Virus record (IMG/VR): IMGVR_UViG_3300021963_000021
Span: 248,001-312,000 of that record
DNA length: 64,000 bases
Reading direction: 5' to 3' (one strand)
Shown: positions 1 through 64,000 of the stretch, piece by piece
Layout: every line of letters begins with the position of its first letter
Position numbering within the stretch: the stretch's first letter is position 1
Translations under genes and position numbers: made by a program
The notes under the pieces: generated by a model
Seen by the model: only the letters and a program-made list of their open reading frames with translations
Database searches by the model: none
What the model was told of the DNA's origin: nothing

Positions 1-10
1 TTTAACAGTT

Positions 11-1150
11 TCATGTCTTAAGACCTCTAATCTGATCTATGAAAAATATTTTACTATCTACTCTATTAGGATTCTGTTTTTTGTATTGTTCTATGTATTC
101 GTAGAACAAAGGATTTGCGTCTTTTAATGTTTCTTGCCTCAGAAAATCTAACTTGGTATGTGCGTTTATAAAATGCTCGAAATGATCTTCGGCATCTTGA
201 TCTAAGAAATTTAAAATCTCAGCGTATTCATTGCCGTATGCTTCGACGATGGGTCTGATTATCTTTTTATAATCAGCAGGCAAATGATTGATAGAAAGAT
301 AGTTAGGCCACATCAGCAATCTTCTGGTATGTTTGAATCTAGGAAAATTCGTTTCGGTGAATGTTTTTATAGGTGCTAAAAGATTAACATTATATGCGCT
401 GACTGTGGTATGTAATTGTATTTCAGTTAGCCCAGTTCGTTGATCAAATAGACTGTCAAACACTTTCATGATTTCGCAAGACGACTCAAAATCAGCACCA
501 CTTCTAAAATAATCGTTGATGCCTCCATGACCATCTATACTCAATGTTATCCAAAGGTCTTTGGCTCCCCTAAAAATTTCCATCCATCTCTCTGAAGGGA
601 CCACTGTACAATTCGTGGATATTCCTAGGAAGATATTTTTAAGTTTTCCCTGCTGTAACAAATCATACATGAAGTTTTCGGCTTTTTTGCTTAGGAGAGG
701 TTCTCCTCCTGAAAGATTAATTTCAGCCAGTTCACTGTAATCTAAATTTTCTTGATATGTGCTAGTGACATACTTTGTGTCAATGAAAGTCTCACCGTAG
801 AGTTCTTTTTCATCTTCAAATATTAAATGGCTGTTAGTGCTGACACAGCCTCTACATTTGAGATTACACACATTGTCAAAACTGATGTCTAAAACTTTTA
901 GTTTAGATTTGTAGGTAACACCATATTTTTTAATATAGTCAGTACGTCTAGAATCTTTACCATGCTCTTCGTCATGGTAGCATTGAGCGCAGTTGGGAAC
1001 ACGCTCTCCATTGATCATTGCCTGTTTTACTTTTTCAAAATCTACAATGCCTGTGATTTCGTCGTGTGCCCAATAGCAACAGGGTGCTACTAGATTAGGC
1101 ACTACATTAAGACCGATCCACGGAAATGGACAATATGTATTAGAAGTCAT
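11..1150 (-). CDS. Radical SAM protein with N-terminal twitch-type Cys cluster
   Basis: CxxxCxxC (CNLKCRGC), GGEP motif, N-terminal YCPFPW...CC...CAQC. Confidence 0.9.
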   Translation of the reverse strand: MTSNTYCPFPWIGLNVVPNLVAPCCYWAHDEITGIVDFEKVKQAMINGERVPNCAQCYHDEEHGKDSRRTDYIKKYGVTYKSKLKVLDISFDNVCNLKCRGCVSTNSHLIFEDEKELYGETFIDTKYVTSTYQENLDYSELAEINLSGGEPLLSKKAENFMYDLLQQGKLKNIFLGISTNCTVVPSERWMEIFRGAKDLWITLSIDGHGGINDYFRSGADFESSCEIMKVFDSLFDQRTGLTEIQLHTTVSAYNVNLLAPIKTFTETNFPRFKHTRRLLMWPNYLSINHLPADYKKIIRPIVEAYGNEYAEILNFLDQDAEDHFEHFINAHTKLDFLRQETLKDANPLFYEYIEQYKKQNPNRVDSKIFFIDQIRGLKT

Positions 1151-1965
1151 TAATAACTACCTAAGTTTCCTATGCCGATTTTATTTCTAAAATCGTCTGT
1201 GAATTTACAATCAATCCTTAGACCATATTCTTGCTCTAGGCTGTGTTCCCCGCCATGCCAATCTTGATCATTCCAGAAAGCAGCGTGTGAGTTCACATAG
1301 TGCTTATCTTGTGTGTCTGGATCCCATATATAGAATCCACGTTTTGTACGATATCTAATGTGTATAAATTCGTTGTTATGTGGTGTATAGTAGTCGTTCT
1401 CGAATACACCATTCTTGGCATCTAGATCTCTGTGTTCAAATGCCTTGCCGTTGTGATCGCATAAGAAGAATATCACACGACCTATTCTGTCTATGATATT
1501 CTGCTGCTGTAGATTTTCCACCCAACGTACTACGTTAGGAAAATGTTGGCTTTCTTCGGTCTTTTGGCGTTCGGAATTACGTTCATTCCAATCTCCCTCA
1601 TTCCACAAGAAGTAATATATGTAAGGGTCATTGGCACCTAGTGCTGATTTAAGATATCTAGTAAACAGATTTCTTTGTTTGTAGTCTTTGAAATCTTTAG
1701 GGTATATTTCTTTTCCCTGTACTTTGATAGGATGGTCGTCTGCTAATGCTAGGTATTCTTCATGTGCTTTGTATATTGGTTTCCAGTCCCATTTGTAACT
1801 GCCACGGCTTTGATCAAAGCCCGGCGCCATCCAAGTTCCTTCTTTGGCATAATCTCTAGCCAACGCAAGGCCTTTACATATCTCAGGATGTAAATCTATG
1901 AACCCTTGTATGTCCAAATAAGGGTCTAAATTAATATAAGGGTGTCCACCAATACCGCGAATCAT
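1150..1965 (-). CDS. Putative 2OG-Fe(II)-type oxygenase (Asp/Asn hydroxylase-like)
   Basis: HxD (HRD) and distal WH motif with DSBH-like spacing; lies in an oxygenase-rich cluster. Confidence 0.55.
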   Translation of the reverse strand: MIRGIGGHPYINLDPYLDIQGFIDLHPEICKGLALARDYAKEGTWMAPGFDQSRGSYKWDWKPIYKAHEEYLALADDHPIKVQGKEIYPKDFKDYKQRNLFTRYLKSALGANDPYIYYFLWNEGDWNERNSERQKTEESQHFPNVVRWVENLQQQNIIDRIGRVIFFLCDHNGKAFEHRDLDAKNGVFENDYYTPHNNEFIHIRYRTKRGFYIWDPDTQDKHYVNSHAAFWNDQDWHGGEHSLEQEYGLRIDCKFTDDFRNKIGIGNLGSY

Positions 1966-1991
1966 ACAACTACTTATTCGCTATATACGAT

Positions 1992-2687
1992 ATGAACAAC
2001 GACTTTGAATATTACTATAACAATGTTCCGGGCAAAGGTCTCTGTCGGAATAATCTAATCTATACCAGTTTTATCAACAAAGAAAGAACGGTATTTTGCC
2101 AAAGGTATCACAACGACACTGATTATCATCGTGGACAGAATCAAGTAGTAGATCCATCATTGATGGAAGAAAAATGGTTACGTGAAGTAAACTACATTAC
2201 ACAAATGCGTAACGTTTATCCTGATCTAGTACCAAGAATTTTAAATATAAAACTTCAAGAACGTGAGCTGTATTTTGAAATACAAGGTGTTGATTTTTGG
2301 CAACAGACCTTAGACAACAACTGCTCATACGATGACATACTGCCTGACTGGCGTGAACAGATGCTGGACATATTTAAAGCCCATAAAAGTTTAGGCATTT
2401 ACAAATACAGTTTACATCCTAGCAGCTACTTTATTGTTGACGGACAACTTAAAAGTATTAACTACTTCTTTTGTTATAACAACTTAAGTGCCCCTATAAG
2501 CCTACGTAGTGTAATGAGTCACATCAGCGAAGACCGACAAGCTGACTTGTTTCCTAAAATGGCTGCGATGGGTATCAATGTAGATGCTCCTACACCCCAC
2601 AGTCAAATACAACAGTTGGCATTTGAAAGTTTTAAAACAAACTTCCCCACTGACTTCATGGACGAATGTAAAAAGCTGTATGTATAA
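1992..2687 (+). CDS. Protein kinase-like fold protein (degenerate catalytic motifs)
   Basis: alphaC-like REVNY, LVPRIL, GIYKYSLHPSSYFIVDGQLKSINY; aligns with 13515-14222. Confidence 0.5.
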   Translation: MNNDFEYYYNNVPGKGLCRNNLIYTSFINKERTVFCQRYHNDTDYHRGQNQVVDPSLMEEKWLREVNYITQMRNVYPDLVPRILNIKLQERELYFEIQGVDFWQQTLDNNCSYDDILPDWREQMLDIFKAHKSLGIYKYSLHPSSYFIVDGQLKSINYFFCYNNLSAPISLRSVMSHISEDRQADLFPKMAAMGINVDAPTPHSQIQQLAFESFKTNFPTDFMDECKKLYV

Positions 2688-3234
2688 GATTGTACCTTGG
2701 TCGGAAGATTTAGACTTAACTGAGTTCTATGCGGAAGCAGAAAGCCGTGGCTTTGCTAACAATGCTAGCCAGAAGGTAATGATTGATTGTTTTCGCAACG
2801 AGCCAGAATGGGCAGCATGGATACTATACAAAGACGACAAGGCTGTCGGTAGTGTGGCCGCACATTCATTTAATGTAATGGGAACAAATTGTTATCGTGT
2901 ACTAGCACGTACTTGTACGTTCGGCGAAGCAAGGCAGAATGGCGGACTGATTACGCCTAAGAAGTTAATTGCCGAACATCAGAACTTAACGGATCAGTTC
3001 TTGTTGCCTGTGTGTTTAGGGTGGACTGGAAATAATCGTGTGTTTGCCACCAGCAACGAAAGCCAAGTAGCAAGTCAACGACTTGTACATAGACATTACT
3101 TTCCTACGCTAGAGAAGTTAGGCATTGTAAGTCGTGTAGGTGATATGGTATATCGTAATACTGAACAAACTGTCTGGGAAATACATCCAGACGCTTTCCT
3201 TGAAAACTTAGAACGATATCCTAGATGGATCTAA
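2680..3234 (+). CDS. GNAT-like hypothetical protein
   Basis: Start reassigned to ATG 2680 (overlaps the upstream stop); WILYKDDKAVGSVAAH and YRVLARTC resemble GNAT beta strands. Confidence 0.4.
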   Translation: MYKIVPWSEDLDLTEFYAEAESRGFANNASQKVMIDCFRNEPEWAAWILYKDDKAVGSVAAHSFNVMGTNCYRVLARTCTFGEARQNGGLITPKKLIAEHQNLTDQFLLPVCLGWTGNNRVFATSNESQVASQRLVHRHYFPTLEKLGIVSRVGDMVYRNTEQTVWEIHPDAFLENLERYPRWI

Positions 3235-3795
3235 TCCTGGATTGATTCGTTTTAATTCACGATAGACAAATGGTGTTAACTTCCAAACAAATTCCATCTG
3301 TCTAATATTTGTGTTGTTGATCCAAAAATTTACAGCACCTATTATTTCATCGTATTTGATGGTCCAGTCACTGGTAAATGCTTCCGGATCGTTTTGATTT
3401 ATTTCTGTGCTTTCTATAAAACTAAGATCCAGGTGTAGCACATCTGGTCCATATGGATCTATGCTAATCAAGCGACAGGCTTCTGCTAGTTCTTGTTTAT
3501 CGTGTACATACTGTGTAGGAATAAGATCCGGATAAAATCTACTAACAGATCCCATGACTATGATCCTAGGCACATAGTCTTTGACTGCTAACAATAATTT
3601 TGTCTGCTGCTGGTCTCGGTAAGCATTATTGATAAACAAATCGCAGCCTTTGATTTCTTCTACAACTCGATCAAAGTCTTTGTCTATGTCGTAGCCGTTT
3701 GATCTACTGAGTCCTTTGACTTCTGCTCGCTCGTAGAAAAATTCCCAAAGGGCTTTTCCTATACCGTGAGTGTGACCTGTTATTACGACTTTCAT
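3208..3795 (-). CDS. Short-chain dehydrogenase/reductase-like protein
   Basis: ITGHTHGIGKAL Rossmann motif, FINNA, YxxxK (YVHDK). Confidence 0.8.
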   Translation of the reverse strand: MKVVITGHTHGIGKALWEFFYERAEVKGLSRSNGYDIDKDFDRVVEEIKGCDLFINNAYRDQQQTKLLLAVKDYVPRIIVMGSVSRFYPDLIPTQYVHDKQELAEACRLISIDPYGPDVLHLDLSFIESTEINQNDPEAFTSDWTIKYDEIIGAVNFWINNTNIRQMEFVWKLTPFVYRELKRINPGLDPSRISF

Positions 3796-4280
3796 TTGTA
3801 AGTAACGTTGAATTTAACTGTAATGATGCTGGGATTGTCTAGCCAAAAGTCTACTAGATTGATTACAGATTTTTTGTCTTTGTATGAACTGCTGGTTAGT
3901 TTAATTAACATGAGGTCAGTGTCTACATTCTTTTCTTTGGACAGAGTTTCGCACAAGTCATCTAATTCTTTTTTATGTTGACTGTATTCTGGTCTATCTG
4001 GGTCTGGGTATTCGCTGGCTACGCTGCCGCAGACAACCATGCCCTGTACCTTGCCAAACAATGCTTTAACTAAAGGTATCTGTGCTCCGTTAGCATAGGC
4101 ATTGTTAATGAACAGATCGCAGCCCTTTGCCACTGATGCTATTTTGTCAACATCCTTTTCTATGTCCCAACCGTTGCTGCGAGAAAATCCCTGTACTTCC
4201 CAACCTATATCTACAAAGTAGTCGTAGAGGGCTTTACCTAGCCCGCTAGTATGCCCAGTTATAAAACAAGTCTTATTCAT
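3792..4280 (-). CDS. Short-chain dehydrogenase/reductase-like protein (paralogue of neighbour)
   Basis: ITGHTSGLGKAL, FINNA, YxxxK (YSQHK). Confidence 0.8.
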   Translation of the reverse strand: MNKTCFITGHTSGLGKALYDYFVDIGWEVQGFSRSNGWDIEKDVDKIASVAKGCDLFINNAYANGAQIPLVKALFGKVQGMVVCGSVASEYPDPDRPEYSQHKKELDDLCETLSKEKNVDTDLMLIKLTSSSYKDKKSVINLVDFWLDNPSIITVKFNVTYK

Positions 4281-4941
4281 AATTTACTTTGAACTCCGGC
4301 GTTACAAGTTGTTTAAATTCATCTAACAACTCTCGCTCTAATTTAAATTTTAAACTAAATGTGTTATGGGCAAAGTCTGCTAACTTGTATTTCTGATTGG
4401 CACGATTTAAGAACGGGCTAAAGATTTTATCGAACTTGTATCTAAAGTCGTGTTGTTCATATGCTGGCTCCATACTAATGCTGACTAAGTCTACAGGCTG
4501 ACGACTACGGCGTAGTGGTTCGCGTACTACTAACTGTAGTCGTGAAATTGATCCGTAGTTTGTTGCCGCATGTATGCGACTAGCATCCATATACGCCCAA
4601 CGATTATCTCTCTCACATTTGTACATAACTTCATTGTCTAAATCAATCAAGTATGCTTGCTCACCTGTTAAGTTTAAGTGCCACCGATTGTCTATATCAG
4701 CATGTGCCATATAACTCTCACCAGGTTCCATTTTAATAATACGTGCTTGTCCAATAGTCATTGGCATAGAGTCTAATACTTGTTGCCAAAGTGTATCTTT
4801 GTACAAGTCTTTAATTTGCCAGCTATCGTAAAAGAAATCACCTGTTGGTTCATTAAGAACAACACTGCCCGTAATAGGATGCTCTTTTAGTGCTTGCTCT
4901 ATGAGACCTTCTGGGCAGGTCCATATCTGTTTAGTAATCAT
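4273..4941 (-). CDS. Aspartyl/asparaginyl beta-hydroxylase-like 2OG oxygenase
   Basis: ARIIKMEPGESYMAHADIDNRWHL...IHAATNYG...RLQLV. Confidence 0.75.
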   Translation of the reverse strand: MITKQIWTCPEGLIEQALKEHPITGSVVLNEPTGDFFYDSWQIKDLYKDTLWQQVLDSMPMTIGQARIIKMEPGESYMAHADIDNRWHLNLTGEQAYLIDLDNEVMYKCERDNRWAYMDASRIHAATNYGSISRLQLVVREPLRRSRQPVDLVSISMEPAYEQHDFRYKFDKIFSPFLNRANQKYKLADFAHNTFSLKFKLERELLDEFKQLVTPEFKVNYE

Positions 4942-4970
4942 GAAATATTTATGTGCTACTATAACCCGTG

Positions 4971-4976
4971 TAAATA
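4971..4976 (+). promoter_or_regulatory. T4-type late promoter core TAAATA
   Basis: TAAATA 4 nt before ATG 4981 in a divergent intergenic gap; the motif recurs before many genes. Confidence 0.5.
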
Positions 4977-4980
4977 CTTC

Positions 4981-5742
4981 ATGAATTCATTCACAGTAAA
5001 TGATGTTGAAATACCCTTTGATCACAATTGGTCCAGTGTTGCCATAAGCCTCAGTGGAGGTGCTGACTCTGCGCTATTAGCATACCTTTTATGCGATCAT
5101 GTTCGACAGAATCACATAGAACCATTTACCGTACACATCATAAGTCATACACGTATGTGGAAAACCAAACCATGGCAAGAGCATGACAGTTTGGCTGTGT
5201 TTAGGTGGCTGTTAAACAAATTTACACATATCACATTTCATAGGCATACTAACTTCATAGCACCTGAATTAGAATGGGGAGACAAAGGCCCGACTATAGT
5301 AGACGAATATGGTAAACTAGTCAGCGGCGACAATGTTGAACTCAGAGCATTTGGAGAATACGTCTGCCATCATAACAAGGTAAATGCCTATTATAACGCA
5401 GTCACTAGAAATCCAAAAAATGTCAGCTTCAAGGGCATGCCAACTAGAGATATAGATCCAACCGATGATAATCAACATCTTAGGATAATGGAACACATGG
5501 GTGTGATGGCCTGTCATCCATTTAGATTTGTTGATAAAAGTTGGGTGGTTAAGACTTACAATAAATTAAACCTACAAGATCTATTCTACATGACTCGTAG
5601 TTGTGAAGGTGACAACTCAACTAGACCGGAAGTATTTTTAGATTTAGATTACAAAACATACAAGCCAGGGCAACCAGTACCAATTTGCGGTCGTTGTTTT
5701 TGGTGTAAAGAAAGGGCATGGGCAATTGAACAGTCAAAGTAA
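4981..5742 (+). CDS. QueC-like PP-loop ATPase (7-cyano-7-deazaguanine synthase-like)
   Basis: SLSGGADS PP-loop and C-terminal C...CGRCFWC Zn motif; start reassigned to ATG 4981. Confidence 0.7.
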   Translation: MNSFTVNDVEIPFDHNWSSVAISLSGGADSALLAYLLCDHVRQNHIEPFTVHIISHTRMWKTKPWQEHDSLAVFRWLLNKFTHITFHRHTNFIAPELEWGDKGPTIVDEYGKLVSGDNVELRAFGEYVCHHNKVNAYYNAVTRNPKNVSFKGMPTRDIDPTDDNQHLRIMEHMGVMACHPFRFVDKSWVVKTYNKLNLQDLFYMTRSCEGDNSTRPEVFLDLDYKTYKPGQPVPICGRCFWCKERAWAIEQSK

Positions 5743-6994
5743 AACATTTTGTATGCACCCTTTCACAGGGCTAGCAACACGCGAAGATGGCGCTGTTAAA
5801 GTCTGTTGTCGCAGCCACCCTGTTGGCTTTATACAAGACTCCAGTCTAGAAGATATATGGAACAACGATAATATGCGTCGGATACGCAGTCAAGTATTGT
5901 CTGGAGAACGTCCGCCTGAATGCGAACCTTGCTTTAGTTTAGAAGATCAAGGAGTTGAAAGTCTTCGCCAGCGACATATCAAAGGTGAAATACCAGAAGC
6001 ACGTATTAACCTGTACCCTCGAGCATTTGAGAATCTACATCCAGAGATGACTATGCCGTTTGAAATTCCTACTATGGAAATCAAACTCAATAACCTGTGT
6101 AATTTAAAGTGTCGCATGTGTCATCCAATGGACAGCACTAGTTGGAATGATTGGGATCAAGTAGAGAAATTCTATAAGAAAGAAAACAATTATCTAGTGC
6201 CAGTCATTGATCGACTAGGTTTAAAAACCAACAAGTATCTGTGTCCTTTCGAAGACAGTGATAATTGGTGGTCTAGTTTTGAGAAACTATTACCACACTT
6301 TAGGCGTGTAGAATTTGCTGGCGGTGAACCTCTAATGGATCCACAGCATTATAAGATATTAGATATGTTAAAGCCCTATGGTGCTAACATAGAAATCAAA
6401 TATGCCACTAATGGCACAACACTAGGAATCAGCAAAGGAAGGACTATTCATGACTATTGGCCACATTTTAGATCAGTTGCCGTTAATGTCAGCATTGACG
6501 GCATTCATGATGTTTACAATTACATACGCGGCAACGGCAATTTTAATGACATTGAAAAGAACGTTAAAGAGATCAAAAGTATCCCAAATGTAAGTCGTGT
6601 AGTTGGTGCGTTCACAGCACAGGCAGGAAATATATTACAGGCAGCTGAGTGTATAGAATACTTTACAGAAACAATGGGTATAATTTTTTACAGTCATAGA
6701 GTCAGCTATCCTTCCTGTCTATCAGCACAGGTGTTACCGGAGCCATTAAAAGAGCTAGCCTACAGCAGATTAGAAGCAGTAAAAAGTAAATTACAAAACT
6801 TTAGTTCTGTAAAAAATAATCCTAAGTTGGGAAATTTCTTAGAAGGGCAGATTCGAGATAATCAAAACTATCTACGTGCCAAGGACCAGAATCATCTATG
6901 GAAAGATTTTGTAGAGTTTAATCACAACTTAGATAAAACTAGGAAACAAGGACCATTGGAAATAATAGTTCCGGAGTTTGCTAACTATGTATAA
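5726..6994 (+). CDS. Twitch-domain radical SAM protein
   Basis: FCMHPF...CC...CEPC; CNLKCRMC; FAGGEP. Confidence 0.92.
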   Translation: MNSQSKTFCMHPFTGLATREDGAVKVCCRSHPVGFIQDSSLEDIWNNDNMRRIRSQVLSGERPPECEPCFSLEDQGVESLRQRHIKGEIPEARINLYPRAFENLHPEMTMPFEIPTMEIKLNNLCNLKCRMCHPMDSTSWNDWDQVEKFYKKENNYLVPVIDRLGLKTNKYLCPFEDSDNWWSSFEKLLPHFRRVEFAGGEPLMDPQHYKILDMLKPYGANIEIKYATNGTTLGISKGRTIHDYWPHFRSVAVNVSIDGIHDVYNYIRGNGNFNDIEKNVKEIKSIPNVSRVVGAFTAQAGNILQAAECIEYFTETMGIIFYSHRVSYPSCLSAQVLPEPLKELAYSRLEAVKSKLQNFSSVKNNPKLGNFLEGQIRDNQNYLRAKDQNHLWKDFVEFNHNLDKTRKQGPLEIIVPEFANYV

Positions 6995-7886
6995 AATTAC
7001 TAGTGCGTGGCCTCACCAGGATCAACTTAAAGTAGAATGGAACCTTGGCAAACGCTGTAACTACGATTGTAGCTATTGTCCTAGCAGCATACACGACAGT
7101 CATAGTCCCCATACAGATATAAACATACTCGAAGCCACTGTAGACAAACTCTGTCAAATAGAAAAACCATTGCGAATAAGTCTAACCGGCGGTGAGCCCT
7201 GTGTTCATCCTGACATAGAAGACCTGTTTGAATACATGAAACGCAAAGGTGTATTTTGGTTGAATGTAACTACTAATGGGACTAGAGCAGCTAAATGGTA
7301 TGCTGACAATTCAGAATTTTTTCAACATCTAGTAATTAGTTTACATTTTGAACATGACTGGAAACGTGTGTTGACTACGATCCATGACCTACACTTCATG
7401 GCTGGGAATTTAGATTTTTTTGTAAATGTCATGGCACATCATAACTACATGGAAGAAGCAAAAATAGCCGTAGATCAGTTAACACGCATTGGTGTGAAGT
7501 TTGCGGTCAGACGTGTACGCTGGACCGAAGGTGATCACAATGTCTTTGATGACATGCGCTATGACGGTAATGACCTACAATGGATATTGGATAATGATGC
7601 CACAGCGAAACCCAATGTTCGCATAGACGACACACAAATCATACACGCCAATGATGTTATTAAAAAGCATTTAAATCAGTTTAACGGATGGACATGCAGC
7701 GCCGGTCTCGAAAGCCTCATGATTAATTGGGATGGGGAAGTACATCGTGCTACTTGTAGAGTAGGAGGTAGCTTGGGCAACATATACCACGGTACGTTTG
7801 TTGTACCCAACGAACCCGTTATATGTACTAGAGACTGGTGTACATGCGCTGCTGACATTCCTCTTACAAAGATAAAAAATGATTGA
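6987..7886 (+). CDS. Radical SAM protein with C-terminal SPASM/twitch Cys cluster
   Basis: CNYDCSYC; TGGEP; C-terminal C...C...CTRDWCTC. Confidence 0.92.
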   Translation: MYKITSAWPHQDQLKVEWNLGKRCNYDCSYCPSSIHDSHSPHTDINILEATVDKLCQIEKPLRISLTGGEPCVHPDIEDLFEYMKRKGVFWLNVTTNGTRAAKWYADNSEFFQHLVISLHFEHDWKRVLTTIHDLHFMAGNLDFFVNVMAHHNYMEEAKIAVDQLTRIGVKFAVRRVRWTEGDHNVFDDMRYDGNDLQWILDNDATAKPNVRIDDTQIIHANDVIKKHLNQFNGWTCSAGLESLMINWDGEVHRATCRVGGSLGNIYHGTFVVPNEPVICTRDWCTCAADIPLTKIKND

Positions 7887-8985
7887 TACTGAAGCCATAC
7901 GTTTAAGAAATCCTGAACCTTTTCTAGTCACTTGGGAAATACTAAGAAGGTGTAATCTAGACTGTACTTATTGTGAAAGCACTAGGCACGATAATCACAG
8001 TCCATTGCCTAGCATAGAGGAACTCAAGTGGACATTTGATTTTATTAAAGATTACACTTCTCTATATCTTAGCAAGAAAAAAATGAACAGAGGAGTGTTC
8101 ATAGATTTTACAGGTGGCGAGCCAACAGTAAACCCTGCGTTTTGGGAACTGCTAGATTACATTAGACAGCATCCAGACTTTGGCATGACGCTAACTACCA
8201 ACGGAACTTGGGGTAAAAATTTTACAGAAAAGATTGCCGACAATTTCAAACACGTTACCATAAGCTGGCATGCCGAGGCAAAGCCAGAACTTAAAGAACG
8301 TACTGTAGATAACATCCTAGCGTTACACGACATGGGAGTTTCTGTACAGGCTAATATTATGCTTCATGTTGACTACTTTGACGAAGCCAAAGAACTGTGT
8401 CAACGATTAAGAGCCTATGGGATACGTGTACATCCTACTCCCATAGGTGACGGAAATATTTTACGCAAGGGTTGGTTTGTTGACACAGATGGCACTAACA
8501 GAAGGACCAGCCACGAATACACTACAGAACAACAAAATTGGTTTTTTGAGTTTCAAGGGCTACCTAAGAAAATTGATGTTGTACAAGAAGGCACTAATGT
8601 AGGTAGAGCCTGCTGTGGCGGACGATGTACTCAAGGGCTAGTAAACGAAAAGTGGCAGGACGTTAAATTAGTCAACACATTTTTCAAAGATTGGTACTGT
8701 ATGATCAATTGGTTTTTCTTACATATTGATCAACAATCAGGAAACATCTTTCATCACCAAACTTGTAAGGCCACGTTCGAAGGAATAGGTCCCATTGGAC
8801 ATATATCTGATCCTACAAGTTTGTTAAAGAAAACATACGACTTATTGTCGCAGGAATCTATAAAGCCTATCGTGTGCCCTAATCAGAGATGCGGCTGCGG
8901 CATGTGTGCGCCTAAGGCAAAGAATTTAACAGACTTTAAGGTGCTTTGGAATAATTCAGTAAATGTTCCAATTCAGGAAACGTAG
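7879..8985 (+). CDS. Radical SAM protein
   Basis: CNLDCTYC; TGGEP; C-terminal CPNQRCGCGMC. Confidence 0.92.
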   Translation: MIDTEAIRLRNPEPFLVTWEILRRCNLDCTYCESTRHDNHSPLPSIEELKWTFDFIKDYTSLYLSKKKMNRGVFIDFTGGEPTVNPAFWELLDYIRQHPDFGMTLTTNGTWGKNFTEKIADNFKHVTISWHAEAKPELKERTVDNILALHDMGVSVQANIMLHVDYFDEAKELCQRLRAYGIRVHPTPIGDGNILRKGWFVDTDGTNRRTSHEYTTEQQNWFFEFQGLPKKIDVVQEGTNVGRACCGGRCTQGLVNEKWQDVKLVNTFFKDWYCMINWFFLHIDQQSGNIFHHQTCKATFEGIGPIGHISDPTSLLKKTYDLLSQESIKPIVCPNQRCGCGMCAPKAKNLTDFKVLWNNSVNVPIQET

Positions 8986-10336
8986 ATTTAAAATCTGTTC
9001 CCCTTAGAGTTTCCATACGTTCTATGTATTCACGGAACGCAGGCAATAAATGAGTATGATCCTCGCTGTCCATAAATTTTAACACAGCTTGCCAACGCTG
9101 CCAACCGTAGGGATTTTCTTTCCAGAAATCCTCATCCTGTCTATAATTTATATACAGCCAGTTTGCCAACATAGCAAAGTTTTCTCTAACCTCAGCTTTG
9201 TCCTCGTCGGGTAACGCCTTGATGCTTAAGAATGTAGGTATGTATAATAAGTGCATATTAAACAATCCACCGCCTGCTTGTATGCCTCCAGTGACATTTT
9301 CAAAATTAATTTTTTTGAAACCTTCACGCACTTTCCATTTGGCAAGATCGGGTAAGTGTTTAATATTCAATATCTGTATAGCTGTGGCAATACTAGCCTG
9401 TATGTTGGCCGGAGCCTTGTCGAGCTTGTGTAGATTTTTTACCACAGTGTCCCAATCAGTAGGAAACCGTATATAACGATTTTTCTCTCCTACTGCGTCG
9501 ATGCTTACACCGACCTTAACTAATCTAAACTTAGACCAAAGATCGATTATCTCGTCATCTATGAGTAGACCGTTAGTATTGTATCTAACTAATATTTTAT
9601 CAGCATATCCTTGACGTATGATTTCTTCTAAGAACAGTTTATGTTCTTTAATCATCAAGGGTTCGCCACCTGCGAAGTATACCTGTTTTAGATTAGGAAT
9701 CTGCGCATACATTTCTTTCCAGAAGTCTGGATTCTCGTGCCAAAAATTATTGAAGTCTCCACGACCCCAGGCCATTTGTTCTTTTAACTCTTTGGCTTGG
9801 AATAACGGATAGACTTTCTTGTGATCCGCTACCCACTGACTGCTGTCGTGTGGACTACACATAATACATTTTAAATTACAGGTATGCCCTAGTCTAAGAT
9901 CTAGGTAAATTAACTGTTCTGGTACTGTGCCATCTTCTTCAGTTTGTTTAACTAGTTCTTCTAGGTCTATACCTTCCTCAACCCATGTACCTGTTTCCCA
10001 AATGCGCTTGCTGGCTACACCGCGACTTTCTTCTTTATAACACTTGGCACAACTGGCTGGAATGTTGCCGTCTAGCATGGTTAGGCGCACATCCTTCATA
10101 TAGTCGTTGTTCCAAGCACTCATAGGAGTTTCCCGACCAAAGTTAGCAGGTTTGCCTGTTTCGTTTTTTACTAGCCCTATCTCATGATCTGTGCCTGCGC
10201 CGCTGCTGTTAGAATTACAGCACAACCTCATATCACCGTTTGGTCTTGTGGCAAAGTGTATCCATGGTAATACACAGAAAGTTTTACTGCCAGTCAACTG
10301 CTCAATCTTGTCTTGCCAATGTTTGATTTTATCCAT
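8936..10336 (-). CDS. Twitch-domain radical SAM protein
   Basis: FCVLPW...LCC...CAKC; CNLKCIMC; FAGGEP. Confidence 0.92.
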   Translation of the reverse strand: MDKIKHWQDKIEQLTGSKTFCVLPWIHFATRPNGDMRLCCNSNSSGAGTDHEIGLVKNETGKPANFGRETPMSAWNNDYMKDVRLTMLDGNIPASCAKCYKEESRGVASKRIWETGTWVEEGIDLEELVKQTEEDGTVPEQLIYLDLRLGHTCNLKCIMCSPHDSSQWVADHKKVYPLFQAKELKEQMAWGRGDFNNFWHENPDFWKEMYAQIPNLKQVYFAGGEPLMIKEHKLFLEEIIRQGYADKILVRYNTNGLLIDDEIIDLWSKFRLVKVGVSIDAVGEKNRYIRFPTDWDTVVKNLHKLDKAPANIQASIATAIQILNIKHLPDLAKWKVREGFKKINFENVTGGIQAGGGLFNMHLLYIPTFLSIKALPDEDKAEVRENFAMLANWLYINYRQDEDFWKENPYGWQRWQAVLKFMDSEDHTHLLPAFREYIERMETLRGTDFKSTFPELEHLLNYSKAP

Positions 10337-11324
10337 TACAGTTCTTTGCGCATACCCACGGCTTGTCTTGGCTAGCCCATAGGTCTGACAAATTTCTCCA
10401 CTCGATGTCTTTTATGTTAGTATTCTCTAAATTAGCGATGCCCACGTCTTTGAATTTTTCTTTGGTATCGCTGACCAATGTGTTTCTCAATTTACGCAGT
10501 TCTGTATTTTCTTCGATAGACTCTTCGATCCAATCACTGCCCACCCAACAGCAAGGAAATACATTGCCACGGGCGTCTACGTAAACCTCATTGCTTTGTT
10601 TACACTTAGGGACTATGTTTACGTTTTTTGTCCATTGCTCAGGACTCCTAATTATTTCATCGATGTTAACTTTTGATACTGTTTTAATAGAACTAGGTTC
10701 AAGTCTATATTCTATATTTCCGTCTGTGTTCTGTACAGGAAAACTTTCCATGTTATAGAAACGACCTGTGTATTTAAAATTAATTTTACTAACGCCAAGT
10801 TTTTTTAAAAATATTTCTAGAGCTTCTACTTGATGTTCGTTGTGCTTGAACACTAGACAGTCAACAACAGCAACACCGCCAGTATGAATAAAGTCTACCA
10901 TGTTATCTATGATCCTAGACCAATTGGTATTTCTTCGATACAGCTTGTGTGTATCTTCAAACCCATCTATACCAAATGACACTTCTACTTTTAACCTTGC
11001 TAGAGACTGCCACCAGTCTGCCGTCCTAGCACTGCCATTAGTGTGTATAGATAGTCGTGCTGTGGGATTTACTTCTCGTACATATTCAAATATTTCTAAA
11101 CAGTCTCTGGCTATTATAGGATCACCGTAATTGCCACAGGCATAGAAGTTTTTTAAATCCCTAAGAAACGACGGCCCGAACCATTTTTTAAATTTGTCTA
11201 GAGTAATTTCATGCTGACCTACAAAGGCACGTTCAGCGCCGCCGTTGTAATTTCTAGCACACATAGGGCAGCTGGCCTGACACTGGTCTGTGAGTTCTAT
11301 ATGTAGGTCTGTGATTTTATACAT
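10329..11324 (-). CDS. Radical SAM/SPASM protein
   Basis: CQASCPMC; CGNYGDP; C-terminal C...PCCW...CAKNC; ATG 11324 overlaps the upstream TAA. Confidence 0.9.
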   Translation of the reverse strand: MYKITDLHIELTDQCQASCPMCARNYNGGAERAFVGQHEITLDKFKKWFGPSFLRDLKNFYACGNYGDPIIARDCLEIFEYVREVNPTARLSIHTNGSARTADWWQSLARLKVEVSFGIDGFEDTHKLYRRNTNWSRIIDNMVDFIHTGGVAVVDCLVFKHNEHQVEALEIFLKKLGVSKINFKYTGRFYNMESFPVQNTDGNIEYRLEPSSIKTVSKVNIDEIIRSPEQWTKNVNIVPKCKQSNEVYVDARGNVFPCCWVGSDWIEESIEENTELRKLRNTLVSDTKEKFKDVGIANLENTNIKDIEWRNLSDLWASQDKPWVCAKNCNG

Positions 11325-11860
11325 TACCAAAAATTCAAAATGTACTTGGGTGTTAGGCCGCAGTTAGTTCCAGCATGCCACAGCTTTCTGCTAGACCATT
11401 CATAGGTAGCACCTTGCGGCTGATTATATAAACATTGATGCCCGACTATAAACACATGACCAAATGCTGGCTGACCTATATGACAATGATATCTTTTAAC
11501 ATCAGGCATTTTAGATTCATCGTCCATGACATCCCAATGCTGTGGAGCAAAGTATCCTGGCCATATCCTGCTGATCCATGCTGTGGTATATTTTTCTACT
11601 CTAACAAACTCAGCGAATCTATCGGCGATCTTAGGATCAAAGTTGTCTCCGGGAAAGAACATGTCCCATGATACTGTTCCGCCATCCTGTTTGGTTTTGT
11701 ACCCTGCTTGTTGCCATAGGTCTGTGACTTCTTTTAATTCAGGAATAGGATCGCCGGCTTTATGCTTGGGTCCTATGTAAGCAGGCTTTTGAGATTCGAG
11801 ATCTTTTACAACGAGATCCCAATTTATCAACGGAGCACAGTTACCAATGTAGTTAATCAT
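11324..11860 (-). CDS. 2OG-Fe(II)-type oxygenase-like protein
   Basis: HWD...WHAGTNCG; paralogue of 12950-13534. Confidence 0.65.
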   Translation of the reverse strand: MINYIGNCAPLINWDLVVKDLESQKPAYIGPKHKAGDPIPELKEVTDLWQQAGYKTKQDGGTVSWDMFFPGDNFDPKIADRFAEFVRVEKYTTAWISRIWPGYFAPQHWDVMDDESKMPDVKRYHCHIGQPAFGHVFIVGHQCLYNQPQGATYEWSSRKLWHAGTNCGLTPKYILNFW

Positions 11861-12774
11861 TTTATGATACTTTCCCACACGTCAATGGTCCTGTCTAGCC
11901 CTTCGTCTAAACTTACCTTAGGTGCCCACCCAGTGACTTTGGTTATTAGATTGTGATTGCTGTTTAACCAATATATTTCGCCGGGTCTAAATAATTTAGT
12001 ACCCCATTTTATTTCGCCATTCCAGTTTAGCTTTTTAGCTATCTTTAATGCGTAGTCTCTGATCTTGATAGGATCGTCTGGACCTATAGTAAAGATATAT
12101 CCATCATTAACTAACTCGGGATTGTTAATCACAGTCATCCAAGCATCTAATAAATCATCAATGTAGATAAAATTACGATACGGCTCTGCGTATCCAAACC
12201 CTACTTGGTTAGGATTCTCTAACATTTGACTTATGATCTGTTCTGTAACAAAAAACTTGTTGTCTTTGCGACCGTAGCTGTTAGTCTGTCTAATAGCAGT
12301 GAACGGTAGATTCAAACAACGGTGTGCGTATTCTAGATACTTCTCACAGCCATACTTGGCCACAGCATACGGTGCGTTGGGATTAGGCTGTGTGTTTTCG
12401 TCAAACGCTACAAACTCTTTAGGAATGATGTTGTTCTTGACTTCATCACTGATTGGTTGCCATCCATAGACTTCCATGGTGCTAGCAAACACAAAGTTTT
12501 TTAAATTCTTTACTCGAGCAGCACCTTCTATTAGATTGACTGTGCCTACATAATTAATTTCACTGAAGGTCAGCTGTTCATAGAAACTCTGTTCTACTTC
12601 AGTTCTAGCGGCCAAGTGAACAATGATATCCGGGGATACCGCTACTACTTCTAACTGTACTGCTTTGTGATCTCTTAGATCGCTTTTTAAATGATATACT
12701 TCATGATCCTGTTCTAACAGTGGAGTTAGATGCGATCCTATGAATCCCGAAGAGCCTGTCATTAAAATTTTCAT
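11857..12774 (-). CDS. NAD-dependent NDP-sugar epimerase/dehydratase
   Basis: GSSGFIG, HLAA, YxxxK (YAVAK), RNFIYIDD. Confidence 0.93.
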   Translation of the reverse strand: MKILMTGSSGFIGSHLTPLLEQDHEVYHLKSDLRDHKAVQLEVVAVSPDIIVHLAARTEVEQSFYEQLTFSEINYVGTVNLIEGAARVKNLKNFVFASTMEVYGWQPISDEVKNNIIPKEFVAFDENTQPNPNAPYAVAKYGCEKYLEYAHRCLNLPFTAIRQTNSYGRKDNKFFVTEQIISQMLENPNQVGFGYAEPYRNFIYIDDLLDAWMTVINNPELVNDGYIFTIGPDDPIKIRDYALKIAKKLNWNGEIKWGTKLFRPGEIYWLNSNHNLITKVTGWAPKVSLDEGLDRTIDVWESIIK

Positions 12775-12953
12775 CGAGGCGCCCTTTCAAGCTCATCAAA
12801 AAAATCTATGCCAAACTCTTTTTCTACTTGTTCTTTTAATTGAGGGTTCTGTTGTATGTTATAGAGTTTACGCCATAGCACAATATTTTGCTGCTGTATC
12901 TCCATAAATTTTTTTACATAAAACGGTTCTGTTAAAACTGGTTCTTCAGTCAT
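12771..12953 (-). CDS. Hypothetical protein
   Basis: 60-aa ORF with ATGA-type overlaps on both sides. Confidence 0.6.
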   Translation of the reverse strand: MTEEPVLTEPFYVKKFMEIQQQNIVLWRKLYNIQQNPQLKEQVEKEFGIDFFDELERAPR

Positions 12954-13534
12954 CTAGGTCTTCCTAAAAAATGAAATAGATAATATGGCTCACTGCCACA
13001 ATTGGTTCCTGCGTGGTGTGACCTATAGGAATCCCAAACATATAACTCGTTTTGAGGCACGTTATAAAAACACTGTTCTTCTAATATCAAGACATGACCA
13101 AACTTTGGCTTGTCTATAAAACAAACATATCTGACCAAGGGTCCTTGTGCCAGCCATTCTTTTTCTTTGTCTTCGACGTCCCAGTGATAGGGCACACAAG
13201 CACCCGGCATTACTTCGCTGACAAATACACGTAGGGGATCTGCGTTAACTAGATTAGCAAACTTGGTCTGTATGTCTATGGGGAAATGCTCTCCGGGGTA
13301 ATAGTCCCACCATTCAATTTTAGTAAGGTCGTAACCAGCCTTTTCCCAAGTACTGATAATTCCTCTATAGGAATTTAAAAGTTCCTGATCGCCTACGGCT
13401 TCTGCTTCGGATCTATCGACTACAGATGTAACAGTATTGTGATCACCTGTTCTAGGAGTGATGGCACCTAGGACTGTGTCCCAATCTATTACTCCTTTAG
13501 TTGTTCCAATATGCTTAGGCATCTTCAGTTCCAA
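12950..13534 (-). CDS. 2OG-Fe(II)-type oxygenase-like protein
   Basis: HWD...HHAGTNCG; paralogue of 11324-11860. Confidence 0.65.
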   Translation of the reverse strand: MELKMPKHIGTTKGVIDWDTVLGAITPRTGDHNTVTSVVDRSEAEAVGDQELLNSYRGIISTWEKAGYDLTKIEWWDYYPGEHFPIDIQTKFANLVNADPLRVFVSEVMPGACVPYHWDVEDKEKEWLAQGPLVRYVCFIDKPKFGHVLILEEQCFYNVPQNELYVWDSYRSHHAGTNCGSEPYYLFHFLGRPR

Positions 13535-14222
13535 ACATTTTAACGTATAACCAATTAAGATTTTCTTCGCCCCATTGAACGTGTGTGCTCATAGAACGTT
13601 TGAACATCTTTTCTAGATTATAATATGTATCATTGCTGTCAGTTTCGTCTAGTCTAAATCTAGCAGTTTCGTGTACGATCCCGTCCATGGCATATTTAGG
13701 AATCCACGGACTATCTGTATCTACGCAGCCATACATATCGAAGGTCTTGAGTTGCCCATCGTAGATATAATGACAATGCGGATACATTGTTAGTTTATAT
13801 GAACCTAGATTATAACAGTCAGTCATAATACATTGTAACTGATTTTTCCATTCTGGGCAATAGTCTTGTAAAGATTTGCCGCTGTAGATAATTTCGTTAC
13901 AGGTATCTCCCTGCCATTTGAAAAATATATGTAGGTGCGTTGTATCAATGTCAACGATTTCTGGACACCACGGCTGGTTTTGAAATTTTAGAAAATGCTT
14001 GATTTCATTGTCAAAGAACCAATCTACGACTTCTTTGGTGTATCCTTCGCGAGCTTGATACTTGTTGTTATAGTCGTAGTTGGCACAGAACAATTTCTTA
14101 TCTTGACTGATAAGAGGTTCGTAGGTCTGTTGTGCCATAGCACGTTGACCTAATTCGTTTAGTTTATAATAGGGAGTCCACTTAGAAGTTTCTAGGATCA
14201 TACCCCACCCTCGGTCTATCAC
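13515..14222 (-). CDS. Protein kinase-like fold protein (degenerate)
   Basis: NEIKHF, WCPEIVDI, GSYKLTMYPHCHYIYDGQLKTFDMYG; start may be 14201. Confidence 0.5.
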   Translation of the reverse strand: MIDRGWGMILETSKWTPYYKLNELGQRAMAQQTYEPLISQDKKLFCANYDYNNKYQAREGYTKEVVDWFFDNEIKHFLKFQNQPWCPEIVDIDTTHLHIFFKWQGDTCNEIIYSGKSLQDYCPEWKNQLQCIMTDCYNLGSYKLTMYPHCHYIYDGQLKTFDMYGCVDTDSPWIPKYAMDGIVHETARFRLDETDSNDTYYNLEKMFKRSMSTHVQWGEENLNWLYVKMFGTEDA

Positions 14223-14997
14223 TAAAGAAGCAACTGGCTATCCATTTAGTACCTTTGGTAATAAGTTTGCTTTCGTGGATAGTACTCCAATTAGTTTCTT
14301 CGTCATAGCCCTGTTCGAAATACAGCAAGGAACCAGTTTTAGGTTTTATCTCAACTCCTAGTTTAGGAAACAGAGTTTCTCCGCCCTCAAAGTCGTCATT
14401 GAAATAAAATATACCTGTACCTACTCTATCACCGCCATACTTGTAATAATGTATCTGTTTTGGATCGTAGGGATAGTCGTGGTGTAGATCTAAAAACTGT
14501 CCTGTTTCGTAATTATAGACATCAATGGCTTCTATGTGACTATAAGGTACACGAGCATATGTTGTTATAGCAGTGGCCAGGACATCATAGTCGTAGGGGT
14601 CGACTCCGAGACTGATTCCTCTATTCTCTACTAGTTCTGTTACCTGAGCATACGACTCTGTTCGAGACTGACCGCCTGAATTAGGATTCATGCCCGCAGA
14701 TGAATGTTTGGCAATTATGCTGGCACAATACTCAGGAGTTAAAACATTTTCAAAAACAGAAATACGTGGTCGAGCAAAATGCTTTACTTCCTGTACTGTA
14801 GATCTTACTTTGCTAGCCCTTACAGGTATGCCGGGAGAAAATACTCTAAAGAATTCTATTGGCTGTAATTCAAACACAACCTTAGGGTCATCTAAAATAT
14901 CTTCTTTGGTTATCAGCAGGTCAGCCTGATCTAAGTCTGCGGTTATGAATCCGTAGCCTTTAGCATCATTGTACCATTTTACTTTTCCTGTTTCCAT
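14182..14997 (-). CDS. Cold-shock domain / prolyl-4-hydroxylase-type 2OG-Fe(II) oxygenase fusion
   Basis: N-terminal GKVKWYNDAKGYGFI (RNP-1); C-terminal HHD...YFNDDFEGGETLF...IH...KGTKWI. Confidence 0.85.
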   Translation of the reverse strand: METGKVKWYNDAKGYGFITADLDQADLLITKEDILDDPKVVFELQPIEFFRVFSPGIPVRASKVRSTVQEVKHFARPRISVFENVLTPEYCASIIAKHSSAGMNPNSGGQSRTESYAQVTELVENRGISLGVDPYDYDVLATAITTYARVPYSHIEAIDVYNYETGQFLDLHHDYPYDPKQIHYYKYGGDRVGTGIFYFNDDFEGGETLFPKLGVEIKPKTGSLLYFEQGYDEETNWSTIHESKLITKGTKWIASCFFSDRPRVGYDPRNF

Positions 14998-15959
14998 TAT
15001 CTACTCTTTGGTATCTTGCTGTCTGCTGAACTAACACAACTAGGAGTCGCACATTTTTTAGATTCTTTAAACAACTCAAATCCATCAGTTAGTGTGCCTA
15101 GCGGCTCGTCGTGACAACTATACCCTCTTTTAACTTCATTGCTTCTAATGATTAAACTTTGATAACCAGCATTACAATTCCATCCTTGGAATTTATTAAA
15201 TTCAAAAGCATTAAATCTCTCTGCTTGATCAATGTAGTAATCTTTAACACCATCGGACAATCTTATCTGATATACATCTTGATCTTGTGATTTCTGTGGA
15301 AACCCTTGTCGCATGATATCTATCATTTCTTGTGTGTAACCACTGACTATCTGACTAGCAGTTTCGTTGCTCTGTGGTTTAAGTGTTACGTTGATACCAC
15401 GTTTGTGAAATCGTTCCATGCGTTCATACAGTTCATAAAACTTTTCTGGCACCATTACTTGATTGATTGTAACATGTACCAGTTCATATTGTAACTGTAG
15501 ACACTTGTCTCCAAACTCTTGCTCTTTGGCAAACTCATCGTGATAACTGGCTGTGATACTACGGCGTTGTAACAGGCTAGTATTGTTACACCATGTGTTC
15601 CACCACTTGCTGCCGGGCGACAGGTTAGTAGTCATGTGTACGCTTTGATAGCTGCTTTCTGTTTCGTCTAGATGTTTGATTAGATCTAACAGATGTTTGT
15701 AGGCTGTTGGTTCTCCGCCACTGAAACTCCAATGGAAAGCATTGAACCCATTTAGTCTAGCCTGTCTTTTTATTTCATCAACTGTTTTGATATAGACATC
15801 TAAGTCTTGATAGTCGAGTTGATCGCTTCTGGCATATGGCCAGCAGTAAGAGCACTTGTAGTTACAGAACCTGCCTAGTATCCAACTTACGTTAAACAAC
15901 TGCTGGTCTAACATAGTCTGCTGCCCAAAGGATTTTATTTCATCAAATGGTACTTTCAT
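14997..15959 (-). CDS. Radical SAM protein
   Basis: CNYKCSYC; SGGEP; C-terminal C...C...CATPSC. Confidence 0.92.
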   Translation of the reverse strand: MKVPFDEIKSFGQQTMLDQQLFNVSWILGRFCNYKCSYCWPYARSDQLDYQDLDVYIKTVDEIKRQARLNGFNAFHWSFSGGEPTAYKHLLDLIKHLDETESSYQSVHMTTNLSPGSKWWNTWCNNTSLLQRRSITASYHDEFAKEQEFGDKCLQLQYELVHVTINQVMVPEKFYELYERMERFHKRGINVTLKPQSNETASQIVSGYTQEMIDIMRQGFPQKSQDQDVYQIRLSDGVKDYYIDQAERFNAFEFNKFQGWNCNAGYQSLIIRSNEVKRGYSCHDEPLGTLTDGFELFKESKKCATPSCVSSADSKIPKSR

Positions 15960-16627
15960 ATATAGGGTCTGTGTACTATCCGGCCCTGTTTGATAGATTC
16001 TAAATTTTGGTATATCATTTTTAACAACTTATTAAACTGTGGGGTTTGATAAAGCAGAGAATAGTAGTCGGCTAAGTATCCGTCCTCTTTCACTGCTTCG
16101 TCTATGTTATTCATTTTGCTTAGGGCACCTTCACCATATTTGCGATTAAGATTGTGTGCTATATTTACAGCATAGGCAAACATCTCATCCGGATCAATAT
16201 AGTATTCGATTCCATTATCGTCATCTCTATATTTGTCAGGATCGTAGTATCTAGCCGAATACTGGTATCTATGTATGCTTTCGTGGCAGAGCGCATCAGC
16301 GACTTCGGTGATGAGATGATGATATATTTTTTCATCCATAGTGAAGCGTTTTTTGTAGCTGCTACACATTAGGGTTATTATTATGGATTTTTTGAGTTGA
16401 TCGTCAAACAGTCCATGTACAACGAAGCAATCTTTGAAACCGCCAGATCGACGATAATTGATACGGACCCCTTTGATCCGTTTACACATTTTTTTTATTA
16501 TTTTAAGAGTGTCCTCGGCATTGACATTTTTTCTAGGAAGATGATTCAAAAGATATCTAATGACCCAGTTCGGGTCAATGATGTCATTTTCTGAAAACGA
16601 TTCTTCCTTTAGAGAGGTCATATACAC
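15956..16627 (-). CDS. HExxH-motif (zincin-like) protein; start uncertain
   Basis: [10 protein letters not shown] with downstream DEMFAYA. Confidence 0.5.
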
Positions 16628-16799
16628 TCATTTCCATTTTAACACTATCGCCTAACAATACTTTAATATTGTGTTGACGCATCTTACCGCTTAGGTGTGC
16701 TAGAATTTTTTGTCCTGTTTCTAGCTCTACCTTGAAAGTAGTATTCGGCAATACCTCTACTACTTTCCCTTCCATCAAGAGAATATCTTCTTTAGCCAT
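16584..16799 (-). CDS. infA: Translation initiation factor IF-1
   Basis: MAKED...[10 protein letters not shown]...AHLSGKMR...[21 protein letters not shown]. Confidence 0.97.
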
Positions 16800-17371
16800 T
16801 ATGACAACAAATGATCGGCAACGCCTAGTTGGATTACTTCCTCAGCAGACAAATATACATCGCTAGCTGGCAGCAGCTTTTTTCTAATAACACTTGGTGC
16901 TAGTCCAGTAGCGTCTTTTAAAATTCCTATCATTTTGTCATTACAAAGGTCGTTCTCTTTCATAGTGGCTTTGAGATCGTGATACTTATTATCCATGGCT
17001 TCCGTAAACTGATGGCACATAAAACTGGTATTTTTGGCCGCATATCTTTCGCCTTTGTCTCCGCTGGCAAATATCAAAAATGCTGCGCTCATTACAGCGC
17101 CAACGCCAATAGTTCTAACTACGTGTTGACTAGAATGCATAACATCTATCAACGCAAATGCTTGATACAAATCACCGCCGGTTGAATTAACATACAACGT
17201 TAATACCTTTTCTTTAGAATCAAGATTTTCGTAGGTTATCCATTTGATAGCAGAACCGATATTATCTTCAGAAATTTCCCCCGTAAGGAAGTGAATTGAA
17301 TTTTCCAGCAATTTTAAGTCAATCCGATCTTCGGCGTTAAATTCGTCGATCTTTTTCAATCTATGCTCCAT
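16799..17371 (-). CDS. clpP: ClpP protease proteolytic subunit
   Basis: [12 protein letters not shown] (catalytic Ser), MCHQ (His), DVYLSAEE...LG. Confidence 0.92.
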
Positions 17372-17388
17372 GGTTTACTGTGTACTTA

Positions 17389-17757
17389 TCAAAACAACAA
17401 CCATACTATCCATACGTATGTTAGAGAATGTAAAAGTTGATCTAGCCCTAACCACATCCAAAATTGATGTTGTTCTACGGTATAATTCCAAATCCTATTA
17501 ATGTTTATCTTTGCCCAATCTATATGATAGTGAATAACTCCATCAATTAGACTAATTAACGCTGCTACTTCAAATCCAATAAACGTCCACAGCATCAAAC
17601 CAGTTCCTATGGCATGTTGTAAGGAATGTTCTATTCCTTTTAGATGACCATAGGTTCCTTTGTGTTTGACGTGATCGCTGGTCTGGAAAACAAAATCAAC
17701 TAAGAAATGTTTTATAAACAGCAACGCCAAAATAATTGGCAAATCAACGTATGACAT
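17389..17757 (-). CDS. DUF3307-like membrane protein
   Basis: HFLVDFVFQ...HSLQH...HYHIDW...LDQLLH pattern in TM helices. Confidence 0.8.
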   Translation of the reverse strand: MSYVDLPIILALLFIKHFLVDFVFQTSDHVKHKGTYGHLKGIEHSLQHAIGTGLMLWTFIGFEVAALISLIDGVIHYHIDWAKININRIWNYTVEQHQFWMWLGLDQLLHSLTYVWIVWLLF

Positions 17758-17759
17758 TA

Positions 17760-18509
17760 TTAGTCCCTTATTGATTTATTATACGCTAATATCGTTTTCA
17801 GGAAAACATTGTCTTTAGCCAAGTTACTAACCGCAGCTACATCTTTGGGCAAACATTTTCCGCCAAAACCAAATTGTCCATCTGGTCCAGGTACCATAGT
17901 CTGGCCAGTGCCAATACGAGGATCTGCTCCGATCGACAACCGAACCATTTCCCAGTTAGCACCGCTGGCCTCACTGATTTCATGTATGGCATTGAAGGTA
18001 GCCACTTTGGCTGCTAGAGCTGTGTTCAAACCTAGTTTGATAACCGCAGCAGTAATTACATCAGTAACTGCCCATTTGGCTACACCGCCGTGATTAAGGC
18101 TTTCTAGATCTGCCCGGAATGTTTCTGTGAGATAGCTGGTACCGCCTAGCACAACAAGACCGGGTCTTGTACAGTCGTAGGTTGCAGTGCGTTCTCTTAA
18201 GAATTCAGGCCAATAAAGAACGCTGTGATATCGTGTGGTTAATTTTGAAATATAATCTGGCTCGCAGGTGCTGCGAACCACGAGAACTCCTTTGAAGTTC
18301 TTGCTTTCTAAATCTGCTAACACAAAGTCTATGGCACTGTGATCCAAACCTTTTCCGGTCGTAGGTGTTGGAACGCAGACAACTGCGTAATGATAATCAA
18401 CAAAATCGTTGATAACGAATCCCTCTCCGTAGTCGTGGATGTCTGGGTCCTCAAATATCTTAGCTGTGTTCCCGCCAACAATACCATGCCCAATTATGGC
18501 AACTTTCAT
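17760..18509 (-). CDS. ugd: UDP-glucose/GDP-mannose 6-dehydrogenase family
   Basis: GHGIVG, CVPTP, RST, PEFLRE, GFGGKCLPKD. Confidence 0.92.
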   Translation of the reverse strand: MKVAIIGHGIVGGNTAKIFEDPDIHDYGEGFVINDFVDYHYAVVCVPTPTTGKGLDHSAIDFVLADLESKNFKGVLVVRSTCEPDYISKLTTRYHSVLYWPEFLRERTATYDCTRPGLVVLGGTSYLTETFRADLESLNHGGVAKWAVTDVITAAVIKLGLNTALAAKVATFNAIHEISEASGANWEMVRLSIGADPRIGTGQTMVPGPDGQFGFGGKCLPKDVAAVSNLAKDNVFLKTILAYNKSIRD

Positions 18510-18904
18510 ACAGATTCCTTTCTAGATCTATTGTAGTCGAACCAGCCCACCACTGTGCTTGGTTCATTTTTCTCAATTAACTTTGAGACATGTTCTTTCA
18601 TGATTCTCTTGAGGTAGGGATATAATGGACTACCATCTACCCTACTATCCCAAGCCCGAGTGTTAAAGGCACCGGCATAATAAAGAATTTCGTAATTCTT
18701 TTCCATAACTGTTTTCATTTCAGGAGTAGGATAAATTCCAAAATATTCCATGGCCATACATAATGCCATACTGTGCGGCATCACAACGCCATTCCAATAC
18801 ACTATATAGTCGTCATGATTGTCTAGATACAACAATACAGGTTTAGGATCAATTAGACTCCAGCTTTGTTCAGAACGCATTGTGATAGTCTCCATCGATT
18901 TCAA
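18506..18904 (-). CDS. Hypothetical protein
   Basis: ORF in tightly packed operon. Confidence 0.6.
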   Translation of the reverse strand: MKSMETITMRSEQSWSLIDPKPVLLYLDNHDDYIVYWNGVVMPHSMALCMAMEYFGIYPTPEMKTVMEKNYEILYYAGAFNTRAWDSRVDGSPLYPYLKRIMKEHVSKLIEKNEPSTVVGWFDYNRSRKESV

Positions 18905-19538
18905 ATTCCCATTTTGCCACAGGATTATTTTGGATAGCTTCTAAAGTACCTTCCACTGGTCGATATCCATACGTCCAATATTTGGTCAAACGCTTAAGAG
19001 CATCTGGTTGTAGTGGCATACGGAATCGTAGATTTTTTTCACGGATATCTTTGGCTGTGTGCTCGCCTAGAGATAGAGTGTTGCCGTCAGTGACCAGTCT
19101 ACATACAGTTATGTCAAAGCTGTCAATGACATCTTGTGGACTATTAAAAAACCTACGTTTAATAATCTGTAAAGTCCAATTCTGTTCGCCGTTGTGTGAG
19201 GTGTAACTCAATGTGGTGGCATTTTCACTTTCAAACTTTGTAGTATATCGCCCGTAGCCTTTAATACTCTGTATTACCTGATCTGCTTGTTGAGCAGAAG
19301 AACAGAAGATATCAATATCACTTTCGCCGACTGGTTGATTTTGATACCAGCGTAGCACAGCACCCCCGGCAATCCATGGTCCTGTCTGCCAGTTTGGTTT
19401 AATAATATTCACAGGCTCGCGATCAGTTACGTGAACACTGCGACAGCTTTCTGATGGTGGCGCAACAGTTCCACCAGATTTCCAACTAGTTACTTCTTGA
19501 ATGTCATCTAAGAAATCAAACAGCGTTTTCGTTTTCAT
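18870..19538 (-). CDS. Nucleotidyltransferase (CCA-adding/poly(A) polymerase head-like)
   Basis: IAGGAVLR...SDIDIF...IDSFDITVC. Confidence 0.7.
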   Translation of the reverse strand: MKTKTLFDFLDDIQEVTSWKSGGTVAPPSESCRSVHVTDREPVNIIKPNWQTGPWIAGGAVLRWYQNQPVGESDIDIFCSSAQQADQVIQSIKGYGRYTTKFESENATTLSYTSHNGEQNWTLQIIKRRFFNSPQDVIDSFDITVCRLVTDGNTLSLGEHTAKDIREKNLRFRMPLQPDALKRLTKYWTYGYRPVEGTLEAIQNNPVAKWEFEIDGDYHNAF

Positions 19539-19989
19539 CTTTGGCCTTTGAAAGTTGACACATTAATATAAAATGTTCATAGGCTTTACGAACACTTTCA
19601 TTGCTCATCATTTTATCTGCTTCTAGTTCCATTGCTCGAACGCCAGCTTCGGCAATGTCTCGAGCACTGCTTATGTTCAATGTAGCAAGCTCGTCACCAA
19701 ACTCTTTGGCCAGTTTCTGCCAAGCCTTGCGTTGGCCGTCTGTGATAGGAGTTTGCCGTGGACGTAGTTCGCTGGCTGCTTGAATAGCTCGACACATAGC
19801 ATCTTCAGCAACACGACCAGCGGCAATCATTGCCGCATAGTTTGGATTGATTCTAAATCTACGACTAGAGCCGCCCGGGTAGACACTGACCAAGTGATCA
19901 CCTTTTGGGAAGCTGTCTAGTAGGTCATTGTCATATTCCGCTACAGGAACATACCTACGACCTACTTTTTCGTAGAAGATTTTTTTCAT
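19516..19989 (-). CDS. Hypothetical protein
   Basis: ORF in operon. Confidence 0.7.
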   Translation of the reverse strand: MKKIFYEKVGRRYVPVAEYDNDLLDSFPKGDHLVSVYPGGSSRRFRINPNYAAMIAAGRVAEDAMCRAIQAASELRPRQTPITDGQRKAWQKLAKEFGDELATLNISSARDIAEAGVRAMELEADKMMSNESVRKAYEHFILMCQLSKAKDENENAV

Positions 19990-20258
19990 TGTAGTTTACG
20001 AGTTCGGGGCATACCCATTTTTTCAAGTTCAGATAATTCTTCCTCATCGCAGAAGTGTTCGGCTAACTGAGCAAGCACTTCTGGCGGAAGCTCGTCAGGG
20101 TCTACAATTCTGCCCTCAGCTTTAATTTCTTCATGAGTCTTGCCCTCAAACATTTGGGTGACTTCTTTGATCAATTGATCTAGTTCTTCCTGTGTGCCTT
20201 CAAAACTATCAAAGGCGCCCGGGGCAAATTCAACCTTAACGATTTCTTTTTTAGTCAT
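19986..20258 (-). CDS. Hypothetical acidic protein
   Basis: ORF with ATGA overlaps. Confidence 0.7.
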   Translation of the reverse strand: MTKKEIVKVEFAPGAFDSFEGTQEELDQLIKEVTQMFEGKTHEEIKAEGRIVDPDELPPEVLAQLAEHFCDEEELSELEKMGMPRTRKLQ

Positions 20259-20776
20259 AGTGATGCTTTCTGTATAGCGTGACGTAGTGCTTCCTCTACA
20301 AACTGATTAAACGTTTGATCACGTTGATGTGCCATTATCATGTATTCTAGCAGTTCTTCGTCTGTGAAATCCACAGGAACACTTACACGAGTGTCGTAGT
20401 CTTCTTCATTAGCGATAGCGCGAGCTTTTTCTAACCAATCTTCTTCAACTTCAAGATCAGTGTACTGGACTGGAGATCCATCATCACGTTCCCATGCCAT
20501 ATCGTCGATCCCTCGATCTTGGACTTCGTCTTCGAAGTCTTGCTTAAACTCTGGATTTGTAAACCGATAAGCACGTTCGTTCTTATAGTCGATGGCTTCT
20601 ACCTGATACACTGCTTGTGTGCGAGTGTCAAACAGAATACTAAGTGTGTGACCATCTTGATCACCGTTCCAACTATCTAGACGATATGCGTCTGGGCCAA
20701 AACACTGCCAACCATATTCGCTACCTTCAGTGATGCGATAGTTACAGGTATCCATAAACTGTTTAAGGGTAATCAT
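20255..20776 (-). CDS. Hypothetical protein
   Basis: AAGGAG RBS and upstream sigma70 promoter. Confidence 0.75.
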   Translation of the reverse strand: MITLKQFMDTCNYRITEGSEYGWQCFGPDAYRLDSWNGDQDGHTLSILFDTRTQAVYQVEAIDYKNERAYRFTNPEFKQDFEDEVQDRGIDDMAWERDDGSPVQYTDLEVEEDWLEKARAIANEEDYDTRVSVPVDFTDEELLEYMIMAHQRDQTFNQFVEEALRHAIQKASL

Positions 20777-20805
20777 TGGAGAGCTCCTTTAGCTGTTGAT
20801 ACTAC

Positions 20806-20834
20806 ATTATAGCAAAGGATAGAGATTTTGTCAA
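20806..20834 (-). promoter_or_regulatory. sigma70 early promoter
   Basis: TTGACA-17 nt-TATAAT exact consensus. Confidence 0.9.
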
Positions 20835-21079
20835 ATAAAAATTTTGGATTCCTGCTCTTTTTGATAACGTTCTTTGAACATTTCTCCGCAGGCTTTTTTG
20901 ACTTCAATTGGGATATCTGGATGCCAGTGAGCATCGCGACAGTCGTAGACCACTACACGGCCGTCTCTTCCAAAATCTGTAAAAATTAAAAAGAATATAC
21001 AAGCAATAGCTACTACAGTCAAAATTATCTTATCTCGATGTAGTAGTGCCCAATCGATAATTTTAAAAATATATCTCAT
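20831..21079 (-). CDS. Hypothetical membrane protein
   Basis: Single TM helix. Confidence 0.65.
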   Translation of the reverse strand: MRYIFKIIDWALLHRDKIILTVVAIACIFFLIFTDFGRDGRVVVYDCRDAHWHPDIPIEVKKACGEMFKERYQKEQESKIFI

Positions 21080-21089
21080 TAAGTAATTA

Positions 21090-21491
21090 TCACTTAAATG
21101 GTTCTAAAGCATCTTGATCGACGTTTTCGGTCATGTGTAACATGAAGCGATAAGCGTCCCAGGCTTTTTTCACAGCATCGTTTTCGCTGAGCTCTGTAGG
21201 GAACATATCAACCCAAATGCTGTTCTCTGGCTGTTTGTGACGATGAATACCTTCACGACGAGGTTGGATTAGTTTATTGCTGTTCCAAAGACTACGGGCA
21301 ACACGCTTACATTCTTCTTCATCTAATCCGTAAAGATAATCACTGCGTAACATATAATCTTCAATGACACGATCTAACTGTTCTTCTTCACGGATACAGG
21401 TAGCACCAATGATAAAAGCAACCTCATCTTCGCTGATCTTGCCCATAACGATATCGCGGACACAGCGACCAAGACTAAAACCGATTTTCAT
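21090..21491 (-). CDS. Hypothetical protein
   Basis: ORF in operon. Confidence 0.7.
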   Translation of the reverse strand: MKIGFSLGRCVRDIVMGKISEDEVAFIIGATCIREEEQLDRVIEDYMLRSDYLYGLDEEECKRVARSLWNSNKLIQPRREGIHRHKQPENSIWVDMFPTELSENDAVKKAWDAYRFMLHMTENVDQDALEPFK

Positions 21492-21670
21492 AGAGAGACC
21501 TGTCCAATCATTGAAATTAACATATACAAACTAAACAAACCTAGCGCCATACTAAATGCTAAAAATCTACCAGACGGCTTGTCTTCGATCTTACTGATTC
21601 GATAAGCAGTCCAAAACATTCCGCTTTGGAACATCATTATGGAACCCAAAGTCAAATAAATCAAAATCAT
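21488..21670 (-). CDS. Small membrane protein
   Basis: Two hydrophobic helices. Confidence 0.6.
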   Translation of the reverse strand: MILIYLTLGSIMMFQSGMFWTAYRISKIEDKPSGRFLAFSMALGLFSLYMLISMIGQVSL

Positions 21671-21701
21671 TTTTGAACCTAATTAGTAGTTTCTATAATA
21701 T

Positions 21702-21730
21702 AGTATAGCACCAATTTAGGATTTTGTCAA
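21702..21730 (-). promoter_or_regulatory. sigma70 early promoter
   Basis: TTGACA-17 nt-TATACT. Confidence 0.85.
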
Positions 21731-22770
21731 GCTGGTTGTTCTTGCCAGGTGTAATCAAATGTTCTAGAATGGACAACATTACCATCATCGTCCTTTAGTT
21801 GTATTTGATATAGATCGTTGCGCAATCGTAGTTCGGTTGCTACCTGTTTACGAGTCTGCGATGTATCTATGTCAGCTACTACAGGAAATCCTATGCCAAG
21901 CATTTTATCATTGATATCAAAATCATTCTGCTTGAGCCATTTTTTAAATTTCTTACTGATCTTTGCTTCTGGCTTGATTGGAAGATTAACAACAAACTCT
22001 CCAGTTAAGTATTTCCAACTGCTGATATTATTTTTATCTATATGTTCGTCTTTATCGTTAAAGGCATCTAGGTGAGTTTTTCCTAGTTGTGCGTAGTAAA
22101 TGAACACATTGCCCCAATGGTATTGATCAGTGAAACATTCGTACTGTTCCAGTGTGATTTCATCTTTCTGTTTGTTTAAAAAATATCTGCCATCAAAGTC
22201 TGGACAGTTCATACCCACGTTAATAGACATGCCCGGATGAAGATCAAAGAAAGGGATCATGTTCAACATCTTCTGTTCATTTATAGCTGCGACTATGCCT
22301 TCGATCTCGTGACAGTAGTTGTTCAACATACGTATAGACATACGGGTAGTTTCATCTGCTTTTTGATACCATTCGCTGATATTCCAACTCTGCCCAATCA
22401 ATATCTCGAAGTGATGATGTATGTCATTCATCAGCTGTTGGTATTGTTTAGACATCAGCTTTTCTACAGTGAACTCTAAATCAATATGCGGATACCCGTG
22501 TTCTTTCATTCTGTAGTTGACAAAATTTATAGCACCATTGAGCTTTTCGCAGATGTAGTGTAGATTCCTTGGAGAGTTAGATTCCCAGGTAGTCTGCCAG
22601 CCGTGTAGACTGTAAGGTTTTTCAATAGGATGGCCAGTGGTTAGAAGATTCTTTATTAGCAGATCAGTCCAGTGCTGTGCTAGACTGTTGTCTCGTATAT
22701 TGAAGTTGAGATCATACGTATCATGTATGTTGTTAGTATCTCTGAATACCAGTGTCAGTTTCATGCCCAC
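21727..22770 (-). CDS. Hypothetical protein
   Basis: 347-aa ORF, no recognised motif. Confidence 0.75.
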   Translation of the reverse strand: MGMKLTLVFRDTNNIHDTYDLNFNIRDNSLAQHWTDLLIKNLLTTGHPIEKPYSLHGWQTTWESNSPRNLHYICEKLNGAINFVNYRMKEHGYPHIDLEFTVEKLMSKQYQQLMNDIHHHFEILIGQSWNISEWYQKADETTRMSIRMLNNYCHEIEGIVAAINEQKMLNMIPFFDLHPGMSINVGMNCPDFDGRYFLNKQKDEITLEQYECFTDQYHWGNVFIYYAQLGKTHLDAFNDKDEHIDKNNISSWKYLTGEFVVNLPIKPEAKISKKFKKWLKQNDFDINDKMLGIGFPVVADIDTSQTRKQVATELRLRNDLYQIQLKDDDGNVVHSRTFDYTWQEQPA

Positions 22771-23030
22771 CTCATAGCAAACATTGTAGCATCATGTTCA
22801 TTTTCAAAATACCAAATTCTACCATGTTGGTCGCTGAGATCTCTAAACTTATTTTGACAGTGTTCTAAACACCATGTGAGTTTATCTGAAAAATAGTCAT
22901 CATTGGTTATCAGCACAGAGTGATATGATTCTAATAATTCCATCAGTCGACTATCAGTCTTTAGTGACTGCTCTGATTGAAATGGTTTGAACAGCGTACT
23001 AGTTCTTGCCTCGTATGGAGTCCTGCTCAT
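22761..23030 (-). CDS. Small paralogue-family protein (WCxExC...F..E.DA..F.LRW)
   Basis: TWCLEHC...WYFENEHDATMFAMRWA. Confidence 0.7.
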   Translation of the reverse strand: MSRTPYEARTSTLFKPFQSEQSLKTDSRLMELLESYHSVLITNDDYFSDKLTWCLEHCQNKFRDLSDQHGRIWYFENEHDATMFAMRWA

Positions 23031-23485
23031 TTATCTCCGTACCTTAACAACCATTCTGTTAGAGCAGGGCCCATTAGTTTAGCTCGGATCTGATATTGGT
23101 ATCCGTAGCTCATTGGGTCTGCCATTCTGTACCACGTCGGCGTGTCTGCAGCATTTTTCATAATCCACTGTCCCTGATCACTTTTTTCCCATTCGTACAA
23201 GGGCTGGGCAGCATACAGGTCTGGGTCCTCTACATCTCCCAATGAAAATTGATGAACAACAACTTCTTTACATTCTTCCACACGATCTCCTACGATGTTG
23301 TACTTATAACGTGGTGGTGTATGAGTATATGGAGAATGATGTTTAAAATAAGAATCAGCCAAATACTGATTAACACTGGCAGATCTATCCGGCCCATTTG
23401 GCCACATTATGCTCTCTTTGACTTTACCCACGTAAGCCCCATGCCATAATAAACAGCAGTGCTTCTCGACTGTCTTCGAACACAA
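23027..23485 (-). CDS. Hypothetical protein (true start probably downstream)
   Basis: ORF overlapping its neighbour; possible divergent member of the paralogue family. Confidence 0.6.
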   Translation of the reverse strand: MCSKTVEKHCCLLWHGAYVGKVKESIMWPNGPDRSASVNQYLADSYFKHHSPYTHTPPRYKYNIVGDRVEECKEVVVHQFSLGDVEDPDLYAAQPLYEWEKSDQGQWIMKNAADTPTWYRMADPMSYGYQYQIRAKLMGPALTEWLLRYGDK

Positions 23486-23690
23486 ACTTTCTGCCTACAT
23501 GATGATAACCTGAATTACAGTTTGCTTCACACCATTCTAGGATGTTTATTGATCGCTTTCTGCTGCCAAGGGTTTCTAGTACAACTGATTGCCAACCAAT
23601 CTCTTTGTAAAGTTCAAACAGTATTTCCGCATCTATTTCTTTGGCTATTTCTTTGCCTAGTTGTTCTGTTATTTGTTCTTCTAGGTTCAT
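23424..23690 (-). CDS. Small paralogue-family protein
   Basis: EWCEANC...FVFEDSREALLFIMAWG. Confidence 0.7.
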   Translation of the reverse strand: MNLEEQITEQLGKEIAKEIDAEILFELYKEIGWQSVVLETLGSRKRSINILEWCEANCNSGYHHVGRKFVFEDSREALLFIMAWGLRG

Positions 23691-24121
23691 AGTCTGCTCT
23701 CCAACTCTTTTTCAAAAATACCCCACCCTAGTCTACTCTTCGGTGTATTTTTTCTAGCCTGTACACACAGATATCCTTCATTATCTACAGTAACATCCCA
23801 TCTATAATATTGTTCACTGTATAGGTAATCTTTAAGGTCTCGTAACAATCTTATCGGATAAACAAAATCTATATCTATAGTCGATAAAGCACTGTTCCTT
23901 TTTCCTTTTAGGATATCTAACAGTTTAAGTTTCTCTAGATTTTTTTCATTTAATGGCTCGAACGATACACGGTCGTAGAGAGCATAACCATCATAATGCT
24001 GCCCCAATGCTTCATCTTTGATTTTATTAAAGTCATATTCGCGGATGATGACTTTTCTTCGTAGTGTTCTTATCGCCATTTTAATATAAAGATAGTTCTG
24101 TCCATTTCGCTGCGAAACCAA
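23687..24121 (-). CDS. Hypothetical protein
   Basis: ORF in operon. Confidence 0.6.
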   Translation of the reverse strand: MVSQRNGQNYLYIKMAIRTLRRKVIIREYDFNKIKDEALGQHYDGYALYDRVSFEPLNEKNLEKLKLLDILKGKRNSALSTIDIDFVYPIRLLRDLKDYLYSEQYYRWDVTVDNEGYLCVQARKNTPKSRLGWGIFEKELESRL

Positions 24122-24513
24122 AACTTGCGATTATTAGCGTACCAACGCTGCTCAGGTTCTGGCGCTTTGTTTTCTGCCCATATAGAATGTTCCGCTGATC
24201 CGAACATCTCTACACACCATTGTTCCATTTCATGCCAATCACCGCCGAGAGGTTCTGCGGTGTAATATCTAGCACCGTAGACTTTTCCTTCAGACAGTCG
24301 TATATCGATCAGTGGCTGTGAGTACACATCCTGGAATAAACGATTAAGAGCATTCAAAGCACTTTTGCCCATTTGTCGTCCAGTAATCTGAACCACTCCT
24401 TTGCCTTTGTATTGTGCCATCTTATCTAATAAGTCTTTCTGCCAAGGTTGTATATTCATGACGACCAACGTAAACAGAACATCATAAACTCTTTGCCGTC
24501 TTTGAAACACCAA
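24070..24513 (-). CDS. Paralogue-family protein with N-terminal extension
   Basis: QWCVEMF...FWFRSEMDRTIFILKWR. Confidence 0.65.
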   Translation of the reverse strand: MVFQRRQRVYDVLFTLVVMNIQPWQKDLLDKMAQYKGKGVVQITGRQMGKSALNALNRLFQDVYSQPLIDIRLSEGKVYGARYYTAEPLGGDWHEMEQWCVEMFGSAEHSIWAENKAPEPEQRWYANNRKFWFRSEMDRTIFILKWR

Positions 24514-24686
24514 GTATTAGTATCACTGTTGTAATACCAATTGGGTTCATAGTAGCCACCGTGATAGAGCTTTTCTTCGCACCAACGATAAATGTCATCA
24601 CTGTTACCTTTGGCACGAGTTTGGAAAGGCCAAATTGACTTGTTCATAACTCTCATTTCAACTTGTTGCCTTCTGCTGTGGCCCAA
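24456..24686 (-). CDS. Small paralogue-family protein
   Basis: RWCEEKL...WCFKDGKEFMMFCLRWS. Confidence 0.65.
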   Translation of the reverse strand: MGHSRRQQVEMRVMNKSIWPFQTRAKGNSDDIYRWCEEKLYHGGYYEPNWYYNSDTNTWCFKDGKEFMMFCLRWSS

Positions 24687-24916
24687 CGAAGCATAAACAT
24701 CGTAGCATCGTAGTCATCTTCGAACTGCCAATACAATGCGTGATAAGTTTCTTGTCGCCATAATCCGTTACAGTTTTCTTCACACCATGATTTCATTAAT
24801 TCGACAGTTTCGTATCCGACCGTTTCAAAATTAACTCGATGACTAAAGGTGGCACGAGCTCTTGTTGCCAAGATCTCGTTCACACTACCAACCTTTAATC
24901 CTCTACTCATAACCAT
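24653..24916 (-). CDS. Small paralogue-family protein
   Basis: SWCEENC...WQFEDDYDATMFMLRWA. Confidence 0.7.
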   Translation of the reverse strand: MVMSRGLKVGSVNEILATRARATFSHRVNFETVGYETVELMKSWCEENCNGLWRQETYHALYWQFEDDYDATMFMLRWATAEGNKLK

Positions 24917-25170
24917 TTCAACATAAACAGTTCACAAGTTGCTTCATCTTGAAAAATGATAGCCCATTCTTCTCTGGCCTTTATAGTAACACAGTTCCAA
25001 TCTTTTTGATATGTGTGGCCACGTTCTTCCATCCATTCATGTATGGGCGGAATTGGGTGTAGCTGCTCAAAGCCTGTTTCGTAGTAAAGTACATCATACA
25101 CTTCCGGAGCGGTAAGAATCAGCGCATACGGACACTTACCAGTCCATGTATTTCTGTATACCACAGGCAT
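24907..25170 (-). CDS. Small paralogue-family protein
   Basis: EWMEERG...IIFQDEATCELFMLKWL. Confidence 0.65.
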   Translation of the reverse strand: MPVVYRNTWTGKCPYALILTAPEVYDVLYYETGFEQLHPIPPIHEWMEERGHTYQKDWNCVTIKAREEWAIIFQDEATCELFMLKWL

Positions 25171-26024
25171 TACACTTCCAATATAAGATTGTCGTCATAG
25201 CCAGTTTGCTCGCTGTATCCTTCATTTTCATAACCACGTGGATTACAGACAACTCTAGTGTCGCCGATCATGTAATCAAAACAGTGATGCGTGTGGCCGT
25301 GTGTCCACAGTTTGATCTGAGGATGATCCATGATAAACTCGCTGAGTTCGCTATGATAACCACCGTTCATCAGTGTGTCGTGTGCGTACTGCGGATGTAT
25401 ACTTTGATGGCTAGGACTGTGATGACCGACTACAACACATTTACTATCTTTGTTATCAGCTAACACCAATTTAAAATACCGTAGAGTCTTGACATGCCGT
25501 TCAAAGATATCCTGTGTAGACATAGGAGCGTAGCCACGATGTTCGTTGCGAATGATGCGGAAGTCGTTCATCATATCTTTCAAAGCGTGCATAGTCAGTG
25601 GGTCGTGCTTGTTACAGTCAGTCCACAGTGTGGCACCTAAGAACAACACATCGTCGATTTGTTTGACTTCGCGCTCTAAGAAATAGACGTTAGGGAATTT
25701 GTTACATTCTTCTCGTAGATAATCTAGGCCAGCATGAAACTTGCCATGATAGAACTCGTGATTGCCAGCCACGTAGATCACGTGAGGAAACTGAAAACTC
25801 ACACGCTTCAAGAAATCACGAAAGCGTAGAGCAGCGGCCTGCCTGCGTCCAAGACCTGCTAAGTCCACGTGAGAATACATACCGTACTCCATGTGTGGAT
25901 GGTCATGGAGATCCTGTGCGACCATGATGTCGCCGCTGAGAATTAACACATCGTAGTTGTGATTGTTTGGGACATTGAAGTCACTGAATTCTAGATGTAT
26001 GTCCGATACTAATTTGATTTTCAT
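25170..26024 (-). CDS. Calcineurin-like metallophosphoesterase
   Basis: SDIH, GD, GNHE, GHH, HGHTH motifs; start reassigned to MKIKLVSD. Confidence 0.92.
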   Translation of the reverse strand: MKIKLVSDIHLEFSDFNVPNNHNYDVLILSGDIMVAQDLHDHPHMEYGMYSHVDLAGLGRRQAAALRFRDFLKRVSFQFPHVIYVAGNHEFYHGKFHAGLDYLREECNKFPNVYFLEREVKQIDDVLFLGATLWTDCNKHDPLTMHALKDMMNDFRIIRNEHRGYAPMSTQDIFERHVKTLRYFKLVLADNKDSKCVVVGHHSPSHQSIHPQYAHDTLMNGGYHSELSEFIMDHPQIKLWTHGHTHHCFDYMIGDTRVVCNPRGYENEGYSEQTGYDDNLILEV

Positions 26025-26040
26025 TTTTAATTCTTTCTGT

Positions 26041-26271
26041 CTAAGTAGACTGTTCGATACGAGCTCGAATACTAGCGTCAACGCAAGTACCTTCCATTAC
26101 TGTGATAGTGGCATTTTGCTCTGCTTCTTTAACTAACTCACGCATATGTTCTTTTTGTCGTTCTAGGGATGATCGACATTGTTCTTCATGTAAGAAATAA
26201 GTCTTGGCCTGCATAAACTCGCAATGAGTATTAACACAGATCCATAATATTGGAATAAAGATTTCAATCAT
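26041..26271 (-). CDS. Hypothetical protein
   Basis: 76-aa ORF. Confidence 0.6.
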   Translation of the reverse strand: MIEIFIPILWICVNTHCEFMQAKTYFLHEEQCRSSLERQKEHMRELVKEAEQNATITVMEGTCVDASIRARIEQST

Positions 26272-26849
26272 TCTTCTAGTCCGTTTTGTTTTGCGTAGGC
26301 AGCTCTGGCCTCTTCACGCTTGATTTCGCATGGCGCACAGATAGTACGAATCCATCCTTGGCCGCCTGTGGTAGCTGGATTACCGCATTCTTCGCAGGTA
26401 CAGCCGCTCATGCTTTCTGCCATACGAACCATGCCGTTGATATGATCGTCACCGCCTGTGTAATAGAAGCGCAGTGTGCCAAACTTCTCTTTGACTTGAT
26501 CTACAGTGACCTGCGGTACGATAGGGCGCACATCACGGAATCCTCTTTCAAGAGTTTCTTTCATACGGTCATCTGCGTCCAGCCAGCCACCGTAGTATTT
26601 TTCAAGCTCAGTGATATCCCCGGCCATGGCCGCAGCGATCATTTCATTGTACTTGGTATCGCTGTTATAATTTTTAACACTCCAATCGATGTGATGTTGG
26701 ATGTTAGAGCACAGGCTACGAAGTATGTTATACCAACCATCGCCACACTCGAATCCCCAACACATACAAGTTTCAGTCATAGACTTGCGTCTGTTTACAA
26801 ACAGCTTGGGGAAATCACTACAGAGTTTTTCATCTAGTTCTTGACGCAT
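26268..26849 (-). CDS. Hypothetical protein (QVKEKFGTLRFY...CEECG motif)
   Basis: Start reassigned to ATG 26849 after GGAG; the track start lies in the promoter. Confidence 0.75.
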   Translation of the reverse strand: MRQELDEKLCSDFPKLFVNRRKSMTETCMCWGFECGDGWYNILRSLCSNIQHHIDWSVKNYNSDTKYNEMIAAAMAGDITELEKYYGGWLDADDRMKETLERGFRDVRPIVPQVTVDQVKEKFGTLRFYYTGGDDHINGMVRMAESMSGCTCEECGNPATTGGQGWIRTICAPCEIKREEARAAYAKQNGLEE

Positions 26850-26880
26850 AGGAGCTCCGGATATGGGATAATATGCTATT

Positions 26881-26909
26881 ATTATAGCACCGACTGGTTT
26901 CTCTGTCAA
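26881..26909 (-). promoter_or_regulatory. sigma70 early promoter, divergent from a plus-strand TAAATA late promoter (26914-26919)
   Basis: TTGACA-17 nt-TATAAT exact. Confidence 0.9.
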
Positions 26910-26946
26910 CGGTTAAATACACATATAACAACTGTTGGAGCGAAAA

Positions 26947-27228
26947 ATGGGCGACATCTTTAAAATTATAGGCGATTTGGGTATGCCAATCGCAGCAGCG
27001 TTAGCAGGCGGGTATTTTGTATACTTAACAATCAAGCTGCTTTTACAGGGCGTTTTAGGCAGTATAAAAGGCATGGCCGGTATTATTACTGCGTTGGACA
27101 ACCGTGTAAAAACAATGAACCACGATGTTGTACGTATTGATACTATTGTATCCAACGCACTAGGATTGCGCCCAGATGTAGATCGTATTGCTAGAGCGGA
27201 TGGAAAGAATGATGCGAGAAGGGACTAA
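26947..27228 (+). CDS. Single-TM coiled-coil membrane protein
   Basis: TM followed by ALDNRVKTMNHDVVRID; similar to 27570-27944. Confidence 0.75.
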   Translation: MGDIFKIIGDLGMPIAAALAGGYFVYLTIKLLLQGVLGSIKGMAGIITALDNRVKTMNHDVVRIDTIVSNALGLRPDVDRIARADGKNDARRD

Positions 27229-27230
27229 AA

Positions 27231-27431
27231 ATGTTATATTTTGATTACAATTGGGATTTAAGCCCTGCTGGAATAAGGCTCGACGAGGAACTCGATACAG
27301 ATAATCTAGGTTGGAAGGGCGGCGACTATTTTCAACTGGTAAACATAAACGGTAAACAGATGTTGAAACGAGTCGATCCGTTGGTTAAATTTATTAAAGA
27401 TGGAGAAAAGGTAAATGTTCAAACCAAGTAA
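27231..27431 (+). CDS. Hypothetical protein
   Basis: 66-aa ORF in plus-strand operon. Confidence 0.6.
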   Translation: MLYFDYNWDLSPAGIRLDEELDTDNLGWKGGDYFQLVNINGKQMLKRVDPLVKFIKDGEKVNVQTK

Positions 27432-27570
27432 ATTGGAGAGTTGGTATGACAGTTTACCTGCCCATACAAAAGAATATATAAAGAACCAACCAGTATGGCA
27501 TGATAGAGACATCTATAAAGCACTTGCTATAGGATTTTTTGTAGGATTAATTGTTGGAGTGATGTTATAA
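27415..27570 (+). CDS. 51-aa membrane protein missing from ORF track
   Basis: MFKPSKLESWYDSLPAHTKEYIKNQPVWHDRDIYKALAIGFFVGLIVGVML*; stop overlaps the next ATG (TAATG). Confidence 0.7.
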   Translation: MFKPSKLESWYDSLPAHTKEYIKNQPVWHDRDIYKALAIGFFVGLIVGVML

Positions 27571-27944
27571 TGGATGTAGTAGAGTTAGTTAATAAGTATG
27601 GTTTTCCGATTGTCATGGCAGTGGGCCTTGGCTTCATTATTAAATATGTTTGGACATGGGCCACCACTGAAGTTAAGCCGGTAATCTCAGATGCTAATAC
27701 TGTGTTGATCGCTCTGATTGATCGCATTCGTATGTTAGACAATGATTTGATTCGTTTAAATCAAAAAGTAAACACAGTATTACATCTGCGTGGTAAGATG
27801 ATTGAAAGTGACCGCGTTATGGAAACAGCATTAGTCGAAGCACAGGCAAATAAGAAATTTCACGAAGCCATGGACGAAGCGGATAAAATATCAAAGAAGC
27901 CAGAAACTTCAGATGACAAAGAATCAAAGAGCGGAAGCTCATAA
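27570..27944 (+). CDS. Single-TM coiled-coil membrane protein
   Basis: TM followed by ALIDRIRMLDNDLIRLN; paralogue of 26947-27228. Confidence 0.75.
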   Translation: MDVVELVNKYGFPIVMAVGLGFIIKYVWTWATTEVKPVISDANTVLIALIDRIRMLDNDLIRLNQKVNTVLHLRGKMIESDRVMETALVEAQANKKFHEAMDEADKISKKPETSDDKESKSGSS

Positions 27945-27947
27945 AGA

Positions 27948-28034
27948 ACACACCTTAGGACCCGTTTAATTACGGTGTGTGTGCCCGGCTGCTGGGCGAG
28001 GATGATAGTAGGAGTCGTGCCCGAGGGCATCCTC
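27948..28034 (+). ncRNA. Candidate structured RNA / leader
   Basis: Three consecutive stems: ACACAC/GTGTGT with inner CCGT/ACGG; GCCC/GGGC; GAGGATG/CATCCTC. Confidence 0.45.
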
Positions 28035-28060
28035 AAGTGAGCTTTATGAAAGGATCGGAA

Positions 28061-28711
28061 ATGAAAGGCAAAATCGCACTATTCATTCATCACCCTAAGT
28101 GTTCAATTGAATGTGGTAACGGAATTCTAGAAGCCCTTCAACCGTATTATAAATTTAAAATATTCACACGCTGGCATCTTGATGCCAATTTTTTTGACGA
28201 TGTCGATATGATAGCAGTGCCCGGAGGCATCGGAGATTCAGATAGCCACGAAGCACTCTTTAGAGAAAACGGAGAACGTGTACGTAACTTTGTAAAAGGT
28301 GGTGGCAAGTATCTAGGAATATGTATGGGAGCATACTGGGCGGATCAGTATTATTTTGATCTGTTCAAAGACATACGTGCTAGCCAATACATCACTCGCC
28401 CTGGCACAGATACAAAAAGACCCCATGCCAAGGCGCAGCGAGTGTTATGGAAAGGTCAAGAAGAACTCATGTACTTCTACGATGGCTGTGCTTTCCATGG
28501 AGAAGGTTTAGATACAGCAGATATCTATAGCCTTTATCCAAACGGAGATCCTATGGCAATAATACAGGATAATGTAGGTGCTATAGGATGTCATCCAGAA
28601 AGTGAAATCAGTTGGTATACAGAATATCACAGTTGGATGAAGCCCTATTATCACGGTGGGCGACACCATGAATTATTGCTAGACTTTGTTAACGATTTAT
28701 CCAAGCGATAA
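28061..28711 (+). CDS. Class I glutamine amidotransferase-like (BPL_N-type) protein
   Basis: VPGG, YLGICMGAY nucleophile elbow, HPE; start reassigned to ATG 28061. Confidence 0.8.
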   Translation: MKGKIALFIHHPKCSIECGNGILEALQPYYKFKIFTRWHLDANFFDDVDMIAVPGGIGDSDSHEALFRENGERVRNFVKGGGKYLGICMGAYWADQYYFDLFKDIRASQYITRPGTDTKRPHAKAQRVLWKGQEELMYFYDGCAFHGEGLDTADIYSLYPNGDPMAIIQDNVGAIGCHPESEISWYTEYHSWMKPYYHGGRHHELLLDFVNDLSKR

Positions 28712-28718
28712 ATATTTC

Positions 28719-29432
28719 ATGGATAAAATTATAGCAACGTTAGTGATGACGCACATCACGATAATCGCAGTTACCTTATATCTACATAGAAGTCAGGCAC
28801 ACAGAAGTGTAGAGTTTCACCCTGCGGTTAATCACTTTTTTAGATTCTGGTTATGGCTAACAACAGGCATGACTACTAAGGCTTGGGTAGCAGTACACCG
28901 CAAACATCATCAAAGCACAGATGTAGAAGGTGATCCACATAGCCCACATATCTTTGGTATATGGCGACTATTAACAGGCGGCTGGAGTCTGTACCACGAA
29001 GCTACCAAAGATCCTAGATTCGTTTTAAAATACGGAGTAGGAACTCCTAAAGATAAGATAGAAACATTCTACACTAGATATCATCGCCACGGCATTCTCT
29101 TAATGTTAGTCATAGACTTGTTATTATTTGGGCCGTGGGGTTTTCTAGTGTGGGGTGTACAGATGATATGGATACCATTTTGGGCTGCTGGCTTTATCAA
29201 CGGTATAGGACATTGGTGGGGATATCGCAATGGACACACTGATGACCACAGTCGCAATGTAAGTCCTTGGGGCATATTGATTGGTGGGGAAGAATTACAC
29301 AACAACCATCATTTAAATCCAGCAAGTCCTAAACTAAGTCGTCGATGGTTTGAATTTGATGCTGGTTGGTTTTGGATTAAGGTTTTAAGTTTTGTAGGGC
29401 TTGCAAAGGTTAGAAATCTTAACACCGTTTAA
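28719..29432 (+). CDS. Acyl-CoA (delta-9-type) fatty acid desaturase
   Basis: His boxes HRSQAH, HRKHH, HNNHH; TAAATA at 28709-28714. Confidence 0.93.
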   Translation: MDKIIATLVMTHITIIAVTLYLHRSQAHRSVEFHPAVNHFFRFWLWLTTGMTTKAWVAVHRKHHQSTDVEGDPHSPHIFGIWRLLTGGWSLYHEATKDPRFVLKYGVGTPKDKIETFYTRYHRHGILLMLVIDLLLFGPWGFLVWGVQMIWIPFWAAGFINGIGHWWGYRNGHTDDHSRNVSPWGILIGGEELHNNHHLNPASPKLSRRWFEFDAGWFWIKVLSFVGLAKVRNLNTV

Positions 29433-29561
29433 ACTAAAAGTCTTTAGGTAAGTTTCCATGTCGCTGTTATATGCGATCATCTTGGCTGGTGCCATAAATT
29501 TAAATTGTAGCATCAGCCAAACCGAATAATCAATCCACCAATCTATTGGAGTGTACATCAT
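29385..29561 (-). CDS. Small hypothetical protein
   Basis: MMYTPIDWW start overlaps the cyclase stop (ATGA). Confidence 0.45.
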   Translation of the reverse strand: MMYTPIDWWIDYSVWLMLQFKFMAPAKMIAYNSDMETYLKTFSLNGVKISNLCKPYKT

Positions 29562-31609
29562 TTTTCGTGAGCGATAAATTCGCCCTGCCAGTTTGGACCT
29601 AGATCTTGTTGCTTCATAAACTCGCAACGTTCGATCCAGATCTTGTAATACTTGTCCATTTGTCCACCGAATGTACCTTTTAACTTAGAACACATGTCGG
29701 CTGCTTCGTCGAACTTCTTAGCTTTATATAACGCTTGCATTTCGTTGTACTTTGCTAAATCTTTACTCCAGTCTGCTCCGTTAGGACGTAGTGCTGTATA
29801 GATTAAGTCTGCCACTGACTTGCCCTTAGGTTGTAAGTTATCAATCATCAAATAGAAGAAATCATCTTTAGTTCTGTTGTAAGTTTCGGCACCGATAATA
29901 CATAGCACACCATAAGCCTTACAACGTGCTTCTAGTCGAGCGGCTGTTGAAACCATGTCACCTAGAATGTCATAGCTATGTCTGTCAGTTGATCCCATCT
30001 CACCAATAAAGCCAATACCTGTATTACAGCCCCAACCCATTGCGGCTGGTGGTAAGCCTTGTGCTTCCATTTCTTTTGTATAAGCATCAACAGCGTCTAA
30101 CATCTGTAAGCCAACAGCAACAATAGTTCTAGCATGATTAGGATCTTCGATAGGAGCACCATGTATGTGCATTGACGCATCGCCTACATACTTGATAACC
30201 ATACCTTTGTTGTCCATAATAGGACGACTGATAGCATCCATGTAGCCGTTCATATACTTGCCTAGTCCAGCAACGTCATCACCGTAGTGTTCACCAATTG
30301 GAGTAAAGCCACGTAGGTCACTGAACATGACTGATACGTCTTTACGCACACCACGTTTGATTAGGTCTGGATCTTTTTGTAGCATCTCTACTACTTCTTT
30401 AGAGCAATAACCAGCAAACTGTTTCTTGATAGCTTGCTTCTGTAAGAACTCGCTTACAAACTTAACGCCATAACAATGAAGAGCAACGAGCCCAAGGCCA
30501 ATCGAGATCGCAGTCGCGTCTCCCAAGACAAGCCAATTACTGAAAGCGTACATAGTACCAGGAATAACGGCACCAATAATAACCACAGTAGCACCAATGC
30601 CAACATAAGTCCACCTCGATAAGAAAATTAATAATAAACCAAATGCTGCCAATGCTAGTATTTCAACACCGTCGGCATAATCCGGACGCTGTATAACCAC
30701 TCCATTAATCATAGTTGTAATAACCGCAGCCTGTAGTTGATGCGGAAATACTGCGCCCACTGCTGTTGGTACTGGATTGCTGATACCTGCGGCAGTAGGA
30801 CCTACTACAACAACGGCACCTTCAAAGTCTTTAGGCAAATTAGTTAAATTGTACGACTTGTTGGTTTGACTCCAATCAATCCATACACGGCCTAGATTGT
30901 CTGTGGTAACAGGACCAAATTTAGGCACACGCATTTTCTCAACGCCGCCTTCGAATAGTTTTACTTGGAACGTAGTGTCACCTGCGGCTACACGTAGGGT
31001 TTCCATAGCTAGGCTAGGATATAATTTTTCATCAACAGCAACGATCAGCGGCATACGACGATTAACACCATCTACTTCTGGTAGTGTGTTTACAATTCCA
31101 ACACCAGCTGCGGCACTTTCTAATTGTGGTACGTTAGCAATAAGTCCCGGATATGCGACGATTTGATCTAACCATTCTGGACCTAATACAGCACTACCCG
31201 GAACACGGGGTGTATTTTTTGTTTTATCGCTGGGGATACTAGGAAGTATTACTGGATAATTTTTAAGAGCGGCTCCAAGATCCCTATCTCCACCAGTGCG
31301 ATCGCGATCAGCCATGAGCACATTGAGAACAACAAGGCCAGCGTTACGATGATACAGGTCTTCAATAATTTCAGCATAGTTAACCCTCGGTAGTGGCCAT
31401 TGACCATATTTGTCTAATGCTGCTTCGTCTATGTTTACTGTAACAATATTATTTGGAGCAGCAACTTCTTTTGGTTGTGTGATTAGTGTATCGAAGTAAC
31501 GTAGTCTTACGCTTTCGACAAATGTGGGGTCTGCTACACGTATGCCCACTACTAAGGCTAGCGTTAGTAGAGCAGTCCAAGGGCTTAAAAGGATTTTTTT
31601 TAGCATCAC
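29558..31609 (-). CDS. CHASE2-domain class III adenylate/guanylate cyclase
   Basis: CHASE2 (IDEAAL..YGQWPLPR), 3 TM helices, FSDLRGFT, KYVGDA, GDMVSTAARLE. Confidence 0.95.
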   Translation of the reverse strand: MMLKKILLSPWTALLTLALVVGIRVADPTFVESVRLRYFDTLITQPKEVAAPNNIVTVNIDEAALDKYGQWPLPRVNYAEIIEDLYHRNAGLVVLNVLMADRDRTGGDRDLGAALKNYPVILPSIPSDKTKNTPRVPGSAVLGPEWLDQIVAYPGLIANVPQLESAAAGVGIVNTLPEVDGVNRRMPLIVAVDEKLYPSLAMETLRVAAGDTTFQVKLFEGGVEKMRVPKFGPVTTDNLGRVWIDWSQTNKSYNLTNLPKDFEGAVVVVGPTAAGISNPVPTAVGAVFPHQLQAAVITTMINGVVIQRPDYADGVEILALAAFGLLLIFLSRWTYVGIGATVVIIGAVIPGTMYAFSNWLVLGDATAISIGLGLVALHCYGVKFVSEFLQKQAIKKQFAGYCSKEVVEMLQKDPDLIKRGVRKDVSVMFSDLRGFTPIGEHYGDDVAGLGKYMNGYMDAISRPIMDNKGMVIKYVGDASMHIHGAPIEDPNHARTIVAVGLQMLDAVDAYTKEMEAQGLPPAAMGWGCNTGIGFIGEMGSTDRHSYDILGDMVSTAARLEARCKAYGVLCIIGAETYNRTKDDFFYLMIDNLQPKGKSVADLIYTALRPNGADWSKDLAKYNEMQALYKAKKFDEAADMCSKLKGTFGGQMDKYYKIWIERCEFMKQQDLGPNWQGEFIAHEK

Positions 31610-31631
31610 ATATTTATTGATAAATTACTGT

Positions 31632-32438
31632 ATGATTCTAAGAATAGTTGGTGACAGTTTTGCGTCCACAGAAATGGGCGGCTACGGCAAAGATCGTACT
31701 TGGTTCTCGCAGCTAGGCGAAATGCTAGGTGCGGAAGTTATGAATAACAGCATGATTGGTGCTCCGCAGGATTTCTCCTGGTATAGTCTACATGACTGGG
31801 CACCGTTCGTTTCGCCAGATGATTATCTTGTTATTATACTAACACACCCTGCGAGATTTTGGTTTGTGGAAGATGATCCTACTATGGGCAAGGCAGATCA
31901 TCTTAGAGAGTTTGCTTTTAAGTACGGACAGGGAGTAGCCGATGCCGCAGGACTTTATGTTACCTATCTACAAAGACCTAAACTAGATACAGTATTCCTA
32001 GAAAATCGCTTAGGTTGGTTGGCCTATAATGCTCACTATCGAGGTTGGCGCAGACCTTTAGTGATCAAAGCATTCCCACAGACTATGCCTATGGCCGAAG
32101 AATACCCTATATTAAATCTATCCAAAGGTGACCTTACAGAAGTATCGAGTAGGGAAATCATTGGTAGAGATTTTAATAAATGGTGTAAAGGCTACGACAT
32201 TAGATTCAATCACTTGTGTATGAGGAATCATACAGTATTAACAGACAAAATCTATCACAGTCTAACCACAGACACGCAGTTAGATCTAACCACCGGTTTC
32301 CATGAAGATTTTTTAGATGAGACTGTTTTTAAAAATGAAAAATTCTTAGAAGCAGAATGTTCATTAGAAGCGGTTGATCGTAGAAAGAGGGAGATGAAAG
32401 CCACCTCCCTCGGTCTGTTTAACTTCCTAAAAAATTAA
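31632..32438 (+). CDS. SGNH/GDSL-like hypothetical protein
   Basis: N-terminal IVGDSF and late NH; start reassigned to ATG 31632. Confidence 0.5.
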   Translation: MILRIVGDSFASTEMGGYGKDRTWFSQLGEMLGAEVMNNSMIGAPQDFSWYSLHDWAPFVSPDDYLVIILTHPARFWFVEDDPTMGKADHLREFAFKYGQGVADAAGLYVTYLQRPKLDTVFLENRLGWLAYNAHYRGWRRPLVIKAFPQTMPMAEEYPILNLSKGDLTEVSSREIIGRDFNKWCKGYDIRFNHLCMRNHTVLTDKIYHSLTTDTQLDLTTGFHEDFLDETVFKNEKFLEAECSLEAVDRRKREMKATSLGLFNFLKN

Positions 32439-34486
32439 AATCTAATAATACCGCGTAGGCTTATAGTATTATTATTGATATTGTTGCCTTGCTGTGTTGC
32501 CGCTGTTAAAGCAATAGAACCTTTCTTTGTTGGAGCATAAGCAATAGTAGCAGCACCTGTTGTTACAGAGTCTGTTGTTGTGCCAATATCACCAATTAAG
32601 CGGAAATCGTTAATTGCTTTTTCGTAACGTACACCGGCTTCACCGTATGTGTAGTTGTCTGTAGTTTTAGCTACAGTTCTAGCACTTTGGATGTCACCAG
32701 CTTCTGTGTAACCACCTATTGTCGAACGACCAACAGTAACACCAGCGTAAGGACGGAATCCTTTTGTATCTGGAGCATACACTCTGTTGTTCAACCACAC
32801 ATTGTCACCCTTAGCAGAATGACTGTTGTTAAACACATTTTCTACAGTACGATTGCCTTTGATGTTATTGTCAGCATAACCTAAGTTGTTGACAATAGTT
32901 GCGCCATTTTCTAAGTTGTAAACTGAAAACAATCCAACGTGATTTTTGTCTTGTGCTGTTTTAGAATCTGTGCCATCCATTGTTGTGTTAACACGATTGT
33001 ATTGAGCACCTAGTCTCCAGTTCGGCTTGATTTCTTTTTCAACGCCTAGACCATATATTTGACTATTCGCGTTGTAGCCGTTGTTAATGTTTGCCTTAGC
33101 GCCACTGGCATTTACATACATTGTTATTTTCTTTTCTTCGTCAGTATAACCATCTGTACGGAAAGCATCCATGTTCAATCCACGATCTAACTGTTTGTTT
33201 AGATTGTTCAAGTATGCCATTTGATCAACACGACCACTGAAACTATCGTTAGCAACACTAGTATTAACACTGTTAGACAATGTTGTGTTAGATGTTGTAG
33301 CACTATCAGAGGTTGTTGTAGTACCATCACTCCATGTAGTTGTTGTTCTTACTTTAGTTACTACAGTACGCTCCATTGGAGTAGTTACATTTGTTGTTGT
33401 TTCGCGAGCAATAGTCTGCTTGCCACCAGCTTCGCTGGCATCGTGATGCGCTAGGCTAGCTGTGATCACAGGCAATGTTGTGCTGACTGCTGTTGTATCG
33501 CTGACTGTAATAATTGCTGTTGATGTTCCTGTTACTGTTGGGGTAGCAGGTGTTGTTGGTGCTGACGCTGCTGATGTAGCACTACCAACGTCAACTAATG
33601 TACCGCCACCAGGAGCCGCACCAGGAGTACCGCCACCAGCACCACCGTCAATAGCATAGGTAGCTGCTGCAAAAGCACTTGGTCCAAATATGTAAGCATA
33701 GTTCCAAGTAAGTATGTCGCCTACTGATACGTTAGCAGCATAAAAACCAATACCAATAGTGTCATCAGCTCGTTTAACATCAACTGTGCCGCCACTGTAG
33801 TAATTTTTAGGATCGCTGGTCCAACCTTGTATAGCAGTATTGACGTTGCCGGATTGCGATGAATATAATCCTAAAGCATAGCGGCTCACAGTTGCTTCTG
33901 AGAACACTACGTTAGTCTTAGGAATAACACCGTAACCACGAACGTTGTCAGTTGCTGAACTATCGCCAGGTGCTGCTACAGCATCTGGATCAATGTAACG
34001 ACCAAAATATAAATGTGGCATTGCTGTTTTAGCATCTAGTCGTGTAGTAATGTCTAGATATTTCTGTGCTGAAGGTAAACTGTATGTATGACGTATATCA
34101 AATTCTGTAGCACTACCAGCCCATACTGCTGAGCTTGCTGTAGGTGTTCCTACCCAAGCACCTGATACAGCAGTATTGCCATCCATTTGAAATCCGGCAT
34201 TATTATTACCGTACAGTTTGAGTTTTGTTCCTGTTGAATCATCAATTCGCACAGCCCAACCCTCATAAGGTGAACCTGGCGTTAGATAATCGTAGCTAGG
34301 GTTAAATGTTCCAGTTCCTGTATTGTCATACTGTAGTCCTGGTTTAGTGTTTCCACCACTTCCAAGTGTACCTGTCGTTTCGTTTACACCTGCTTTGATG
34401 TATTCATTCTGTAGTATTGAATTGCCGGCCAAAGCAGACGTTGATATAATTGTGGCCAAGAGACCACTTATAATAGTTTTTTTCAT
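32435..34486 (-). CDS. Autotransporter-like outer-membrane beta-barrel protein
   Basis: Signal peptide, Thr-rich linker, C-terminal amphipathic strands ending in Phe. Confidence 0.7.
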   Translation of the reverse strand: MKKTIISGLLATIISTSALAGNSILQNEYIKAGVNETTGTLGSGGNTKPGLQYDNTGTGTFNPSYDYLTPGSPYEGWAVRIDDSTGTKLKLYGNNNAGFQMDGNTAVSGAWVGTPTASSAVWAGSATEFDIRHTYSLPSAQKYLDITTRLDAKTAMPHLYFGRYIDPDAVAAPGDSSATDNVRGYGVIPKTNVVFSEATVSRYALGLYSSQSGNVNTAIQGWTSDPKNYYSGGTVDVKRADDTIGIGFYAANVSVGDILTWNYAYIFGPSAFAAATYAIDGGAGGGTPGAAPGGGTLVDVGSATSAASAPTTPATPTVTGTSTAIITVSDTTAVSTTLPVITASLAHHDASEAGGKQTIARETTTNVTTPMERTVVTKVRTTTTWSDGTTTTSDSATTSNTTLSNSVNTSVANDSFSGRVDQMAYLNNLNKQLDRGLNMDAFRTDGYTDEEKKITMYVNASGAKANINNGYNANSQIYGLGVEKEIKPNWRLGAQYNRVNTTMDGTDSKTAQDKNHVGLFSVYNLENGATIVNNLGYADNNIKGNRTVENVFNNSHSAKGDNVWLNNRVYAPDTKGFRPYAGVTVGRSTIGGYTEAGDIQSARTVAKTTDNYTYGEAGVRYEKAINDFRLIGDIGTTTDSVTTGAATIAYAPTKKGSIALTAATQQGNNINNNTISLRGIIRF

Positions 34487-34545
34487 ACCGATTTCGCTCC
34501 CGGTTAGTATAGTTATTTAAAGGGAAGGCAGAAAAAATTAAACTA

Positions 34546-35643
34546 TCACTTTTGAGTTATGCTGATGGTACTGGTAGCACCTTTATTAACCTGTTGAACA
34601 ACCTGTTGGCCGTCTTGGTTAATACTCAAGGTAGTATTTTGAGTAGTGGGTAGTGTAACTGTGGCATTATGATTTGTTACACGATATAATGTTATCTTAC
34701 TTTGGTCTTCGTTAAAGTAATAGAGTAAACCACTGGAGGCATTGTAGTTAGGTAGCAAGGCAACATCTATTTCATTGCTTAATAGTGTTTTGTTTTGTGC
34801 GTCAAGTTCATTCCAACTATAAAATGCCAATAGGTCAGCATTAAGGTCATTTCTATCTAATGCTCTGTTGTCGTCAAGTTTATTTTCATCTAGTTTGGTG
34901 AACTTTAATAGATCAACATCTAGTTTATCAAAATCTAATAGACCTCTTTCTTTCAATGCTTTTCTATGTTCGTTACCGTCGTCTTGTATTTCTGGTGGCT
35001 TGCTGATAATCAGCATATTGTTTATGTTAGCTTGATCTAGTTTTACTACCACAGGCTGGCTAGGAGTCTGATAAGCAGACACAACCATAGTTGCCTGATA
35101 GGGTACATCTAATATCACGACTCCGCCTTCGTTGCGTACTTCAATGGCACCTGTCACACAGCCTTTGCTGTCGCAGCTAGGTAACAGCACTATTAGACTG
35201 CGACCCATTTCGTCTACGGTCATAGAGAAGTCTGTACCACGAACACCTACACTGGCTGTGGGAGTGTTGATTGCTACCTGTTGTGGATTGTTTTTAGCTA
35301 TCTGTCCACTGGCATACCGAGCTGTGCCTAGTGTTAATTTCATAGCCAGTTTACCTGATCCTTTGTTAGGATCGTAGACGAAATCATCTATGACTATCTT
35401 ACTGTGTTCGTTTATTTTCACAGTGGTTTTATCGTCAAAGGTCAGCTGTGCTGTAGCCTTGGCAGTTGAAATTGCGTCATTCATTTCAACTGCCGTGTTT
35501 AGGCTAGATGCTATAGATTTTTTAGACCTTAATATTTCCGTTGGGCCAGTTTGTTCAGTTACTTTACCTACACCCGCCCAGAGATTAGTCTGACTGAGTG
35601 ACAGAAATATTAACGCCAGCGCCTGAGCTAGTGATATTCGCAT
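34546..35643 (-). CDS. FecR-domain protein
   Basis: Signal peptide; LTFDDKTTVKINEHS; TPTASVGVRGTDF; C-terminal curlin-like INQ/ITQ strands. Confidence 0.88.
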   Translation of the reverse strand: MRISLAQALALIFLSLSQTNLWAGVGKVTEQTGPTEILRSKKSIASSLNTAVEMNDAISTAKATAQLTFDDKTTVKINEHSKIVIDDFVYDPNKGSGKLAMKLTLGTARYASGQIAKNNPQQVAINTPTASVGVRGTDFSMTVDEMGRSLIVLLPSCDSKGCVTGAIEVRNEGGVVILDVPYQATMVVSAYQTPSQPVVVKLDQANINNMLIISKPPEIQDDGNEHRKALKERGLLDFDKLDVDLLKFTKLDENKLDDNRALDRNDLNADLLAFYSWNELDAQNKTLLSNEIDVALLPNYNASSGLLYYFNEDQSKITLYRVTNHNATVTLPTTQNTTLSINQDGQQVVQQVNKGATSTISITQK

Positions 35644-36247
35644 TCTTCGCAGTCGCTCCCGATTGTGTTAGGACTATTTGATTAGGTGATGAAACAGTCG
35701 ATGTGCTAGTAATAGCAATTTCACCTCTGTGAGCTCCTGCTCCTGTTTGTGTATGCGAAACGGTGTTGTAGTTTCCAACGATATCTATTTTGCTGAAATA
35801 GGCACCAGACCCTGTTAGAGTCTGTGTTACCGCGTTATTATCACCTAATATGTCTTGTCTAATTACGGACGCATTACATGAAGCATTTAGAGCAGTACCG
35901 CACTCTACAGTTGACACGTTGTCACTGCCTAACTGATTGATAGTTAGGGCTGTACCTGTGCCTACACCGCCTAGATTAGGATTGTTCAATGATAGTGATA
36001 TCAAGTTACCGACACCAACTTGTTGTATATTAACGGTATTGCCACCACCACCGATATATGCGTTGTCGCCTGTGTTTAACCCTTCTATCTTATTACTGGC
36101 ACCATCCTGAAGGATAGTCACAGCCGTATCGTCACCGACTTGCTCGATATAAAGGTCATTGGCTAACGATACTCCTGAGAATAGTAATGTTGCCATCAAG
36201 GCAATTGTGCTAGGTTTGCCTATTATACCCGTCATTCTTTTTTTCAT
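35585..36247 (-). CDS. Curlin-repeat (CsgA/CsgB-like) protein
   Basis: Signal peptide and repeated I-x-Q-x-G-x-x-N units. Confidence 0.8.
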   Translation of the reverse strand: MKKRMTGIIGKPSTIALMATLLFSGVSLANDLYIEQVGDDTAVTILQDGASNKIEGLNTGDNAYIGGGGNTVNIQQVGVGNLISLSLNNPNLGGVGTGTALTINQLGSDNVSTVECGTALNASCNASVIRQDILGDNNAVTQTLTGSGAYFSKIDIVGNYNTVSHTQTGAGAHRGEIAITSTSTVSSPNQIVLTQSGATAKNANITSSGAGVNISVTQSD

Positions 36248-36278
36248 TTCGCTCCACCTTGATCATCTGCTGATCTTG

Positions 36279-37406
36279 TTATTTTTTCACTTCTAGTTGT
36301 ATGCTTTCTCTCTTAACATATCCTTTCTTGCCGTCCTCGGCAATGATCTTAATCCACTCCCCTTGCTCTTCTTCTACTTGTATTGCTGTGTTCTTTGTAA
36401 ACAACCAAACTCGGGTCGAGGTTTCGTTAGGTTCTCTCCTAACATAATGCGTGTCCTTCATTACTGCTTTTTTACCTACTAGTGTGTCTGTGTTCTTTTT
36501 TTCTGCGGCAGGAGTCTCTCCCTGCTTATCTAACGTTGGGAATCGAACCCAATCATCTTTTTTATCTTCTGTCTTCAAAGGAAATTCCTGGCTTGCGGAA
36601 CTTTCGGAAACTGCGGGGTGTTGACGCATAGGAGTTTTAAAACGCCAAATTCCTTTTTTCTCACCTTCGATAATCATATCAAATACTGCCTGTTCAATTG
36701 CTACACGAACAGCATAAGTTGTTGGTTCATTTAACGCAGCACCATTTTCCAATTCAACTGCTTTAGTACCTGCGTCCACAAATCGTAGTACACCTACGTT
36801 ATGCTGTGTACTGTAAATTGTTTTGCTCACTGAAGTAGTCAATAGCACTTCGCCTGAGCTTACGCTTATTAGACGTATAGAAACTACTATCTCATCAACG
36901 CGGTATTGTTGGCTTCCACCTATGCCTAGGAATCTTGCTCCACTACCGCCCGAGCGGATGTTGCTGTCAAATCCTATAATGCCTCCCTCGATCATAGCAC
37001 CTGCTACGGTCATTGGCTTTAAAGGTTTGGCATCCTTGCCTTCATAAACTTCACGTTGATTGCGTATCAGCTGACGTTCTTTGATAAGATTATCTAAGCC
37101 CACACGCTCTACTACACGGAACCAACTAGGAGTATCCTGTAGACTTTTAATTAAAAATACTTCAGCACCCTGTGTTACTGCTTTACTAAAAACAGCTAAC
37201 CTATCGTTGGGTTTCATTTGTCCTGTTTTATCAGTGAACCCGTATACCGCAATGGTCATTGGCGGTCCTTCTAGGGGAGGTATCCTGTTGTATAGATTTT
37301 CTTTTGGCTTAACAGCTATCGGTTCTTCTTTGACCAATTCCATTTGTACACTGGCACACCCAGATAACAAAGTAGCTATCAGCGATAATAAAATTAATTT
37401 TTTCAT
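36279..37406 (-). CDS. csgG: CsgG curli secretion channel with C-terminal SH3-like domain
   Basis: Lipobox LLSGC; AVYGFTDKTGQ; FRVVERVGLDNLIKERQLIR; C-terminal VRREP...GEWIKI...GYV. Confidence 0.9.
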   Translation of the reverse strand: MKKLILLSLIATLLSGCASVQMELVKEEPIAVKPKENLYNRIPPLEGPPMTIAVYGFTDKTGQMKPNDRLAVFSKAVTQGAEVFLIKSLQDTPSWFRVVERVGLDNLIKERQLIRNQREVYEGKDAKPLKPMTVAGAMIEGGIIGFDSNIRSGGSGARFLGIGGSQQYRVDEIVVSIRLISVSSGEVLLTTSVSKTIYSTQHNVGVLRFVDAGTKAVELENGAALNEPTTYAVRVAIEQAVFDMIIEGEKKGIWRFKTPMRQHPAVSESSASQEFPLKTEDKKDDWVRFPTLDKQGETPAAEKKNTDTLVGKKAVMKDTHYVRREPNETSTRVWLFTKNTAIQVEEEQGEWIKIIAEDGKKGYVKRESIQLEVKK

Positions 37407-37852
37407 TAGAACGCAAAGCTCGCTATAGGTACAGTAATTTCTGTACGACTACCATTTGACTCAATGATAGTTAAAGTAACTTCAGTTCCGGTTTTAACCC
37501 AGCTGATGTTTGTTCCCTGGAAATTCATAGTTCCGTTGCTTGCTCCGCCCTCAGCAAATAACTGATCAGCTAACTGTTTAGATAACTGCGCATATATCCT
37601 TGCTTCAACGTTGACCAAGAACTTAGATAAGTTGCTGTTCTTTTTGGCCAATTCAGCTGCGTCAGCAGCGGCTTTGGCGTCATCTTTGATTTTTTGTCTG
37701 CGCTGGGATTCTAGCTGCTCGATAGCCAATACGTGAGAAGAGTACCCGTTACCTGGTATAAACGATGGGCTTTGGAAAGTATGTACTAGTTCAGCAGCAC
37801 TGGCATTAGATAAGCATACTACCGCTAGTAAGATACCGATTTTCTTATACAT
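37406..37852 (-). CDS. csgF: CsgF-like curli assembly protein
   Basis: Signal peptide then ELVHTFQSPSF; RIYAQLS..L..QLF; adjacent to csgG. Confidence 0.8.
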   Translation of the reverse strand: MYKKIGILLAVVCLSNASAAELVHTFQSPSFIPGNGYSSHVLAIEQLESQRRQKIKDDAKAAADAAELAKKNSNLSKFLVNVEARIYAQLSKQLADQLFAEGGASNGTMNFQGTNISWVKTGTEVTLTIIESNGSRTEITVPIASFAF

Positions 37853-37932
37853 TTAGACGCTCCCGGCAATACTATAATTGTATTTAAACCGAAAGCGTCA
37901 AAAGTTAAGTATTGAGTTTAACCTAGATTAAA

Positions 37933-39009
37933 TTAAGGTGTATAGACCTGTACACCCTGTTGTTGGCTTGAATAAAAGCCATATGATATGTCTACTTTTT
38001 CAGCAAACAATTCCGGACTGTCAACATATGTTACTGTCATCTTTTGTGAATTAAACAAGAACATGCCAGCAAATTTAGATTCAGCTTGATAATAGCTATA
38101 AACGAATTGTTTTAGATAGGCTTTGAAATTGGCCCAATTAACTACTCCATTACCGTCGATCGTACTGTGGAATCCTGCCAGTTGGTCTCTAGATATGCTA
38201 GGATACAAACTGGTAATAATATGTGTCATAGCATCTACTATAAGATTGCGAACTTCGGCATGGTTTACACCCATCTGTACGATCTGAGGACCCATTGAGT
38301 ACAAATTAGACTTGGGACCTAACACTACTTTGATTGTTTTAGGATCTAGATCTAACTTGCGTTCTTTGATAAAAACAGCAACTTCTGTCTGAGCTGCTTT
38401 AATTCCGGGCTCTACCTTACCGTAGGCAGCACTGCTACCGTACATTCTTCCTTCGTTGTCCTTGACTTCAAACCCCTTGCCAGCAATAGTAATATCGCCA
38501 GCACCGCCAATAAGAATTTCAGGACTTAGTAATGCTAGGAAAAATTCTCCCTTGCCGCGATTAAGTGTCTTTTCTTTTACTTGAAATTTTCCAGCTATAG
38601 ACATCAGCGTAGGAGCAATGTCTTGATAAAGTGTTGGATAGTTTGTAACAACAAGAGTTTCGATAGACTGTGTTTTACCCGGAGACATCAACAGTCCAAC
38701 ATCAATAATTCCAGTTTCTGATAGCTCTTTGGCAAAACCAATCTTCTCATCGACAGAAGCTGGTGAATTTACAATAGCGTGTGACAGTGTACTCTGTACG
38801 CTGCGCAGATCTGGGTCTCGTTGGAATATAGCATCAAAGCCTTTACCGATATCAATTTTGCTTACATAGCTGAAAATTTGATTCAGTTCTTTGATGTCAA
38901 ATATTCTGGAAATTTTAGACTGTATCTTTGCCTGTACAACTGAAGGATTTGCTCCCTGTGTAGTAGCAGCGTTAGACAGTTTTTCAAATAGGAATTCAAA
39001 TGCTCTCAT
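37933..39009 (-). CDS. Late protein with PD-(D/E)xK-like motif; possible internal head protein
   Basis: TAAATA at 39015-39020; starts MRAFEFLFE; GKGE...GD...EVK. Confidence 0.5.
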   Translation of the reverse strand: MRAFEFLFEKLSNAATTQGANPSVVQAKIQSKISRIFDIKELNQIFSYVSKIDIGKGFDAIFQRDPDLRSVQSTLSHAIVNSPASVDEKIGFAKELSETGIIDVGLLMSPGKTQSIETLVVTNYPTLYQDIAPTLMSIAGKFQVKEKTLNRGKGEFFLALLSPEILIGGAGDITIAGKGFEVKDNEGRMYGSSAAYGKVEPGIKAAQTEVAVFIKERKLDLDPKTIKVVLGPKSNLYSMGPQIVQMGVNHAEVRNLIVDAMTHIITSLYPSISRDQLAGFHSTIDGNGVVNWANFKAYLKQFVYSYYQAESKFAGMFLFNSQKMTVTYVDSPELFAEKVDISYGFYSSQQQGVQVYTP

Positions 39010-39017
39010 GCGTATAT

Positions 39018-39698
39018 TTACCTGATTTCTGGAAACAGACAATCCTGTATAAACACACTTACATCGTCTTCGCTGAGCCCTAGACTAACCATTACACGCG
39101 GTGTGTGCGGGTTTTGCTTTTGATTTTGAGCGTAGAAGTTTTGCTCAAATGTAGTGTCTGCTACTTTGTTGTTAGTTTCGCCTACAGTTTCTAGATAATG
39201 ATTTATCAGTATATGTGCTAGGCTACTGATCTGTGCTAGTTCGTGTTCGTCACTGACATTGCCAGCAGCTATCATACTGGTACTGAATATGCGCTGCGCC
39301 CAGTCTGGAAGCTCTCTTTTTTTGATCCATTCATATCTGCTGACTTCTTCAGCAAAATATTCTATCATAGGATGTGTACGATCTGCGGTAGGGCTGTAGT
39401 CAATAAAACAGCCCGTGATCTTATTTTTTCCTGCGATCACATCGAACCCAAAAATAGGTGCCGGGTTATGGGTATGCGGGAATATACAACAGTGCATCAT
39501 CCAGAGGCCCTTTGTGGATCGGGCGTCAACTACATCGACGTGAGCTCTTCGATAATTTTCACTAGTCCAAACACGGTTAACCCATCCCGGCTGATTGAAT
39601 CGCGACATCCCGGGCTCGTGTACTTCAACACCCGTTTTGCCAAATTGATCTTCCAACAGGTGTTGGATATCAATTAGAGTTGACCAAACTTGACTCAT
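39018..39698 (-). CDS. pcyX: Ferredoxin-dependent bilin reductase, PcyX type
   Basis: Counted residues D55, M67, H69, C71, D86 plus C-terminal NPH match phage PcyX as recalled; adjacent heme oxygenase. Confidence 0.85.
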   Translation of the reverse strand: MSQVWSTLIDIQHLLEDQFGKTGVEVHEPGMSRFNQPGWVNRVWTSENYRRAHVDVVDARSTKGLWMMHCCIFPHTHNPAPIFGFDVIAGKNKITGCFIDYSPTADRTHPMIEYFAEEVSRYEWIKKRELPDWAQRIFSTSMIAAGNVSDEHELAQISSLAHILINHYLETVGETNNKVADTTFEQNFYAQNQKQNPHTPRVMVSLGLSEDDVSVFIQDCLFPEIR

Positions 39699-40227
39699 TC
39701 AATTCCTTCATGATAGCAATAGCATGATCAAATGCTACATTGGCTTCTTCACCTAGACTGTCGTCGATCTTAGTTCTAATCTTAGCGACTAGTTCGTCTT
39801 TGTTACGGAATTGATAAAACTTACCGGAACCAGGAACCCGTTTGGCAATCATCTGCCCGCCATATAGGTCGCCCATGTGACGAACATAAAGGTGTGCCAT
39901 TAATAAATGACAACGGTCTGGATCTGTACCGAGTTCGTTGAGATATTTGATGTAGGCAGTTGTGGCAGGAACTAGAGTTAATTGGTTTTGTGGAATTTCT
40001 AGTTCTTCGAGATCTTCGTAGATCGCCATTACTCTAGGAAGGCCGGATAGTTCTGTGAACAATCCGTTTGTTGCTGCCTGATATTCTAAGGCACTATAGA
40101 CTTCCAACATCTGTAACAGATATTGAGCATAGTGTTCTTTACTGATACTGCCGCTCAATAAAAGTTTAGCAAATGCTGTTCGCTCCGCATCGTGATGTTT
40201 CTCTGCGGTTAATTCTTTAAGACTCAT
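39670..40227 (-). CDS. hemO: Heme oxygenase
   Basis: LKELTAEKHHDAE (proximal His), AHLYVRHMGDLYGGQMI. Confidence 0.95.
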   Translation of the reverse strand: MSLKELTAEKHHDAERTAFAKLLLSGSISKEHYAQYLLQMLEVYSALEYQAATNGLFTELSGLPRVMAIYEDLEELEIPQNQLTLVPATTAYIKYLNELGTDPDRCHLLMAHLYVRHMGDLYGGQMIAKRVPGSGKFYQFRNKDELVAKIRTKIDDSLGEEANVAFDHAIAIMKELNESSLVNSN

Positions 40228-40247
40228 AAGGACTCCCTTCCTAATTG

Positions 40248-40511
40248 TTAGCGATATTTATTAGGATACTTCAGGAGCCAAAATAAAAGATCTCTTTCTT
40301 CTTGGAAGCGAATGATCGGACGTTCGCCATTGGCAGTCCATGTCCAGCGAGTACCTTCCGGACCAAACATAGACTCCATAGTAGATACTAGATTTTTATT
40401 TTTCTTTTTACGTGTTTCACCTTCAATAAGACCTTCTACAGTGATCCAGTGTGTAAACCGGCGACCTGTATAAGAATTATATTTTAGCGTGTTAATCTCT
40501 TGTAGATTCAT
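40248..40511 (-). CDS. Hypothetical protein, distant member of the small paralogue family
   Basis: C-terminal IRFQEERDLLFWLLKY. Confidence 0.6.
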   Translation of the reverse strand: MNLQEINTLKYNSYTGRRFTHWITVEGLIEGETRKKKNKNLVSTMESMFGPEGTRWTWTANGERPIIRFQEERDLLFWLLKYPNKYR

Positions 40512-40810
40512 TCTTCCTCAACACGGATCTGTAACGGAAATCCGTTTTCCTGTGCTAGTTTAGTTGCTTCAACACCTTTGTGTTCTGCGATTTCAAAAGT
40601 GTATACTCCGGCAACAGCAGAACCTTCATTGTGAATTTCCATAGTCAATTGTTGTGCTGTAGATTCACTGTGTTTAAAAATACCCATTAGTAGTTCGATA
40701 ACAAATTCCATAGGTGTGTGGTCATCATTTAAAAAGATTACCTTCCACATTTTTGGCGGTTGAAGTTCAATCTTAATTTTGTTATCAATTTGGATATCTG
40801 TAGTTGCCAT
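40508..40810 (-). CDS. clpS: ATP-dependent Clp protease adaptor ClpS
   Basis: WKVIFLNDDHTPMEFV...IHNEGSAVAGVYTFEIAE. Confidence 0.96.
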   Translation of the reverse strand: MATTDIQIDNKIKIELQPPKMWKVIFLNDDHTPMEFVIELLMGIFKHSESTAQQLTMEIHNEGSAVAGVYTFEIAEHKGVEATKLAQENGFPLQIRVEEE

Positions 40811-40825
40811 TTTATGCTCCCTAGT

Positions 40826-40845
40826 TGGGGGAGTTGCCTCCCCCA
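40826..40845 (-). other. GC-rich hairpin with GCAA tetraloop between hsp20 and clpS
   Basis: TGGGGGAG-GCAA-CTCCCCCA; no U-tract on the coding strand. Confidence 0.6.
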
Positions 40846-40855
40846 GTTTACACTA

Positions 40856-41296
40856 TTACTTAACCTCAACCACTTCAATAATACGTGGTTTCAGCTCTTC
40901 TGGGACGATTCTTTCCAGTTTAACTGTTAAGATCCCGTCTTTGATTTCTGCGCCTTGTACTTTGATGTGCTCAGCAAGCGGAAATACTCTGTTAAAATTA
41001 CGTGAAGCTAGCCCACGATGTAGATACTGGATTTCAGCATTTTCATCGATCTCAGCTTTTTCGCCTTTAATGGTAAGCTCGTTATCTTCCAAAGAAACGG
41101 TTACTTCATTCTTGGCAAAGCCGGCCACAGCTACTTCGATCAAGTAAGTGTTCTCACCTGTACGAATTATGTTGTGTGGAGGATAGTTGTTAGATACTTG
41201 ATTTGCGAAACGACGCTCGAGTTGATCGAACATAGTATCAAAACCAATTAGTGCTCTATTTAGAGCGTTTGGGTCGAAACGATTAATTGCATTCAT
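40856..41296 (-). CDS. Small heat shock protein (Hsp20/IbpA family)
   Basis: NYPPHNI, IEVAVAGF, YLHRGLASRNF, A...DGILTV; start reassigned to ATG 41296 with AAGGAG. Confidence 0.95.
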   Translation of the reverse strand: MNAINRFDPNALNRALIGFDTMFDQLERRFANQVSNNYPPHNIIRTGENTYLIEVAVAGFAKNEVTVSLEDNELTIKGEKAEIDENAEIQYLHRGLASRNFNRVFPLAEHIKVQGAEIKDGILTVKLERIVPEELKPRIIEVVEVK

Positions 41297-41352
41297 GTTT
41301 ATCTCCTTATGATTAAGCAAGAGTTTCATGAAGGCCCCACCTGGGCACCTTC
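41297..41352 (-). promoter_or_regulatory. ROSE-like RNA thermometer of hsp20
   Basis: UCUUGCUU pairs with AAGGAGA leaving a bulged G; upstream hairpin GAAGG-UGCCCAGGUGGG-G-CCUUC. Confidence 0.7.
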
Positions 41353-41363
41353 ATTATAATAAT

Positions 41364-41392
41364 ATTATACAATCTCTGTGTGTGTTTGTCAA
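41364..41392 (-). promoter_or_regulatory. sigma70 promoter of hsp20
   Basis: TTGACA-17 nt-TATAAT exact. Confidence 0.88.
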
Positions 41393-43263
41393 TCTGTTTG
41401 TTTGAAGTCAGCATCCACTACAGTTTCACCTTCTGTTTTGGATTCTTCTTTTTTGGCTTTCAAATCAAACAATGGCTTGGTGGCAGCAAACAAGTCACTG
41501 ATCTTTTCAGATATTTTGTCCTTGTCGGTTCCTTTGAGTTCTTCTTCAAGAGCCTTAACAGCATCTTCAAGTTTGCTTTTTTCTTCTTCAGATAACTCGG
41601 AACTAAACTGCTCAATATCTTTCTTGATAGAATGGATCTGTGCTTCTGCTTGATTTTTAGTTTCAATCAGATCACGTGCCTTCTTATCTTCCTCGGCATT
41701 GATTTCTGCGTCACGGATCATATTTTGGATCTCTTCGTCAGACAATCCGCTGTTGGCTTTGATCGTGATCTTGTTTTCTTTGCCTGTGTTTTTGTCCTTG
41801 GCACTTACTTTTAAAATACCATTAGCATCAATATCTAGTGTAACTTCGATCTGTGGAGTACCACGAGGTGCCGGAGCAATACCTTCTAGATTAAATTCGC
41901 CTAAGAGTTTGTTGTGTTGTACAAGCTCACGCTCGCCTTGGAACACTTTGATTGTAACAGCAGGCTGATTGTCGTCAGCTGTTGAGAATGTCTGTGACTT
42001 CTTAGTTGGGATCGTTGTGTTCTTGTCAATCAACTTGGCCATTACACCGCCCATTGTTTCAATACCTAGGCTCAATGGAGTAACGTCAAGTAACAGAACG
42101 TCTTTGCGATCGCCTGCTAGAACAGCACCTTGGATGGCAGCGCCGACAGCAACTGCTTCGTCTGGGTTAACGTCTTTACGTGGTGCTTTGCCGAACAGTT
42201 TCTCAACTGCTTCCTGTACCTTAGGCATACGTGTCTGTCCACCAACAAGAATAATCTCATCAATGTCAGCTGGAACAACACCAGCATCTTTCATAGCAGT
42301 ACGGCAAGGAGTCAACGAACGCTCAATGAGATCTTCGACTAGGCTTTCTAACTTGCTGCGTGTAAGTTTAACAATCAAATGCTTAGGACCACTAGCGTCA
42401 GCAGTGATGTATGGCAAGTTAACTTCTGTTTGATTGTTGCTAGACAATTCAATCTTTGCTTTTTCAGCTGAATCTTTCAAACGCTGTAATGCCAGTGTGT
42501 CATTCTTAAGATCGACACCTTGTTCTTTCTTGAACTCGTCGACCAAATAATCCATGATACGTTGGTCAAAGTCTTCGCCGCCCAGGAATGTATCACCGTT
42601 GGTGCTCAGTACTTCGATCTGTTTGTCGCCATCTACGTTAGCAATGTCGATGATACTAACGTCAAATGTACCACCACCAAGATCGTATACAGCAACCTTA
42701 CGATCCTTGCTGTCACGCTTGTCTACTCCATATGCTAGAGCAGCCGCAGTTGGCTCATTGATAATACGTAGTACTTCTAGGCCAGCAATCTTACCAGCAT
42801 CCTTGGTTGCCTGTCTTTGGCTGTCGTTAAAGTAAGCAGGTACTGTGATAACAGCCTGTGTTACTTCGTGGCCCAGATAGTCTTCAGCTGTGGACTTCAT
42901 CTTGCGAAGAACTTCTGCTGAAATTTGTGGGGGTGCTAAATTATTGCCCTGTGCTTCAATCCAAGCATCACCGTTCTTTGCTTCAGTGATTTTGAATGGC
43001 ATTAGGTCTATGTCTTTTTGTACAGCCTGTTCTTTGAACTTACGTCCGATTAAACGCTTGGCTGCGTAGATAGTGTTCTTGGCATTAGTCACTGCTTGAC
43101 GTTTTGCTGGAGCACCTACTAGGATTTCATCGTTAGCGTAGGCAACGATACTAGGCGTAGTTCTTGCGCCTTCTGAGTTTTCTAATACTTTGGGGATTCC
43201 GTTTTCAATAACGGCTACACATGAATTTGTGGTACCCAAGTCGATACCGATGATTTTACTCAT
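41389..43263 (-). CDS. dnaK: Chaperone DnaK (Hsp70)
   Basis: [42 protein letters not shown]; full length. Confidence 0.98.
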
Positions 43264-43332
43264 AATTTTTCTCCTTAATTAAGCGAGTAGGTTGGGCAAC
43301 TGCCCTGTAAACAGCCCACCTGGGCACTGTCT
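43264..43332 (-). promoter_or_regulatory. ROSE-like RNA thermometer of dnaK
   Basis: CUCGCUU-AAUU-AAGGAG with bulged G; upstream hairpins include the same GUGCCCAGGUGGG as the hsp20 leader. Confidence 0.65.
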
Positions 43333-43339
43333 ACGAATT

Positions 43340-43347
43340 TATTTATA
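43340..43347 (-). promoter_or_regulatory. T4 late promoter TATAAATA upstream of dnaK
   Basis: Exact TATAAATA. Confidence 0.7.
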
Positions 43348-43632
43348 TCAGATAATCTCTAAATTCTCAATTTTTGACCATTTTTGTAACTTAGCGATTT
43401 TATTATCAGCAGCTATGCTGATCTGCTCACTGCCTACTATGTTAAATTTAATACATAGATCAATCATGGCCTGTAGATCGCCTAGCTCTTCAGCTAAATG
43501 CGCCCTGTTTGTTTTGGGCTTACCTGGCTTGACGTTGTCTAGCCCAAAACGGTGACACTTGCTAATAGCCTGTATCACTTCCGCACATTCTTCGGAAAGA
43601 ATGTTCATTACTTCGCGTTCTTGTTCGTTCAT
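43348..43632 (-). CDS. MazG-like nucleotide pyrophosphohydrolase
   Basis: EECAEVIQA...LAEELGDL. Confidence 0.85.
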   Translation of the reverse strand: MNEQEREVMNILSEECAEVIQAISKCHRFGLDNVKPGKPKTNRAHLAEELGDLQAMIDLCIKFNIVGSEQISIAADNKIAKLQKWSKIENLEII

Positions 43633-44210
43633 TTGAATTCCTTAAAGGGCTGGATCATTTCGCCGTTGAACATAGTCGACGAACGTAATCTTTTGAGAAC
43701 ATTTTGTACACCCACTGCTTGGCTATAAGCATCTTGTAGAGCATGATGTTTTAGTACGTCAGGGCGATGATTTTCAATCCCCAGGTCAAAAATAGTTCGT
43801 GTGTCTCTGACCTGCCAAAAATTCCAAGGAACAGCTTTGCTGACTTTCCTAAAGATATTTTCACAGATAGGAACATCAAAGCCTGCGCCATGACTCCATA
43901 CACGTTTGGCACCCCAACAGAATTTGTAGAGTTGATTCATCGCTTCGTGTACTGGCAAGCGACCTTCTGAACCAAATGCTTCGTCCTGGGCTTCTTGTGC
44001 CTGCTGTGACCACCAGCGAAGTGTATCATCGCTGACTTCTAGTCCAATGGCGTCGCAACTGTCTAAGTCAACTTTGACATAGAAGCTTTCTGCCGATGGC
44101 TCTTTCATTTCATCACCAAATGGGTCAAACCTAACGGCACCTATAGTCAGTACTGCTGCGTTTGGAGTGGTGGCAAGGGTTTCTAAGTCGATCATGATGT
44201 CTGTATTCAT
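43629..44210 (-). CDS. DEDDh 3'-5' exo(ribo)nuclease (Rv2179c/DexA-like)
   Basis: MIDLETL, WSHGAGFD, RDTRT, HHALQDA. Confidence 0.9.
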   Translation of the reverse strand: MNTDIMIDLETLATTPNAAVLTIGAVRFDPFGDEMKEPSAESFYVKVDLDSCDAIGLEVSDDTLRWWSQQAQEAQDEAFGSEGRLPVHEAMNQLYKFCWGAKRVWSHGAGFDVPICENIFRKVSKAVPWNFWQVRDTRTIFDLGIENHRPDVLKHHALQDAYSQAVGVQNVLKRLRSSTMFNGEMIQPFKEFK

Positions 44211-44216
44211 AATATC

Positions 44217-44245
44217 AGTATAACAGAGTAATTAGATCGTGTCAA
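44217..44245 (-). promoter_or_regulatory. sigma70 promoter, probably giving a leaderless mRNA
   Basis: TTGACA-17 nt-TATACT with the ATG 7 nt downstream and no SD. Confidence 0.8.
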
Positions 44246-44490
44246 TAGTTTTTTGGTGGTAATTCTTGAGAACGGATATATTTTTTCCAGCGAGCCTTGG
44301 CTGCTGATTTTTTACGCTTGCGAATGCTGGTAGGTTTTTCATAGAACTCTTTGGCTCGTAGAGTTTCCATGAGTTTACTGTCTTGGATTTTCTTCTTGAG
44401 TTTACGAATGGCTTTTTCAACAGGCTCGCCTTCTCTTAGAGTGACGATCATACCTTTTACCATTCTATTGTTTTGAAAATTGTCTTTCAT
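44242..44490 (-). CDS. rpsU: 30S ribosomal protein S21
   Basis: EPVEKAIRKLKKKI...EFYEKPTSIRKRKKSAAKARW. Confidence 0.9.
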   Translation of the reverse strand: MKDNFQNNRMVKGMIVTLREGEPVEKAIRKLKKKIQDSKLMETLRAKEFYEKPTSIRKRKKSAAKARWKKYIRSQELPPKNY

Positions 44491-44866
44491 ATGTGTTTAC
44501 GGCTTCTCCTAAAAGTTTATAACAAGTATCTACATCAAATAAAGCACGGTTGTTAATAGGTTCAAGTTCACGCAATATTCCAAAATAATAACTGTTTGGC
44601 TGCGCAGCCATGTACCCCATTAATTCTGGACTAAGATTGTCAGCATCAAAAATAATAATATCACTCTTTTGCTTCTTATCAAATAACCAACCACGGTCTT
44701 CTCCTCTGTTCCAAACGTAGACTACAGTAGTTGGCACAGATTCCAATCTAGTTAGTGCGGTTGATACTCTTTCTGAATTTACTTGATCAAGTCCCACTAA
44801 CAGTATTCTAAACCCATCATCTAGGATATCATCAGGAGCAGTAACTAAGGTTAGTTTATTTGTCAT
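44465..44866 (-). CDS. Hypothetical protein
   Basis: ORF in operon. Confidence 0.7.
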   Translation of the reverse strand: MTNKLTLVTAPDDILDDGFRILLVGLDQVNSERVSTALTRLESVPTTVVYVWNRGEDRGWLFDKKQKSDIIIFDADNLSPELMGYMAAQPNSYYFGILRELEPINNRALFDVDTCYKLLGEAVNTYERQFSKQ

Positions 44867-44938
44867 TCTTTTCTTTTGATTCTTTTATCTTTGCCCATAG
44901 TGTCGAAGCATTCTGTTCAGAATTTTGTTCATAGCCCT

Positions 44939-46372
44939 TTAATCTTCTTTGAACTGTTTCGTCACTTGATCCTTGCCTATCTTCTCTATGTAGGTTGATG
45001 TCTTTTTTTTTAGGTCTGAAAGTTTTGTAGATATTCCTGTGCTTTCGTTTTCTACAACTTCAGTGAGATCAGGTTTGTATCGATCGTCTGCCTTTAACTG
45101 TGCTTCTAGGTCTGGAAAAATTTGATATCCTTTTGCGATATCTTCTGGTGTTGATGCCTCAGCTGGCCAATATTTTTCATCAGTCCATGGTAGTGTGTCT
45201 ATGGTTCCGTTTTCAAATAGTTTGCGTTGAAATTTTAGACTGCCTTCTGGATGATCGATTTTCCACGATCTCATAGCTATCTTTTCTTCGCTGGTAGCCG
45301 AGTCTAAAACTTCGTCATCGTCTTTGGCTACTTCTTCGCTGGCTGCTTTTTCTGCTTCAGCAATCATTTTGTTCCATTGTTCCAGTGGTAATTCCTCTAC
45401 TACTGTTTCTGGCTTTTCCTCTACTACTGTTTCTGGCTTTTCCTCTTTGAGTAGGGCATCTAGCTCTTCTTGTGTGACTGCGGCAGAAGGAGTGACTTTC
45501 ACTTCTGGTTCTGGCTCGGGAATATATTCTTGCGGTTGTGGCACGAAGTCGTTGATACTCACCTGCTTAACAGGGATATCTTCTTCCTCTTCTTGTTTGC
45601 GGAACCACTGGAAGCTGTATTGACTGGCTAACAATAATACCACAGCCAGCGGATCAAAGATAACCACAATTAATATGATAACAGCTCGTACTGCTTTTTC
45701 TAATAGGTCTTCTCCGGGATTGTCTCCGTACAACAGAGCTGCGATATATTTGATTGGGCCAACCTCTGCTTCTACTTTACGTAGTTCTTTGGCAATTGGT
45801 GCTCTTTCTTCATTGAGCTTGGCAATTATTTCTTGTGCTCTAGATATATCTTTTTGTAGAGCTTCACGTTCTTTGGCCTGGGTTCGTCTTATCTGTACAG
45901 CACGTTCTGTGCCTTTGGTGTCGTTGCTACGACTGATAGTTTCGTTGACCTGAGCATCCATTTGAGCTAATGCTTTTTTAGATGCGTCAATGTTGTCTCG
46001 TTGTGTCTTAATCTTTTCATCAATCAGTGCGACTTTGTCTGCGACATCGCCTGTGGGCACAGATTGATCTAAATGTGCTTTACTTAGGTATCCAAAAATA
46101 CCCATCGATGTGATCATCATTAAAATGAGCACAGCAATCATTAGGTATGCTCGTATGAGCTTAGGTGCTATGGACCAATTCTGTTTTAACCAAACAGTGG
46201 CCACTAGTTTGCTGACTTCAAGTGTTACACCCATTATCATGATAGGTATAGCAGCGGCAGCAAAGATTGAAACCAAACCAGCTACAGAATAATAAACGGC
46301 CACTGCCGAAATTGACAGGCCGCTTATAAGTGCTAGATAGGCTATGAATTTATCGCTAATAGTTATTCTCAT
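44939..46372 (-). CDS. Membrane-anchored coiled-coil protein with acidic tail (DUF4407-like); candidate -1 frameshift extension to 44856
   Basis: 3 N-terminal TMs, coiled coil, fourth TM, acidic tail; TAAATA at 46379-46384. Confidence 0.75.
   Translation of the reverse strand: MRITISDKFIAYLALISGLSISAVAVYYSVAGLVSIFAAAAIPIMIMGVTLEVSKLVATVWLKQNWSIAPKLIRAYLMIAVLILMMITSMGIFGYLSKAHLDQSVPTGDVADKVALIDEKIKTQRDNIDASKKALAQMDAQVNETISRSNDTKGTERAVQIRRTQAKEREALQKDISRAQEIIAKLNEERAPIAKELRKVEAEVGPIKYIAALLYGDNPGEDLLEKAVRAVIILIVVIFDPLAVVLLLASQYSFQWFRKQEEEEDIPVKQVSINDFVPQPQEYIPEPEPEVKVTPSAAVTQEELDALLKEEKPETVVEEKPETVVEELPLEQWNKMIAEAEKAASEEVAKDDDEVLDSATSEEKIAMRSWKIDHPEGSLKFQRKLFENGTIDTLPWTDEKYWPAEASTPEDIAKGYQIFPDLEAQLKADDRYKPDLTEVVENESTGISTKLSDLKKKTSTYIEKIGKDQVTKQFKED
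45392..45446 (-). repeat. 24-bp in-frame tandem duplication (KPETVVEE x2)
   Basis: ttcctctactactgtttctggctt present twice plus a partial third copy. Confidence 0.9.
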
Positions 46373-46381
46373 GGCAAGTAT

Positions 46382-46828
46382 TTAGTAAGTTTTAACCCAC
46401 TCCCATTGGTTTTGATAGTTGTCATGACAGGCCAACCCTGTGAACGTTTCTTCTATGTTAAACGCAAACACCTTCGACATCAGCACTCGACAGGTCTTGT
46501 CGCTAGACACTACCCTGGTTTCTAACGGTACTGAGTATCCAGACGCATCGCCCTTGACCCATTCTACACGTTGTCCATTTTGAGCCTGTCCTAGAGCAAC
46601 GATCTGGGAATCGAAGTACAACTTAGTCTGTTCCTCGGTTAGAGTTTTAAACCAGCCAAGACTTAACCTTTTAACAGATTGATATCTGCGCTTCTCTTGG
46701 TACTCAGTGGCATCAAATGCCACAGCAACATTAACGATACATGTCGCCAGTAAACAGCCTAATATTGCCTTTGTTATCAATTTCACAAGCGACTCCTTTG
46801 AATCGTACTTCACCAATTTGATGGCCAA
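46382..46828 (-). CDS. Surface-antigen-like (RT0821/Lpp0805-type) protein
   Basis: ALGQAQNGQRVEW...CR...GLAC...W. Confidence 0.55.
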   Translation of the reverse strand: MAIKLVKYDSKESLVKLITKAILGCLLATCIVNVAVAFDATEYQEKRRYQSVKRLSLGWFKTLTEEQTKLYFDSQIVALGQAQNGQRVEWVKGDASGYSVPLETRVVSSDKTCRVLMSKVFAFNIEETFTGLACHDNYQNQWEWVKTY

Positions 46829-47057
46829 GATATTCTCGGCAACGGGTTTTGTCTATTCCTGGTTGTGTTTTAGCTACTTGAACTACTGGACTGTCGTCAC
46901 ACTCTACTACAGTTTTACTGGAGACGTTAGTCCCGTCTACTACAGACACTGTTTTTTGAGTGTAGCAATACTGTGCGGTAGGCCTATAAGAAGTAGGTGC
47001 TGTCGAACAACCAGACACTGCTATAAGGAGAAATACTAGACATATAACAGTCCACAT
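46731..47057 (-). CDS. Putative lipoprotein
   Basis: Lipobox VSGC; GGAG RBS before ATG 47057. Confidence 0.7.
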   Translation of the reverse strand: MWTVICLVFLLIAVSGCSTAPTSYRPTAQYCYTQKTVSVVDGTNVSSKTVVECDDSPVVQVAKTQPGIDKTRCREYLGHQIGEVRFKGVACEIDNKGNIRLFTGDMYR

Positions 47058-47083
47058 GATCTCCTTTACACGGTAGGAGTTCA

Positions 47084-47560
47084 TTATTGCCCCTTAGACT
47101 TGGCTTCTTGTATCAGTTGCTCAAAAGTATCTTTAGGCATCTCGAGTCGAACAAACGTGTAGTGACGTCCGCCCATTGTGAAATGACCTTTTTCGGTTTT
47201 GACATGTTTACGGATAGACGTGTTATCTACTTTGTAAGAAATTACTGTACGAGTAGATTTCTTGTCGTCTTTGATGTCGATGGTAGTTTCGCTGTTCACT
47301 GTGCCGTTGATGCGTTTGGCAAAGTTATTCATAGCGATAGCGTCCATCTGTTCTTCTGCGGCCTGCGAAAAAGCTGACTCACCTGCGCCACAGGCATAAA
47401 CATAATCTTTGGACCACCAGAACCAACCTTTAACGCCTTCTTGTGCGCAGTCTGAATACCAACTGGGCTGAGCGTAGGTTTTACGTTCTTGAACTTCTTT
47501 CATGCCAGCGCAGCCAACCAAGGTTGCAACCAGCGGAGCGATTAATAGTGCCTTTTTCAT
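47084..47560 (-). CDS. LPP20-like lipoprotein
   Basis: MKKALLIAPLVATLVGC lipobox; QPSWY. Confidence 0.75.
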   Translation of the reverse strand: MKKALLIAPLVATLVGCAGMKEVQERKTYAQPSWYSDCAQEGVKGWFWWSKDYVYACGAGESAFSQAAEEQMDAIAMNNFAKRINGTVNSETTIDIKDDKKSTRTVISYKVDNTSIRKHVKTEKGHFTMGGRHYTFVRLEMPKDTFEQLIQEAKSKGQ

Positions 47561-47597
47561 GTGTGCCTTTCTGTGTGTGTGAATTACAACAATATAA

Positions 47598-47626
47598 AGT
47601 ATAACACCTTGGCTAACCAAAGTCAA
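47598..47626 (-). promoter_or_regulatory. sigma70 promoter
   Basis: TTGACT-17 nt-TATACT. Confidence 0.8.
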
Positions 47627-47643
47627 CCAAGGTGTTTACCAAA

Positions 47644-47961
47644 TTATTTAAAAAATATCAATGCCACTAATGCTGCCTGTAAAATGAAACCAAACCCAAT
47701 GGTTACCAAATTAAGCATGTCTTTGAGCACTGCGGCTCTAACAAACAATAGTGTAAGTCCTGTCCAAACTAGCAGTACCATATCTAATGGAGGCATACGA
47801 TCTGTAAAGCCTCCCATTACAGCAACTAGACTAGGAACAGTTGCCGCATGTAATAAAAGTATTGCTAGCCACCCTAGCGTTTCGCTAGACACATGACTGA
47901 TCTTTTCTGAAACAAAGTTTTTAAGATTGCTCAAATCAAAATTAAAATTAAATTCTTTCAT
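47644..47961 (-). CDS. Multi-pass membrane protein
   Basis: 3 hydrophobic helices. Confidence 0.7.
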   Translation of the reverse strand: MKEFNFNFDLSNLKNFVSEKISHVSSETLGWLAILLLHAATVPSLVAVMGGFTDRMPPLDMVLLVWTGLTLLFVRAAVLKDMLNLVTIGFGFILQAALVALIFFK

Positions 47962-48508
47962 TTGTGTCTTTGCCTTTATAAAAAACGTGGGCACCTATTT
48001 TTCCAATTTTTGGTAAGCCCCAACGAGGGTTAACGTACTCAGCATGATAATACAATGCGTCTTTCAAAATGTCAAGTCTAAAGTTTTCTAACAAAACTTT
48101 TTTAGCTACTTCATAACTTTCGTTATAAGCTACCTTGTTAACAGGTCGTGTCTTGACAGCACTGTCGCAGAACCATGAGAACTGGCAAACGACTTTGTCC
48201 ATAATGACATTTTTTTGGTAGATAACACCGCAGATGTCTTTGGGAAATTGCGGATGATTAACACGGTTCATTGTAACCTGTGCGACTGCGACTTTACCTT
48301 CGAACGGCTCTGAGCCAGCTTCACGGTAAATGTTCATAGCCAAGCAGTCTAATTGCTTTTCACGGGTTTTGATTGAAACAACGTCTGCGCTGTAAAGAGC
48401 ATTGTCGTTTTTGAGTTTGACTATCTTAGCTTGAGTGATAGCCGATACAAAAGTCATACAGCAAGCAAAGCCGATGGCGGCAAGACTGTATCTAATAAAT
48501 TTTTCCAT
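47948..48508 (-). CDS. Cell wall hydrolase, SleB/Hydrolase_2 family
   Basis: CLAMNIYREAGSEP..G..AVAQVTMNRV...FP..IC.VIYQ...QFSW; ALYYHA...HVFY. Confidence 0.93.
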   Translation of the reverse strand: MEKFIRYSLAAIGFACCMTFVSAITQAKIVKLKNDNALYSADVVSIKTREKQLDCLAMNIYREAGSEPFEGKVAVAQVTMNRVNHPQFPKDICGVIYQKNVIMDKVVCQFSWFCDSAVKTRPVNKVAYNESYEVAKKVLLENFRLDILKDALYYHAEYVNPRWGLPKIGKIGAHVFYKGKDTNERI

Positions 48509-48790
48509 AGTGTCCTCCTTTCACTTGGTGTCGCTTTATATCAAAATGATATTATACGACATTACATTAAGGGAGTTAACTTCACGAGGCTCTAATGATG
48601 AACCCTGGGTTCGTGTAGTTGATCTCCATTGGACGCATGATCTCATAAATCATGTGCCTTTGGCGAGCATGGCTTCCCGAATCTCACGGGTTTCTCATTG
48701 GCCAAGACTCGCGGGTTTGGTCTTTTACAAATCGCTCCGACCAAACCAACTATCTTAGTTTCTTGCGAAACGTATTTTATATAGTTCATT
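48509..48790 (-). ncRNA. Candidate long structured leader/ncRNA upstream of the SleB gene
   Basis: About 6 consecutive stems; extended -10 TGnTATAAT near 48798-48806. Confidence 0.55.
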
Positions 48791-48818
48791 TTTAAGATTA
48801 TAACATCAAAACCGGTAA

Positions 48819-49211
48819 TTATCGACGCATTTTGGCAATTTCTGTAGCCTGCTCTTCATTCAATACCGGAACAGCGTTGCTTTTATGCATAGTTGCGATG
48901 CCCTTGATCAGTGTACCTGTGTATACAGGACTAGGCTTTTTGGCAGCAACACCGCAGCTATCTGGACTGTTCAAACTAGGATAATGCGGAGTCTGTCGCT
49001 GATAGCTAGGAGATGACTGATAAGGAGGAGCTTTCAGGCCTCTTTCTTTTCGAGTGTTCTCCAAATTGATCTTATGTTTCTTTAACAGTTCTTCCCAAGA
49101 CTTCGCTGCTTCTAAAGCCTTGGCTTTGTGTTCTGCGCTTTTAAACTTTGGCTTCTTGCGCTTTTTGGTATTGGTTGTTGACAACCACGGACCTTCTAAG
49201 TGCATTGACAT
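48819..49211 (-). CDS. Basic hypothetical protein
   Basis: GGAG RBS before ATG 49211; C-terminal IATMHKSNAVPV. Confidence 0.75.
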   Translation of the reverse strand: MSMHLEGPWLSTTNTKKRKKPKFKSAEHKAKALEAAKSWEELLKKHKINLENTRKERGLKAPPYQSSPSYQRQTPHYPSLNSPDSCGVAAKKPSPVYTGTLIKGIATMHKSNAVPVLNEEQATEIAKMRR

Positions 49212-49242
49212 TATTATCTCCAAAATACAACAAACAGTTACT

Positions 49243-49271
49243 AGTATACGCTCTTTCAAAGATAAAGTCAA
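49243..49271 (-). promoter_or_regulatory. sigma70 promoter
   Basis: TTGACT-17 nt-TATACT. Confidence 0.8.
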
Positions 49272-49294
49272 GAAAAAGCCCACCGAAGTGGGCT
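49272..49294 (-). terminator. Rho-independent terminator of pqqA
   Basis: AGCCCAC-UUCG-GUGGGCU followed by a U-tract. Confidence 0.9.
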
Positions 49295-49312
49295 CTTGTA
49301 TGATAAGAACAA

Positions 49313-49384
49313 TTATCTGTTCATTACATACATGGTTACTTCAAATCCGTAACGCATTTCAACTGCTTCTGGTTTTGTCCACAT
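49313..49384 (-). CDS. pqqA: PQQ precursor peptide PqqA (23 aa; not in ORF track)
   Basis: Hand translation MWTKPEAVEMRYGFEVTMYVMNR*; MW.KP...R.GFEVTMY signature; AAGGAG RBS; own terminator. Confidence 0.93.
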   Translation of the reverse strand: MWTKPEAVEMRYGFEVTMYVMNR

Positions 49385-49510
49385 AGTCGTTCTCCTTTGT
49401 TCAACAAATTTAAAAACATACTGTCTGTGTAACTGTATGTATCTATATTGTATAGGAAAAAACGTCTATTTCACATACAGAAGATCATTAAAAGATACTA
49501 GCTAGGCTCT

Positions 49511-50074
49511 TTAGAATCTAACCAAGTATCCGACGTTGGCGCCTGTGTAATCTGAATCACCACGTGCTCTGTCGATTCCAAAAATCACTGCCTGTGTCTT
49601 AGACACAGAGTATTCGGCACCTAGCTTCCATGTACGTGTTAGGTCAGCATTAGCAGTTGGGTCAAAGGCATCGCGGAAACGATAACCAACCTTGACAGCT
49701 AGTGCTGGACTCACAGCGTACTTAACGCCAGGCTCGACTGAGTAGTATGCGAACTTGTCGCCAGGAATAAACTTTTCACCAGCAGCCACACGAGCATAAG
49801 CAGTGATTCCATAGTTGAAATCAACACTAGGTGTTAGGCCAAGTTCCAAACGAGTTTGGTTGGCGCCATTGCCGTCTGTGAAAAGCGATTCACTGAACAC
49901 GTCTGCCTTTAAACCTTTGACAACATCTGTGCCAAAGTTTACTTGATAGCCCTGACGATTGGCTGCGCCACCGACAGGATCTTCAAAACGGTAAGACATG
50001 CTAGCAAAGCTGTCTGCGAAAGCAGGAGCAGCAGATACTAGAGCGAACAAAGTTGCGATCAAAATTTTCTTCAT
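49511..50074 (-). CDS. Outer-membrane beta-barrel (porin-like) protein
   Basis: Signal peptide APAFA, alternating strands, C-terminal YLVRF. Confidence 0.8.
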   Translation of the reverse strand: MKKILIATLFALVSAAPAFADSFASMSYRFEDPVGGAANRQGYQVNFGTDVVKGLKADVFSESLFTDGNGANQTRLELGLTPSVDFNYGITAYARVAAGEKFIPGDKFAYYSVEPGVKYAVSPALAVKVGYRFRDAFDPTANADLTRTWKLGAEYSVSKTQAVIFGIDRARGDSDYTGANVGYLVRF

Positions 50075-50129
50075 AATATTTCCTTTTGTGTGTGTTTAGT
50101 CTCTAGAATAAAGACCAACACAATATATA

Positions 50130-50489
50130 TTAAGCCTGTCGAGTTAGATAGCTAATTCTGACATTATCTGCGCCAAAATATTCCATAACGCTGGCTTCAC
50201 AGACTTCTATGGCAAATTCCTTACAACTAAAGATATCGATGTAAGCATGTCCAAAACTAGGAACGAAATGCCCAGTGATACTGGAAGTCTCGATTAACTG
50301 TACCAAACTGTAGCCTGCCTTGGCAGGATCATGTTCGGCAAAATATTCGATAATGGGCTCACCGTAGGCCTTCATATCGATACGGCTAACCAATCTCTTA
50401 ACAAAGGCTTCGATGTTTTCTCGATCGTTGATAAGATCGACATCGCAACCTGAACAGTCTAACATCAAATGATAACCCCAATATGCCAT
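50130..50489 (-). CDS. speD: S-adenosylmethionine decarboxylase family proenzyme
   Basis: GYHLMLD, IETSSITGHF self-cleavage region, YIDIFSCK. Confidence 0.9.
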   Translation of the reverse strand: MAYWGYHLMLDCSGCDVDLINDRENIEAFVKRLVSRIDMKAYGEPIIEYFAEHDPAKAGYSLVQLIETSSITGHFVPSFGHAYIDIFSCKEFAIEVCEASVMEYFGADNVRISYLTRQA

Positions 50490-50511
50490 TTCTTTCTCCT
50501 TTTGGCAAATG

Positions 50512-50537
50512 GAACAGGCTACCGAAGTAGCCTGTTC
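50512..50537 (-). other. 11-bp C(UUCG)G hairpin downstream of tmRNA
   Basis: GAACAGGCTAC-TTCG-GTAGCCTGTTC; no U-tract. Confidence 0.75.
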
Positions 50538-50539
50538 TG

Positions 50540-50830
50540 GAAGTTTCTGTTGCTAGGTATTCCTACCCCAGGCAGGGTTTAAGCTGCCAATGCGTAAACG
50601 TTGTCGTTTGCGTTTAGTTTGTTTGCTTGATTTAGGGTCATCGCCTACCCTGCTGTCCACTTTGATACTCAATACCCTGTCGAACCTAATTCAGGCCCAT
50701 CAAAAGCACTTCTCGATTTACATTCCCCCGAATACATCATTTCTGGTTCGGCTAATACGCAAATGCTTTTGGTGGACCTGGCCGGTACTGCCCCGGCGTC
50801 CAGAACACCTTTTTCATTGCTTCACACAGC
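50540..50830 (-). ncRNA. ssrA: Circularly permuted (two-piece) tmRNA; outer ends approximate
   Basis: T-arm GCCGG-GGCAGTA-CCGGC then CAGGTCC-A-CCA ending 50770; 5' end GGGCCTG at 50698 gives G3:U70; tag ANDNVYALAA* at 50611-50579. Confidence 0.92.
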
Positions 50831-50870
50831 AATAATACTATTTAACAGTCTTTGTTGACAGTTGTCAACC

Positions 50871-51497
50871 TTAAATTTTGAGTTCACTATTTCCGCCTGG
50901 CCCAATTATGCCTCTTGGAAATACATTGAAAGCCAAACTGTAACGATTCTCTTTGGAAAGATTTTCTAAAACACTGTGATTTAACAGAGATGGAAATAAC
51001 AATAATGTATTGTTTTCGGGAGATATGCCCATGTCCGAATTGTACTCTGTGTCTTTGCCGTTGTCAATACAAAAAGTATCACGCCAGAGATTGGTATGTC
51101 CTCTTTCTCTATGGAAACAGATAGCACCCGAATTGGCAGGAACTTTTGGGTACCAAACTCCACTGATCATGCTGTTGCTGTGCCAGTGCATGTCATGTTT
51201 GCCGCCAGTCATTGCTAGATTTAACCAACTGGTCGTAATTTCCCAGCGTTGGTCACGTGTGGCACCTATTACTTCGTGTACGAAATAGTCTATGTGTTTC
51301 TGTATCTGAGACTTGAGTCCTTTCAATTGAGAAGCGTCAAGCAGAGTTCGTTTCGGTGATTCGAGGTGCGTATAACTCGTTTCGTCAAAGTTACTGACTT
51401 CGAGATTCATGAGGTACTCAAATGCTATAGGATCTATGCTGTCTGTCTTGGTCTGATAGACAGGTATAGGCCAAAGATTGTGTACCTTATAGTTCAT
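50871..51497 (-). CDS. Putative 2OG-Fe(II) oxygenase (TIGR02466-like)
   Basis: SWLN...HWHSNSMISGVWY...LLFPSLLNHSV...RYSLAFN. Confidence 0.85.
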   Translation of the reverse strand: MNYKVHNLWPIPVYQTKTDSIDPIAFEYLMNLEVSNFDETSYTHLESPKRTLLDASQLKGLKSQIQKHIDYFVHEVIGATRDQRWEITTSWLNLAMTGGKHDMHWHSNSMISGVWYPKVPANSGAICFHRERGHTNLWRDTFCIDNGKDTEYNSDMGISPENNTLLLFPSLLNHSVLENLSKENRYSLAFNVFPRGIIGPGGNSELKI

Positions 51498-51904
51498 TTC
51501 AACCAGCCTACTTTTTCTCCACTGTCGAGTCTGCGTTGGTGTTCTTCAACGCTCCCAGGAAAACGCCAAGCCCAAACGGCAACAAGGGCCATAAAGCCAG
51601 CAGTACTGATAATTCCAATTGGTTTTACTCCTGTGAAAAACATAATGATCAAACTAGTCGACATCATGAATAACATAAAAAATTTCATCTTAGTTGGAAA
51701 TACTCTACGCTCATTCCAGTTAGTAAGGAATGGTCCGAACAGTTTGTGATTGTAGATCCATCTGTGCATGCGTTCGCTACCTTTGCTAAAGCAGTATGCG
51801 GCAAACACCACAAAAGGACTATAGGGTATTCCTGGAGTGATAACTCCAATATAGGCCATGCCCAGAGACAAGAAACCTAATGTTGTCCATAATAATTTTT
51901 TCAT
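51494..51904 (-). CDS. YbaN/DUF454 membrane protein
   Basis: LGMAYIGVITPGIPYSPF...CFSKGSERMH.W...LFGPFL..W. Confidence 0.88.
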   Translation of the reverse strand: MKKLLWTTLGFLSLGMAYIGVITPGIPYSPFVVFAAYCFSKGSERMHRWIYNHKLFGPFLTNWNERRVFPTKMKFFMLFMMSTSLIIMFFTGVKPIGIISTAGFMALVAVWAWRFPGSVEEHQRRLDSGEKVGWLK

Positions 51905-52155
51905 TATCCACCTATAATAATATCTGTGTTGCCCGATATTACAGCGTGTCCAACATCAGTTTCATCGCTCTCTCGAGCTACTGCCTTATCGTTGATTATT
52001 ACAGTAGTCGATCCGTGTAGTATACAAGAACCAGAAGCTGTGATAGATCCAGCAGTGGCCACGTAAGCATCATTTATGATCACGTTATCAGAACCACTTA
52101 ATATGGTAGCATCTGCTGAATCAAAATTAACACGAGCAATAGCTTTATCAGTCAT
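51904..52155 (-). CDS. PAAR-like protein
   Basis: Duplicated GS..VIIND..VA units; AR..D...GH..ISG...IIIGG. Confidence 0.6.
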   Translation of the reverse strand: MTDKAIARVNFDSADATILSGSDNVIINDAYVATAGSITASGSCILHGSTTVIINDKAVARESDETDVGHAVISGNTDIIIGG

Positions 52156-52157
52156 TA

Positions 52158-52814
52158 TTAGCCACCAGTTTTTGCTTTAACTTCAGTTTCAGTCTTAAGA
52201 GCATTAGCATTTGATTTTTGGTTCGTTGTGTTAATGCCAATTGCCTCTAATCCGCTTTCGAATTTCTTTTTAATCCAACCTGTTCCTGCTTTTAGTCCAG
52301 CTGTTACACCTGTGACATTACCAAGATAAGAAGCAGTACCTGCTATAGCACTAGTCACTGCTCCACCTGCTGCCGCCGCTGCCGCCACATTAGTCGCACC
52401 GGTCACTGACTTATTAATCTGAGTTTGAAGATTAGGAGCTGGTACTGTAACTTCTGGCAAGTTATTTCTCTTAAGTGCTGCCTGTGTAGCAGCTTTGTCA
52501 AATTCGTCTTTGTCTATCTGTTGTGCTACTGCGATCTGCTGAGTGGCTAACATCTGTGCTAGTATAGCATTTGTTATTTGAAGACTAGCATCCAAATCAG
52601 CTATAGCAGATTGAATAGAAGTTAGACTTTCGGTTCCGGTATTTTGTTGGTTGTTTACACCAACTAATGCGGTTGCTATAGCATTTAACGATGCGGCTGT
52701 AGATCCAGGAATGCCTTTTCCTAACGCTCCCATTGACTCTCTAATTGCCAACGGAGCATCATCGGCAATTACAAAGGTACCTGGACCTCCTGTAAAATTT
52801 GCTGTAGTTGTCAT
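52158..52814 (-). CDS. Ala/Thr-rich hypothetical protein
   Basis: 218-aa ORF. Confidence 0.7.
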   Translation of the reverse strand: MTTTANFTGGPGTFVIADDAPLAIRESMGALGKGIPGSTAASLNAIATALVGVNNQQNTGTESLTSIQSAIADLDASLQITNAILAQMLATQQIAVAQQIDKDEFDKAATQAALKRNNLPEVTVPAPNLQTQINKSVTGATNVAAAAAAGGAVTSAIAGTASYLGNVTGVTAGLKAGTGWIKKKFESGLEAIGINTTNQKSNANALKTETEVKAKTGG

Positions 52815-52824
52815 TTATGGTCTC

Positions 52825-53121
52825 CTATAGTGCCAACTTAATGCCTGTAGTATTTTGTATGTACGCATCGGCAAATGATTTGTCTGTGGCTTCCATGATC
52901 ACTAACACTGATCTTGATATCTTTACTGTCTTATCGGGATTAACTGTGAAAAGGTAGGGCATCAATCCAGGACCCTGTTGGCCCATGGCCACTACCATTG
53001 GTTTGGACATCTTTATATGACAGTCTGCTGATTCGTCTTCCAATTTACCAATAATTTCTTCACCTGAGGTCAATTTTATAGTAACGACTTCGCCTACTGC
53101 TACACCCTTATCAATTAACAT
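52825..53121 (-). CDS. Sm-like fold hypothetical protein
   Basis: VVTIKLTSGEEIIGK...P. Confidence 0.6.
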   Translation of the reverse strand: MLIDKGVAVGEVVTIKLTSGEEIIGKLEDESADCHIKMSKPMVVAMGQQGPGLMPYLFTVNPDKTVKISRSVLVIMEATDKSFADAYIQNTTGIKLAL

Positions 53122-53122
53122 A

Positions 53123-53365
53123 TTATCCCTTTAATGTTTCAAAAAAATCTTCTGGTTTACCTGCTAAACCCTGATACCCGCCTGGTAGTAGTACACCGTC
53201 TTTGAAAACTTGCGGTACTGAACGCAGTCCTTGATCAACAAGGAATTCACGAGCATCGGGTTCGTCTTCGATATTTACTGTTTTAAATCCTACGCCCTTT
53301 GATTCTAGGAGAGCCTTAGCTCTATCGCAAAATGGGCAGTTATTCTTTGAATAAATTGTAATCAT
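53123..53365 (-). CDS. Glutaredoxin
   Basis: CPFC; RSVPQVF; GGY. Confidence 0.95.
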   Translation of the reverse strand: MITIYSKNNCPFCDRAKALLESKGVGFKTVNIEDEPDAREFLVDQGLRSVPQVFKDGVLLPGGYQGLAGKPEDFFETLKG

Positions 53366-53374
53366 ATTTGTCTC

Positions 53375-54475
53375 TTATAATGCTGGTAATTCGTCATAGT
53401 CAATGGTATCGCTCATGACACCTATAACATAATTAGTCGACTCGTTCTCTTGGAGCGCAGTTTGTTTCTTATGGGTATCACTGTGTTTATTGAACCAAGG
53501 TATTGGTGTTGTTTTTGGAGCAGGCTGTTGATACTTGATGCCAATATCTTTTAGGGCGGCCGCAGCAGTATAGTCTACGAAGTCTTTTAGAATGTTAGCA
53601 TTAAGTCCAATAACAGGACCTTTCTTGAACAAGTAGTCTGCCCATTCTTTTTCTTCACGGATAACATCTTCATAGAGAGCATAAACTTCAGCTTCACATT
53701 CTTCTTTGGCTTTGACAAATCTAGGATCTTCTTTGACTACCTGATTGATCAAATAAGCAGTCCAACCTTTGTGTAGCAGTTCGTCTTGTAGGATCAAGCT
53801 GATGATGTTGCCATTACCAATAAAGATCTTGTTCTCTACCATTGCCAAACTTGTGGCAAACGACACCATAAAGCGGAACGCTTCTAGAGCATAGCTGGCA
53901 TGTAGTGCTAGCCAAATTGCTTTGATGTGTGTTGCTTCATTGATTTTTTCGCCTGTTTCTTTACGGCAGTTAATCAAATGTAAATCATCGTAATAACGGC
54001 CGACACTTGATGCCATGTCTACAATTTCTTTAGTGTCGTGGATTGTGTTAAACACTTCCTTAGGCACGTTGTATATGTTACGGATGATATGGCTGTATGA
54101 ACGACTGTGGATGTTAGTCTCAAAGAAACCCCAGTTATACATCAGTGCTTCTACTTCCGGTAAACTACATACAGGAGTAAACACCTGAGTTGGTCCACGA
54201 CCCTGGATACTGTCCAAGGCTGTCTGTCTTAATAGGTTACTGGTAAAGATATGTTTAACAGCATCGCTAGAATCTTTAAAGTCGCTGGCATCTTTGGACA
54301 AACTGATCTCTTCAGGTACCCAAAAGAACCCACGTGCGGTTGTTTCAAAATTCTGTACCTTAGGATACTTGACTTCTTCAAATCGTTGAATAGTCACTGG
54401 ACCCTCTGGATCCAAGAACATCTTACGACTTAGGTAGTCTGTTTTAGTGGTTAGATTGTATTGTGCTGTACTCAT
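53375..54475 (-). CDS. nrdB: Ribonucleotide reductase class Ia beta subunit
   Basis: LDSIQ, ETNIHSRSY, LEAFRF, DELLH iron ligands and radical Tyr. Confidence 0.97.
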   Translation of the reverse strand: MSTAQYNLTTKTDYLSRKMFLDPEGPVTIQRFEEVKYPKVQNFETTARGFFWVPEEISLSKDASDFKDSSDAVKHIFTSNLLRQTALDSIQGRGPTQVFTPVCSLPEVEALMYNWGFFETNIHSRSYSHIIRNIYNVPKEVFNTIHDTKEIVDMASSVGRYYDDLHLINCRKETGEKINEATHIKAIWLALHASYALEAFRFMVSFATSLAMVENKIFIGNGNIISLILQDELLHKGWTAYLINQVVKEDPRFVKAKEECEAEVYALYEDVIREEKEWADYLFKKGPVIGLNANILKDFVDYTAAAALKDIGIKYQQPAPKTTPIPWFNKHSDTHKKQTALQENESTNYVIGVMSDTIDYDELPAL

Positions 54476-54738
54476 TGTTTATCCTGTTTTGTTAATTCAG
54501 TAGTATTCCAAATATTTCTATTATGAACAACCTTGTCTTTTAGTATTCTTATAACTTTCTCTTTCTCAGTTTCGGTCCATATAAAATGTAAACTATTTAA
54601 CGGCGGTCTACCTGTTGTTTCATCGTACAAAGACTTATGTTGGTAGTATGATTTTAACCACACCCATTGTCCACTAGTGACTTTGACAGGCTTCCATGCA
54701 AATAGTTTACTTTCCATAATTTCCAGAAGCCAGAACAA
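54472..54738 (-). CDS. Hypothetical protein
   Basis: FAWKPVKVTSGQWVWLKSY. Confidence 0.6.
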   Translation of the reverse strand: MFWLLEIMESKLFAWKPVKVTSGQWVWLKSYYQHKSLYDETTGRPPLNSLHFIWTETEKEKVIRILKDKVVHNRNIWNTTELTKQDKQ

Positions 54739-55369
54739 TCTTACAAATGTGTTCTAATCTTTCAATATGTTCGTACGCTCGCCACGGAGTCGTATCGATA
54801 GCAACTACACCGTGTCCTTTAATGCCTACAATATCGTAGGCAACATTACCGTCTCTATCTAGTTGAAGATTCGTGTGGCACTGATCCGCAAGCTCTTGAC
54901 TAATAGGCGGAACATCTCCGACATTGGGTGCTACTCGAGTATAACGGTTAAGCTCCGGAAAAGCATCACTGATAGTACTAAGGTCGATACCGGCATGCAT
55001 AGCCGCAATACTGTAAGTAGGATGTACATGTACAACTACTCTTACCTCGTCCTTATGCTGACCCATTTCTTTTTGTAGACCAAAATGTAATGGTATCTCT
55101 CCGCTAGGTACTAGATTTTTACTGATGTCAGTATAGGGTACATCTTCCCAAGAGTAGTTGAATGCCGCTGTTCCATATCCACTATGGATGCTTCTGTGTA
55201 TAGCTATCTTCTTAAATTGGTCAGGTTGTAGTGTTTGCTTACGCACACCGCTTGGAGTAATGTAGAAGTGATCACGATCATGATGACGGATGCTGACGTT
55301 GCCATCACGACTGGTAATCCAATTACGCTTATAAGCGTCTACCATAATATCACATATCGTTTCTAACAT
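54707..55369 (-). CDS. Class II aldolase/adducin family protein
   Basis: DGNVS, ITPSG, PSGEIPLH, HVHP, GHG. Confidence 0.92.
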   Translation of the reverse strand: MLETICDIMVDAYKRNWITSRDGNVSIRHHDRDHFYITPSGVRKQTLQPDQFKKIAIHRSIHSGYGTAAFNYSWEDVPYTDISKNLVPSGEIPLHFGLQKEMGQHKDEVRVVVHVHPTYSIAAMHAGIDLSTISDAFPELNRYTRVAPNVGDVPPISQELADQCHTNLQLDRDGNVAYDIVGIKGHGVVAIDTTPWRAYEHIERLEHICKIVLASGNYGK

Positions 55370-55901
55370 TTACATAATCCCAGTTTATTATTTTCCATTG
55401 ATTTTCTAAATACTTTTTCTTGTCGTGTTGATAATCCAACGCCCAAGCATGTTCCCACCAATCAACTAATACTACTATATCTTTTTTTATTTCGTGATTC
55501 TTTATAGTTTTAATTTCGCCAGACTTAGAAAGATATACCCACCCACTACCTTGTATGCTCATGGCCACTTTGGTAAATTCTTCTTTAAACTTATCAAAGG
55601 ATTTAAATTTTTCTTCAATAAGTTCTAGGGTCTTGCCGGATGGCTTATTGCTAGATTTTGGTGCTTGATATTGTTGGAACAGTATGTTATGTAAGAACAC
55701 GCCAGCTTCATTGAAGTCAGGGTCACCTTCGCCTTTGTTGTATCTGTCAGCATAGGTATGAGCTAGTTTACCATAGTGATAATCGATAGTATCCTCTGAT
55801 ATCGACGGATCTAGATCATCCTTGTCGTATGGCAATGCTTTGATTTCTAATTTCTCAGCTTTGCCCTCTAACAGAAAATTTCGTATAAAGTTATAGGTCA
55901 T
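55350..55901 (-). CDS. sod: Fe/Mn superoxide dismutase
   Basis: LPY...IS..TI.YHY; FLHN; GSGW; DWWEHAW. Confidence 0.9.
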   Translation of the reverse strand: MTYNFIRNFLLEGKAEKLEIKALPYDKDDLDPSISEDTIDYHYGKLAHTYADRYNKGEGDPDFNEAGVFLHNILFQQYQAPKSSNKPSGKTLELIEEKFKSFDKFKEEFTKVAMSIQGSGWVYLSKSGEIKTIKNHEIKKDIVVLVDWWEHAWALDYQHDKKKYLENQWKIINWDYVNVRNDM

Positions 55902-58234
55902 AACTTACACGCCTCGCAATCATCTTCTAGTTCTTCGTTATGATACCCGTTGACTTCTTTTTCTACATAAGCAGGTTCAGCATCCTGTGCCTTAGATCCA
56001 TGCTTGTTGATCAAGCTGTAATAGAATGTCTTCAATCCCCACATCTGTGCTTGCATTAAATTCTTAGCAATCAATGTGGTAGGAACTTTTCTGTCAGCGA
56101 ACCAAGCAGGATTGTAGAATGTGTTTGTAGAAATACTTTGGTCAACATATGCTGCCAATACTGCGGCAGTTTTTAGATATCCAACGCAGTCTTTCTGTTC
56201 CCACATTAATTGATACTTGTTCTTTAACTTGTGATAGTCTGGTACTACCTGTGTAAATGATCCTGCCTTTGATTCCTTAGTAGAAATCAAACTCATCGGA
56301 AGTTCAATACCATTGGTAGAATTAATAACCACACTACTGCTTTCCACAGGAGCAATAGCCATAAGTGTCGCATTTCTAACACCATACTGTTTCATGTCCT
56401 TTCTTAGAGGTTCCCAATCTAGTTCAGGTTTGAAGTTAGTAAGCTCATTAACGCCTTTGGCACGTAGTTCCCAAGGAAACTTGCCTTGACCGTATCGTGT
56501 CTTATCGCTGTCTTTACATGGGCCACGTTCTTTGGCCAATTCAACTGTAGCTTCAGTGAGATAGAACGCTTGGTGTTCCATCCAAGATTTAACATCTTGT
56601 AGAGCATCCTTGTCACCGTAACGTAGTCCACGTTTGGCATGCCAGTAGGCTAAGTTTGTAACACCAATGCCCAGTGGTTGTATCTCATCGTTAGACAGTT
56701 TGCTCTGTATCGACAGGAAGTCTTGATAGTCTAGAATATTACATAGACTACGCTGTAATATGCGACATGCTCTACGCATGTCTTCTGGGTTACGGAACGC
56801 ACCCCAGTTAATGGATCCCAGTGTACATAACGCTATGCGCCCCTCCGCGTCGTCTAATCTCTTAAATGGACGGGTTGGTAATAAGATCTCACAGCACAAG
56901 TTACTTTGATAGATGGTATGATACTCAGGATCGAAAGGACCTTGATTCATGACATTATCAATAAACACCAAATAGATGCGACCTGTGTCTGTACGTTCCT
57001 TCAAGATGCCGCTTTTGAATACTTCTTCAGCTGACATTGTTTTCTTGCGTAGGTCTTTACGCTTTTCATACTCTGTGTATAGTTTTTCAAAACGTTCTGT
57101 ATTTTGATAAAACGCTTCATATAGTTCTGGTACTTCGTTAGGGTCGAAGAATGTTATGTTTTCTTTATTCCTGAATCGTCTCCAGAAAAATGCTGACAAA
57201 ACAACTCCGTAATCCATATGTCGTACCCGTGTTTCGTCTGTGCCTTGATTATTCTTAAGAACAATAAGATCATCAAACTGATAATGCCAAATGGGATAAA
57301 ACACAGTAGCACTAGCATTACGGATTCCTCCCTGTGAGCACGAACGCAGATCACCAAACCATTTTTTAAGGAACGGAATCATGCCAGTGTGCATAATTTC
57401 ACCACCTCTGATGGGGCTACCCAATGGACGTAGTCTGCCAATCTCCAAACCAATGCCAGCACGTTTGCTGGCATACTTGGCCATCATTTCGCCACTAGCA
57501 AAAATGGAGTCAAGATCATCATCACTACGAATGAGTACACAGCTACTGAACTGCTTAGTGGGAGTCCCAAGGCCAGCAAGAACAGGAGTAGCGAGAGTAA
57601 ATAGACCGTCTGAAGCCGCATTGTAGTATTCCTTGATAAATTTCATTCGAGCACTGTTAGGCTCTTCTTTGTGAAACACTGTAGCCGCAGCTACCATATA
57701 ACGAACCTGTGGTGTTTCGTAAATTTCTTTAGTAGCACGATTGCGTACTAGATATTTTTCTATTAGTTGTTCAATGCTGGCATAACCGTACTGCTCATCT
57801 TTTTCGTGATCGAGCATGGCATCCATTTTATCCCAATCGTCTTCGCTGTACCAAACAAGAAGTTCAGGAGTATAAAGACCTACTTCAATATTCTTTTTAA
57901 TGATGTCGTAGAGGCGCGGAGGGGTATAGGTTCCATATACATCTTTTCTCAGCATACTAAGACGTTGCTTACCTGCTACATATTGGTAATTGGTATGTCC
58001 TACACCCGGATTAGATTCTACATCAATTAGGTCTACTATGGCTCTTAATGTTAGAGAATCAATTGCTTGTGTTGTGATGCCATCATAAAAATGCGGACTT
58101 GCTTTGATTTCTATCATTGACTGACTGACGTCAGCTATACCTTTACATACTTTTGCTACCTGCGCTTGCCACTTTTCGATCATTAGTGGTTCTTTTGTTC
58201 CATCTCTTTTAATTACTGTGATAATGTCGTTCAT
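55898..58234 (-). CDS. nrdA: Ribonucleotide reductase class Ia alpha subunit with ATP cone
   Basis: VIKRDG ATP cone, SSC, SNLCCEI, KTFYY, C-terminal CEAC. Confidence 0.98.
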   Translation of the reverse strand: MNDIITVIKRDGTKEPLMIEKWQAQVAKVCKGIADVSQSMIEIKASPHFYDGITTQAIDSLTLRAIVDLIDVESNPGVGHTNYQYVAGKQRLSMLRKDVYGTYTPPRLYDIIKKNIEVGLYTPELLVWYSEDDWDKMDAMLDHEKDEQYGYASIEQLIEKYLVRNRATKEIYETPQVRYMVAAATVFHKEEPNSARMKFIKEYYNAASDGLFTLATPVLAGLGTPTKQFSSCVLIRSDDDLDSIFASGEMMAKYASKRAGIGLEIGRLRPLGSPIRGGEIMHTGMIPFLKKWFGDLRSCSQGGIRNASATVFYPIWHYQFDDLIVLKNNQGTDETRVRHMDYGVVLSAFFWRRFRNKENITFFDPNEVPELYEAFYQNTERFEKLYTEYEKRKDLRKKTMSAEEVFKSGILKERTDTGRIYLVFIDNVMNQGPFDPEYHTIYQSNLCCEILLPTRPFKRLDDAEGRIALCTLGSINWGAFRNPEDMRRACRILQRSLCNILDYQDFLSIQSKLSNDEIQPLGIGVTNLAYWHAKRGLRYGDKDALQDVKSWMEHQAFYLTEATVELAKERGPCKDSDKTRYGQGKFPWELRAKGVNELTNFKPELDWEPLRKDMKQYGVRNATLMAIAPVESSSVVINSTNGIELPMSLISTKESKAGSFTQVVPDYHKLKNKYQLMWEQKDCVGYLKTAAVLAAYVDQSISTNTFYNPAWFADRKVPTTLIAKNLMQAQMWGLKTFYYSLINKHGSKAQDAEPAYVEKEVNGYHNEELEDDCEACKL

Positions 58235-58286
58235 TCTCGCCTCAATACGTACAAATTTTTTTATAGTGAGAGTATTTATGGTACTC

Positions 58287-58691
58287 TTAGATTGACCAAA
58301 TCTTAATTGAATTAGACGGCAGTTTGTCTATAGTAGACACTTCTCTGTAATCTAAATTCAAGACCGCTTGGTTATCCACTACAAGATTATATCGCCTCTC
58401 GCTGGGCGACATAGACATATGTATCTCGTATTTGGACTCCTTAAAGCGACTAGTTAATTGTAAAGTGTAGCACATTCCTAATGCGATAGCAAGATCGCAA
58501 AAGCGGTTATCCATGATTAATCGCCATGGATCAGGCCAATCTTTAGGATTGTAAGGGTCTAGATATTTGCTAACAAATGGAGCCTGCGCCCAAAAGACTG
58601 CTACATCATTCAAAGGATCGGGAGAAGTTTCTAGAGTGTCTCTAAACTCTTTCCAGGCTTTTAGTTTTTCTGTATAATGGAGATCAAACAC
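58287..58691 (-). CDS. Hypothetical late protein
   Basis: ORF adjacent to tailspike-like gene. Confidence 0.7.
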   Translation of the reverse strand: MFDLHYTEKLKAWKEFRDTLETSPDPLNDVAVFWAQAPFVSKYLDPYNPKDWPDPWRLIMDNRFCDLAIALGMCYTLQLTSRFKESKYEIHMSMSPSERRYNLVVDNQAVLNLDYREVSTIDKLPSNSIKIWSI

Positions 58692-60276
58692 CGTAGTTAA
58701 CGAAATAGGTTATCTTATGTGAGCCAGCTAACACAGGGTTTTTATATTTTAGAATCATAGATTCAGAACCTGCGGTTGAGTCACTTCGGTCTACTAACGT
58801 TACTGAAAATTCCAATGCTTCAAAATCCGACGATGGTGCCACCGATGGTGGAAACGCAGCATCATCTTGTGAAACAGAGTAACTGTCGGTTAGTATAGGA
58901 TCCATAAGATTATCACCTACCGTTATAGTCAGTGTGCCATATCTTGAATTACCTGTACTGAACGTCACAATATAATTTAGTATTGTCTTACGGTTCAGTG
59001 TGGAGAACATGGCTAGTGGAGTTGGGGTTATCTGTTGATACAGTGTCTGTGTGATTTCGTCATTGATATAGACATTGCCTGCGTTGAGTACTTCAGGATA
59101 TGCTACTCGCTCATCGCCAATGATGACATCGGAGTAAGCATTTTGTTGTCTGTTAAATGAACAGTTTTCTACTATGTTGTTACCAGGTTGTTCAAATACC
59201 ACAACACTCTGTTCTGGATTAGAAGCAAGGTTGGCGTTATTTCCGCAGTCAATGAACCTACTGGTTAAAATTTTAGTACCTGTGCCGTAGTCGGCGGTAA
59301 AAGCTCTGCCAGCTATTTCTTGGAATTCACAACCGTCAAATGTCCATTGGTTAACTTGATCAACTACACCGTTGATCTCAACGCCGCCAGTTAACACATG
59401 GAAGTGACAGGTATTGAAAGCTACTTTAGATTCATATGCGTCGACTTGTGTAAAGTTAACTGCTCGATATGCTTTTTCAAAAGTACAGTTATCAAACTCT
59501 AAGTGATCAACTGTTGTGCCGATCTTTTCTGAATTCTCAAAATATACCAGTGCGTTTCCGCTGAGTGTTTGAGCTGCTGTGCCAAGGTTAGATATAGGGC
59601 CCTGGAAGGACACATATTCAAACTCACTGTTTTTGATACCAGATAGATCTATATGACCTGTGGTAAATCTAAAACTTAAATTTCTAACTAGGATATTTGT
59701 CGGACGGTCAGAGCTTTCAAATGCTGCTTTCAGCGTACCGTCTGTGGATTGTAGTTCTACTGTTGAGCTGTTTACTAACAGTACAGATCCAAACTGTGAT
59801 TCACCGTCTAGGATAGCGTATGATGGTATTCTTAGAGTTCCGGCGATTCTATAATGTCCAGTCGGTATGAACAACTGCTTGCGGAATTCTGTGCTGGTGT
59901 TTCTATATAACTGATCTAAGGCTGTTTGAAATGATTCAGTGTCGTCAGTGCTGCCGTCGCCTGTGGCGCCAAAATCTTTGACGTTAACACGATCGTCTAA
60001 CTTTTGTTGTAGTGTTCTAAAAACAGAACCCGTGATGCTAGGCTCACTTCGACCCCAACGATAACTTTCGATAAGTTCTAGTAGGTTATCGTGTTCTGTT
60101 AGTACTTTGGTATTTCCAACATACGGAGACCCGTCTGCGACGGCTCCATTACCAATGTAAAGTTCTTGAGAATCTAAAGCCCAGGCAAGTTCGCCGCTGG
60201 ATAGTTGCGGGATTCCTGATTCACCATTTTTTCGTCCTCTGCGGACTTGTATTTTCGATATCTGTACGACAGCCAT
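58684..60276 (-). CDS. Virion tailspike/fibre-like protein with pectate-lyase-type beta-helix
   Basis: N-terminal QISKIQVRRG...GEL.W..D...LYIG; VNVKDFGATGDGSTDDT. Confidence 0.75.
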   Translation of the reverse strand: MAVVQISKIQVRRGRKNGESGIPQLSSGELAWALDSQELYIGNGAVADGSPYVGNTKVLTEHDNLLELIESYRWGRSEPSITGSVFRTLQQKLDDRVNVKDFGATGDGSTDDTESFQTALDQLYRNTSTEFRKQLFIPTGHYRIAGTLRIPSYAILDGESQFGSVLLVNSSTVELQSTDGTLKAAFESSDRPTNILVRNLSFRFTTGHIDLSGIKNSEFEYVSFQGPISNLGTAAQTLSGNALVYFENSEKIGTTVDHLEFDNCTFEKAYRAVNFTQVDAYESKVAFNTCHFHVLTGGVEINGVVDQVNQWTFDGCEFQEIAGRAFTADYGTGTKILTSRFIDCGNNANLASNPEQSVVVFEQPGNNIVENCSFNRQQNAYSDVIIGDERVAYPEVLNAGNVYINDEITQTLYQQITPTPLAMFSTLNRKTILNYIVTFSTGNSRYGTLTITVGDNLMDPILTDSYSVSQDDAAFPPSVAPSSDFEALEFSVTLVDRSDSTAGSESMILKYKNPVLAGSHKITYFVNYGV

Positions 60277-60300
60277 AGATGTTTACCCTTGTTAGAGTAT

Positions 60301-61002
60301 TTATCTGGCAGCGTTATAGTATTCCTCTACCTTATTGAGCCACAGATCTTGATATTTGTTAAAGTCCTGCGGCAGTAGATCAAATTGCTGATACTCAAAA
60401 GCACGACTACACATAAAAACGTGCCCTTCACGAATGTCAGTTCCGTAGACTTCATTATGTGCTAAGATATATGCTATAAGTTGTAATTTGTAATCTTCAA
60501 CCCATTCTTCTTTTTTGGGTTTGTTAGTCTGCTTGTAGTCACAGACGCTGGGATTGTCTTTGTAGACAGCTACTAGATCAGTGGTTCCTGAATACAGACC
60601 TGGGAAGTAAAGACTCTGTTCCATGGCCCAAACTTCATTAACGTGTGCTAGGCCATTTTTAATAATCTCGTCTGCCATTTTGTTAGCCTGGACGTGAACA
60701 GGATTGTTGCCAGGCTGTCGCTGTATGCCTGCGATAAATCTTTCTAGATTGGCGTGCATAGCAGTTCCAACGCCCGCAGCCTCAGTGGTTATCTGTTGTG
60801 CTTTTTGTTCACCAATACGTTTCTTCCATTCGTTTAAATGTGTCATGTCCTTGGTTGCTGAAAGGATCGTTGTGACACTAGGAAGACTTTCTCCGTCCGG
60901 AGTAAGATATACACGTTTACGTGTTACAGGGTCATTGACCTGCTTACACTCTTTGTACTGTATTTTTTGGACGTACGGTGGTGGTTGGATTTCTATTAGC
61001 AT
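60301..61002 (-). CDS. PD-(D/E)xK exonuclease
   Basis: LPSVTTIL, GT.MH, SGTTDL, DYKQ, QLIAY. Confidence 0.88.
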   Translation of the reverse strand: MLIEIQPPPYVQKIQYKECKQVNDPVTRKRVYLTPDGESLPSVTTILSATKDMTHLNEWKKRIGEQKAQQITTEAAGVGTAMHANLERFIAGIQRQPGNNPVHVQANKMADEIIKNGLAHVNEVWAMEQSLYFPGLYSGTTDLVAVYKDNPSVCDYKQTNKPKKEEWVEDYKLQLIAYILAHNEVYGTDIREGHVFMCSRAFEYQQFDLLPQDFNKYQDLWLNKVEEYYNAAR

Positions 61003-61011
61003 ATTAGATAC

Positions 61012-61040
61012 ATTATAAATTAAAGTTATTAAGTTGTCAA
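61012..61040 (-). promoter_or_regulatory. sigma70 promoter
   Basis: TTGACA-17 nt-TATAAT exact. Confidence 0.88.
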
Positions 61041-61381
61041 GCAGTCATTTGCTTATAGGCATTTGCCGCAGCAGTCTGATTGACATTGTCTTTAGATTTA
61101 TCTATATCTGAACCTGGCTCTTCTCGATCCCGGCTTGTACCAGGTACTTTGAGTTCTATGCCACGTGGAGTGAAATTTCTAACCATGTTTTGGATCATAG
61201 GTGAAGCATCATAAATGCCCTTGAAAGTTTCCTGATCCAATTTGATACCCTGGCGGGCTAACACTTGATTGAGGTATTCCCAATTGATGTTTGCTGGCTG
61301 TCCGCGACTACCTGATCGTCCTATAATATTCTTTAGGACAAGAGCGACCTGCGAACCATCATCGAATTCATATAATCTCAT
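61037..61381 (-). CDS. Hypothetical virion-type protein
   Basis: Starts MRLYEF. Confidence 0.65.
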   Translation of the reverse strand: MRLYEFDDGSQVALVLKNIIGRSGSRGQPANINWEYLNQVLARQGIKLDQETFKGIYDASPMIQNMVRNFTPRGIELKVPGTSRDREEPGSDIDKSKDNVNQTAAANAYKQMTA

Positions 61382-61860
61382 TTTAATCCAGCATTTTGTT
61401 TTAATCCTGCTAGGGCTTTTTCAAGTTCTGCTACTTGCCCTGCTAGATTACTTTGATAGTCTTGGTGTGCTTGTGCTACCTGTGCTACCTGTTGTACTGC
61501 CTGTTGATTTGGTTGTTGTGCCTGTGCTGTGCTACTGCCGCCTGTGCTACCACCACTGCTTGGTGATGTTAGTTTGTCTACGGCTTTGGTAGCCAGATTT
61601 GATACTACATCTTTGCCTATGTTTTTTGCTCCCTGTACTGCTGCCTGACCAACTGATCGAGCACCAGACGCTGCTGCGCGGCCAGCAGCAGAAGCTGCTG
61701 AACTCACACCTCTACCTACAGCAGATGCTGCAGTACCAAGGCCTCTAAGAGCAGTTCCACCTACTGCTACTGCGCCTCTACCGATAGCGCCGAGCACAGC
61801 TGGCAATATTTCATCTAACTTCTCTTGTTCCTTGTTAGAAACAATTTCGTCTAATCTCAT
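61378..61860 (-). CDS. Ala/Gly-rich virion-type protein
   Basis: MRLDEI...LDE-ILPAVLGAIG. Confidence 0.65.
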   Translation of the reverse strand: MRLDEIVSNKEQEKLDEILPAVLGAIGRGAVAVGGTALRGLGTAASAVGRGVSSAASAAGRAAASGARSVGQAAVQGAKNIGKDVVSNLATKAVDKLTSPSSGGSTGGSSTAQAQQPNQQAVQQVAQVAQAHQDYQSNLAGQVAELEKALAGLKQNAGLK

Positions 61861-62687
61861 CCTGCTAATACTTTTAGTAAGTTGCCTGAACGATCAATGC
61901 TTTCTCTTTTTGCGCGGCCTGCTTCTTCTGGTCCGCCTGCTGCTGGTTCTGCTGCGGCAAATGCGTCTTCACCTTCGTCGCCCATAGCAGCATCTGGATT
62001 CATAGCATCTGGTTCTGCTGGAGCACCTAGATCATCTGGAGCACCCATGTCAGCTGCTGGATCTGGTGTTTCTGCTCCAAGCATTTCTTCCGGCTGTTCT
62101 TCGCCAGTTAGACCACGCACACCAGATGATAGTGTTTCACGTGTTTGCTTGAGTGTTTCTAATGCTGCTTGAATAGCTGGAGCCACTGCGCTTAAGAATG
62201 CCTTAGCTTGTTGTTGTCCCATTTCGTCACGGATGGTATCACCTAGTTCTAATAGCTGATCATTTTCCATGCCGGCTAGTTCTTCAATCCAGCGACCTAC
62301 TCTATCTACCATCGTTTTGGCAGTTACCACTGCGCTGGCTTTATCAGTGGCGCTTTCTTGAACTCTAGTTGTCATATCTTCTTCCTTTGTTGTTTCGTCG
62401 GTTTCCTGGATTTCTTCGCCACCCACAATGTTCTCACCGCGCTCAGAAATCTCTGCGTTGATCGCATCTAGCATCCATTGTGCTTTAGTGTAAGCATCAT
62501 TCTCTACAGTTTCGTTAAAGCTAGAACTTTGCTTGTACTGATGTACTTGTGTGCGAAGTCTGTTTCTAGCGTCTTGTAATTGCTCTAGAGTGTATGATTC
62601 TAAGTTGAGCTTCTGCCCAAACGTTTTTTCAATGGTTTCGTTGATTTTGCGAGAATCAACTTTCTTAAAAATGTCTGTTGTTTTCAT
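61857..62687 (-). CDS. Acidic virion-type (scaffold/internal-like) protein
   Basis: Repeated (I/L/V)xE sites; Pro/Ala/Asp-rich tail; TAAATA at 62714-62719. Confidence 0.65.
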   Translation of the reverse strand: MKTTDIFKKVDSRKINETIEKTFGQKLNLESYTLEQLQDARNRLRTQVHQYKQSSSFNETVENDAYTKAQWMLDAINAEISERGENIVGGEEIQETDETTKEEDMTTRVQESATDKASAVVTAKTMVDRVGRWIEELAGMENDQLLELGDTIRDEMGQQQAKAFLSAVAPAIQAALETLKQTRETLSSGVRGLTGEEQPEEMLGAETPDPAADMGAPDDLGAPAEPDAMNPDAAMGDEGEDAFAAAEPAAGGPEEAGRAKRESIDRSGNLLKVLAG

Positions 62688-62723
62688 GAGTCCTCATCCA
62701 GGAGTTATTGTTATATTTAGTAG

Positions 62724-63167
62724 TTATCTTGCCAAAAGCTCAGCCTGAGATTTCCAGTGGGCAGCAGTGTCTTTGGCATAGCACAGTCTAGCTAGATACA
62801 GATCGATGCGAAATTGATCTTGATCTACCCTAGCCTTATGATACTTATCTTTGAATAATTGATAGTCATCAAGGGCTTGGCCAAATTTAGTATCTGCGTC
62901 TATTAGATTACGGATTTTTTCCTGATATTTCATAGGACTCAATGCTATAAAGTTTGCTACTTTGATTGCTACTTTATTCAGAGAAATGTTTCTATAAAGT
63001 AATTCACCATTTTGGTATAGGTTTTTTATAGGACCTTGACTTTCGATCAAGACGCTGCCTACAAGGATACCTTGCTCTGTTTTTACAGGTACGAGGAATT
63101 CTTTTTTAGCTAGATCTTTGTGTACTTTGGAAATTACACGATCTAACTGTCTTTTAATTTCAGTCAT
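62724..63167 (-). CDS. Hypothetical protein
   Basis: 147-aa ORF. Confidence 0.7.
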   Translation of the reverse strand: MTEIKRQLDRVISKVHKDLAKKEFLVPVKTEQGILVGSVLIESQGPIKNLYQNGELLYRNISLNKVAIKVANFIALSPMKYQEKIRNLIDADTKFGQALDDYQLFKDKYHKARVDQDQFRIDLYLARLCYAKDTAAHWKSQAELLAR

Positions 63168-63190
63168 AAAAAAAGGACCTATGGTCCTTT
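63168..63190 (-). terminator. Rho-independent terminator
   Basis: AAAGGACC-ATA-GGTCCTTT followed by a U-run. Confidence 0.7.
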
Positions 63191-63207
63191 ATTTAAGTAT
63201 GTATATT

Positions 63208-63543
63208 TTATAGACCAAAGAACTTGATAATCGTGTGTATGTTAAGCTGTCCTGTCATTCCTAGTCCTGCTAAAAATGCCATACCAATCATTCCATACAT
63301 CATCATTTTGTCTTTGGATTTTTCTAATTCTTTGATTTTTCCAGCTAGCTCGTTGTGCTGGGCTGTGGATTCTACTCTCATATCACCGAGCGTCTTACTC
63401 AGTGTCTCGCCTGTGCGGTCCAAGCAGTCGTGCATCTCCTTCACGTCTACTTTGATATCATCTAGTTTATTATCTAAATTAGCAACCTGTACTTCTACAA
63501 CGCTAACTCGCTCTGCTACTGTAGGCATCTGGGCCATCTCCAA
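63208..63543 (-). CDS. Coiled-coil protein with C-terminal TM helix
   Basis: Heptad region then hydrophobic tail; start uncertain. Confidence 0.7.
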   Translation of the reverse strand: MEMAQMPTVAERVSVVEVQVANLDNKLDDIKVDVKEMHDCLDRTGETLSKTLGDMRVESTAQHNELAGKIKELEKSKDKMMMYGMIGMAFLAGLGMTGQLNIHTIIKFFGL

Positions 63544-63632
63544 TGTTATAAGTCAAGTGCTCGCTCCGAGCCATGTGCCTAATGTATGATTGAATGCCTA
63601 ATAATGTTTGCCTATATGTTTTATTTATATCA

Positions 63633-64000
63633 CTAGTACAGTTTTTGGATTATGGTATTAAATTTGTCACCCTTGGTTTTGAATACAGGAACATCAAAAT
63701 TGGTACTATTATTTAATCCATCTACTATTGGAACACCGTCTAGATCGTCTAGTAATAGGCCAAAAGGCGATAGGTCGTTGGCATAAGATTCGGATCTTTC
63801 TACTTCAAACTCATAGGTCCAATACCTAGCTTTGCCTTTCCACGGTTCGGGCAATCGTCCCTCGTCAGATATAGGATCTCGATCAGCTGCCACTATGCCA
63901 CGTAGATTTATGGCCTGTAGTAGAGCGTTGAAGTTTGATTGTTGTGCGTGTTTAAGTTCACTAGGGTCACTCCTGTGCGGTCGTGTCCGTGTGATGTCTA
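63633..64000 (-). CDS. Hypothetical protein, 5'-truncated by window end
   Basis: Frame stays open upstream of the track start at 63893 to the window edge. Confidence 0.7.
   Translation of the reverse strand, partial: DITRTRPHRSDPSELKHAQQSNFNALLQAINLRGIVAADRDPISDEGRLPEPWKGKARYWTYEFEVERSESYANDLSPFGLLLDDLDGVPIVDGLNNSTNFDVPVFKTKGDKFNTIIQKLY

What the first reader, a model, noticed from the sequence alone, without database searches (positions are those of the whole stretch)
49272..49400. Phage-encoded stand-alone pqqA: a RiPP cofactor precursor as its own expression unit
Seen: the minus strand at 49384-49313 translates to MWTKPEAVEMRYGFEVTMYVMNR*, with AAGGAG 7 nt upstream and a UUCG-loop Rho-independent terminator downstream. 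It is too short for the ORF track. Established: PqqA is the ~23-aa precursor whose Glu and Tyr (E-x-x-x-Y, here EVTMY) are cross-linked by the radical SAM enzyme PqqE to make PQQ, the cofactor of methanol dehydrogenases (MxaF/XoxF). No pqqB-E genes are recognisable in this window. Inference: the phage supplies the stoichiometrically consumed substrate to the host PQQ pathway to boost methanol oxidation during infection, or acts as a decoy for PqqD/E. The ...EM R(F/Y) GFEVTMYVMN ending resembles Methylophilaceae PqqA as I recall it, which points to a methylotroph host. I cannot verify how novel this is.
Basis: partly seen in the sequence, partly recalled or inferred. Interest (0 to 1): 0.88.

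Follow-up and report, generated by a model that had tools for sequence, protein, structure and literature searches.

The report
Phage copy of PQQ precursor gene
A large phage of methanol-eating Methylophilaceae bacteria carries its own selection-maintained copy of the 23-residue peptide that the host converts into the cofactor PQQ; this is real and common in such phages, but it was already reported from Lake Baikal viruses in 2020.

Summary
Window 49384-49313(-) encodes a 23-aa PqqA that passes both curated models (PF08042 35.9 bits, cut-off 21.1; TIGR02107 34.9, cut-off 20). It has AAGGAG 7 nt upstream and a UUCG-loop terminator (-17.3 kcal/mol, z -4.3).

The window is the accessory region of a Melnitz/HTVC008M-like myophage. 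It has no pqqB-E. The closest bacterial PqqAs are all Methylophilaceae.

The gene is not rare. All nine Methylophilales/Methylophilaceae phage records that the phage collection returned carry it, mostly unannotated. At least 591 IMG/VR contigs carry it, in about 28-34 unrelated contexts, and never with pqqB-E. Viral copies are under purifying selection (pN/pS 0.15), and 79 of 80 have a Shine-Dalgarno.

The stand-alone unit is the normal host arrangement: 80 of 89 host copies sampled are orphans and 86% have their own terminator. The phage copies also keep a host-type upstream box (core ATGATTTTCA).

Most likely role, inferred and not shown: the peptide feeds the host PqqD/E/B/C pathway to sustain PQQ for methanol dehydrogenase during infection.

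The idea was published by Coutinho et al. 2020. Its generality, and the host-type control box, do not appear in the papers I could search.

The parts
49474..49491 (-). Upstream box TTAATGATCTTCTGTATG, the window's version of the clade consensus TTAATGATTTTCACTATG. It is related to the host pqqA box TCATGATTTTCATGA. Candidate operator or UP-like element.
   Evidence: Conserved across 13 syntenic relatives. Occurs once in the window. The core ATGATTTTCA with at most 1 mismatch is found upstream of 47% of viral and 53% of host pqqA copies, against about 4% of background windows. The window's own box has 2 mismatches to that core.
49447..49452 (-). -10-like hexamer TACAAT (TATAAT in most relatives). 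There is no good -35; the box ends where the -35 would be.
   Evidence: Promoter function is inferred, not shown.
49416..49440 (-). Leader inverted repeat ACATAC ... GTATGT followed by a T-run. It would lie at or near the 5' end of the transcript.
   Evidence: Conserved in sequence in relatives. RNAalifold predicts no consensus structure, and the pair count shows no compensatory change in register: inconclusive.
49392..49397 (-). Shine-Dalgarno AAGGAG, 7 nt before the ATG.
   Evidence: An SD-like motif is present in 79 of 80 viral copies.
49313..49384 (-). pqqA coding sequence: 23 codons plus stop, with the cross-link residues Glu15 and Tyr19.
   Evidence: pN/pS 0.15; third codon positions vary at 20 of 23 sites and second positions at 6 of 23.
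49268..49297 (-). Intrinsic terminator: GC stem, UUCG loop and T-run.
   Evidence: An equivalent hairpin plus T-run is present in most syntenic relatives.
49243..49271 (-). Sigma-70-like promoter TTGACT-17-TATACT for the next gene, directly after the terminator. It marks the downstream end of the pqqA unit.
   Evidence: The cTTGAC box after the terminator is conserved in most relatives. The next gene, 49211-48819, is a full-length member of the phage-only family phrog_27048.

Best explanation
This is a host-derived auxiliary gene. It is a complete copy of a Methylophilaceae orphan pqqA unit (control region, RBS, 23-codon ORF, terminator) carried by a large Melnitz-like myophage. Host RNA polymerase transcribes it, probably through the same upstream box that host pqqA copies carry, and the peptide is translated. 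The host's own PqqD/PqqE cross-link Glu15 to Tyr19, and the host's protease, PqqB and PqqC finish PQQ. Each PQQ molecule uses up one PqqA peptide, and Methylophilaceae already hold 3-12 pqqA copies against a single pqqBCDEFG cluster. The precursor is therefore the cheapest lever on PQQ output. A phage copy would keep precursor supply going when host gene expression declines, and so sustain PQQ-dependent methanol dehydrogenase and energy supply during infection. What is shown: family membership, phage location, absence of pqqB-E, purifying selection, recurrence, and a shared cis-element. What is inferred: transcription, processing by host enzymes, and any benefit to the phage.
For: Identity: both curated PqqA models are passed. 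W2, T3, P5, E15 and Y19 are invariant in 7 phage copies, and E and Y are kept in all 80 IMG/VR copies. Phage location: the neighbours hit phage-only PHROGs. Homologues of the Melnitz/HTVC008M cyclase and CsgF/G cluster are present. About a dozen IMG/VR contigs are syntenic at roughly 70% nt identity. None of 80 host pqqA loci shares two or more proteins with any of 206 viral loci. Selection: pN/pS is 0.147 with pS 0.59, and viral copies with identical peptides still differ at 8-10% of nucleotides. Recurrence: all 9 Methylophilales/Methylophilaceae phage records returned from 50,697 records carry it, and their pqqA neighbourhoods share 0-1 proteins with one another. At least 591 IMG/VR contigs carry it, in 28 components or 34 communities. 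Dependence on the host pathway: no pqqB-E in the window, in complete Melnitz, or in 199 viral loci. Host parallel: 80 of 89 host copies are orphans and 75 of 87 have their own terminator. Hosts carry 3-12 copies (PMC4109929). In a methylotroph production strain an orphan copy is among the most expressed and tracks the PQQ synthesis rate, and that paper cites work in which added PqqA was converted to PQQ by cell extract at 70-80% (PMC9851590). Shared control box.
Against: There are no expression, peptide or PQQ measurements for any phage copy. PQQ is a stable, reusable cofactor, so it is not obvious that new synthesis limits a single infection. Engineering studies report that raising PQQ yield is not simply a matter of more precursor (PMC9851590). 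The OM43 hosts of Melnitz are grown with PQQ added to the medium (PMC9004378), so the benefit may depend on conditions. The window's F12Y substitution next to the cross-linked Glu was seen only in viral copies, and its effect on PqqD/E recognition is unknown. No methanol dehydrogenase gene is present in this window.
Confidence: 0.68

Rival explanations
1. Decoy or inhibitor. The phage peptide is made in excess to tie up PqqD/PqqE or the processing protease. This would shut down host PQQ synthesis or divert radical-SAM and SAM resources rather than feed the pathway.
For: No pqqB-E accompanies the gene in any phage. The window's clade carries a phage-specific F12Y change beside the cross-linked Glu.
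Against: Glu15, Tyr19 and the whole GFE(V/I)TMY core are kept in every viral copy, and most viral peptides are identical or nearly identical to host ones. A binder-only decoy would not need the cross-link residues. Hosts themselves multiply the same peptide (PMC4109929). Lowering energy supply is an unlikely aim for a lytic phage of a slow-growing methylotroph.
Confidence: 0.07
2. PQQ is wanted for something other than methanol dehydrogenase. Examples are another PQQ-dependent dehydrogenase, a phage-encoded quinoprotein elsewhere in the genome, or PQQ as an antioxidant or excreted factor.
For: Only 64 kb of a larger genome is visible. Related Baikal viruses carry a methanol dehydrogenase gene of their own (PMC7678222). 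A minority of IMG/VR PqqA peptides are of other, non-Methylophilaceae types.
Against: About 85% of an unsorted IMG/VR sample is of the Methylophilaceae type. In 50,697 phage records the gene turns up only in methylophages, one spring-water virome contig, and two contigs that are really bacterial chromosome. This ties it to methylotrophy.
Confidence: 0.1
3. Neutral passenger or recombination anchor. The pqqA unit is picked up by chance from the many host copies, or it serves as a stretch of homology or an attachment site for integration at host pqqA loci.
For: Hosts offer many copies as donors. Recombinase genes lie 1.5-2 kb from pqqA in MEP301 and P19250A.
Against: Synonymous sites are near saturation while the peptide is held constant (pN/pS 0.15). 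This is the opposite of what an attachment site needs, and it is not neutral. T4-like lytic phages (this window, Melnitz) carry it too. No host pqqA locus has phage-like flanks. The unit keeps its RBS in 79 of 80 cases.
Confidence: 0.05
4. Host contamination or a chimeric assembly. The segment is bacterial DNA joined to phage DNA.
For: The window also holds host-like genes (DnaK, tmRNA, RNR), and mislabelled bacterial contigs do exist in phage databases.
Against: Both flanking genes are phage-type. The same pqqA-terminator-promoter arrangement and a tmRNA 2-6 kb upstream recur in nine independent IMG/VR contigs. Plaque-purified isolates carry the gene. GC content is even across the window.
Confidence: 0.01

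Closest known systems
PqqA reported in Lake Baikal viral population VP_266, a T4-like virus predicted to infect Methylophilaceae (Coutinho et al. 2020, Microbiome, PMC7678222)
   Same: Same gene, same kind of phage, same predicted host family and same proposed role (boosting PQQ and methanol oxidation). The surrounding auxiliary genes are similar too: radical-SAM proteins, RNR alpha and beta, class II aldolase.
   Different: Those contigs have 35% GC and carry a methanol dehydrogenase gene. This window has 40.8% GC and none. That paper suggested the viral radical-SAM proteins make PQQ; here none of the seven is PqqE. It also stated that phage P19250A has none of these genes, yet P19250A does carry an unannotated pqqA.
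Orphan pqqA copies of Methylophilaceae chromosomes (Beck et al. 2014, PMC4109929)
   Same: Same peptide type (83-87% identity). Same stand-alone layout with its own terminator and a related upstream box.
   Different: The window's copy sits between phage genes. It has the F12Y change, not seen in the bacterial hits. Its box reads TAATGA...TCAcTA instead of the palindromic TCATGA...TCATGA, and lies closer to the start codon (median 91 against 122 nt).
Unannotated pqqA in cultured methylophages: Melnitz, Venkman, MEP301, MEP401/402, P19250A
   Same: 77-87% identical peptides, each with its own RBS and none with pqqB-E.
   Different: The genomic contexts are unrelated, sharing 0-1 proteins. Only Melnitz is a relative of this phage, and it is distant: 15 of 95 ORFs have homologues. 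In Melnitz the gene sits beside tRNA-Leu near baseplate genes, not near the tmRNA.
Cyanophage psbA and other auxiliary metabolic genes
   Same: A host-derived gene for a component that is consumed or turned over in the host's main energy pathway. It is kept under purifying selection and recurs in unrelated phages of one host group.
   Different: At 23 codons it is far smaller. It encodes a substrate (a RiPP precursor), not an enzyme or structural subunit, and it depends entirely on host tailoring enzymes. This analogy is my own, not a tool result.

Membership tests
PqqA (PF08042 / TIGR02107) | Score above the curated cut-off of the family models | tested here: met
   PF08042 35.9 bits (cut-off 21.1); TIGR02107 34.9 bits (cut-off 20)..
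PqqA (PF08042 / TIGR02107) | Short peptide with the Glu-x-x-x-Tyr cross-link pair and an N-terminal W-x-x-P leader | tested here: met
   23 aa, E15-V-T-M-Y19, W2-T-K-P5. These residues are invariant in the phage alignment.
PqqA (PF08042 / TIGR02107) | Linkage to pqqBCDE | tested here: not met
   None in the window, in Melnitz or in 199 viral loci. This is not a defining feature in Methylophilaceae, where 80 of 89 copies are orphans.
PqqA (PF08042 / TIGR02107) | Bound by PqqD, cross-linked by PqqE and converted to PQQ | not testable with these tools
   Needs biochemistry or genetics.
Viral auxiliary metabolic gene | Lies within a real viral genome, flanked by viral genes | tested here: met
Viral auxiliary metabolic gene | Close homologue of a host metabolic gene | tested here: met
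   83-87% identity to Methylophilaceae PqqA. Nearly all of the top 80 bacterial hits are that family or unclassified MAGs.
Viral auxiliary metabolic gene | Maintained by selection in viral genomes | tested here: met
   pN/pS 0.147 over 65 distinct viral coding sequences.
Viral auxiliary metabolic gene | Expressed during infection and alters host metabolism | not testable with these tools
   No transcriptome or metabolite data available.
Moron-type autonomous cassette (own promoter, ORF, own terminator) | Own intrinsic terminator | tested here: met
   By a strict rule, 31 of 79 viral copies have one.
Moron-type autonomous cassette (own promoter, ORF, own terminator) | Own promoter | tested here: inconclusive
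   There is a conserved -10-like hexamer and a conserved upstream box, but no -35 and no mapped transcript start. No terminator separates pqqA from the upstream gene, so read-through is possible.
PqqE (TIGR02109), tested for the window's seven radical-SAM genes | Score above the curated cut-off | tested here: not met
   The only PqqE hit listed is 19.8 bits against 381.35. Three genes instead pass NF033640, the N-terminal twitch radical-SAM family.

The most novel reading that the evidence does not exclude
pqqA may be the signature auxiliary gene of Methylophilaceae phages, and possibly the smallest such gene known. It would be acquired many times as a whole host cassette that keeps the host's pqqA operator, so that the phage copy is switched on by the host's own methylotrophy regulation. 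This would mean that precursor-peptide supply, not the tailoring enzymes, is the step of PQQ and methanol dehydrogenase capacity that phages exploit. It would also make the 72-nt gene a reliable host-prediction marker for methylotroph viruses.
Probability: 0.35. Interest if true: 0.65.

Novelty: new member of a known kind. Interest (0 to 1): 0.45.

Why it matters
Methylophilaceae (OM43, LD28, Methylotenera) are major consumers of methanol in oceans and lakes, and their phages shape that carbon flux. A 23-codon precursor gene carried by most of their known phages would mean that cofactor supply is a pressure point of methylotrophy during infection. It would also extend the auxiliary-gene concept from enzymes to a RiPP substrate.

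On the practical side, the gene is missed by standard ORF callers. It is unannotated, or overlain by a wrong-strand ORF, in every isolate genome examined. Cultured phage-host pairs already exist in which the hypothesis can be tested. The conserved upstream box offers a way into the unknown regulation of pqqA in these bacteria.

Tried and rejected
- **Nucleotide match to known phages:** a megablast of 20 kb against 50,697 phage records found nothing. Relatives were found only at protein level.
- **Radical-SAM genes as PqqE:** the seven radical-SAM genes at 11-15959 were tested as candidate PqqE and rejected.
- **Upstream element as a general phage promoter:** rejected, because it occurs once in the window.
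- **Upstream element as a small ORF:** a frame starting ATG ATT TTC inside the box was considered. It was rejected on reading the alignment: its length varies from 5 to 18 codons among relatives and it has no RBS.
- **Leader hairpin:** RNAalifold gave no consensus structure, and the pair count showed no compensatory change in register. Left as inconclusive.
- **Strict box pattern:** ATGA-N3-TCA missed all seven isolate copies. A looser core (2 mismatches allowed) found box-like sequences in six of the seven; MEP402 had none.
- **Clustering of viral loci:** single linkage at two shared proteins collapsed into one giant component. It was replaced by a threshold of three shared proteins and by Louvain communities.
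- **Other named methylophages:** I tried to learn whether MEP431-434, HIM624-A, Venkman EXVC038S, MG-MTP1 and RSA-MFP1 lack pqqA. Probes with flanking DNA did not find them in the collection. "Nine of nine" therefore refers only to the records the collection returned.
- **Not attempted:** structure prediction (pointless for a 23-residue peptide) and the large protein searches (query too short).

Full report
**1. The observation**

The minus strand at 49384-49313 reads MWTKPEAVEMRYGFEVTMYVMNR*. AAGGAG lies at 49397-49392, 7 nt before the ATG. Downstream, GAGCCCAC-UUCG-GUGGGCUU plus a T-run (49297-49274) was picked up by the terminator scan. It folds at -17.3 kcal/mol, and none of 200 shuffles folds as well (z -4.3). 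The peptide passes Pfam PqqA (35.9 bits, cut-off 21.1) and TIGR02107 (34.9 bits, cut-off 20). It is the only such ORF in the window.

**2. What the window is**

- The window has 40.8% GC and about 95 closely packed ORFs, mostly on the minus strand.
- There is no nucleotide match to 50,697 phage records.
- At protein level the closest relatives are Methylophilales phage Melnitz (46% identity for the 683-aa cyclase-like protein) and pelagimyophage HTVC008M.
- Only 15 of 95 ORFs have Melnitz homologues: the CsgF/CsgG/FecR cluster, the cyclase, Hsp20 and the cell-wall hydrolase.
- The gene just downstream of pqqA is a full-length member of the phage-only family phrog_27048. Other neighbours are phage-type speD, a 2OG oxygenase and an endolysin-like hydrolase.
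- About a dozen IMG/VR contigs are syntenic with 44-55 kb of the window at roughly 70% nt identity.

The window is therefore the accessory/early region of a large, distant Melnitz-like myophage. It is not bacterial DNA.

**3. No other PQQ genes**

- Genuine PqqB-E from a mislabelled Acinetobacter contig match nothing in the window, or in the complete Melnitz genome, beyond the generic radical-SAM core.
- Methylovorus PqqB-E match nothing at 1e-3 in the window, in Melnitz or in 199 viral loci.
- The window does hold seven radical-SAM genes (11-15959). Three pass the N-terminal twitch family NF033640. The only PqqE model hit listed scores 19.8 bits against a cut-off of 381.
- No ORF resembles a PQQ-dependent methanol dehydrogenase among those scanned, which include every ORF of 422 aa or more.

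**4. Host**

A scan of one genome per species (185,579 species) returned at least 579 relatives. The best 80 are nearly all Methylophilaceae (Methylovorus, Methylophilus, Methylotenera, Methylobacillus, Ca. Methylopumilus) at 83-87% identity, often with several copies per genome. A betaproteobacterial two-piece tmRNA lies 1.1 kb away, which agrees with this host assignment.

**5. How common it is in phages**

- **Deposited phages.** tblastn against the phage collection hit 12 records. Nine are cultured methylophages: Melnitz (four genomes), Venkman, MEP301, MEP401, MEP402 and P19250A. One is a spring-water virome contig. Two are contigs that are really Acinetobacter chromosome.
- **Annotation.** In five of the isolate genomes the frame is unannotated. 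In Melnitz and the spring contig a wrong-strand hypothetical ORF is called over it.
- **Peptide architecture.** All copies share one pattern, MWT(K/S/T)P-x-A-x-EMR(F/Y)GFEVTMY..., each with its own RBS.
- **IMG/VR.** An unsorted sample of 119 loci with the generic GFE(V/I)TMY motif is about 85% Methylophilaceae-type.
- **Context.** The pqqA neighbourhoods of the isolates share 0-1 proteins with one another. The 206 viral loci fall into 28 components or 34 communities. No host pqqA locus shares two or more proteins with any viral locus.

**6. Is it used?**

- Over 65 distinct viral coding sequences, pS is 0.59 and pN is 0.087 (ratio 0.147). Third codon positions vary at 20 of 23 sites and second positions at 6 of 23.
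- Viral copies with the same peptide as the window still differ from it at 8-10% of nucleotides.
- 79 of 80 viral copies have a Shine-Dalgarno.
- Glu15 and Tyr19 are never lost.

This is the signature of a translated peptide under constraint. It does not fit an attachment site or a neutral passenger.

**7. The expression unit is a copy of the host's**

In the 80 host loci, 9 pqqA copies are followed by pqqB and 80 are orphans. The peptides are the same in both groups, and 75 of 87 copies have a terminator-like hairpin. Beck et al. 2014 report 3-12 pqqA copies against a single pqqBCDEFG cluster in Methylophilaceae (PMC4109929).

In the window's clade a roughly 55-nt stretch upstream of pqqA is more conserved than the coding DNA around it: TTTTAATGATTTTCACTATGG ... 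TATAATAAnGATACATACT. It occurs only once in the window.

Host pqqA upstream regions are 18-26-fold enriched for TCATGAT and TCATGAG words that make up a TCATGATTTTCATGA box. The shared core ATGATTTTCA, with at most one mismatch, lies upstream of 53% of host and 47% of viral copies. Only about 4% of background windows have it.

In the phage clade the box ends where a -35 would be, and a TATAAT-like -10 follows (TACAAT in the window, 49452-49447). I read this as a host-type operator or UP-like element. That is an inference. The factor is unknown, and the register differs between host and phage.

An inverted repeat in the leader (49440-49416) is conserved in sequence, but its structure is unproven. 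After the terminator comes a TTGACT-17-TATACT promoter for the next gene, and this too is conserved in relatives.

**8. Mechanism**

The best-supported reading is substrate supply. The phage peptide would be processed by host PqqD/E, the host protease, PqqB and PqqC into PQQ. One peptide is consumed per PQQ molecule (established pathway knowledge; PMC7678222 refs 50-51).

Supporting context comes from a methylotroph production strain with five pqqA copies. There, an orphan copy is among the most expressed and tracks the PQQ synthesis rate. The same paper cites work in which added PqqA was converted to PQQ by cell extract at 70-80% (PMC9851590).

No step from transcription onward has been shown for any phage copy. 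Rival readings are a decoy, PQQ wanted for another purpose, a passenger or attachment site, and contamination. They are weighed in their own sections of this report, and none fits the selection pattern and recurrence as well.

**9. Prior knowledge and novelty**

- Coutinho et al. 2020 reported PqqA in a T4-like Methylophilaceae viral population from Lake Baikal, with the same interpretation.
- A 2026 study lists viral pqqA among phosphate-solubilisation genes.

The finding is therefore a new member of a known kind. What I did not find in the searchable literature:

- The gene is present in every cultured methylophage record the collection returned. The Melnitz, MEP301 and MEP401/402 papers do not mention it. 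The Baikal paper states that P19250A lacks these genes.
- It occurs in dozens of unrelated phage contexts.
- It carries a host-type upstream box.

**10. Verdict**

The gene is real, functional-looking and ecologically interesting, and the hypothesis is testable in existing phage-host cultures. It is neither unprecedented nor unusual in its stand-alone layout. Interest 0.45.

Noticed in passing
window 50510-50888 (-); L012-L014, L018, L023, L027, L033, L034, L042: A betaproteobacterial two-piece (permuted) tmRNA with tag ANDNVYALAA lies 1.1 kb from pqqA. The same gene lies 2-6 kb upstream of pqqA in all nine syntenic IMG/VR relatives. The Melnitz paper describes an alpha-type ssrA with a glutamine riboswitch in Melnitz. 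Here the type matches the host lineage, and no riboswitch was found at gathering threshold.
   Followed up: partly
window 11-15959: Seven radical-SAM genes, three of which pass the N-terminal twitch family NF033640. They are interspersed with an NAD-dependent sugar epimerase/dehydratase, a UDP-glucose dehydrogenase-like gene, 2OG-Fe(II) oxygenases and an Asp/Asn hydroxylase-like gene. None is PqqE. This looks like a sugar or nucleotide modification cluster of unknown product.
   Followed up: partly
window 40856-43263 (-): A phage-encoded DnaK (624 aa, about 68% identical to bacterial DnaK) lies next to an Hsp20 homologue that is shared with Melnitz.
   Followed up: no
window 29558-37852 (-): A CsgF/CsgG/FecR-domain cluster and a 683-aa cyclase-like protein are shared with Melnitz and HTVC008M. 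A second 683-aa protein has an autotransporter beta-domain and no PHROG match.
   Followed up: partly
window 39018-39698 (-): A ferredoxin-dependent bilin reductase homologue (Pfam Fe_bilin_red; weak match to phycocyanobilin:ferredoxin oxidoreductase) in a phage of a non-phototrophic host.
   Followed up: no
window 28686-29432 (+), 50130-50489 (-), 53375-58234 (-), 54707-55369 (-): Further auxiliary genes: fatty-acid desaturase, S-adenosylmethionine decarboxylase, RNR small and large subunits, and a class II aldolase. The aldolase was also noted in the Baikal methylotroph viruses.
   Followed up: no
L001:3995-4066 (Melnitz), L005:621-689 (MEP402), L006:2119-2187 (MW202481), L007, L008 and L009:2501-2569: pqqA is unannotated in MEP401/402, Venkman, MEP301 and P19250A. 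In the four Melnitz genomes and in MW202481 a wrong-strand hypothetical CDS is called over it. The Baikal paper's statement that P19250A lacks these auxiliary genes is therefore incorrect for pqqA.
   Followed up: yes
L010 (CAKLQF020000010.1) and sister contigs: Records named 'Acinetobacter phage MD-2021a' contain chromosomal genes (pqqABCDE, ppk, dnaK, hscA) and appear to be bacterial contigs filed as phage.
   Followed up: partly
window 49382-49349 (codon 12); L011-L090: The Phe12-to-Tyr change (EMRYGFE) appears only in viral copies. None of the top 80 bacterial hits has it, although the search pattern allowed Tyr. It may mark a phage lineage.
   Followed up: partly
L171 and higher (IMG/VR sample): A minority of viral PqqA peptides are of other types, such as ..YExIRLGFE(V/I)TMYFK.. 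and ..QDMRFGFEITMYIANR. These may be phages of other PQQ-making bacteria that also carry lone pqqA genes.
   Followed up: no
window 31610-32434: An 825-nt stretch between the two 683-aa genes has no ORF of 50 aa or more in my ORF map. Rfam at gathering threshold found nothing there.
   Followed up: no

What the first reader, a model, noticed from the sequence alone, without database searches (positions are those of the whole stretch)
50540..50870. Circularly permuted two-piece tmRNA encoded by the phage
Seen: on the minus strand the 3' acceptor piece (T-arm with GGCAGUA loop, ...CAGGUCC-A-CCA ending 50770) comes before a 71-nt intervening segment with self-complementary ends (AAAGCAUUU/AAGUGCUUU). 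The 5' piece GGGCCUG follows at 50698. The acceptor stem forms 7 bp with G3:U70 (Ala identity), and the tag is ANDNVYALAA*. Established: permuted tmRNAs occur in alphaproteobacteria (non-canonical GGCRGUA T-loop), some cyanobacteria and some betaproteobacteria. Inference: the phage supplies its own ribosome-rescue and degradation-tagging RNA, paired with its own ClpP. The alpha-like T-loop next to a beta-like pqqA may reflect cross-class gene capture.
Basis: partly seen in the sequence, partly recalled or inferred. Interest (0 to 1): 0.65.

Follow-up and report, generated by a model that had tools for sequence, protein, structure and literature searches.

The report
Jumbo-phage two-piece tmRNA, conserved spacer
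A 364-kb freshwater/estuarine jumbo phage carries a complete, circularly permuted (two-piece) tmRNA gene, a kind of gene already known in phages. The spacer that is cut out of this one is unexpectedly a strongly conserved, structured RNA module shared by distantly related phages.

Summary
ARAGORN calls a permuted tmRNA at window 50488-50862 (- strand) with tag ANDNVYALAA. Three Rfam models pass their thresholds: tmRNA_permuted 137 bits, beta_tmRNA 120.5 and alpha_tmRNA 93. The one-piece and cyanobacterial models fail.

The window belongs to a 363,943-bp virus record. That record has 31 tRNAs, DnaK, a ClpA-like ATPase and ClpP, but no SmpB and no integrase.

Phage-encoded two-piece tmRNAs are already described (phage Melnitz; 53 unique ones in a phage database), so the basic finding is a new member of a known kind. 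The backbone is beta-type, not alpha-type. The alpha-like T-loop is polymorphic among related phage tmRNAs.

The 71-nt intervening segment was the unexpected part. It is 96-100% identical in most other viral or metagenomic tmRNA genes that carry it, although their mature parts are only 62-90% identical. It shows compensatory base changes. It was not found in 185,579 bacterial species genomes and matches no Rfam family. The closest tmRNA relatives carry a different segment instead, and a second shared module exists. Its function is unknown.

The parts
50840..50868 (-). Probable sigma-70-type promoter: TTGACA (50868-50863), 17-nt spacer, TTAAAT (50845-50840). The predicted start is near 50833.
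   Evidence: Read from the sequence. Relatives have TATAAT at the aligned -10 position just upstream of the first helix strand. The consensus scan instead picked the overlapping CTGTCA/TATTAT pair (50861-50832), whose start would cut into the RNA. Inferred, not shown.
50770..50833 (-). Acceptor piece, about 64 nt. It contains the distal P2 strand UGCUGU (50831-50826), the P2a strand UGUUCUG (50807-50801), the T-arm with GGCAGUA loop (50797-50781), the 3' acceptor strand (50780-50774), discriminator A (50773) and CCA (50772-50770).
   Evidence: ARAGORN 3' tRNA domain. Rfam alignments. Compensatory changes in the T-stem, acceptor stem and P2a across 24 relatives.
50699..50769 (-). Intervening segment (71 nt, module A), absent from the mature RNA. 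It folds as closing stem P0 (positions 1-9 with 59-67) and inner hairpin P1 (19-23 with 38-42) with a near-invariant 14-nt loop. A possible middle helix pairs 11-16 with 46-56, and a possible loop contact pairs 33-34 with 53-54. The leader UGAU precedes G1.
   Evidence: 96-100% identical in most other viral or metagenomic tmRNA genes with divergent mature parts. Covariation tests. Absent from an exact-pattern scan of 185,579 species genomes. No Rfam match at E<=10. Single copy in the phage genome.
50511..50698 (-). Coding piece. It contains the 5' acceptor strand GGGCCUG (50698-50692), the D-loop analogue, the P2a strand CAGGGUA (50679-50673), the distal P2 strand ACAGCA (50656-50651), the PK1 hairpin (50650-50635), the tag frame and the 3' hairpins.
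   Evidence: ARAGORN 5' tRNA domain and resume consensus. Full-length match to RF01850. Covariation in P2a and the PK1 hairpin. A 101-nt metatranscriptome contig identical to 50551-50651.
50579..50611 (-). Tag reading frame: resume codon GCA, peptide ANDNVYALAA, stop UAA.
   Evidence: The same tag occurs in L300 and L302.
50512..50537 (-). 3'-terminal hairpin (11-bp stem, UUCG loop). It corresponds to the last helix of the beta_tmRNA model and is probably the transcript end or a protective hairpin.
   Evidence: Rfam alignment and sequence. The terminator scan did not call it because the tail is not T-rich.

Best explanation
This is a functional ssrA gene of a lytic jumbo phage, in the circularly permuted (two-piece) form and built on the betaproteobacterial architecture.

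Proposed mechanism:
1. One precursor is transcribed from the gene's own promoter. Its order is acceptor piece, 71-nt intervening segment, coding piece.
2. RNase P cuts after the UGAU leader and creates G1 of the coding piece.
3. An endonuclease plus 3' trimming exposes the encoded CCA of the acceptor piece.
4. The two RNAs stay joined by the acceptor stem and the P2 helices.
5. Host AlaRS charges the RNA through G3:U70 and A73. Host SmpB, which the phage does not encode, delivers it to stalled ribosomes.
6. Translation resumes on GCA and appends ANDNVYALAA.
7. Clp proteases recognise that tag. The phage encodes a ClpA-like ATPase and a ClpP of its own.

Shown here: the gene anatomy, the model matches, selection on the helices, the phage origin and the presence of Clp and DnaK genes.

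Inferred: transcription, processing, charging, tagging and the benefit to the phage. The likely benefit is keeping ribosomes free and recycling truncated proteins during a long infection with heavy mRNA turnover.

The intervening segment is not a passive spacer. It is a selected, structured RNA module sitting in the loop of the hairpin that bacterial beta-type genes have at this place. Most likely it governs maturation of the precursor or is released as a small RNA. Which of these holds is not known.
For: Detection:
- ARAGORN permuted tmRNA with tag ANDNVYALAA.
- Rfam RF04321 137.2 bits, RF01850 120.5 bits and RF01849 93 bits, all above threshold. The one-piece and cyanobacterial models fail.

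Selection on structure across 24 phage and bacterial relatives:
- G3:U70 is kept in 24 of 24.
- The acceptor stem, T-stem, P2a and PK1 hairpin all show compensatory changes.
- The distal P2 helix varies in step, for example UGCUGU/ACAGCA, GGUCGU/ACGAUC and UGUGGU/ACCACA.

Phage origin:
- The window lies in a 363,943-bp virus record rated 100% complete.
- Neighbours include a tail-spike-like protein, RNR, an exonuclease and an endolysin-like hydrolase.
- The genome has 31 tRNAs and no tyrosine integrase.

Inheritance within phages:
- Related viral contigs carry the gene in the same neighbourhood while the flanking proteins are only 28-62% identical.

Proteolysis partners:
- ClpP 327 bits, ClpA-like 885 bits, DnaK 987 bits.

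Expression hint:
- In metatranscriptome run X16, a 101-nt contig identical to 50551-50651 has depth 131. The contig on the neighbouring gene has depth 9.9.

Precedent:
- Phage two-piece tmRNAs (PMC9004378) and tmRNAs in huge phages (PMC7162821).

Intervening segment:
-.
Against: - No SmpB is encoded in the phage genome, and the host is unidentified. Compatibility of this tRNA-like domain with host SmpB and AlaRS is therefore assumed.
- The T-loop is non-canonical for beta-type tmRNAs.
- Only the hairpin of PK1 is supported. Its second stem was not established.
- The RNA-library evidence consists of assembled contigs. These cannot show ends or strand and may include DNA, so processing into two pieces is not demonstrated.
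- The ClpA-like protein scores below NCBIfam's equivalog cut-off (885 vs 993 bits).
- The 3' hairpin lacks a T-rich tail.
Confidence: 0.8

Rival explanations
1. The locus is mainly a delivery scaffold. The tRNA-like ends recruit RNase P and 3'-processing enzymes to release the conserved intervening RNA, which is the real payload: a trans-acting small RNA, decoy or sensor. Trans-translation is secondary.
For: - The intervening segment is the most conserved part (0.96-1.00 identity, against 0.54-0.89 for the acceptor piece and 0.17-0.88 for parts of the coding piece).
- It moves independently of the mature RNA.
- A second shared module occupies the same slot in other phages.
- A published case reports a whole tRNA-Ala inside an intervening sequence (PMC11915505).
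Against: - The mature tmRNA parts are also under clear purifying and compensatory selection, with intact tag frames in all relatives.
- Many relatives carry unrelated or short intervening segments.
- No target or partner for the module was found.
Confidence: 0.12
2. The phage tmRNA acts against the host rather than as ordinary rescue. It could compete with host tmRNA for SmpB, or redirect tagging so that host proteins are degraded for amino-acid recycling.
For: - There is no SmpB in the phage genome, so the RNA must draw on the host pool.
- A tRNA-like-domain-only phage tmRNA (DS6A) is reported to inhibit host tmRNA (PMC4131195, PMC11915505).
- Selective tagging of host proteins was proposed for Melnitz (PMC9004378).
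Against: The gene keeps a complete, canonical tag frame and all helices needed for normal trans-translation. Nothing in the sequence distinguishes hostile from ordinary use.
Confidence: 0.06
3. The gene is an inert piece of host DNA picked up by imprecise excision, or an attachment-site remnant.
For: tmRNA genes are common integration sites, and fragments of them occur in prophages (PMC9004378, PMC4383910).
Against: - The gene is complete, with its own promoter and 3' hairpin.
- No integrase is present.
- It is conserved in synteny across distantly related phages with compensatory changes.
- No near-identical bacterial counterpart was found.
Confidence: 0.02

Closest known systems
Two-piece tmRNA of Methylophilales (OM43) phage Melnitz and other aquatic phages (Buchholz et al. 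2022, PMC9004378)
   Same: A phage-encoded, ARAGORN-detected permuted ssrA in an aquatic, non-integrating phage that also carries tRNAs and RNR genes. An extra structured RNA (a glutamine riboswitch) is reported inside the Melnitz gene.
   Different: The Melnitz gene is reported as alphaproteobacterial in type, whereas this one fits the beta model best. No glnA or Downstream-peptide match exists here. The extra element here lies in the intervening segment and belongs to no Rfam family. The genome is 364 kb, against 141.5 kb for Melnitz.
Betaproteobacterial two-piece tmRNA (Rfam RF01850; seen here in Azonexus, Dechloromonas, Accumulibacter, Sterolibacterium and an unnamed clade around MAG OH_SBlB_131)
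   Same: Same gene order, UUCUGGAC before the T-arm, P2 layout, single PK1 hairpin, ANDxxxALAA-type tag, terminal hairpin, and a hairpin-type intervening segment starting AAG... and ending ...GAU. The PK1 region is about 80% identical to the OH_SBlB_131 clade.
   Different: The bacterial intervening segments seen are 4-65 nt and lack module A. Bacterial T-loops are canonical UUCGAUU-like, whereas this one is GGCAGUA. The score is lower (120.5 bits, against 158-235 in bacteria).
Alphaproteobacterial two-piece tmRNA (Rfam RF01849; Caulobacter type)
   Same: Permuted order and the GGCRGUA-type T-loop. The alpha model also passes its threshold (93 bits).
   Different: It scores below the beta model. 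A true alphaproteobacterial MAG tmRNA (L239) scores only 32 bits on the beta model, where this one scores 120.5. The regions outside the tRNA-like domain resemble beta-type genes.
One-piece tmRNAs of mycobacteriophage Bxz1-like phages, Bacillus phage G and huge phages (PMC4131195, PMC7162821)
   Same: Large phages that carry translation-related RNAs, including tmRNA.
   Different: Those listed by name (Bxz1-like phages, phage G) are standard, non-permuted genes. Some huge phages also encode SmpB, and this one does not.

Membership tests
tmRNA, permuted (two-piece) form | tRNA-like domain: a 7-bp acceptor stem formed by the two gene halves, plus a T-arm | tested here: met
   The acceptor stem and T-stem keep pairing through compensatory changes.
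tmRNA, permuted (two-piece) form | Alanine identity: G3:U70, discriminator A, 3' CCA | tested here: met
   Read directly. G:U is kept in 15 of 15 and 24 of 24 relatives.
tmRNA, permuted (two-piece) form | Gene order: 3' acceptor part, intervening segment, 5' acceptor part and coding part | tested here: met
   ARAGORN flags it as permuted. RF04321 scores 137.2 bits. The one-piece model RF00023 matches only the tag region, at 15 bits.
tmRNA, permuted (two-piece) form | Tag reading frame with a resume codon and a hydrophobic C-terminal degron, then a stop | tested here: met
   GCA resume codon, ANDNVYALAA, UAA.
tmRNA, permuted (two-piece) form | Helix P2 that holds the two pieces together | tested here: met
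   P2a (7 bp) shows several pair types across 24 sequences. The distal helix varies in step.
tmRNA, permuted (two-piece) form | Pseudoknot PK1 upstream of the resume codon | tested here: inconclusive
   The hairpin is present with covariation. The second stem was not established.
tmRNA, permuted (two-piece) form | The precursor is cut into two RNAs | not testable with these tools
   Only assembled contigs of RNA libraries were available. They cannot show RNA ends.
tmRNA, permuted (two-piece) form | SmpB partner available | not testable with these tools
   None is encoded in the phage genome. The host is unknown, and host SmpB is assumed.
Rfam RF01850 beta_tmRNA | Full-length match above the gathering score, and the best among the clan's models | tested here: met
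   120.5 bits against a threshold of 84, covering model positions 1-331. Alpha scores 93 and cyano 31.6.
Rfam RF01849 alpha_tmRNA | Best-scoring model of the clan for this sequence | tested here: not met
   93 bits passes the family threshold of 50 but is lower than the beta model.
Rfam RF01849 alpha_tmRNA | GGCRGUA T-loop.
   GGCAGUA lies at 50792-50786. The same loop occurs in an alphaproteobacterial MAG (L239).
Any described riboswitch, ribozyme or sRNA family (for the intervening segment) | Match to an Rfam 15 covariance model | tested here: not met
   Nothing credible at E<=10 on 50480-50900. Nothing for module B or the 137-nt segment either.

The most novel reading that the evidence does not exclude
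The intervening segment of phage beta-type permuted tmRNA genes is a slot for exchangeable, strongly selected structured RNAs. Module A is the one here, and module B sits in other phages. This would be an undescribed class of phage non-coding RNA. Such an RNA could gate tmRNA maturation as a ligand sensor, a nuclease or protein site, or a self-cleaving element. Alternatively, the tRNA-processing machinery could liberate it as an independent small RNA.
Probability: 0.45. Interest if true: 0.7.

Novelty: new variant of a known kind. Interest (0 to 1): 0.5.

Why it matters
A phage two-piece tmRNA by itself adds one more example to a published list.

The intervening segment is a different matter. 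In permuted tmRNA genes it is generally treated as disposable. Here it is the best-conserved stretch of the locus, it has its own covarying structure, it was found only in viral and unclassified metagenome contigs, and it swaps between genes as a cassette.

If it controls maturation, it would be a new way for a phage to switch ribosome rescue and protein tagging on or off during infection. If it is released as a small RNA, it would show that phages use the tmRNA precursor as a processing scaffold for other RNAs. Both ideas can be tested directly with a roughly 330-nt transcript.

Tried and rejected
- GenBank phages: a blastn search with the 601-nt locus found no match.
- Wasted scan: one viral scan used a miscounted pattern with one G too many. 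It was repeated correctly.
- Second copy in the genome: a 16-nt exact repeat of the module's loop at genome 59962-59977 lies inside an open reading frame, and the flanks do not match. I treated it as chance. The covariance model finds only the one copy.
- Known ribozymes and riboswitches: there are no Rfam hits. By eye, the hammerhead core is not satisfied (AUGAUGU instead of CUGANGA). An HDV-like fold would need its P4 and P2 strands inside the variable tmRNA sequence. The pistol layout does not fit either.
- Loop pairing with P2a: the loop CCAGAA could pair with the P2a strand UUCUGG as a folding switch. I rejected this because the loop is invariant while that strand differs in at least 5 of 15 sequences.
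- Small peptide in the segment: I rejected this because the variable positions give non-synonymous changes while the rest is invariant at all codon positions.
- The + strand ORF 50590-50835 is an artefact of nucleotide conservation.
- Host naming: the bacterial clade with the most similar tmRNA (around MAG OH_SBlB_131) carries no names in the tools, and it has no AMO gene. The host remains unidentified.
- The 2004 paper describing the beta lineage (PMC516066) is not held.
- The 137-nt segment of L300 and L302 is not shared by other contigs at exact-30-mer level.
- Thermodynamic stability of the segment alone is unremarkable (z = -0.27).

Full report
**1. The observation**

- The T-arm is GCCGG / GGCAGUA / CCGGC at 50797-50781.
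- The 3' acceptor strand CAGGUCC lies at 50780-50774, followed by discriminator A and CCA ending at 50770.
- The intervening segment is 71 nt (50769-50699).
- The 5' acceptor strand GGGCCUG starts at 50698.
- The two strands form 7 pairs with G3:U70.

ARAGORN calls a permuted tmRNA at 50488-50862 with tag ANDNVYALAA and stop, with the tag frame at 50611-50579.

Rfam scores are as follows.
- tmRNA_permuted: 137.2 bits (threshold 47).
- beta_tmRNA: 120.5 bits over all 331 model positions (threshold 84).
- alpha_tmRNA: 93 bits (threshold 50).
- cyano_tmRNA: 31.6 bits, which fails.
- The one-piece model: 15 bits on the tag region only, which fails.

**2. Context**

The window is bases 248001-312000 of a single-contig virus record of 363,943 bp, rated 100% complete. 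The same contig appears in a metagenome collection as Ga0222712_10000006.

Genes around the tmRNA, all on the same strand, are these.
- S-adenosylmethionine decarboxylase, directly downstream.
- A 2OG-Fe(II) oxygenase, directly upstream.
- A DUF454 protein.
- Both ribonucleotide reductase subunits.
- A tail-spike-like protein.
- A PD-(D/E)XK exonuclease.
- A cell-wall hydrolase.
- DnaK.
- A pqqA-like peptide gene at 49328-49384.

The whole genome has 31 tRNA genes, 28 of them in one cluster. It also encodes a ClpA-like ATPase of 780 aa, a true ClpP and a second ClpP-like protein. It has no SmpB and no tyrosine integrase.

Near-identical DNA occurs in freshwater, estuarine, riverine and "marine"-labelled metagenomes from 17 studies. 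No phage in the GenBank-derived collection matches the locus.

**3. Is the RNA under selection as a tmRNA?**

I collected relatives by pattern scans of viral, metagenome and genome collections and from the genomes related to one bacterial hit.

In a 24-sequence alignment of phage and bacterial beta-type genes, with the intervening segment removed, the results were these.
- G3:U70 is kept in all 24.
- The acceptor stem, T-stem, 7-bp P2a helix and PK1 hairpin keep pairing through compensatory changes.
- The distal P2 helix that ties the 5' end of the acceptor piece to the coding piece also changes in step. Examples are UGCUGU/ACAGCA here and GGUCGU/ACGAUC or UGUGGU/ACCACA in others.

All relatives keep an intact tag frame of the ANDxxxALAA type.

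By homology with relatives that have TATAAT at the same place, the promoter is TTGACA, 17 nt, TTAAAT (50868-50840). The RNA would then start a few bases before the first helix strand. The consensus scan picked an overlapping weaker pair.

The last helix (50537-50512) corresponds to the terminal hairpin of the beta model.

In one metatranscriptome (X16), a 101-nt contig identical to 50551-50651 has word depth 131, against 9.9 for the contig on the neighbouring gene. This hints at expression as a stable RNA. Contigs cannot show ends, strand or processing, and DNA may be present in such libraries.

**4. Alpha or beta?**

- The beta model scores higher than the alpha model.
- A true alphaproteobacterial MAG tmRNA (L239) scores only 32 bits on the beta model.
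- The bacterial sequences most like the phage gene outside the tRNA-like domain are beta-type. The PK1 region is about 80% identical to the clade around MAG OH_SBlB_131, whose roughly 20 relatives all score 158-168 bits on the beta model.
- Within the clade of related phage tmRNAs, the T-loop is UUCGAUU-like, UGCAAAU-like, GGCAGUA or GGCGGUA. The D-loop changes with it: YGG-UUUCGAC goes with canonical loops and WAG-(U/G)UUCGAC with GGCRGUA.

The alpha-like T-loop is therefore a polymorphism, or an exchanged module, of the tRNA-like domain inside a beta-type phage gene family. It is not evidence that the gene as a whole came from an alphaproteobacterium.

I could not name the host. The nearest bacterial clade is unnamed in the tools and has no ammonia monooxygenase.

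**5. What is already known**

- Buchholz et al. 2022 (PMC9004378) describe the two-piece tmRNA of phage Melnitz. They counted 53 unique two-piece tmRNAs among 18,146 phage genomes, 50 of them from aquatic phages.
- Al-Shayeb et al. 2020 (PMC7162821) report tmRNAs, and sometimes SmpB, in huge phages.
- The 2025 tmRNA database (PMC11915505) lists 79 unique phage sequences.

A phage-encoded permuted tmRNA is thus a known kind of gene.

**6. The intervening segment**

This is where the evidence went beyond the finding as written.

*Distribution.*
- A 29-base pattern from its centre hits 11 IMG/VR contigs and 16 metagenome contigs, one of which is this genome itself.
- It hits no genome among 185,579 bacterial and archaeal species.
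- Every hit lies between the CCA and the G1 of a permuted tmRNA.
- The pattern fixes 23 of the 71 positions. A second scan used only the acceptor end plus the first 12 bases of the segment. It recovered 10 tmRNA contigs, all of which are also among the hits, so the same centre travels with those first bases.

*Conservation.* Identity of this segment to the others is 0.96-1.00 in most copies and 0.75-0.87 in three divergent ones. For comparison:

| Region | Identity to relatives |
|---|---|
| Acceptor piece | 0.54-0.89 |
| Parts of the coding piece | 0.39-0.90 |
| 3' tail | 0.17-0.43 |
| Flanking proteins | 28-62% |

Three linker positions (57-59 of the segment) are free to vary, with seven variants among 15 sequences. 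The constancy elsewhere therefore reflects selection and not just recency.

*Structure.* The variation that exists is structured.
- The closing stem (1-9 with 59-67) and the inner hairpin (19-23 with 38-42) keep pairing through double changes. Examples are CCGAA/UUCGG becoming CUGAA/UUCAG, CUGCA/UGCAG, CCGCA/UGCGG and CCACA/UGUGG.
- 98-99% of cells are paired, against 90-93% in shuffles and 36-56% when partners are slid. Between 7 and 10 pairs show double changes.
- RNAalifold finds the same two helices unaided. It adds a middle helix (11-16 with 46-56) that is supported only by one-sided changes.
- A loop position (34) covaries with position 53 (U-A to C-G in three sequences), which suggests a tertiary contact. 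These three sequences may represent a single event.
- G.U pairs place the structure on the tmRNA strand.

*Other tests.*
- No Rfam family matches.
- The fold is not thermodynamically unusual.
- A covariance model of the module finds only this one copy in the phage genome.
- That model finds nothing in 100 other viral loci, most of which carry other permuted tmRNAs.

**7. The segment behaves as a cassette**

- The tmRNAs closest to this one in mature sequence, with the same tag, are L300 and L302 (acceptor piece 97%, coding piece 90%). They carry an unrelated 137-nt segment.
- The closest phage by proteins is L131 (RNR 70-74%, syntenic). It also has a different segment.
- Contigs from two RNA libraries show a near-identical strain in which positions 5-67 of the segment are replaced by 215 other letters.
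- A second, different conserved module of about 62 nt occupies the same slot in 9 further viral contigs with varied T-arms and acceptor stems. It too has no Rfam match.
- All these segments share the ends AAAGCA... and ...UGCUUUUGAU, which form the closing stem and the UGAU leader before G1.
- Bacterial beta-type genes have only a short hairpin or a few bases there.

The simplest description is that the loop of the ancestral spacer hairpin has become a slot for exchangeable structured RNAs in these phages.

**8. Mechanism and its limits**

Steps shown:
- the anatomy;
- the family match;
- selection on the helices;
- the phage origin;
- the Clp and DnaK genes;
- the conservation and structure of the segment.

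Steps inferred from established tmRNA biology:
- RNase P cleavage before G1, which U at -1 fits;
- 3' maturation to the encoded CCA;
- charging by AlaRS through G3:U70;
- delivery by host SmpB;
- tagging, and degradation by ClpXP or ClpAP.

After RNase P cleavage, the segment would remain on the acceptor piece as a tightly folded 3' trailer with only a 4-nt overhang. An endonucleolytic step near the CCA therefore seems necessary. The module may act at this point, as a nuclease or protein site, a ligand-dependent gate or a self-cleaving element. Alternatively it may simply be released as a stable RNA. I could not discriminate among these.

**9. Verdict**

The finding is real and the core interpretation is right, but the kind is already known. 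The alpha-capture idea is not supported. The added value is the conserved, phage-restricted, exchangeable intervening module, which I could not find described in the papers searched.

Noticed in passing
window 49328-49384 (-): A pqqA-like peptide gene (PF08042, 33.7 bits, cut-off 21.1) lies about 1.1 kb downstream of the tmRNA in a phage genome. Its class affiliation was not tested.
   Followed up: partly
G000 genome 232111-237855 (-), 339529-339603 (+), 350564-350727 (+); outside the window: The genome has 31 tRNA genes, 28 of them in one cluster covering most amino acids. One has a CUA anticodon (an amber-suppressor type, labelled Pyl by ARAGORN). Whether TAG is recoded in any genes was not examined.
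   Followed up: no
window 41389-43263 (-), window 16799-17371 (-); genome 181035-183377 (-) and 330174-330821 (-): The phage carries its own protein-quality-control set: DnaK (987 bits), a ClpA-like Hsp100 (885 bits, below the equivalog cut-off), a true ClpP and a divergent ClpP-like protein. The ClpP-like gene sits next to the tmRNA in three related contigs (L140, L142, L146).
   Followed up: partly
L305-L313 (IMG/VR contigs): A second conserved intervening module (about 62 nt, containing ...UUAUUUAACGGCAUCGGUCACUGAGAACUAA...) occupies the same slot in 9 viral contigs whose tmRNAs have different T-arms and acceptor stems. It has no Rfam match. I did not work out its structure; the one stem I guessed by eye (UCGGUG/CACUGA) has a mismatch in L305.
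   Followed up: partly
window 50703-50765; runs X9 and X16: Contigs from RNA libraries show a near-identical strain in which the interior of the intervening segment is replaced by 215 other letters. The inserted sequence could not be retrieved.
   Followed up: no
window 50130-50489 (-) and 50871-51497 (-): The tmRNA is flanked by an S-adenosylmethionine decarboxylase and a 2OG-Fe(II) oxygenase, auxiliary metabolic genes typical of large aquatic phages.
   Followed up: no
G000 genome 59962-59977 (-): A 16-nt exact copy of the module's loop sequence (CCAGAAATGATGTATT) lies inside an open reading frame. The flanks do not match, so this is probably chance (blast E 0.004).
   Followed up: yes
genomes G001, G005-G025 (relatives of MAG 'Proteobacteria bacterium OH_SBlB_131'): An unnamed bacterial clade of about 20 genomes (2.6-4.9 Mb). 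In the nine members read, the beta-type two-piece tmRNA has a low G+C content, the tag ANDESYALAA and intervening segments of 32-65 nt. This is the nearest bacterial match to the phage gene. No AMO gene was found in the five genomes tested.
   Followed up: partly
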